Source: a virus (Duplodnaviria; Caudoviricetes). Taken from it: a stretch of 24,630 nt of DNA. Position numbers and translations under genes: made by a program. Location: IMG/VR virus record IMGVR_UViG_3300012038_000039, positions 1-24,630 of that record. One strand, written 5' to 3'. The notes under the pieces were generated by a model. It saw only the letters and a list, made by a program, of their open reading frames with translations. It had not been told where the DNA came from and searched no databases. Below, in pieces: positions 1 through 24,630 of this stretch (position 1 is its first letter; every line of letters starts with the position of its first letter).

Positions 1-684
1 AGTGAGCAGTTCTTCCGGTCGGGGTCGCGGCCTGGCGGCGTGCTCACCGCGCCGGGCGAGATTGGCGAAGAGCAGGCGCAGCGGCTCAAGACGCGCTGGG
101 AGGAAGGCTACTCAGGCGTCAACGCGGGCCGCGTCGCGGTGCTGGGCCTCGGCCTGAAGTACGAGCCGATGACGATGACCGCCACCGATTCGCAGCTGAT
201 TCAGCAATTGAACTGGACGGCGATCAACATCTGCACCGCGTTTCATGTGCCGCCGGCGCTGTTGGATCTCGGCGACCCGTCGAACACCGGCGATCTTGAA
301 AGCTTGCTGCAGAAGTACCACAGCACCTGCATCCAGTCGTTGCTGGCGAACTTCGAGGCGTCGCTGGAGGAAGGGCTGGAGCTGAAGCCGCCGTACGGTG
401 TGGCCTTTGATCTTGACGATCTGATTTGGATGGTCACGGCCACGCGCGTAAAAGCCGCAGCGGACGCGATCGGCGCCGGCGCGCTGTCGCCGAACGAGGC
501 CCGCAACAAATACTTTGGCGTCGGCAAGGTGAAGGGCGGCGAGAGCCCCTATCTTCAGCAGCAATACTTCAATTTAGCGGCATTAGCCGAGCGGGACGCG
601 AGCCAGCCGTTCTCGAAGGCGCCCGCGGCGACACCGGCCGCGCCGGCGGCAGCCGAAGGCGATGTGCTCGAGGATGCGTCATGA
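1..684 (+). CDS. HK97-family phage portal protein, C-terminal part (5'-truncated by window)
   Basis: Frame open from base 1 (SEQFFRSGSRPGGVLTAPG...). Portal motifs: NAGRVAVL..GLKYEPM, ICTAFHVPP, LSPNEAR, GGESPYLQQQ. Its stop overlaps the next ATG (ATGA 681-684). Confidence 0.92.
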   Translation, partial: SEQFFRSGSRPGGVLTAPGEIGEEQAQRLKTRWEEGYSGVNAGRVAVLGLGLKYEPMTMTATDSQLIQQLNWTAINICTAFHVPPALLDLGDPSNTGDLESLLQKYHSTCIQSLLANFEASLEEGLELKPPYGVAFDLDDLIWMVTATRVKAAADAIGAGALSPNEARNKYFGVGKVKGGESPYLQQQYFNLAALAERDASQPFSKAPAATPAAPAAAEGDVLEDAS

Positions 685-974
685 CGCTCGCGACGCTGGC
701 TGAAGCCAAGGCGCACCTGCAGATCACCGACGCCACGCGGGACGCCGAGGTGACGCAGTTTCTCGAGCTCGCCAGCGCGCAAGTCTTCGACTACATCGGC
801 ACGCGCGCGGATCCGCTGTGGGACCAGTTGACGGCGCCGCCGGTCGTGCGGGCGGCCACGCTGAAGGCGGTCGTGTGGAATTGGGAACACCGCGGCGATG
901 ACTCCGACGAGTCGGCGCTCTGGTCGGCTATCGGCGCGCTGCTCATGCGGACGCGCGACCCGGCGCTGGCATGA
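681..974 (+). CDS. head-tail connector protein (HK97 gp6 / SPP1 gp15-like)
   Basis: MTLATLAEAKAHLQI...D.EVTQFLELA...PPVVRAATL...WEHR matches the gp6-type pattern. ATGA-coupled to the portal; true start is 681, not the ORF-track 426. Confidence 0.85.
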   Translation: MTLATLAEAKAHLQITDATRDAEVTQFLELASAQVFDYIGTRADPLWDQLTAPPVVRAATLKAVVWNWEHRGDDSDESALWSAIGALLMRTRDPALA

Positions 975-1339
975 CGATTCGCGCGGGCCGCCTGCGCGCG
1001 CGGCTGACGGTGACGAGCGAGCAGCTGGTGGACCGGCCCGACGGCGGGCAGGACATCCAGCACGTGGCGGTGGTGGTGGACGCGGGCGCCGACGTGGTGC
1101 CGATTGCGAGCGAAGAGCGGTTACAGGTCGGCGGGCAATTCGCGACGGCCACGCATCGCGCGCACCTGCGGCAGCCGTACGACGCGACTGGCCGGGTGAT
1201 TGTCCTGACGCCAGCCATGACGGCGACGGCGAAGCACGGCGCGACCGGGACGGTGACGGACTACGGGATCGTGAGCGTCACGGACGTCGACGGCCGCGGG
1301 AAAGAACTCGAGCTGGTGCTCGAAGAGCGGGTGACGTAG
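971..1339 (+). CDS. head closure / head-tail adaptor (SPP1 gp16-like)
   Basis: N-terminal IRAGRLRARLTV and C-terminal DVDGRGKELELVLEE are typical. Lies directly after the connector with an ATGA overlap. Confidence 0.8.
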   Translation: MTIRAGRLRARLTVTSEQLVDRPDGGQDIQHVAVVVDAGADVVPIASEERLQVGGQFATATHRAHLRQPYDATGRVIVLTPAMTATAKHGATGTVTDYGIVSVTDVDGRGKELELVLEERVT

Positions 1340-1725
1340 TGGCGAAGCCCTGGAAGGTCAGCATCGACGGGCAAGAGGAACTGCGGCGCCGCCTGAAGGC
1401 GATTCTCGCCATCGTGCGGAAGGAAGTGGGCGCCATCAATTACGAGAGCGCGCAGCGGGGCGCCGATCGCGCGCGGCAGTTGGCGCCGTCTCGCACGGGC
1501 GCCTTGCTGGCGTCCATCGAGGTCAAGGGCGGCGGCACGACGTGGCGCTTCGGGGCGTACGGCTATGAGGGGCGGCCGATGGTGCCGATCTGGGTCGAGT
1601 ACGGGACGAGCCGCACGCCGGCGCAGCCCTACATGCAGCCGGCCTCGGAATTCGTGCGGACGCTGATCCCGAAGGACACGCGGACGCTCGCGCGGGAGTT
1701 GCCGTTCCTGGTGCGGCAGGCGTGA
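1339..1725 (+). CDS. HK97 gp10-like neck/tail component
   Basis: GTG at 1339 overlaps the upstream TAG. Motifs ARQLAPSRTGAL..SI and VEYGTSRTPAQPYMQPA. Confidence 0.85.
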   Translation: MAKPWKVSIDGQEELRRRLKAILAIVRKEVGAINYESAQRGADRARQLAPSRTGALLASIEVKGGGTTWRFGAYGYEGRPMVPIWVEYGTSRTPAQPYMQPASEFVRTLIPKDTRTLARELPFLVRQA

Positions 1726-2165
1726 CGGAGCTGTGGCCGGCGGCGGTGCGGACGATCTCGCCGGGCGAACAGGTCGAGACGACGGTCGTGCAGCGGCTGC
1801 GGAACGACCCGGACATGACGGCGCTGGTGGACGGCCGGGTGTATACCGCCATCCCGCCGAATGCGGCCTTTCCGCTGGTGCTCGTCGGCAGCACGACGGA
1901 CATTCCGTTTAACCGCTTCCGGCATGCCGGCAGCGACTGCACGGTGACGGTGCGGGCGAGCTCGCAGCAGATGGGCACATGGGAAGCACACCGCATCGCG
2001 ATGCTGACGCGCGCGCTCAACGAAGGCCAGGACGAGATCCCGTTCGGGCCGTTCCGGGCGGCGCGGTGGACGTTCGAGAGCGCGTCGGGGTTCGAGGAGG
2101 AGTTGTCGGGCATGGTGACGTATCACCGCCCGGTGCTGATCCGGGTGCGCGTGACGATCGCCTGA
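1722..2165 (+). CDS. tail completion/terminator protein (DUF3168, SPP1 gp17-like)
   Basis: LRNDPDMTALVDGRVYTAIPPNAAFPLVLVG motif; canonical position before the tail tube. Confidence 0.8.
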   Translation: MTELWPAAVRTISPGEQVETTVVQRLRNDPDMTALVDGRVYTAIPPNAAFPLVLVGSTTDIPFNRFRHAGSDCTVTVRASSQQMGTWEAHRIAMLTRALNEGQDEIPFGPFRAARWTFESASGFEEELSGMVTYHRPVLIRVRVTIA

Positions 2166-2353
2166 TGCAGACGATCGCCACGCAGCTGCACGCGATGACA
2201 GAGCTGTTGCTGGCGCTGGTCGGGCCGCCGCCGGCGCCGGCGCCGGTGGATCCGGCCGCGCCGTGTGTACACCCACGGCGCACGCCGCTTGGCACGCTGG
2301 CCGCGCCGCGGCGCTGGTGGTGTGAGGACTGTTCCACGTTTTTCGAGGAGTAA
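2165..2353 (+). CDS. small hypothetical protein, putative Zn-ribbon (CxH...CxxC)
   Basis: TGATG coupling at 2163-2167. 62 aa with CVHP...WWCEDC; fills the gap before the tail tube gene. Confidence 0.55.
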   Translation: MQTIATQLHAMTELLLALVGPPPAPAPVDPAAPCVHPRRTPLGTLAAPRRWWCEDCSTFFEE

Positions 2354-2359
2354 CGCATC

Positions 2360-2869
2360 ATGCCCGCAGCCCCGATTCTGACCGGCGAACCGCAGCCCGG
2401 CATTCACACCTACTTCGCGCTCGGCGAGGCGGCGACGCCGACCGTCGTGCAGGATATTTCCGACTTCCTGACGAGCGTGGAGCCGTCCGAAGACACCGAC
2501 GAGCTCGACGCGACCACGTTTCGCAACACGTCAAAGCGCATTCTGGCCGGGTTCAGCACCATCAGCTACACGCTGACCGGCTACTACTCCGAAGAGGCGT
2601 ATGAATTCTTCGCGCCGCTGCGGAAGATGACCGGCATCTCCTACGAGTACGGGCCGGGCGGCAACGAAGACGGCAAGACGAAAATCAGCGGCCTGTGTAC
2701 CGTGTTCTCGTTTGCCGACCCGTCGGCCAGCGTCGATGCCGTCAACGGGCTGACCGTGGAGCTGCGGATCGAGACGCGCACCATCGGCGTGTTCTCGGCC
2801 GTGCTGCTCGACGAGGGCGGCGAGGCGGCGGCGGCGGGCGTGCCCGCGAAGCGCAAGTCTGCGGCATAA
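2360..2869 (+). CDS. major tail (tube) protein
   Basis: GAGGAG RBS upstream. DISDFLTSVE...DELDATTF...GF, YEYGPGG pattern of siphovirus tail tubes; position before chaperone and tape measure genes. Confidence 0.8.
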   Translation: MPAAPILTGEPQPGIHTYFALGEAATPTVVQDISDFLTSVEPSEDTDELDATTFRNTSKRILAGFSTISYTLTGYYSEEAYEFFAPLRKMTGISYEYGPGGNEDGKTKISGLCTVFSFADPSASVDAVNGLTVELRIETRTIGVFSAVLLDEGGEAAAAGVPAKRKSAA

Positions 2870-2878
2870 GAGGCGCCC

Positions 2879-3271
2879 ATGAATCTCCGTTTGCCGGTGT
2901 CGGGTTTGAACCTCAAGTTCAAAAATGGACATTTGCGGGAACTCAACGCCGATCTCGCGGCGCACGACCGCACCATCGCCGATCTCGGCGCGGACCAATG
3001 GCTGACGGCCGCGCGGCTCGTGCAGGTCGGCCGCAAGTTTGAGCAGACGATCACCGTCGAAGAGGCCGACGAGATCATCGACGCCGAAAAAGAAGGCGGC
3101 GTGGACTTCGACGAGCTGCTGGCCGCCATGGTGCGCGCGGTGCGCGGCAAGATGACTCGCCCGCTGAAGATTCACACCCTCGACGAGCTCGACGCCGAGG
3201 AGGGCGCGGCCGACGACGCGCCAAAAAAAAGCGACCTGACCCGCGTCGCGCCGATGGGACGAGTGTCATAG
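2879..3271 (+). CDS. tail assembly chaperone (lambda gpG-like)
   Basis: Lies between tail tube and tape measure genes; acidic; carries slippery CCA AAA AAA AGC near its 3' end. Confidence 0.75.
   Translation: MNLRLPVSGLNLKFKNGHLRELNADLAAHDRTIADLGADQWLTAARLVQVGRKFEQTITVEEADEIIDAEKEGGVDFDELLAAMVRAVRGKMTRPLKIHTLDELDAEEGAADDAPKKSDLTRVAPMGRVS
3223..3231 (+). other. programmed -1 ribosomal frameshift site (A AAA AAA)
   Basis: A8 run at 3223-3230 in a GC-rich gene, phased as X XXY YYZ in the chaperone frame. Confidence 0.8.
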
Positions 3272-3564
3272 ACGACCAGGAGCGCGTCGCGCTGCGGGAG
3301 CTGGGGCTGCTGCCGTGGGAGTTCGACGAGCTCGACCCGTGGCAGTTCCGCCAGCTGCTCGCCGGGCATCGCGCGCGGCAACGGGACCGCTGGACGCAAC
3401 TGGCGCAACTGGCCGCCTGGCTGCTCTCGCCGTATTCCAAACGCAAGCTGTCAGTCAAGAACTTCATGAAGTTTCCGCCCGATCCGCTCGACGCTGAGGA
3501 CGCCGACGAGCGGCCGGCCCCGCCGCGCCCACAGCGCCGCCCGCGTGTGGTGACCCGTGGCTGA
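3229..3564 (+). CDS. frameshifted C-terminal extension of the tail chaperone (gpGT-like, -1 frame)
   Basis: The -1 frame after the A8 run reads KRPDPRRADGTSVIDDQERVALRELGLLPWEFDELDPWQFRQLL...VVTRG* to TGA 3562-3564 with no early start codon. LGLxPxEF motif typical of gpT-like segments. Confidence 0.8.
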   Translation, partial: KRPDPRRADGTSVIDDQERVALRELGLLPWEFDELDPWQFRQLLAGHRARQRDRWTQLAQLAAWLLSPYSKRKLSVKNFMKFPPDPLDAEDADERPAPPRPQRRPRVVTRG

Positions 3565-6532
3565 TATCGCCACGCTGACCGTTCGGATTAACGCCGCGAC
3601 GGGCGAGCTGACCGCCGAACTCAAAGGCCTCGAGCAGTCCGTCAATAAGACCTTCTCGTCGCTGTCCACGATGTCCGTGGCCGCGGGCGTGGCGCTGGGC
3701 AATCTAGCCGTTAAAGGACTCGGTGTCGTCACGCAGTATGCGACCGACGCGGTTCGAGACGTCATTGTCCTCGGCGGAACGCTGACGGATCTCTCGGCGA
3801 AAACCGGCGTGTCCATGCGGACGCTGCAGGAATGGGGGTTTGCCGCCGAGCAAGCAGGGAGCAGTCTTGAGGCGGTCACACGGGCGAGCACAGAGCTCGG
3901 CCGCCGGGTGTTTGAAGGCTCGAAGGGCACAGGGGAGGCGCTGGCGAGCATTGGGTTGAGCATCGGGCAGATTCTGGCGCTGAACCCGGAGCAGCGGTTT
4001 GAGACGGTCGCGGCGGCGATCGCGAAGATCGAAGATCCCGCGGCCAGGGCGGCGGCCGAAACGGCCTTACTAGGCAAGGCCGGCGTGGCGTTGGATCCGG
4101 CGATTCAGAGGTTCGCCGCCCTCACCGAGCAAGCGCGAAACCTGGGCATCGCGATCTCAGACGAGACGCTGCGCGCCGCCGACGAATTCGGCGATCAGAT
4201 GGATATCCTCACGGCGCAGGGGAAGGCGCTGATTGCGGAATTCCTACAGCCGATGCTGCCGTTGATCGCGCAAGTGGCCACCGCGATGACCTCGTTTGGG
4301 AAAGATGTCCTCCCCGGCGTGCGTGACTGGATCGTCAACATCGCCAGATCGTTTATTGAATTTGATACGGGCATCCAGAAGGTCATTCGCGGGTTGGCGG
4401 AAGCCGCGCAGTGGGCGCCGAACTTTGTCGTGAATCAAGAGCAAGTGGCGGCGGCGATCGGCCGCGCGAATGCCGTGATTGCCGCCAATGAGGCGCGGCT
4501 GAAGGGGCTGGACACCCAGATCCGCATGGTGTCCAGCCATGTGACATCCGACTTCACGCCGGCAGTTGGCCGCAGCGCAGAGGAATTAGCAAGGCTGAAG
4601 GCCGAACAAGAGAAGGCCGCCGCCGCGGCGAAGAAGCACGCCGACGAACTGGCGCGACTGAGCGGTGCCGATGTCCTCGCGGGTGCGGCCAAGCTCGCCG
4701 CCAACATCAAAGAGATCGGCGGCGTCAGCAAGATCGCCTTTACCGAAGTGGAGCGCGTCCACGAGGAATTCACGAAGGCCATCCAGATCGCCGAGCAGCG
4801 GGGGCAGGTCGTGCCGCAGTGGTGGCGGGACATCGCCTTCGAGACGCGGAACGCACAGGCCGACCTGGCCGACTATCACACCGGGTTCGCCGGGCTGCTC
4901 GACGCCTTCGCGCGGGCCGACATCACCGTGCCCAAGCCGCCGCAGGGGCTCGTCGAGGGGTTCGGCGACCTGCTCAAGATCTTCCCGCAGATTGCCAAGG
5001 AGCGCGACGAGGCGCTGAAGCCGCCGAAGGATGTGGAGGACTGGAAGGATTACGGCACGCAGAGCACGCAGACGATCCAGCGCACGCTCGAGGGCGGCAG
5101 CAACATCGGCGCGGCCATCGGCGCGCAGATCGGCCAGATGATCGGCAAGGAGATCACGAAGGCCATCGTCGAGAGTATGTCGAAGAAGGCCGCCGCGCAG
5201 TGGGGCGAGGCGATCGGCGGGCTGGTGGGTATCGGCGTCACGCTCATTGGCGCGGGCTTCAGCAAGCTGTTCGGGCCGGGCGAGCACGAGAAGGTGAACG
5301 ATATGCGCGACGCCTTCATCGATGCGGCCGGCGGGCTGGCCGCGCTGAATGTGAAGGCGCATGACGCGGGGATGACGCTCGACGGCCTGCTGCAGGCGAA
5401 GTCGGTCAAGGCCTATGAGGCCGCCGTCAAGAATCTGACCAGTGCGATCGGCGCCGCGGAAAAGAAGGCGCACGATTTCGCCGCCGCGCTGCAATTGGCC
5501 GGTGGCAAGAACTCACTGCTCAGTCCAGAGCTGCTGAAAGGCCTACAAGATCTGAAACCCGGCACCGAGGGCGCCGCCGCCGCCTTCCAGTTCTTCCAGC
5601 AGCAGACGCAGCTCGCGTCGAGTGGCCTCAACGCCTTCCTGCAGAACGCCACCATCACGACGCAGGCCTCCGCGACCGCGATTACCGGCGCGCTCGGCGG
5701 CATCTACGAAGACCTCCGCGCGCAAGGGCTGTCCTCGACGGAGGCCTTCGCGCAGCTGCAACCCACGATCACCGCGCTGGCCGCGCAACTGACGGCGACC
5801 GGGCTGTCCGGCGGGGCGGCGTTCCAGGCGCTGGCCGATCAGGCCGCCGGCGCCGCCGATACCGTCGCCGGACCACTGTTCACCGCGGCGGCGGGCCTCG
5901 GCGACCTGCTCGTCGCCACGGCGAACACCGGGCGGCTCACGCAGGACATGTTTACCGGCCTCGCCGGCGAAGTGACGGCGACGTGGAAGCAAATCGAGCT
6001 CGCGGGGCGCGGCGGCACCGCCGGCATCGCGAATATGCAGAAGCCGCTGCAGGTCGTGTGGGAGCTCTGGAAGGATCAGGGCTACGCGATCGACGACACG
6101 ACCGCGGAGCTGCTGACGTTCGCGGAGAACAGCGGGCAGGTGGGCGACCAGTTCCGCAGCGACCAGGACAAGATGCAGAAGGCGGTCGAGCTGCTCATCA
6201 GCCGCATTGACCTGCTCGTGAAGACGCTGACCGAGAACTTGCCGAAGGCCGCCGCATCGGGCGCGCAGGGGCTCGAGACGGCGCTGGGGCAGATCGAGCC
6301 GCCGGTGATTGACGTTCACTTCCGCTACGTGGCCGACAACGACCTGCCCGAGGGCGGTGGGACCGGCGGCGGGGCCTCAGCCTTTGGGGCGCCGACGGCG
6401 CTGACGCCGACAAGCCTCATGGGCGCCGCCACTGTCCGCGTGGCCGTGCAGATTGACGGCGAGCGCATCGCCGAGGCCGCCGCGCGCTATAGCGGGCGCG
6501 TGCTGACGCCGTATGGCGTGGGCGTGGCCTGA
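3557..6532 (+). CDS. tail tape measure protein
   Basis: 991 aa, Ala/Gly-rich and helical. N-terminus ADIATLTVRINA; LTDLSAKTGVS..TLQEWGFAA motif; follows the chaperone pair. Confidence 0.92.
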   Translation: MADIATLTVRINAATGELTAELKGLEQSVNKTFSSLSTMSVAAGVALGNLAVKGLGVVTQYATDAVRDVIVLGGTLTDLSAKTGVSMRTLQEWGFAAEQAGSSLEAVTRASTELGRRVFEGSKGTGEALASIGLSIGQILALNPEQRFETVAAAIAKIEDPAARAAAETALLGKAGVALDPAIQRFAALTEQARNLGIAISDETLRAADEFGDQMDILTAQGKALIAEFLQPMLPLIAQVATAMTSFGKDVLPGVRDWIVNIARSFIEFDTGIQKVIRGLAEAAQWAPNFVVNQEQVAAAIGRANAVIAANEARLKGLDTQIRMVSSHVTSDFTPAVGRSAEELARLKAEQEKAAAAAKKHADELARLSGADVLAGAAKLAANIKEIGGVSKIAFTEVERVHEEFTKAIQIAEQRGQVVPQWWRDIAFETRNAQADLADYHTGFAGLLDAFARADITVPKPPQGLVEGFGDLLKIFPQIAKERDEALKPPKDVEDWKDYGTQSTQTIQRTLEGGSNIGAAIGAQIGQMIGKEITKAIVESMSKKAAAQWGEAIGGLVGIGVTLIGAGFSKLFGPGEHEKVNDMRDAFIDAAGGLAALNVKAHDAGMTLDGLLQAKSVKAYEAAVKNLTSAIGAAEKKAHDFAAALQLAGGKNSLLSPELLKGLQDLKPGTEGAAAAFQFFQQQTQLASSGLNAFLQNATITTQASATAITGALGGIYEDLRAQGLSSTEAFAQLQPTITALAAQLTATGLSGGAAFQALADQAAGAADTVAGPLFTAAAGLGDLLVATANTGRLTQDMFTGLAGEVTATWKQIELAGRGGTAGIANMQKPLQVVWELWKDQGYAIDDTTAELLTFAENSGQVGDQFRSDQDKMQKAVELLISRIDLLVKTLTENLPKAAASGAQGLETALGQIEPPVIDVHFRYVADNDLPEGGGTGGGASAFGAPTALTPTSLMGAATVRVAVQIDGERIAEAAARYSGRVLTPYGVGVA

Positions 6533-8286
6533 TGGCCGCCACGCTCGCGCGCTGGACGCCGCGGCCGGTGCCGCGCACCGTGGACGGGACCAGCCTGCTC
6601 ATCGGCGGCCGGGAAACCACCGACACCGACCTGCACGCGCAGTCGCTGCGGTGCGAACGCCTGCTCGACGCGCGCGGCAAGTTCTCCTGCCAACTCGCGG
6701 CGCCGCCGGTCGTGCCGACGGTGGATATGGACGTGCTCTTTACGCTCGAAGGCACCGCGGTGTTCGGCGGCATCGTCGTGGACCTTGCGCGGAACGGCGA
6801 CCTCTGGACGGTGACGGCCGCCGACAACCTGGCCATTTGTGACGGCCTGCTCATCAACGCCCCGTCGCCGGCCGGCACGTTGAAGGTGGTGCTCGACTGG
6901 ATGGTGGCCTACGCGCTGGGCGGCTACGGCTTCACCGTCGATGCGGCGATGACGGCGACGCCCGGTCCCGTGGTCCCGGCGCAGCTGTGGGCGATGACGT
7001 CCTTCGCCGCCGCGCTGAAGCAGTTGGGCATCCTGAGCGGCTGGTCACTGACGGTATCCCCGACGCGCGTGCTCCGCATGTATCCCGGCGGCGCGGTGCC
7101 GGCGCCCTGGGCGATCAACGAGACGACCGACACCATCCAGTCGCTGACCGCCCGGAGCTCGCGCGAGGGCCACGCGACACACGTCTGGGTCCGGTATGGC
7201 AGCGGGGCGCCGACGACGGTGACGTGGGCCGCGTGGGGCGATGGCGCGGCCGTCTCGTGGCAGTCGCCGTATTACGTGGCCACGCCGCCGGGCACGGTCA
7301 GCGTGTCGGCGGTGGTGTATCCGCTGGCGCCGTATCCGCCGACGGGCGGCTGGACGGGCTGGACGTGGGAAACGCTCGACGCCGTGGGGCGGTTGCATAT
7401 GCCGGCGGGCGCGACGCCGCTGACCGGGCTGGAATCGGCGACGGTCGTCTTCGAGGCCGCCTGGCCGTCGGTGGTGGTCGCGGTGGATGCCACCTTCCCG
7501 CTGCACACAATGGTCGTGATCGACTACCCGGATGTCTTTGAGTACACCACGGCGCAGGCGCTGGCCGATGGCGAGCTCGCGCGGCGCCAAGGGTTCCCGC
7601 AGCGGTTCACGCTCCGCACCGCGCGCGTCGGTCTGCAGCCGGGCCAGACCGCGGCGATCGATGTCCCGTCGATGGACTTGGACACCGACGCGCTGGTGAC
7701 CGGCGTGCGGCTGGTGCATACGCAGAATGTCGGGCCGACCGGCGTACCCTGGTGGGCGTTCGATGTGGAGCTCGTCGAGGCGAACGCGAGCCGCGGGAAC
7801 TGGCTCACCTTCTGGGAGCAGCTGAAGGGCGGCGCGGCCGGCGGCACGGGGTCGAGTGTGACCGGCACCATCCCGCCCGCCCCGCCGAGTGGCGGCGGCG
7901 GCGGCGACGGGGCAGGGTATGCAACGTGGCCGCTCGGCGGCGATCACGACAGCGGCAGTCCGAGCCCCACGGCGGCGACGTGGCTCCCGATTCCGAACGC
8001 CTGTTTTGCCACGGCGCCGGCGGCCTTCACGGGGCGCACCTGGACGGTGTATGCCACGGTGAAGCGGCTGCTCGGCGCCGGCACCTTTCAGCTCGCGCTG
8101 ACGAACACGGCTTCCGGCATCAACGCCGCGACGTCCGCGGTCATCACGTTTGCGACGGGGGAATTTGCGGCGGTGTCGTTTACGGCGCCGGTCGCGCCGG
8201 GCGAAACCTATCACTTGCGCGGGTTGACGAGTGACGCGGGAACGATCGTTGGCGTCACGGGCTATCTCGAGGCGGTGTCGGCGTGA
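6532..8286 (+). CDS. tail tip / baseplate hub-like protein with C-terminal beta-sandwich after a Gly/Pro linker
   Basis: TGATG-coupled to the tape measure gene. Hub-like segment FTLRTARVGLQPGQTAAIDVP; linker PPAPPSGGGGGDG. Confidence 0.65.
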   Translation: MAATLARWTPRPVPRTVDGTSLLIGGRETTDTDLHAQSLRCERLLDARGKFSCQLAAPPVVPTVDMDVLFTLEGTAVFGGIVVDLARNGDLWTVTAADNLAICDGLLINAPSPAGTLKVVLDWMVAYALGGYGFTVDAAMTATPGPVVPAQLWAMTSFAAALKQLGILSGWSLTVSPTRVLRMYPGGAVPAPWAINETTDTIQSLTARSSREGHATHVWVRYGSGAPTTVTWAAWGDGAAVSWQSPYYVATPPGTVSVSAVVYPLAPYPPTGGWTGWTWETLDAVGRLHMPAGATPLTGLESATVVFEAAWPSVVVAVDATFPLHTMVVIDYPDVFEYTTAQALADGELARRQGFPQRFTLRTARVGLQPGQTAAIDVPSMDLDTDALVTGVRLVHTQNVGPTGVPWWAFDVELVEANASRGNWLTFWEQLKGGAAGGTGSSVTGTIPPAPPSGGGGGDGAGYATWPLGGDHDSGSPSPTAATWLPIPNACFATAPAAFTGRTWTVYATVKRLLGAGTFQLALTNTASGINAATSAVITFATGEFAAVSFTAPVAPGETYHLRGLTSDAGTIVGVTGYLEAVSA

Positions 8287-10115
8287 GGCGGATCGCCTGC
8301 CTGGTGTGGGGGCTCGGGCTGGCGGCGCCGGCGGTCGCGCAGGTCACGATCGCGGATCAGATCATCGCGCGGCAGACGGTCGTGGCCGGGACAACGATCG
8401 CGAGCGCGTCGCCGCTGACGGTGGTCGGGTTGCCGGCGGCGGCGGGGGCGATTGTCCGGATCGGGGCGGGCGGGCTCGTGGGGATCGGGCCGCTGGTGGC
8501 CGGGGATGTCCCGTCCGTGTTCACGCGCCGGGACGTGGCGGAGGTGATTCCGTCCAATTGGACGTTTAGCGGGGGCCTCCTGTCCCTGACGAATGCGACG
8601 AGTAACACGATCGCGTTTCCCTCATTGGGCGGCTACGGGCCACCGACGCTGACAACGCGGAGTATCGGTACGAAGGCTACCTGGTGGGGCCGTGATGCTC
8701 CGTCGACTGAGTTTGAGTATGCGACGGGCATTGATGGCGGAACCCTCTGGGCGTCAGTGCCCGCGTCGGGCGCGCGGTTTGCGTGGTTCGCCAACGATGG
8801 CGACACGATCAACGAAACCGGGACACCGGGGGCCGATCTCGTCGCGGAGCTGACGGGCACGCGCGATTTTCTGCCGGGGATGGGCTATAGCGGGAACCTG
8901 GGGCTGTTTAATCGCAAGTGGTTGACGCTAAACGCTGCCGAGTTGTGGGTCTCGACGCTGGTCGCGCAGGAAACGATCGCGACGATTGGCGGGCGCGTGC
9001 TCGTCGGGCCGACGACGACGTTGACCCGCGATCTGGCGCCGGGCGATACCGTGATCTGGGTGAAACACAATGCCTTCCAATTGCACGTGCCGGGGGTCGA
9101 GTTAGGCTCGAAGCTCGTGCTGGAAACCTACGCCGCCGGCGTCGCGAAGTTTGAAGTCGTGGCGGTGCAGGACACGACGACGCCGGGCGCCAGCGCCGGC
9201 GAGTATGGGTACACCGTGACGCGCAACCTCGACGGATCGGGCGCGAATGCCTGGACCGCCGGGGATGCGGTGTTCGATACCGGGAAGACGGGATCGGGAT
9301 TTATCGATCTCTATGCTCTGCGCGGGCTGTCGAATGCGTCGCAGCTCGGCCCGACGATTGTCGGCAATGTCCGCACGGCCGATGCCTATAACGCCTGGTC
9401 GCCGCGCTGGGCGCTGGGCAACCTGCAAGGGCTCTACGGCTACGGCGCCACGACGTACGGCGCGGCCTTCGGGAATGCGTCCTCCACCTTCGTCGCGGTG
9501 GACGCCACCAATGGCTTCCGCGTCGTCAATGCGTCCACGACGATCGGCCAATGGGACACGGCCGGTGTGGTCACGATCGGCCCGGTCACGTCGAGCACGA
9601 CCGGCAAGATGGTCATCGACAGCGACAGCGTGGATATCTCCTATCGCGGGGCCACGCTGTTTTCGATCTACAGCTCGGGATCGAGCCTTGCGAAATTCGA
9701 TACGCCGCTGTGGACGAATAGCGGCCTGATGACGCCCTCGATCGCGTGGCTGAGCGGCAATCTCGCGCTCTCGACCTCGACGAATTTATCGGCCATCACG
9801 CTGCAACCGGGGCCGTCGGCGCCGGTGAGCGGCGCGGTGCTGCCGGGCTTTGACAGCGCCACGCCACTCGGCAGTGCGACGAAACGATGGACGAATATTC
9901 ACCTCAACCTGCCGGTCCAGAGCGGCAGTCTGACGTTGCCGCCGTCGGGCTTCCCGTACCTCGTGACGGGTGACCGAACCGATGTGACGCGGCTGGGCTA
10001 TGTCTGCGGCGTGACGGCGACGCATTCGCTGTTAGTGGGCACGGCGACGTGTGCCAGCGGGGCGATGTACATGATTTTCCAATGCGGGGTGCTGGTGACC
10101 TCCGGCTGTTATTAG
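8283..10115 (+). CDS. tail fibre / tail-tip-like protein with predicted N-terminal Sec signal peptide
   Basis: GTGA-coupled start. MRRIACLVWGLGLAAPAVA|QV. Gly/Thr/Ser-rich beta content; two PxxxxxxxLGxxxxKW/RW fibre-type motifs; four Cys in the last 38 aa. Confidence 0.65.
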   Translation: MRRIACLVWGLGLAAPAVAQVTIADQIIARQTVVAGTTIASASPLTVVGLPAAAGAIVRIGAGGLVGIGPLVAGDVPSVFTRRDVAEVIPSNWTFSGGLLSLTNATSNTIAFPSLGGYGPPTLTTRSIGTKATWWGRDAPSTEFEYATGIDGGTLWASVPASGARFAWFANDGDTINETGTPGADLVAELTGTRDFLPGMGYSGNLGLFNRKWLTLNAAELWVSTLVAQETIATIGGRVLVGPTTTLTRDLAPGDTVIWVKHNAFQLHVPGVELGSKLVLETYAAGVAKFEVVAVQDTTTPGASAGEYGYTVTRNLDGSGANAWTAGDAVFDTGKTGSGFIDLYALRGLSNASQLGPTIVGNVRTADAYNAWSPRWALGNLQGLYGYGATTYGAAFGNASSTFVAVDATNGFRVVNASTTIGQWDTAGVVTIGPVTSSTTGKMVIDSDSVDISYRGATLFSIYSSGSSLAKFDTPLWTNSGLMTPSIAWLSGNLALSTSTNLSAITLQPGPSAPVSGAVLPGFDSATPLGSATKRWTNIHLNLPVQSGSLTLPPSGFPYLVTGDRTDVTRLGYVCGVTATHSLLVGTATCASGAMYMIFQCGVLVTSGCY

Positions 10116-10128
10116 GGTGGGACATCCT

Positions 10129-10581
10129 ATGCGCTATGTTCTGGTTGCCGCGCTGCTGATCGCTGCGCCCGTCGCCGCGCAGACCTCGACGCCTGGCACG
10201 TATGTCGACCGCTGGACGCTCTCGACGGATCCGCCGTTTGTCGGCCGCATTCAGATTGCCTCGGCGGTGACCGCGGGCATCGTGCTGGAAGAATCCGCCT
10301 CGACGCCGAACCACACGCAACGCTTCGCGCTGGCGCAGCGCGTGCTGAACGAACCGCAGTTTCTGGCGATTCGCTTGGCACCGATGATTGCGGCCTCGAT
10401 TCCGGTGACGAGCACCGACCACGATAACGACCCGGCGACGCCGCCCGTCGTGGACACGACGTGGACGGATGAGCAGTTACAGAACCTCATCACGCAACGC
10501 TGGAATCTGCTGGCGTCGGCCTTCGTGCCGGTCACGGCGCCGCCGGTCACGCTGCTGGCCGCGCCGCCGGGGAAGCCATGA
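10129..10581 (+). CDS. exported hypothetical protein, possibly fibre-associated chaperone
   Basis: MRYVLVAALLIAAPVAA|QT signal peptide; helical core (FVGRIQIAS...RFALAQRVL...TDEQLQNLITQRW). An alternative GTG start exists at 10117. Confidence 0.6.
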   Translation: MRYVLVAALLIAAPVAAQTSTPGTYVDRWTLSTDPPFVGRIQIASAVTAGIVLEESASTPNHTQRFALAQRVLNEPQFLAIRLAPMIAASIPVTSTDHDNDPATPPVVDTTWTDEQLQNLITQRWNLLASAFVPVTAPPVTLLAAPPGKP

Positions 10582-10946
10582 CGCGCCTTCGCGTTGGCCT
10601 GCAGGCGGTGGCGCTGGGGGCGGTGCTCATCACACCGCTGTTCGCGCAGACGCCGCCCTCGACGTCCAGTGCCCCGCCGGGCGCGGCGTCGGCGCTGCCG
10701 GATGGTCATCGCCTGCAGGCCGAAAATCTGCGCTTGCGTGCGCAAGTGCTCGAGCTCCAACGTGCGCTCGCGCAGCTGCAACTCGAAACCGAGTCGGCCC
10801 GGCTCAACGCCGACCGGCAGGCGCTCGAGGCGACCTTCCGCGCGCTGCTGAAGCCGGCGGCTGGCCTCGTCTTCGACTGGAATGTCCTCGCCTTCACGTC
10901 CCCCACACCGGCGCCCGCGCCGGCCGCTGCTGCCTCGCAACCCTGA
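10578..10946 (+). CDS. exported or membrane-anchored coiled-coil protein (i-spanin-like candidate)
   Basis: ATGA-coupled. MTRLRVGLQAVALGAVLITPLFA|QT, then heptad-rich LQAENLRLRAQVLELQRALAQLQLE. Confidence 0.6.
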   Translation: MTRLRVGLQAVALGAVLITPLFAQTPPSTSSAPPGAASALPDGHRLQAENLRLRAQVLELQRALAQLQLETESARLNADRQALEATFRALLKPAAGLVFDWNVLAFTSPTPAPAPAAAASQP

Positions 10947-10957
10947 CGGGAGTCCCC

Positions 10958-11428
10958 ATGCGATACCTTCCGCTGACCGCGCTGATCTTCCTGGTGGGCT
11001 GTGACCCGCAAACAATTGTGACGACGACGGTCACGGCGCCGACGCCGATCACGTTCCCGACCGCGACGCCCACGGCGACCGGCAGCTGTGCGCCGACGGC
11101 GACGTGTCCGAACCCGTGCTCGCCTGGCGTGACCTGCACCGGCGGCGGTGGTGGAATCGGCGGGGATCCGTCATCGCGCCTCCCGGAAATTTTCAGCTTC
11201 GATGCCGACACGCGCCGGATCAGCAAGGGCGCCGCGGCGGTGCTGCGCTGGGAAATTGGCGACCAACGCGCGACCGTGCGGATTGACCCGAACATCGGCA
11301 GCGTGAGTCCCGTCGGCTTCCTGCTGGTGTTTCCTGTGACGACGACGACCTACACGCTGACGGCCCGCAACAATCTCGGCACCGTGCAGCGCCAGTTGAC
11401 GATCGTCGTGTTCTCCGCCGAAACCTAA
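10958..11428 (+). CDS. lipoprotein with Thr/Pro/Cys linker and C-terminal Ig-like domain
   Basis: GGGAG RBS. MRYLPLTALIFLVG|C lipobox; Ig-like segment FSFDA..ISKG.AAVLRW...VRIDPNIGSV...TTTYTLTARN. True start 10958, not 10469. Confidence 0.75.
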   Translation: MRYLPLTALIFLVGCDPQTIVTTTVTAPTPITFPTATPTATGSCAPTATCPNPCSPGVTCTGGGGGIGGDPSSRLPEIFSFDADTRRISKGAAAVLRWEIGDQRATVRIDPNIGSVSPVGFLLVFPVTTTTYTLTARNNLGTVQRQLTIVVFSAET

Positions 11429-11431
11429 GTG

Positions 11432-11608
11432 ATGCACGAGGTGCTTGCCTTGACGCTGCCCACTCCGCCCCAGCCCGACCCGCTCGAGGATCCCGACGAC
11501 GTGCCGGCCGATCGCGAGGAGGTGCCGCCGCCGGAGGATCCCGACGACGACGACGCCCGTCCGGTGCCCGAACACGCGCGCATCGTGCCGCCGCGGCGGG
11601 GTCGCTGA
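11432..11608 (+). CDS. small acidic Pro-rich hypothetical protein (58 aa)
   Basis: MHEVLALTLPTPPQPDPLEDPDDVPADREEVPPPEDPDDDDARP... fills the gap in the operon; not in the ORF track. Confidence 0.5.
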   Translation: MHEVLALTLPTPPQPDPLEDPDDVPADREEVPPPEDPDDDDARPVPEHARIVPPRRGR

Positions 11609-11609
11609 G

Positions 11610-11747
11610 ATGCCGCCCGCGGTGCGACTCGTGCTGATCGTCGTGGCCATCGTGTGCTTTGCCCTAGCGGCGGCCGGCGTGGCGAGCCGCGTGAACCTGC
11701 AGGCGCTGGGGCTGGCGCTGTGGGCGACCGCGACGCTGCTGGTGTGA
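11610..11747 (+). CDS. small two-helix membrane protein (45 aa), holin-like candidate
   Basis: MPPAVRLVLIVVAIVCFALAAAGVASRVNLQALGLALWATATLLV has two hydrophobic segments; TGATG-coupled to the next gene. Confidence 0.6.
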   Translation: MPPAVRLVLIVVAIVCFALAAAGVASRVNLQALGLALWATATLLV

Positions 11748-13282
11748 TGCACCGGCCGCAGACGCTCTCGCTGGTGGCCGACTTGGCGTGGAGGCCGCTC
11801 TTCGAGGCGGCCCGGCCGATCGTCCCGCCTCCGCGCGTGCACAAGTTCATCGACTGTGATGGCGGGAGCGATACCACGGGAACCGGCACCTACGCGAACC
11901 CCTGGAAGACGCCCTACACCTGGACGATGCAGGCGCGGCCCGGCGAGTACTGGCATCTGCGCGGGAAGGGCGATCCGGATACCGCGTCGATTTACCCGCT
12001 GGCCGACGGCACGCCGCACGACTGGATCACGTTCGGAGATTGGGACGGGGCGCCGCTGCATCTGCCCGGCCCCACCGGGCTGCAGCCGGTCGTCACGCTC
12101 GACGGGCGCCAGCGCATCTGCCTCGAGCAGCTCACCATCGACGCGACGAACTCGAGCACGATGGACGGCGGCGCGATTCGCGGGAACGGCCAGGGCTGCC
12201 AGCATATCGTGATTCGCCGGAACCACGTCCAGGTGCGGAGCGGCGCGCACGGGTGCCAGTTCTTCATCGACCCGTCGCACATCTGGATTGAGGACAACGA
12301 TCTCGACGGGCACGGCCGCGACGACGTGCGCTACGCCAACAGCGGCGACGGGATCGCCTTCGGCGGGAACGCCACGGCGTCCCAGTGCTACGCCTACCGC
12401 AACCGGATCACCGACTTCGGGCACATGGGGATCCAGGCGCTGACGCAGGTCGCCGACCGGCACAACAGCGGCATCTACAGCGGCTTTAATGCGGTCAGCT
12501 CGACGCTGGCGGGCGGCATCGCCTACCTGCGGACGGATGATTCGCTGGTGGTCGGGAACCTGATCGACGGCATCGCGACCAACGACGCGAGTCAGAGCAA
12601 CTCGAAGGAAGGGATCATCGTTAACGGCTACCGGAACGGCTACTACCTGAACCGGATCCGGGACGTCCACGGCCCGGCGCTGCTGCTGCTCGTCAACGCC
12701 TTCGGCGGCATCGGCCAGAGCTGCGTCGAGAACGACATCGCCGGGAACGCCTGCTACGGCGGCGACACCTTCCCGCTGGCGGTGACGCTGCGGACGGCCA
12801 CGCCGGATCTGCACGGGCTGTTGACGATGGCCGGCAACCGTTACCGCGGGAACGTCCACGCGCGCAACATGCGGAACGGCCAGGGCGGGTTCTACGAGGG
12901 CTGCATCTGGCAGGTCTGGGTCACGCTGGGCGCGAGCGGCTATCTGCTGGCGCCCGCGGAGTCCGAACGCTGGTGTCCCGGCGGCGTGGCGAACGTGGCC
13001 GAGCGGCGCCTGGCCGGGCTGACGCTGACGGACAACCTGTTCGACCCGACGGGCACCAGCCCGACGGCCGGCTTCCTGATGTTCACGGCCAGCGATGCCA
13101 CGCAGGCCAACGTCAATTCGACCTACCCGGCATCCGCCGACGCGGCGGCGCAATTCGGCGCGGCCGTGGTCCGTGGCAACGTGGAGGCGGATGCCGGGTT
13201 CACCGAAGAGGATCCGACGGACGCGCGGTGGCTGACGCGGCGGGCCGAGGCCGACGCGATCGCCGTCGTGGTCGGCGGCTAG
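11747..13282 (+). CDS. right-handed parallel beta-helix protein (pectin-lyase fold; tailspike/depolymerase candidate)
   Basis: FIDCDGGSDTTGTGTYANPWKT N-terminal motif; repeated Asn-ladder strands HIVIRRNHV, HIWIEDNDL, AYRNRI, LVVGNLI, VENDIAGN. Start 11747 by TGATG coupling. Confidence 0.75.
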   Translation: MHRPQTLSLVADLAWRPLFEAARPIVPPPRVHKFIDCDGGSDTTGTGTYANPWKTPYTWTMQARPGEYWHLRGKGDPDTASIYPLADGTPHDWITFGDWDGAPLHLPGPTGLQPVVTLDGRQRICLEQLTIDATNSSTMDGGAIRGNGQGCQHIVIRRNHVQVRSGAHGCQFFIDPSHIWIEDNDLDGHGRDDVRYANSGDGIAFGGNATASQCYAYRNRITDFGHMGIQALTQVADRHNSGIYSGFNAVSSTLAGGIAYLRTDDSLVVGNLIDGIATNDASQSNSKEGIIVNGYRNGYYLNRIRDVHGPALLLLVNAFGGIGQSCVENDIAGNACYGGDTFPLAVTLRTATPDLHGLLTMAGNRYRGNVHARNMRNGQGGFYEGCIWQVWVTLGASGYLLAPAESERWCPGGVANVAERRLAGLTLTDNLFDPTGTSPTAGFLMFTASDATQANVNSTYPASADAAAQFGAAVVRGNVEADAGFTEEDPTDARWLTRRAEADAIAVVVGG

Positions 13283-13300
13283 ACGAAGGGGACACTCATC

Positions 13301-13636
13301 ATGGCGCTCCCGGCGACGGTGAACATCACGGCCTACGCGGGCGACACCTGGTCGCAGCAGTTCCGGCTGAAGCTCGGGGATACGCCCGTGGACCTGACCG
13401 GCGCGACGGTGCGGTCGTGGGCGCAGCATCTGCAAGGCGCCGTCGTGGAACTGGCCGTCACGGTGCCGACGCCGACAGACGGCCTGTTCTATCTCGGCAT
13501 CGGGCCGGATGGCCTGCCCAGCGGCAGCTACACCTATGACGTGGAAGTGACGCAGGCGGGGATCGTGACGACGTGGATTCGTGGCCAGTTGGTCGTGACG
13601 GCCGACATTACGCAGCCGGCGGAGGTGACGCCATGA
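13301..13636 (+). CDS. small beta-sandwich fibre adaptor (BppU-N-like)
   Basis: GAAGGGG RBS. GDTW...PVDLTGAT...GSYTYDVEV...TWIRG motif, common directly upstream of phage fibre genes. Confidence 0.65.
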
Positions 13637-14478
13637 GCGACACGGTGATCGAAGTCATCACGGATCCACCGCCGGTCATCGAAGTCATTGAGGGCGCGGC
13701 GGGCGCGCCGGGTCCCCAAGGGCCAGCGGGACCAGCCGGACCAGCGGGCGCGGCTGGGGCCGATGGCCTGCCCGGCCCCCCGGGTGCGGATGGGGCTGAT
13801 GGCGCCGATGGCACGCCGGGCGCGGTCGGCGCGCAAGGGCCCGCCGGACCCACCGGGCCCACCGGACCCGCGGGCGCGGACGGGGCACCCGGGGCCACGG
13901 GCGCGCAAGGGGTGCCGGGCAATCCGGCCAGCGTGCCGCAGGCGGCGCTGGGCCAGGTGCTCATCTCGCAGGGCGCGGGCGTGGCGTCGGTGATGAGTGC
14001 GAACCCGGCGGTGACGGGCAGTCTGGCGATCGGCACGAACCCGGCGGCGACCGGCGCGATCCGGCTGGCGAACAATCAGGCGATCGTCGGGCGCAATGCC
14101 GCCAATACGGCCGACCAATCGCTCGTGCAGTTCGATGCGGGGAATGATCTGATTTTTGGGAGCGCCAGCTATGCCCGGCCGATCCATTTTTACAGTCTGG
14201 GCGGGCTGCATATCCTGGCGGCGGCGGGGGCCGAGTTCTACTTCGATGCCAACGGCCTGTATCCGGGCGCGAACAATACCCGCGCGATCGGGCATCCGTC
14301 CCTGCGGTTCGCCGTCGTGAATGTCGGCACGGCGATCAATCTGAAGGAAACCACGGCGCCCGCGGCGCCCGCGGCCGACTGCGTGAACCTCTGGGTGCAG
14401 GACAACGGCGCGGGCAAGACGCAGCTCATGGTGCGATTCGCCACGGGCGCCGCGATTCAACTGGCGATTGAGCCGTAG
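13633..14478 (+). CDS. collagen-like tail fibre protein
   Basis: GGAGG RBS, ATGA overlap. 26 uninterrupted Gly-X-Y triplets, then a beta-rich C-terminal domain ending [15 protein letters not shown]. Confidence 0.8.
13693..13926 (+). repeat. collagen Gly-X-Y repeat (26 triplets)
   Basis: [18 protein letters not shown]...GAQGVPGNP, counted from the translation. Confidence 0.9.
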
Positions 14479-14482
14479 CTCG

Positions 14483-14517
14483 GCCGCGTCAGTGGCGGCA
14501 GGAGCGTTTGACGCGGC
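14483..14517. terminator. GC-rich hairpin between convergent genes (possible terminator)
   Basis: GCCGCGTCA (14483-14491) / TGACGCGGC (14509-14517): 9-bp stem, 17-nt loop, no U-tract. Confidence 0.35.
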
Positions 14518-14533
14518 GGCTGCGCGTTCCTGG

Positions 14534-14896
14534 TCAGTCATGGACGTCATCTTTTGGCATCAGATGGTGCGTGCGGAACATCTCTTCCAGTGAGGCGACG
14601 CACCATTGCAACCGGTCGTTGAGGCTGGCGTCCTCGCCGGGGGGCTGCTCCCCATCGGCCATGATGTGCGCAGTCTGCGCCGTCCGCATGGCGGCGGCGA
14701 GTCGATGGGCTTCTCGGACGACGATGTGCGTATCGAGCGGGCCGTATTTCCCGCTGGCCAACAGGCCGACGAGGGCCTGTCCGGCGTAGTACTCGTACAG
14801 GGAGAGGCCGGGCGGCGTTCCCCTCATCCTCGCCATGTCGGCCTGGATGTCGGCCTGCATCTTCCTGAGTTGGGCGTTGTCGTCTTTAGTGCTCAT
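14534..14896 (-). CDS. phage hypothetical protein (LxxYxAGQALxGLLA-type motif)
   Basis: MSTKDDNAQLRK...GLSLYEYYAGQALVGLLAS...AHRLAAAM resembles a widespread small phage protein motif. Start overlaps the upstream gene's end. Confidence 0.65.
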   Translation of the reverse strand: MSTKDDNAQLRKMQADIQADMARMRGTPPGLSLYEYYAGQALVGLLASGKYGPLDTHIVVREAHRLAAAMRTAQTAHIMADGEQPPGEDASLNDRLQWCVASLEEMFRTHHLMPKDDVHD

Positions 14897-15680
14897 CGGA
14901 ACCAGATTTCGTGGTGGGTTCTGGCGGATAGACCCAATCCAGCGTCCGTCCCAGAATCGCGCGTCGGACGGCCGGCGCATCCGCCTTCGCCAGCAAGTGA
15001 TCGAACAGAACCGCTAACCGCTTTTCGTTGAGGGCGACGGGCGGCGCCTTGCCGGCAGTCTTAAGGATGCCGGCGAAGCGGCGCGCGAGAAACATCACCA
15101 CGAGGAGTCGGGCATCCCCGCTCACGTCGTTGAGCTGGCTGACGCAGCGGTCCCATTCCATCAAGAGCGCATGGGTGCGGCCCCCGGTCTGCTCGGCCTC
15201 TTCATGGGCGATCCGCGCTTCGGGGGTGAAGGGGATCAGCGCCCCATCGGCGGTCAATAGCCGCGGAGGTTTCGGGCCCGGCGTGTAGCGCTTGTCAGCG
15301 GTGCGGACAAGGCTCTGCCCTTGGGTTGGGTAAGCTCGTTTCAGAAAATTCGTCATCAACCATCGTCGAACGGCATCGCGGCCTTGCGGGGGTGTCCATT
15401 CCGTACTCTTAGGTACGGAGTGAACATCCTTGTGTGGTTTGGCTTTCAGCTCCAGGTCGCGCCTTCGCAGACACCAGGCCTCGCAGTACGCCATCTCCAC
15501 GGCATCTAAGCGCGCGATGAGCGGCTCGACGATTTCACTGAGTGATAGCGGGTGACCGGCGTCATAGAGCACACCAAACGCCTTGAGAGTGATGGACATC
15601 GAACCATCACTCCCATTGCGACGGACCCAGACACGCCGGAGTCCAATCTCCGGCGTGTTGAGCGTGGGCGGTTCAGTCAT
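14886..15680 (-). CDS. hypothetical protein (264 aa)
   Basis: ATGA-coupled to the ParB-like gene (15677-15680); starts MTEPPTLNTPEIG; no family recognised. Confidence 0.65.
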   Translation of the reverse strand: MTEPPTLNTPEIGLRRVWVRRNGSDGSMSITLKAFGVLYDAGHPLSLSEIVEPLIARLDAVEMAYCEAWCLRRRDLELKAKPHKDVHSVPKSTEWTPPQGRDAVRRWLMTNFLKRAYPTQGQSLVRTADKRYTPGPKPPRLLTADGALIPFTPEARIAHEEAEQTGGRTHALLMEWDRCVSQLNDVSGDARLLVVMFLARRFAGILKTAGKAPPVALNEKRLAVLFDHLLAKADAPAVRRAILGRTLDWVYPPEPTTKSGSDEH

Positions 15681-16657
15681 GACGGTTCGGCTGTTGCCAC
15701 ATAGTCCTGCCAATACAGCGCCGACACTTTGGTTGACAGCGCATTCAACCGCTTCCACGAGGTGGCGGCTTCCGCGTTATCGGGCATCACGAAGTCCGGC
15801 GGATTTTCACTGATGGCTAACAGATCATTCACTAAGCGTAGGGCTTTCTTCGCGTGACTTTTACTCAAGGATTGCCGCGGCGGCGGGCCGGTCACGGGCC
15901 CCCACTTCGCGGCGACGGTTTGAATCGCGGCGAGCGCATCGGCGTCCGACCGTGTCTGTTCGATCTGCTTAACGAGCTCGCTGACATCTTTCGTGGAGGG
16001 CTTCGCCTGCGCGACGATTTCAACGGCGGCCCGGAAGGGTTCATCATGGGCAATGCTCGCCAGCGTGCGTTGGGTTTGCTTCGGCAGCTTGACATTGGCC
16101 AGGCCGGTGCGTTCGGCGGCTTCACGAAACGTCCGGTCCTTTCGCACGTTCCGCACATGACTGATGGAGCGCCCCAACCATCGGGCCACCGCTTCGTCAC
16201 CATGTCCGGCCTCGAGCATGATCTCGGCCGCGGCCACGATTTCGTCTTCGGTCAGCCGATCGCCCCCCATCTGATTGATGGCGGCGGCGAGCATCTTGGC
16301 TTGTCCCAGCTGCGCAAACTTCACCTTGTAGGCCGCGAAGGTCTTGCGGGCCAAGCGCTGCGCCGCGGCAATGCGGGTATTGCCGTCGACGAGGATGTTC
16401 GTCGCGCTCACGATGATGGGCGGGAAGACGGCTCCGTGCCGCATGTGGGTCGTGTATTCCTCCACCGTGGACGTGGGCGCCTGGTGGTCTTTCGCGCGGA
16501 TCTGCGTCGCGGGCTCGAGCTTCAGGCGGCTCAAGGGGAAGTTCAGATCGAGTTCGTACGGGAGGCCCCACTCGTCGAGTAAGGCTTCAATCCGCGTGTC
16601 ACGCATCGTTGCGTCCTCATCGTCGTCCAATAGGGGCGTCGCGGCAGCTTCGGGCAT
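15677..16657 (-). CDS. ParB/Srx N-terminal domain protein with HTH
   Basis: Strong RBS AGGGAGG before ATG 16657. VEEYTTHMRHGAVFPPIIV...LVDGNTRIAAA (ParB box II-like); HTH-like GDEAVARWLGRSISHVRN. Confidence 0.8.
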   Translation of the reverse strand: MPEAAATPLLDDDEDATMRDTRIEALLDEWGLPYELDLNFPLSRLKLEPATQIRAKDHQAPTSTVEEYTTHMRHGAVFPPIIVSATNILVDGNTRIAAAQRLARKTFAAYKVKFAQLGQAKMLAAAINQMGGDRLTEDEIVAAAEIMLEAGHGDEAVARWLGRSISHVRNVRKDRTFREAAERTGLANVKLPKQTQRTLASIAHDEPFRAAVEIVAQAKPSTKDVSELVKQIEQTRSDADALAAIQTVAAKWGPVTGPPPRQSLSKSHAKKALRLVNDLLAISENPPDFVMPDNAEAATSWKRLNALSTKVSALYWQDYVATAEPS

Positions 16658-16689
16658 CCTATCCCTCCCTTGTGGGTAAGCGGACGGAA

Positions 16690-16719
16690 GGTATACACCA
16701 TGCAAGGAAACCGTGTCAA
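16690..16719 (-). promoter_or_regulatory. putative sigma70 promoter for the ParB-like operon
   Basis: Minus strand TTGACA (16719-16714), 18-bp spacer, TATACC (16695-16690), 32 bp upstream of the ATG. Confidence 0.5.
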
Positions 16720-16903
16720 TGCACGATGGTGGAGCATGCATAATGAAGCGCCCGAATTATGTCCTCTAGCTCGGCCGCGTAGGAAGGCCGCTGCGCGTTT
16801 AGCGCCGCTGGTGGCAGCGAACACCGGGCGGCCGGGCGCGCGCGTCAGGGCGGGCTGTTGGGGACGCCGGCGGGTCGGGTTCTGGCTGAGTGCCGTCCGC
16901 GGC

Positions 16904-16934
16904 TGGACCCTATCTGGACCCTCGTCAGGGTCCA
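16904..16934. repeat. integrase arm-type sites, left arm (3 x TGGACCCT)
   Basis: TGGACCCT at 16904 and 16915; inverted AGGGTCCA at 16927. Confidence 0.7.
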
Positions 16935-16997
16935 CATCACTACGATTCATCCTGTCTTGTTTCGCCGTAAGTCGTTGTGCCTTCGTAGGTTAGGTGA

Positions 16998-17042
16998 TGG
17001 TGCCGAGGGCGTGAATCGAACACGCGACACTACGATTTTCAG
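16998..17042 (-). other. attP core: 3' half of tRNA-Phe(GAA)
   Basis: Reverse complement CTGAAAA TCGTA GTGTC GCGTG TTCGATT CACGC CCTCGGC A CCA gives anticodon loop (GAA), T-arm, acceptor strand and CCA. The 5' half is absent; the site is next to the integrase. Confidence 0.88.
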
Positions 17043-17158
17043 CGAGCAGCAAACCCCACTTCAAACTTTCCAAACTTTGTCAAATTCGCAGGAACGCTGT
17101 ATCTTAAATACAGTCTCGTAGCGCACGTGAAGTTCTGACGCGCCGAGCGATCCAACTT

Positions 17159-17198
17159 TGGACCCTATAGGGGCCATTTCGTGGACCCTAGGGTCCAC
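17159..17198. repeat. integrase arm-type sites, right arm (4 copies incl. 18-bp palindrome)
   Basis: TGGACCCT 17159, AGGGGCCA 17169 (1 mismatch), and GTGGACCCTAGGGTCCAC 17181-17198. Confidence 0.7.
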
Positions 17199-17219
17199 CG
17201 GCGAACAGGAATTGAAAAC

Positions 17220-18479
17220 ATGCCGACCTGCAAACTTACCGATCGCTTCCTCGCCGGCCTCGAGGCGCCCGGCGAGTACCTCGACAGCCAGACACCCGAC
17301 TTCGGCGTCCGTGTCCAGCGCGCGAAAGGTGCGCGCATGTTCTTCCTCCGCGTGCGGGAGAACGCCCGGCGCGTCCGCATCCCCCTTGGCCGCTATCCCG
17401 ACGTCTCGCTGGCCGCCGCCCGGGTCCACGCGCAGGACTTGGGGCGGGCGCACCGCGCCGGGAAGACGCTGGTCGCGCCGGCGCTGCTGACGACGCCCGG
17501 CGCCACGCTGACGCCCGCCGCGCAGCTCGCCGACGTCTCGCCGCTGACGCTCACCTTTGCCAAGCTCCGCACGGCCTTCGTCGAGGCGCACGCGCCGACT
17601 TGGTCGCACCAACACCTGATTAACCAGAAATGGTTTGCCGAGAAGCTCTGTGGGCCGCTGTGGGACCAGCGGATCGTCAAGGACATCACGCGCCAGGAGA
17701 TTAAGTTGGTCGTGCGCGAGTACGCCAAGCGGACACCGACCAATGCCAACCGGCTGCAAGCCTTCCTGTCGCGGTGCTTCAACTGGGCTGTCGAAGAGGA
17801 TCTCCTCGAGGCGGCGCCGACCGTCGGCTTCAAGAAGACGCCAGAACGAGCCCGCGAGCGCGTGTTGCGGGCCGAGGAGATTCGCACCTTCTGGGCGGCC
17901 TGTCTCGAGCTGCACCAGGATCCGACGAACACGCCACGCGATCGCATGCTGTCGGACCTGTGGCGACTGCGGCTACTGACCGCGCAACGTGAGCAGGCGC
18001 TGCGGCGGTTGGAGTGGCGGATGTTTGATTGGGAGGCCGGCGTGATTCTCTTTCCGCGCGCGCTCATGAAGGGCAAGCAGCGCGGCCAAGTGCTGCCGCT
18101 CGTCGGCCGGGCACGGCTCATTTTCGAGCGGCGCCGCGACGAGAAGACGCCGTTTGACACCTTTGTGTTCGGCACGCGCACGGCGGCCGGGCACGCACCC
18201 GGACCGGCGCGCAATACGCCGTTCGCGCTGCCCGACTTCCGCGGCCACGACCTGCGGCGCACCGCTGCGACATTGATGGCGCAGCACGGCGTGACGCGCT
18301 TTGTCGTCGAGCGTGTGCTCGCGCACACCGACAAGAGCATTACCGCCGTCTACGACCAGTACGAATACCTCCCCGAGAAGCGCGCCGCGCTGGAGACGCT
18401 CGACCGCGTCCTGACGGCGATCCTCACGCCCGACCAGGCGCAGCCCGCCGCGCCCGTCGTGCCATTCGCGCGGCTCTAG
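17220..18479 (+). CDS. int: tyrosine integrase with N-terminal arm-binding domain (P4-like)
   Basis: KLTDRFL...DSQTPDFGVRV...IPLGRYPDVSLAAAR arm-binding domain. Catalytic R (LTAQR), HDLRRT, LAH, VYDQYEY. Start 17220 after AGGA. Confidence 0.93.
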   Translation: MPTCKLTDRFLAGLEAPGEYLDSQTPDFGVRVQRAKGARMFFLRVRENARRVRIPLGRYPDVSLAAARVHAQDLGRAHRAGKTLVAPALLTTPGATLTPAAQLADVSPLTLTFAKLRTAFVEAHAPTWSHQHLINQKWFAEKLCGPLWDQRIVKDITRQEIKLVVREYAKRTPTNANRLQAFLSRCFNWAVEEDLLEAAPTVGFKKTPERARERVLRAEEIRTFWAACLELHQDPTNTPRDRMLSDLWRLRLLTAQREQALRRLEWRMFDWEAGVILFPRALMKGKQRGQVLPLVGRARLIFERRRDEKTPFDTFVFGTRTAAGHAPGPARNTPFALPDFRGHDLRRTAATLMAQHGVTRFVVERVLAHTDKSITAVYDQYEYLPEKRAALETLDRVLTAILTPDQAQPAAPVVPFARL

Positions 18480-18826
18480 CCCAGATACAGGCGCAGCAGC
18501 GTGGCGGCTTTGTCCATGTACCGTTGTGCCAGTTCCACCATCTTCCGTGCCTCGACGTCCGGGCGCGGCTCTGTCCGCGGGTCCAGCGCGCGCGCCTGCC
18601 GATGCACGGCGTCCAGCGTCGTGTTCAGCAGCCGCGCCAGCGTGTGATGACTGCGCAGCGCCACGTCAATGCGGCCTTCTTCAATCTTCGTGATGGTGCG
18701 GGCCGAGAGCCCGCCGGTCGCTTCCAGGTGGTCGTGCGTCCGCTCGCCGCGCAGGTGCATGAAGGCCTGCCCGACGAGCACGTAGTAGGGGTCAATCTCA
18801 GCGGGATCAGGGGACTCAGCCGGCAT
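18476..18826 (-). CDS. XRE-family HTH repressor (CI-like)
   Basis: LRGERTHDHLEATGGLSARTITKIEEG...LARLLNTT is HTH_3-like; divergent from the AlpA-like gene. Start uncertain (18826 ATG, 18829 GTG or further upstream). Confidence 0.7.
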   Translation of the reverse strand: MPAESPDPAEIDPYYVLVGQAFMHLRGERTHDHLEATGGLSARTITKIEEGRIDVALRSHHTLARLLNTTLDAVHRQARALDPRTEPRPDVEARKMVELAQRYMDKAATLLRLYLG

Positions 18827-18879
18827 CACGTCGCGTGTTAATTCTTCTATCACGACGGCCTCCAGACTGAACGTGCGCA

Positions 18880-19000
18880 ACAGAATTTTGTTTGCGCGGC
18901 AAAACTATACTACTTCATCCCGTCTGTATTCCGTCTGTCGGCGCATTTTTGCGTTGACAACGACAAAACGCGGCGCGAAAGTAGGTTTCCGTTTTCGCAC
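18880..19000. promoter_or_regulatory. divergent lysis/lysogeny control region
   Basis: A/T-rich gap between divergent regulators. TTGACA 18954-18959 sits inside the imperfect palindrome TTTTGCGTTG-A-CAACGACAAAA; CCGTCTGT direct repeat at 18920 and 18931; TATACT at 18906. Confidence 0.5.
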
Positions 19001-19050
19001 AGTTGCGGCGTCTCGCCCTTTCCTGCGACGAAATACGCGAGGACTTCTCC

Positions 19051-19311
19051 ATGCCTGTCCAAGCGTCCGCGTCGGTCTTCCCTGAGTCCTATCCCCGCCT
19101 CTCGTCCGGGCTCGACGTGCTGATCCCCGTCAAGCTGGTCGCGCGCGTGCTGCGCGTGCATACCTCGACCGTGCGCGCGATGTCCCGGCGCGGCGACTTT
19201 CCCCCGCCGGTCAACATGGGCGCGCGGAAAATTCTCTACCTCCGCAGCGTGCTTGACACCTGGTATGCCGAGCGCGTCGGCATCCCCGGCGCCCGGTTCC
19301 CGATCGACTAA
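19051..19311 (+). CDS. AlpA/excisionase-like HTH protein
   Basis: GAGGAC RBS. LIPVKLVARVLRVHTSTVRAMSRRGDFPPPVNMGARKILY...W is the AlpA pattern. Confidence 0.8.
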   Translation: MPVQASASVFPESYPRLSSGLDVLIPVKLVARVLRVHTSTVRAMSRRGDFPPPVNMGARKILYLRSVLDTWYAERVGIPGARFPID

Positions 19312-19325
19312 TCGCTGAGGTAGTC

Positions 19326-19487
19326 ATGACCTGGCTAGCTCTACTCGCCGCCGTCGGGCTGGCGTTTAGCTGCGGCGTGGCCGTCGGGCGCCACCAGGCC
19401 GCCGCCCGGCCGCCGCGGCTCGCGTTCTACGGCCGCATGCAAACCGGCGCCGACCTGCGCCGGCGGCTGTTCGGAGGCCCGTCATGA
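19326..19487 (+). CDS. small hypothetical protein with hydrophobic N-terminus (53 aa)
   Basis: GAGG RBS; MTWLALLAAVGLAFSCGVAVG...; ATGA-coupled to the methyltransferase. Confidence 0.55.
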   Translation: MTWLALLAAVGLAFSCGVAVGRHQAAARPPRLAFYGRMQTGADLRRRLFGGPS

Positions 19488-20542
19488 GCGATGAACTAGT
19501 CCCGCAAACGCACGACGAGGCGGTGGCGCTGGCCGATCGATTGCGAGCCGATCGCCTCGCTGCCCGCGGGAACCTGTCAAAACAGGTCGTTGTCCGCAAG
19601 CGCATCCAGATCATCGGCGACCTGATGCGCGCGCGTGGCGCTGCGGTGCCGTTGCAGCTCGCCTACACGCGGGAACGGGTCGAGGCCGAGCGCGACATCG
19701 GCGATACCTTGCTAGCTGAAGGCGACCGCCGGAAGCCTAAAGCCGGACCGGGCCGCGGAAAAACGAAGTGGCAAGAAACCACTTCGTTTTCCGTTGCTGG
19801 AACGGAGTTGCCGCTTCCGCCTGGACTCTCAAAAGAGTTCGCGCGCGATTGTCGGACGCTCGCGCACTGGCCAAGGGAACACTACGACGCGGCAATGAGC
19901 CGGTGTGTCGCGGAACCGGAGAAGCACGAATTAACGAGTCACGCGCTGGTCAGTTTGGCGAAGCGGTACGCGCGCGCGCAAGCCACGACGGATGCGCCCG
20001 TGTTTCCCGCAGGCACCTTCGCCGTGCTCTGCGCCGATCCGCCGTGGACCTATCGCAATAGCGGATTCGAGCAGTCGGCCGCCGCGCAGTATCAAACGCT
20101 CGAGACGCCGGCCATCTGTGACCTCGCCGATGCCGACGGGCGTCCGGTCGCCGAATTGGCGACGGATGCGAGCGTGCTCTTTTTGTGGGTAACGTCGCCG
20201 CTGCTGCCCGATGGCCTGCGGGTGCTCGACGCCTGGAAATTTAGCTACGTCGCATCCCTCGTGTGGGTGAAAGACCGTGCGCCAGGCTTGGGCTGGTGGG
20301 TTGAGACGCGCCACGAATTCCTACTGATTGGGCGCCGCGCCGATAGTCCGCAGCCGGCCATCAAACCGCTGTCCGTCATTGACGCGGCCGTCAGTGGGCA
20401 TTCGGAAAAACCGGCGATCGTCTTCGAGACGATTGAAGCCATGTTTCCCGGCCCGCTGGACGAGACGCATTACATCGAACTGTTTTCGCGCCAGCCGCGC
20501 GCCGGCTGGGCCGCGTTCGGAAACCAGGTGCCCGCATGCTGA
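19484..20542 (+). CDS. MT-A70-family N6-adenine DNA methyltransferase
   Basis: FAVLCADPPW, VLFLWVT, WVK..PGLG...RHEFLLIG, HSEKP, IELFSR..RAGWAAFGNQ. Confidence 0.9.
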   Translation: MSDELVPQTHDEAVALADRLRADRLAARGNLSKQVVVRKRIQIIGDLMRARGAAVPLQLAYTRERVEAERDIGDTLLAEGDRRKPKAGPGRGKTKWQETTSFSVAGTELPLPPGLSKEFARDCRTLAHWPREHYDAAMSRCVAEPEKHELTSHALVSLAKRYARAQATTDAPVFPAGTFAVLCADPPWTYRNSGFEQSAAAQYQTLETPAICDLADADGRPVAELATDASVLFLWVTSPLLPDGLRVLDAWKFSYVASLVWVKDRAPGLGWWVETRHEFLLIGRRADSPQPAIKPLSVIDAAVSGHSEKPAIVFETIEAMFPGPLDETHYIELFSRQPRAGWAAFGNQVPAC

Positions 20543-20925
20543 CCGAAAACGAGAAGACGTCGGAGCGGAAGTTTGAGATCAAGTACGGCCCTGTGCGCCA
20601 ACTCGCGGGGAAGACGTGGGCCAAGATTTACCTTCACGGCGCGCATCGTGACGAATGGGTGCCGTCACTGGCCGACATGTACCGCATCGCGTGGGCACTC
20701 GCGCACTGCGAGGAGTTGAAATACCCGTCAGAGAAGGGGTTTGCCGGTAGCCGACTGCTCTATGAATTCCTGATGGCGGCAGCGAACGCCCATCACGACG
20801 GGCGGACGTTTGCCGACTTGTGCCGACAATTTGAGATTCCCGAACGCACCGGCGACGGCACGCTCATCCGTGCGAATGGGGCGCGATTGCCGCAGGACGC
20901 CGGGCGCGGACTATTTGACGAGTAG
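20536..20925 (+). CDS. hypothetical protein
   Basis: 129 aa ORF overlapping the methyltransferase end; codon pattern fits the operon. Confidence 0.65.
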   Translation: MLTENEKTSERKFEIKYGPVRQLAGKTWAKIYLHGAHRDEWVPSLADMYRIAWALAHCEELKYPSEKGFAGSRLLYEFLMAAANAHHDGRTFADLCRQFEIPERTGDGTLIRANGARLPQDAGRGLFDE

Positions 20926-20936
20926 AAGGAGGCCTC

Positions 20937-21692
20937 ATGACTGACACCGACTTGATGACGATTGACGCGCAGACGGGCGAAGCCATCGCCACGCTGACGC
21001 TGCGCGAAGTGCCCGCCGACACGCTGGCCGCCGCGCACCGCGCCGCCGTCGCACTCCAAGACGTGATTCGGCGCAAGGCGAAGCCGGTGATGTTCGGCGG
21101 CGAGCAGTACCTCGAATTCGAGGACTGGCAAACCGTCGGCCGCTTCTACGGCGTGACGTCCAAAGCCGTCAGCGTGGACCCGATCACCATTGGTGGCGTC
21201 CACGGCTTTAAGGCGGTGGCCGTCGCGCAGCTCGTGGACGGCCGCGCCATCAGCCGCGCCGAGTCGCTGTGCATGTCGGACGAAGCCAACTGGGCGCACA
21301 AGCCGCTCTACCAGCTCGCCAGCATGGCGCAGACACGGGCGTGCGCGAAGTCGCTGCGGAATGTCCTGGCCTGGGTCGTGGTGCTGGCCGGCTACCGCGC
21401 CACGCCGGCTGAGGAGCTCCAAGGCACGTCGGCCGTGTCGACGCGCAAGCCCCAGCCGGCCGTCCGTCCCGCGGCGCCGCTGCTGATCTCGAAGATGCAG
21501 CGCGACTACTTCGTCGAGCTGGTCGCCAAGCACCCGGCCTGGTCGGAAGCGGAAGTCAAGGCGCTGCTGAAGCAACACGACGTCCCTCACTCGTCGAAGA
21601 TGCCGATCGCGAAGTTTGACCTGCTCTGTCAAGCGATCGAAGCCGGGCCGTCGGTGGCCCTGGCCGATGTGGTGCCGGATCTCGATGCGTAA
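20937..21692 (+). CDS. putative single-strand annealing protein / recombinase
   Basis: AGGAGG RBS. YLEFEDWQTVG...SMAQTRACAKSLRN...AGYRATPAEE resembles phage annealing proteins; position before the replication gene. Confidence 0.55.
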   Translation: MTDTDLMTIDAQTGEAIATLTLREVPADTLAAAHRAAVALQDVIRRKAKPVMFGGEQYLEFEDWQTVGRFYGVTSKAVSVDPITIGGVHGFKAVAVAQLVDGRAISRAESLCMSDEANWAHKPLYQLASMAQTRACAKSLRNVLAWVVVLAGYRATPAEELQGTSAVSTRKPQPAVRPAAPLLISKMQRDYFVELVAKHPAWSEAEVKALLKQHDVPHSSKMPIAKFDLLCQAIEAGPSVALADVVPDLDA

Positions 21693-21704
21693 GGGCACGC
21701 GCGT

Positions 21705-22340
21705 ATGTGGGTACGACTCGATGACGAATTCCCCGTCCATCACAAGATCACCATTGCGGGCCGGCATATCGGCCGGCAGGCCACAGGGCGCGTGCTGGCC
21801 GTGTTCGTCGAGGGACTCTGCTGGTCAAACAAGCACCACACGGAGGGGTTTCTCCCCGCGGCGGTCGTGGGCTCGTTTCGGCATGACCGCGATCCGCTGC
21901 GGGTGGCCGCCGCGCTGGTGTGGGCCCGATTCTGGGAACCCGCCGACGGCGGCTGGTGCATTCACAATTGGGGCAAATACCAGCTCGACGCAGCCAAGCG
22001 CGCGGCCATTTCCAAAGCGCGCGCGGCGGCTGGCAAAAAAGGGGCGGAATCGCGCTGGAACGGCCAGAAAAATGGCAACCATAGCAAAATAATGGCAAAA
22101 AATGCCCCCGTTCCCGTTCCTCTTGCTTCTAAAGAAGCAAGAAAAAGACGCGCGCGCGAGACCGTGCGCGCCGAGTCGGTGTCCGGCGAACAACCGCTTC
22201 CCCCTTCTGGTGGAGGCCAGGGCAAACCCAAACACCAACCCAAGACCACGGGCGCGTGGAAGTGTCCCCACATCCCGATGTGCGCCAGCTACCCGGCCTG
22301 TATCAAGCGCACCTTGGACGACGCCAATGCCCGCAGCTGA
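21705..22340 (+). CDS. putative phage replication initiator
   Basis: MWVRLDDEFPVHHKI...TEGFLP...WE...GGWCIHNW.KYQ...AGKKGAESRW is a typical prophage Rep N-terminus. Confidence 0.7.
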   Translation: MWVRLDDEFPVHHKITIAGRHIGRQATGRVLAVFVEGLCWSNKHHTEGFLPAAVVGSFRHDRDPLRVAAALVWARFWEPADGGWCIHNWGKYQLDAAKRAAISKARAAAGKKGAESRWNGQKNGNHSKIMAKNAPVPVPLASKEARKRRARETVRAESVSGEQPLPPSGGGQGKPKHQPKTTGAWKCPHIPMCASYPACIKRTLDDANARS

Positions 22341-22725
22341 CCGGCGCCCGCCGCGCGTCCCCGAGAAGGCCGTGCAAGCGGACTGCGTGACCTTGCTGCG
22401 GTGGTTCGGCTTTCACGTGATTGTGCTCGGGACGGTGCGGCCGCAGGGCGATCATCCAGGCACCCGCCAATCACCCGGCGCGCCGGATCTGATCGCGATT
22501 GGGCACGGGCGGTGCCTGATGGTCGAAGTCAAGGCGCGCGGCGGTCGGTTGCGCCCGGCGCAGATGGTCTTTCGGCAGCGGTGTCTCGAGGCGGATGTGA
22601 GTCATGTGGTCGGCGGGGTGGATGACCTGATTGCCTGGCTGCAGGCGGAAGGGGTGCGGCGGCCGCTGGCGCTGTCGACGCTCGCGGCCGCGGCCGACGT
22701 GCCCGAGGAAGGCGAGGCCGACTGA
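22327..22725 (+). CDS. VRR-NUC (PD-(D/E)xK) nuclease
   Basis: EKAVQ...GAPDL...MVEVKARGGRLRPAQ; start 22327. Confidence 0.85.
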   Translation: MPAADRRPPRVPEKAVQADCVTLLRWFGFHVIVLGTVRPQGDHPGTRQSPGAPDLIAIGHGRCLMVEVKARGGRLRPAQMVFRQRCLEADVSHVVGGVDDLIAWLQAEGVRRPLALSTLAAAADVPEEGEAD

Positions 22726-22895
22726 TGGCGCGATCCCTGTTGCAACACTACCGACGGTTCTCGCTAGAGGATCTGCGCCGGGAATTTTTGTGCGTCTTCC
22801 TGCGGTGGACCGAGCAGCACGGCGTGGTCCCGACGGCGGACTTGGTGACGCGCCTAGACGTGATCAATCGCGTCATCCGTGAACGGGCCGACTGA
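22725..22895 (+). CDS. hypothetical protein (56 aa)
   Basis: TGATG-coupled at both ends; MARSLLQHYRRFSLEDLRREFL... Confidence 0.55.
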   Translation: MARSLLQHYRRFSLEDLRREFLCVFLRWTEQHGVVPTADLVTRLDVINRVIRERAD

Positions 22896-23185
22896 TGCAG
22901 CGCACCTACCAGGGCCGCCTCGTGCGGCTCACCATCGACGAACACGGCCATCTCTGGCTCGACTACGGCGAGGGCGAAGTCTCGTCCGTCCCGTTCGTCT
23001 ACCACGCTGGCACCCACGCGATCGTGCTGCCGCTGTCGGCGGTGCATGACCTGGGGCCGGAAGCCTATGGGCGCTTCGTGCTGGACGCCGCGGACCAGGG
23101 GATCGCCGTGCAGCCCGCGGTGTCTGCCGTCGGCCGCGCCGAGTGGCACATCGAAGAGCACGAGCAGGAGCCGCGCGAGCCATGA
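22895..23185 (+). CDS. hypothetical protein
   Basis: 96 aa; coupled start and stop. Confidence 0.6.
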   Translation: MQRTYQGRLVRLTIDEHGHLWLDYGEGEVSSVPFVYHAGTHAIVLPLSAVHDLGPEAYGRFVLDAADQGIAVQPAVSAVGRAEWHIEEHEQEPREP

Positions 23186-23382
23186 CGCGCGACGACGACG
23201 GCCCGCCGCTGGACGTCACCACGTTCAACGCCGAGCAGCGCGACGGGGCTGACACGCAGGCGCCGGTCGATAGCGTGCCCTGCGCGGCCTGTCACCGGCT
23301 GCTGCCCCGCGCGGAGCTGCTGCCGCCGGACTACGAGTGCGAGGAGTGCCGATGTCAGACGACGCGCTGGCCGTACCGCTGA
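23182..23382 (+). CDS. small Zn-finger protein (CxxC...CxxC)
   Basis: ATGA-coupled; CAAC...CEEC. Confidence 0.55.
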   Translation: MTRDDDGPPLDVTTFNAEQRDGADTQAPVDSVPCAACHRLLPRAELLPPDYECEECRCQTTRWPYR

Positions 23383-23558
23383 AGCGCAAGGGCTCGCTGG
23401 GGCTGCTGACGTCGCACCATGTCAGCGCCGCGCATGCGCCGAAACCCGTGCGCCGCGTGGTGGCCGTCACCGAGCCGCCGCGCGTCGTCACCTACAACGG
23501 CGTAGACTTCCTCGTCATGTTCGATGGCGTGGACCACCACACCGTCCAGGACGCCTAA
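23352..23558 (+). CDS. hypothetical protein (68 aa)
   Basis: GAGGAG RBS before ATG 23352; TAATG-coupled to the next gene. Confidence 0.55.
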   Translation: MSDDALAVPLKRKGSLGLLTSHHVSAAHAPKPVRRVVAVTEPPRVVTYNGVDFLVMFDGVDHHTVQDA

Positions 23559-23785
23559 TGCCGCCGCACTGGTACCGCGTGCAGACGATCTGCGCCGCCA
23601 CGATTCGCGAGACGTGGACGATTCGCAGTGATGTGCCGCTGACGTATGACGGGATTGCGGAAGCCCTCGAGGCACGCGGCCCGCATGTCGTCAACATGGA
23701 AGACGAGACGCGCGTCACCGAGGCCGATCGCAGCATCATCCAGATTGCGCGGTTGCCCGGCGATCCGTTACGGCCGACGCACTGA
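23558..23785 (+). CDS. hypothetical protein
   Basis: 75 aa; coupled start. Confidence 0.55.
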   Translation: MPPHWYRVQTICAATIRETWTIRSDVPLTYDGIAEALEARGPHVVNMEDETRVTEADRSIIQIARLPGDPLRPTH

Positions 23786-23795
23786 GGAGAACGCC

Positions 23796-23957
23796 ATGCC
23801 GCTGCTCCACGCGCTGCTGATCGTCGTGCTGATCGTGCTGCTGCTCGGCGTGTTGCCCGGCTGGCCCTACTCCGCGACGTGGGGCTACGGCCCGAGCGGG
23901 CTGCTCGGCGTGCTGCTGATCGTGCTGCTGGTGTTGCTGCTCATGGGCAAGCTCTGA
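23796..23957 (+). CDS. DUF3309-family small membrane protein
   Basis: GAGGAG RBS; LLIVVLIVLLLGVLPGWPYSATWGYGPSGLLGVLLIVLLVLLLMG is the DUF3309 signature. Confidence 0.85.
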   Translation: MPLLHALLIVVLIVLLLGVLPGWPYSATWGYGPSGLLGVLLIVLLVLLLMGKL

Positions 23958-24247
23958 TGCAGTTCTGTGATCGTCCAATCGCTGATCTACCGCTCACGCC
24001 GCGGACGTTAAATAGGCTTTGCCAGGAAGGGATAAAAACGATTGGGCAGGTGGCGAGTTCTACTGAGCGCGAATTGTTCCGAATCAGGAATCTTGGGCGG
24101 AAAGGGATCGACGAACTGCGCGCAGCCCTGCGAGCACAAGGCGTGGATATCGAAACGAACACATCGGTAATGTGGGAGACCTGTTCGCACTGTGGCCGTT
24201 CGGGCTGGCGTCGCGCACCATGGCGTTCAGCAGACGAGGACGACTGA
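23957..24247 (+). CDS. stand-alone RNA polymerase alpha-subunit C-terminal domain protein
   Basis: RPIADLPLTPRTLNRLCQEGIKTIGQVASSTERELFRIRNLGRKGIDEL aligns by eye to RpoA CTD (RPVDDLELTVRSANCL...PNLGKKSLTEI). Confidence 0.85.
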   Translation: MQFCDRPIADLPLTPRTLNRLCQEGIKTIGQVASSTERELFRIRNLGRKGIDELRAALRAQGVDIETNTSVMWETCSHCGRSGWRRAPWRSADEDD

Positions 24248-24564
24248 TGCAGTTTTGTGGTGAACCCGGCTGCGGTGCGCTGGTGCCGAGTGGCCGCTGC
24301 CCGACGCACACCCGCACCGAGCGCGCCGCGCGCAACGTGCATGACCGCTGGTATCGCACCGAGCCCTGGTCCCGGCTACGGCTCGAGGTGCTGCGCACTG
24401 AGCCGTTCTGCCGCGCGTGTCTCGCCGAGGGCCGCCGCACCGTGGCCACCGACATCGACCACATCGCGCGCCACGCCGGCGACCGCACGCTGTTCTGGGA
24501 TCGCAGTAACCTTCAACCACTTTGCCACGCGCACCACAGCGCCAAGACGGCGCGCGGAGAATAG
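24247..24564 (+). CDS. HNH endonuclease (HK97 gp74-like, packaging-associated)
   Basis: CGEPGC...CPTH; W..LR..VL..EPFCRAC; DIDHI...FWDRSNLQPLCHAHHSAKT. Confidence 0.9.
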   Translation: MQFCGEPGCGALVPSGRCPTHTRTERAARNVHDRWYRTEPWSRLRLEVLRTEPFCRACLAEGRRTVATDIDHIARHAGDRTLFWDRSNLQPLCHAHHSAKTARGE

Positions 24565-24569
24565 CCACC

Positions 24570-24630
24570 ATGGAAGACCCGAAGACCATGCAGGACACGC
24601 CCGGCTGGGAGCTGGTGACGGAGACCATGA
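24570..24630 (+). CDS. start of hypothetical ORF (3'-truncated)
   Basis: ATG 5 nt after the HNH stop; open to the window end (MEDPKTMQDTPGWELVTETM). Confidence 0.35.
   Translation, partial: MEDPKTMQDTPGWELVTETM

Follow-up and report, generated by a model that had tools for sequence, protein, structure and literature searches.

A phage tail module with Sec-type leaders: predicted export of a central tail fibre and two partner proteins

The window analysed here, a stretch of 24,630 nt, comes from an uncultured, temperate phage and encodes a tail hub-type protein followed by four further genes (Table 1). The gene for the 610-aa protein opens with a GTG that overlaps the hub stop (GTGA), the 150-aa gene begins with an ATG 13 nt past the stop of the 610-aa gene, and the 122-aa gene overlaps the stop of the 150-aa gene (ATGA), confirming the first-pass annotation in its claim that overlaps fix the starts at 8283 and 10578. 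The hub, 610-aa and 122-aa proteins matched no Pfam or PHROG family, except for a sub-threshold ZapB coiled-coil match; a tRNA search found none, and no lysis gene was recognised within the window with Pfam or PHROG. A leaderless collagen fibre is encoded at 13633, and the motif P-x7-[LI]-G-x4-[KR]-[WF], which the annotation had seen in both this fibre and the 610-aa protein, indeed occurs once in the former (residue 211) and twice in the latter (residues 198 and 521), compared to 0.0004 and 0.00135 expected per shuffle, respectively, for a motif picked after the fact.

Table 1 The hub gene and the four leader-bearing genes that follow it
Feature	Position	Strand	Remarks
Tail hub-type protein, 584 aa	6532..8286	+	Leaderless; directly 3′ of the tape measure gene
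Predicted central fibre/spike, 610 aa	8283..10115	+	Sec/SPase I-type leader 1–19, mature start Gln20
Helical fibre partner, 150 aa	10129..10581	+	Leader 1–17; likely chaperone or structural partner
Coiled-coil fibre partner, 122 aa	10578..10946	+	Leader 1–23; likely folding/trimerisation chaperone
Lipoprotein, 156 aa	10958..11428	+	Cys15 lipobox; mobile accessory outside the conserved module

Four consecutive genes with export signals had been reported at this locus, and all four ORFs are present with the N-termini as quoted; comparison of their sequences with those of homologues indicates that the leaders are real. Leaders were called with our own n/h/c-region heuristic combined with inspection. 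This heuristic flags 4/4 of the quoted ORFs. Of the 27 window ORFs entered, 3 of which had wrong start coordinates, a single further one was called, encoding a hydrophobic protein of 45 aa (11610–11747); the false-call rate of the heuristic on internal pseudo-starts in fibre proteins was 99/9584 (1.0%), and it flagged 0/26 genes upstream of leader-bearing fibres. Leaders are conserved in homologues of each of the four window proteins, a check that the annotation had proposed. Leader-bearing fibres make up 35 of the 122 clusters of the 610-aa family; the fibre start overlaps the upstream stop in 26 of the first 34 such clusters, and all 34 leaders listed end in a small residue followed by Gln. 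By heuristic and inspection, the small-x-small-then-Gln pattern of a Sec/SPase I substrate with a +1 Gln is conserved at fixed starts. Four leaderless sister fibres begin exactly at the +1 Gln position of the window fibre, where the window itself has no in-frame start codon. These leaderless sisters form a supported sister clade of the window's leader-bearing clade, so host phylum alone does not account for the leader, a relation that the annotation had proposed to test. Gene finding in these GC-rich loci relied on targeted profile searches, because a naive gene caller mis-set starts there.

With 542 homologues, the 610-aa protein is a member of a large family of phage tail proteins that occurs in three forms: fused to the hub, free and leaderless, and free with a Sec-type leader. 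Its core is conserved over residues ~177–440, comprising a beta-barrel (240–369) and then a stacked beta-sheet, and its C-terminal module holds all 4 mature cysteines (575, 590, 601 and 609). In 8 clusters the core domain makes up the C-terminal portion of the hub protein, and in split forms it lies directly 3′ of the hub. This is the placement of a siphophage central fibre or spike (pb4-/gpJ-like), whose gene either comes directly after the baseplate hub that follows the tape measure gene or is joined to that hub in one reading frame. Sequence and model together lead us to predict that the protein is the central tail fibre or spike. Its barrel resembles the tail-tip proteins of phages Chi (Z 10.8, rmsd 2.4, 88 aligned) and JBD30 (Z 10.1, rmsd 2.3, 82 aligned) and lambda gpJ (8iyk_J; Z 7.7, rmsd 3.0, 80 aligned), matches that weigh less as signs of tail identity because such barrels are widespread: the capsid protein 9in6 shares the top score of Z 10.8. 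BFVD matches of the fibre model are tail fibre and tail proteins. A Foldseek search of the PDB with this model, in which residues 17–233 of the monomer are poor (mean pLDDT 67), found no structure with E ≤ 0.001, a PDB sequence search with the fibre profile returned no match and no MAT chain among its results, and fibre core plus hub found 0 matches in 50,697 cultured-phage records. A Peptidase_S74 domain occurs in 9/57 fibre family members, and 8 of these 9 are leaderless sisters; the window protein has no Pfam match to it, and in the window's clade the four-cysteine tip occupies the place of the leaderless sisters' S74 chaperone.

The hub ends in a beta-sandwich (residues ~464–580, about 7921–8271). 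This C-terminal domain is present in 29/29 split loci and 0/8 fusions, with the family sampled by way of fibre loci, and four held-out loci (L313, L318, L338 and L332) fit the same split/fused rule; leader-bearing fibres without an adjoining hub of this type occur in L035, L097, L103 and L166. We regard the domain, on sequence and modelling grounds, as a candidate docking site for the separate fibre. A predicted complex of three hub domains with three copies of fibre residues 20–100 scored a weak 0.37, compared to 0.00 for the best control, and runs of the complex gave 0.37, 0.00 and 0.84, with at least 40% of contacts in common and a partner pLDDT of at least 73. The pass mark was reached by 116/157 solved and 2/215 mismatched pairs; this support is weak because just 18/157 solved pairs, and both mismatches, are those that reached the mark with scores at 0.60 or under. 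Profile searches with the domain yielded weak matches to carbohydrate-binding modules (CBM) alone (2w3j, E 0.006), and because of this likeness the domain could bind sugar instead of the fibre.

The 150-aa protein belongs to a large phage family (1204 representatives) whose members are mostly leaderless and ~110 aa long; a leader is present on it in 4/4 leader-bearing fibre clusters and 0/4 leaderless sisters, this family too having been sampled by way of fibre loci. Its model (pLDDT 95) has a fold match to an Arthrobacter phage protein and none above Z 6.1 among solved structures, while its profile found nothing among PDB sequences or in the Atlas; one representative had no match among cultured phages, and another gave matches at E 1–3. 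Compared directly, its profile and the sisters' gene matched only weakly (probability 9%, E 0.0036). A wider profile matched that gene at E 1e-15 to 1e-19, but this profile was built from a search for which those sisters had served as seeds; three sister-like rows were taken out of it and at least two stayed in. A homologue of the 122-aa protein lies just 3′ of the fibre in 31/97 clusters with a closed fibre gene, and by the heuristic its leader state agrees with that of the fibre in 30/31 (23 with both leaders, 7 with neither), the discordant case being a leader that the heuristic missed; an Atlas search with this protein returned solely unnamed viral clusters under 0.9. Two held-out loci also agree with co-export of fibre and partners. 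The Fisher values overstate this co-variation, because only 2 pairs are independent by phylogeny; both of them agree (p 0.5 by sign test). Two large, so far unnamed phage families would thereby be assigned to fibre biogenesis.

The 156-aa protein combines a lipobox (LVG before Cys), a Thr/Pro/Cys-rich linker and an Ig-like C-terminal domain, with PHROG 2155/9770 matching residues 76–153. Its lipobox Cys is invariant in 15/15 homologues, as expected of a bacterial lipoprotein. Homologues occupy other positions in 12 close loci, and the four closest sisters have none in their loci; close homologues usually lie in the packaging/head region of phages, with no fibre homologue in the fetched loci. 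The first-pass annotation had proposed a four-gene tail-module system, which we reject, since homologues of the lipoprotein lie elsewhere and are missing beside the four closest sisters' fibres. Three genes form the module and the fourth stands outside it; as judged from these comparisons, the 156-aa lipoprotein is an independent, mobile envelope accessory.

An even-cysteine bias has been described as a mark of exported proteins (PMC7678975). Cysteine counts in mature leader-bearing fibres are even in 28, odd in 2 and zero in 1, compared to 30 even, 36 odd and 6 zero in leaderless fibres (Fisher test, 4e-6), and the hubs of leader-bearing phages, taken as controls, are balanced at 14 even and 13 odd. 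The mature leader-bearing chains thus carry the bias expected of a disulfide-bonded exported protein, and the even counts therefore suggest disulfide formation outside the cytoplasm. This parity does not depend on the start call.

By the textbook route, the parts of tailed phages fold and assemble in the cytoplasm. We consider it likely that in this phage the fibre and its two helpers instead mature in the periplasm, in a host that is probably one of the Vicinamibacterales, and attach to particles at lysis. The leaders on the fibre, 150-aa and 122-aa proteins would send all three to the periplasm, where Sec/SPase I cleavage before Gln may be followed by pyroglutamate formation, VKOR/DsbA-type oxidation would allow a disulfide-bonded fibre to form, and trimer assembly would be helped by the two small partners. 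The new N-terminus of the fibre could then dock onto the extra C-terminal domain of the tail hub, a cytoplasmic protein, when the two compartments mingle at lysis, a timing step with no named agent in the window because no lysis gene was recognised there. Comparison of homologous sequences establishes the leaders, their placement ahead of an otherwise homologous N-terminus, their joint presence on three genes, the even-cysteine bias, the hub fusion and the split-specific domain. VKOR is present in 5/5 and glutaminyl cyclase in 4/5 genomes of the order carrying relatives; the integrase identified no host. Counting against this explanation is locus L080, with a fused, leaderless fibre and then a leader-bearing gene of another family. 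The earlier proposal of export thus stands for the fibre and two partners, periplasmic maturation included, and falls for the fourth gene. Somewhat less firmly, we lean towards a two-compartment build in which a fibreless cytoplasmic particle and a periplasmic, pyroglutamate-capped, disulfide-bonded fibre are united at lysis as the last step, with several switches between fused, free and exported forms. On the same build, L097 and L103, each with a leader-bearing fibre in a small, satellite-like element and no tail genes nearby, may provide a fibre of their own for the tail of a helper.

The exported trio might alternatively block the receptor as a decoy in the periplasm or at the cell surface, in superinfection exclusion or to protect progeny from debris, while the particle uses another adhesin, e.g. 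the collagen fibre at 13633. T5 offers a precedent in an exported lipoprotein that blocks its receptor (PMC9586334), as does the Bdellovibrio surface in its signal-peptide-bearing phage-like fibres (PMC10769870), and both the leaderless collagen fibre in the window and the isolated fibres of L097 and L103 would suit such a role. We nevertheless judge it unlikely: the fibre gene stands where fused forms carry the C-terminal half of the hub itself, the hub retains its split-specific domain exactly like the leaderless sisters, a weak scan found no promoter-like site between the exported genes and the tail operon, and the collagen fibre has no tblastn match in the loci of the four closest sisters. 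Joining at lysis and a lysogen surface complex had both been put forward in the annotation; we favour the former, as a proposal, because the hub keeps that split-specific domain.

The other alternatives concern the leaders themselves or part of the module. Leaders kept as uncleaved inner-membrane anchors, holding the fibre module or nascent tail tips until late cleavage or lysis, would suit the long hydrophobic leaders of L002, L116 and L117, but seem quite improbable given that nearly all family members have short h-regions and A-x-A ends before Gln, that the leaderless sisters start at that Gln and that even mature cysteine counts call for an oxidising compartment. A hydrophobic N-terminus and coiled coil adjoining a lipoprotein is the layout of a spanin pair, which the 122-aa and 156-aa genes match in a window with no other recognised lysis gene. 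That these two proteins are the inner and outer spanins of an ordinary lysis cassette is nonetheless highly improbable, and we rejected it: 7 homologues of the 122-aa protein lack any hydrophobic N-terminus, at odds with an obligatory membrane anchor, and the 156-aa protein contains an Ig-like domain, its gene showing no linkage with the 122-aa family across 12 close loci, at odds with conserved linkage. Hardly credible is an artefact in which translation really starts further downstream, the apparent leaders being due to mis-called starts or to the Ala-rich N-termini that a GC-rich genome encodes. The heuristic is indeed much looser on GC-rich host DNA (87/440 long ORFs flagged, membrane proteins included), and of the 34 calls it made when applied to 149 members representing the 150-aa family, 7 look false by eye; mis-called starts were rejected on the overlap-fixed starts, the missing in-frame start at +1, the constant n/h/c anatomy across divergent sequences and a cysteine parity independent of the start call.

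The family offers a natural experiment, in which one tail module occurs in fused, free and exported forms, while two partner genes, cysteine pairing and a hub domain change to match. Should the fibre be added at lysis, there would be an added assembly route that opens disulfide chemistry to host-recognition parts, infectivity would be conditional on lysis, and a small domain–peptide pair would be defined that is testable in vitro without host culture. Were the trio a decoy, a core tail gene would have undergone an unusual conversion to envelope function.

Sec-exported fibres of tailed phages are not described in the literature searched (mostly open papers, main texts), and the closest known systems resemble the window in part. 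The closest functional model for the 156-aa protein is the T5 superinfection-exclusion lipoprotein Llp, likewise a small phage envelope lipoprotein (PMC9586334); the two are likened by function, and the window protein differs in its Ig-like domain. Prophage proteins of Porphyromonas gingivalis that follow the Q-rule (PMC5837995) are also phage gene products with SPase I leaders exposing Gln (PMC10367356). Unlike the window genes, these five genes, of unassigned function, may modify the outer membrane and belong to Bacteroidota hosts, with neither tail fibres nor a co-varying module in the consulted part of that source (PMC10367356). The MAT fibres of Bdellovibrio resemble the window family as phage-tail-fibre-like trimers in which a signal peptide precedes a conserved N-terminal region, of ~130 aa in the MAT family, and S74 may be present or absent, but are chromosomal predator adhesins on the cell surface, outside a phage tail operon and, in the sections drawn on here, with no hub partner (PMC10769870). 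In the branched receptor-binding systems of Klebsiella phages (a T4gp10-like domain plus a docking peptide), a domain appears when a second fibre attaches by its N-terminus (PMC6872550, PMC13352976); unlike there, the window domain sits at the hub C-terminus, its candidate partner is predicted to be exported, and its profile search yielded weak CBM matches and no T4gp10-like one. Lambda gpJ represents the one-piece form, with a related barrel fold in the Chi, JBD30 and lambda tips, and the window fibre differs from its T5 and lambda counterparts in having no sequence match to any PDB chain. The T5 tail tip likewise has separate hub (pb3) and central fibre (pb4) genes, and its fibre, a beta-prism spike, is joined via hub C-terminal beta-domains, much as proposed for the window (PMC10038345). 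No export step is described for T5 in the portions of that source used here (PMC10038345), whereas the window combines leaders and paired cysteines on the fibre with a leaderless hub.

All four ORFs behind the hub gene, with their leaders and stop/start overlaps, proved to be as the first-pass annotation had described, and the motif it saw shared by the 610-aa fibre (two copies) and the collagen fibre (one copy) stood far above shuffles. Leaders were called by our own n/h/c-region heuristic, which is loose on host DNA, combined with visual inspection; among the 27 window ORFs entered, the heuristic flagged the four genes plus one 45-aa hydrophobic ORF, and among internal pseudo-starts it fired on 99/9584. 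The fibre family comprises 542 homologues with a common region at residues ~177–440 of the 610-aa protein. Four scans gave 193 loci, of which 7 lacked a start and 20 were dropped (5′-open or frameshifted), and grouping the 166 kept at 90% identity left 122 clusters (five loci had their starts placed manually, the heuristic was overruled at locus L140, and the call at L043 was later corrected). Leader conservation was a check proposed beforehand: the leader is present in 35/122 clusters and absent in 87/122, and in the first 34 leader-bearing clusters it always ends in a small residue followed by Gln, with the start overlapping the upstream stop in 26. In a core-domain tree, the window fibre and three leader-bearing relatives form the sister group of four free leaderless proteins, and both groups nest in a 13-member clade also holding five hub-fibre fusions (supports 98, 95, 95 and 98 in one tree; 97 in another). 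Leader changes on the full tree, counted without direction (gain or loss) and with L043 in its pre-correction state, number at minimum 12, of which well-supported branches force 5.

Exported proteins are reported to be biased towards even numbers of cysteines (PMC7678975). Cysteine counts were even in 28, odd in 2 and none in 1 of the mature leader-bearing fibres, versus 30, 36 and 6 of the leaderless ones; hubs of the same leader-bearing phages, taken as control, divided 14 even to 13 odd. Cysteine content of leader-bearing fibres was about double that of leaderless ones (median 0.68% versus 0.33%), and p values for cysteines are optimistic since the rows are related. Paired cysteines occupy different modules in different family members; the window fibre's four mature cysteines all lie within its last 36 residues, where the leaderless sisters carry the Peptidase_S74 intramolecular chaperone domain. 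Export with disulfide formation is very probable.

The fibre's monomer model was confident only at about residues 240–470 and the C-terminus (mean pLDDT 67). Residues 240–369 matched tail-tip proteins of Chi (Z 10.8), JBD30 (10.1) and lambda (gpJ, 7.7), with a capsid protein also at 10.8, and BFVD matches included tail fibres and tail proteins. From these folds and the hub fusions we infer that the 610-aa protein would be that half of the tail tip which forms the central fibre or spike, placed behind the hub much as pb4 lies behind pb3 in T5 (PMC10038345). Searches with fibre core and hub found no cultured relatives in the phage collection.

A ~115-aa beta-sandwich, weakly resembling carbohydrate-binding modules, ends the hub at 25 leader-bearing and 4 leaderless loci with separate hub and fibre genes and at 0/8 fusions; it also occurs in L043, L051, L135 and L183, outside this adjacency count, and L035, L097, L103 and L166 have no adjoining hub of this type. 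New loci L313, L318, L338 and L332 obeyed the same split/fused rule (L323, frameshifted, was excluded). Exported fibres would thus join the particle at lysis, docking on this domain, a reading we consider probable and one parallel to the domain-peptide docking described in Klebsiella phages (PMC6872550). Modelling of the hub-fibre complex, as had been suggested, gave a predicted 3+3 assembly of the hub domain with fibre residues 20–100 scoring 0.37 against 0.00 for the best control (runs 0.37, 0.00 and 0.84; shared contacts at least 40%, partner pLDDT at least 73). The score mark was reached by 116/157 solved and 2/215 mismatched pairs, but at 0.60 or under by only 18/157 solved pairs and both mismatches, so this support is weak.

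That the exported proteins instead form an envelope decoy, the surface or receptor-blocking option raised at the outset, appears unlikely beside particle joining. Leaderless sisters start at the very position at which the mature chain of the window fibre does, and retention of the leaders as membrane anchors is very improbable. Still less credible are a spanin pair and an artefact of leader calling. Pfam and PHROG searches of 30 window ORFs yielded no endolysin, holin or spanin.

A 122-aa homologue lies 3′ of the fibre in 31/97 clusters with a closed fibre gene; both proteins carry leaders in 23, neither in 7, and L042 has a short leader missed by the heuristic (Fisher 3e-6), with only two independent contrasts, both concordant (p 0.5). 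Leader states also agreed in held-out L313 and L338. The 150-aa family (1204 representatives, mostly ~110 aa and leaderless) had 34 of its best 149 flagged, 27 of these true by eye. Collecting these homologues, as proposed, placed the leader in all four leader-bearing clusters and in none of the four sisters, a partly circular comparison, the profile's search having been seeded with the sisters; a leaderless copy sits elsewhere in L080. At fold level the 150-aa protein matched one from an Arthrobacter phage (TM 0.59, E 0.025), and in phage JasmineDragon a very weak match (E 1) comes directly after the final minor tail gene. Counting any family (L043 pre-correction), the next gene bears a leader at 18/28 leader-bearing versus 3/60 leaderless loci, and the upstream gene at 0/26 leader-bearing loci. 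Since helper leaders track the client's compartment, both proteins may most simply be read as chaperones or structural partners of the fibre. Accessory-protein export appears common in these phages; L080 and L248 carry more leader-bearing genes 3′ of the tail module, in L080 even behind a hub-fused fibre. Some 150-aa family members have long Pro-rich or other N-terminal extensions (P0157, P0184, P0210, P0241) or tandem domains (P0171, P0191, P0202, P0247).

The fourth gene, in contrast, dropped out of the proposed export module. Its Cys15 is invariant (15/15 homologues), yet the lipoprotein lies 5′ of the portal in 9/12 close loci (L210 and L215 have it, by eye, between the terminase genes; one other behind a different tail gene, two too short for placement). 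None of the 12 showed the fibre or its partners within flanks up to 10 kb, and the lipoprotein is absent from the four closest sisters' loci over the same flanks. It is an accessory; an exclusion role like that of T5 Llp (PMC9586334) is a guess.

Coordinates of features in the window and in related loci
Sequence	Position	Strand	Feature	Remarks
Window	3557-6532		Connector, tail tube, tape measure genes	After portal fragment; Pfam, PHROG
Window	6532-8286	+	584-aa hub	Next after tape measure gene; leader genes directly 3′
Window	8283-10115	+	610-aa fibre	Leader 1-19
Window	10129-10581	+	150-aa protein
Window	10578-10946	+	122-aa protein
Window	10958-11428	+	156-aa lipoprotein
Window	11610-11747		45-aa hydrophobic ORF	Possible membrane role
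Window	11747-13282		511-aa leaderless protein	9 cysteines; right-handed beta-helix look, pectate-lyase-like by eye; no family match
Window	13301		phrog_1084/3304-type small protein	Between 511-aa protein and collagen fibre
Window	13633		Collagen fibre
Window	15677-16741	-	ParB-like protein
Window	17181		Integrase	Pfam, PHROG
Window	19484-20542		MT-A70 methyltransferase	N-terminal extension fused
Window	about 23796-23957		53-aa hydrophobic ORF	Possible membrane role
Window	23957-24247		96-aa protein, RNA polymerase alpha C-terminal domain	Pfam E 5e-14; just 5′ of HNH gene; possible transcription regulator
L106	9281-11181		Hub-fused fibre remnant	Frameshifted
L103	about 4900-14150		Small element
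L097	about 2500-11100		Small element
L080	12218 onward		Leader-bearing genes
L248	13500-20000		Leader-bearing genes

The window is an entire virus contig of 24,630 nt, and by its gene order, which starts with a portal fragment and leads through the tail genes to the integrase and the HNH gene, it reads as a temperate, long-tailed phage whose terminase/capsid stretch is absent from the contig. The missing capsid gene is explained by the compact phages L210–L220 (portal about 70% identical to the window's), ordered by eye as small terminase, lipoprotein, large terminase, protease-capsid fusion and portal. L219 has a tail of different type. Together with its small neighbour and the collagen fibre, the 511-aa protein appears to make up a second appendage module, this one cytoplasmic, which did not turn up in the loci of the closest sisters. 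Lysozyme-like genes were seen by eye 3′ of the module in L135 and L139. L103, within a 4.0-Mb chromosome contig, and L097 contain a leader-bearing fibre beside genes that by eye resemble those of primases/helicases and recombinases, with no hub or tail genes near the fibre; they are possibly satellites bringing their own exported fibre.

The window phage's host is probably a member of the Vicinamibacterales. Leader-bearing forms came from assemblies whose titles name Vicinamibacterales or Acidobacteriota, with single cases in Phycisphaerales, Lysobacterales and Gemmatimonadaceae bins. Family matches occurred in 9/401 genomes of the order of genome G001 (counting unpublished G288, which enters no other result); in G001, G014 and G078 the hub domain is followed by the fibre and then by the 122-aa homologue (G078 fibre leader not called), and the L106 remnant lies on a chromosome of the same order. 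Five such genomes encode VKOR (5/5) and glutaminyl cyclase (4/5); among these genomes' own proteins, leaders ending in A-x-A followed by Q are numerous by eye.

A literature search, with supplements (including virion proteomes) outside its scope, returned nothing on exported fibres of tailed phages. The nearest published systems are the Bdellovibrio MAT fibres (PMC10769870) and the Q-rule genes of P. gingivalis phages, of unknown function (PMC10367356). Our locus contributes matched leaderless and fused controls, co-varying partners and a split-specific hub domain.
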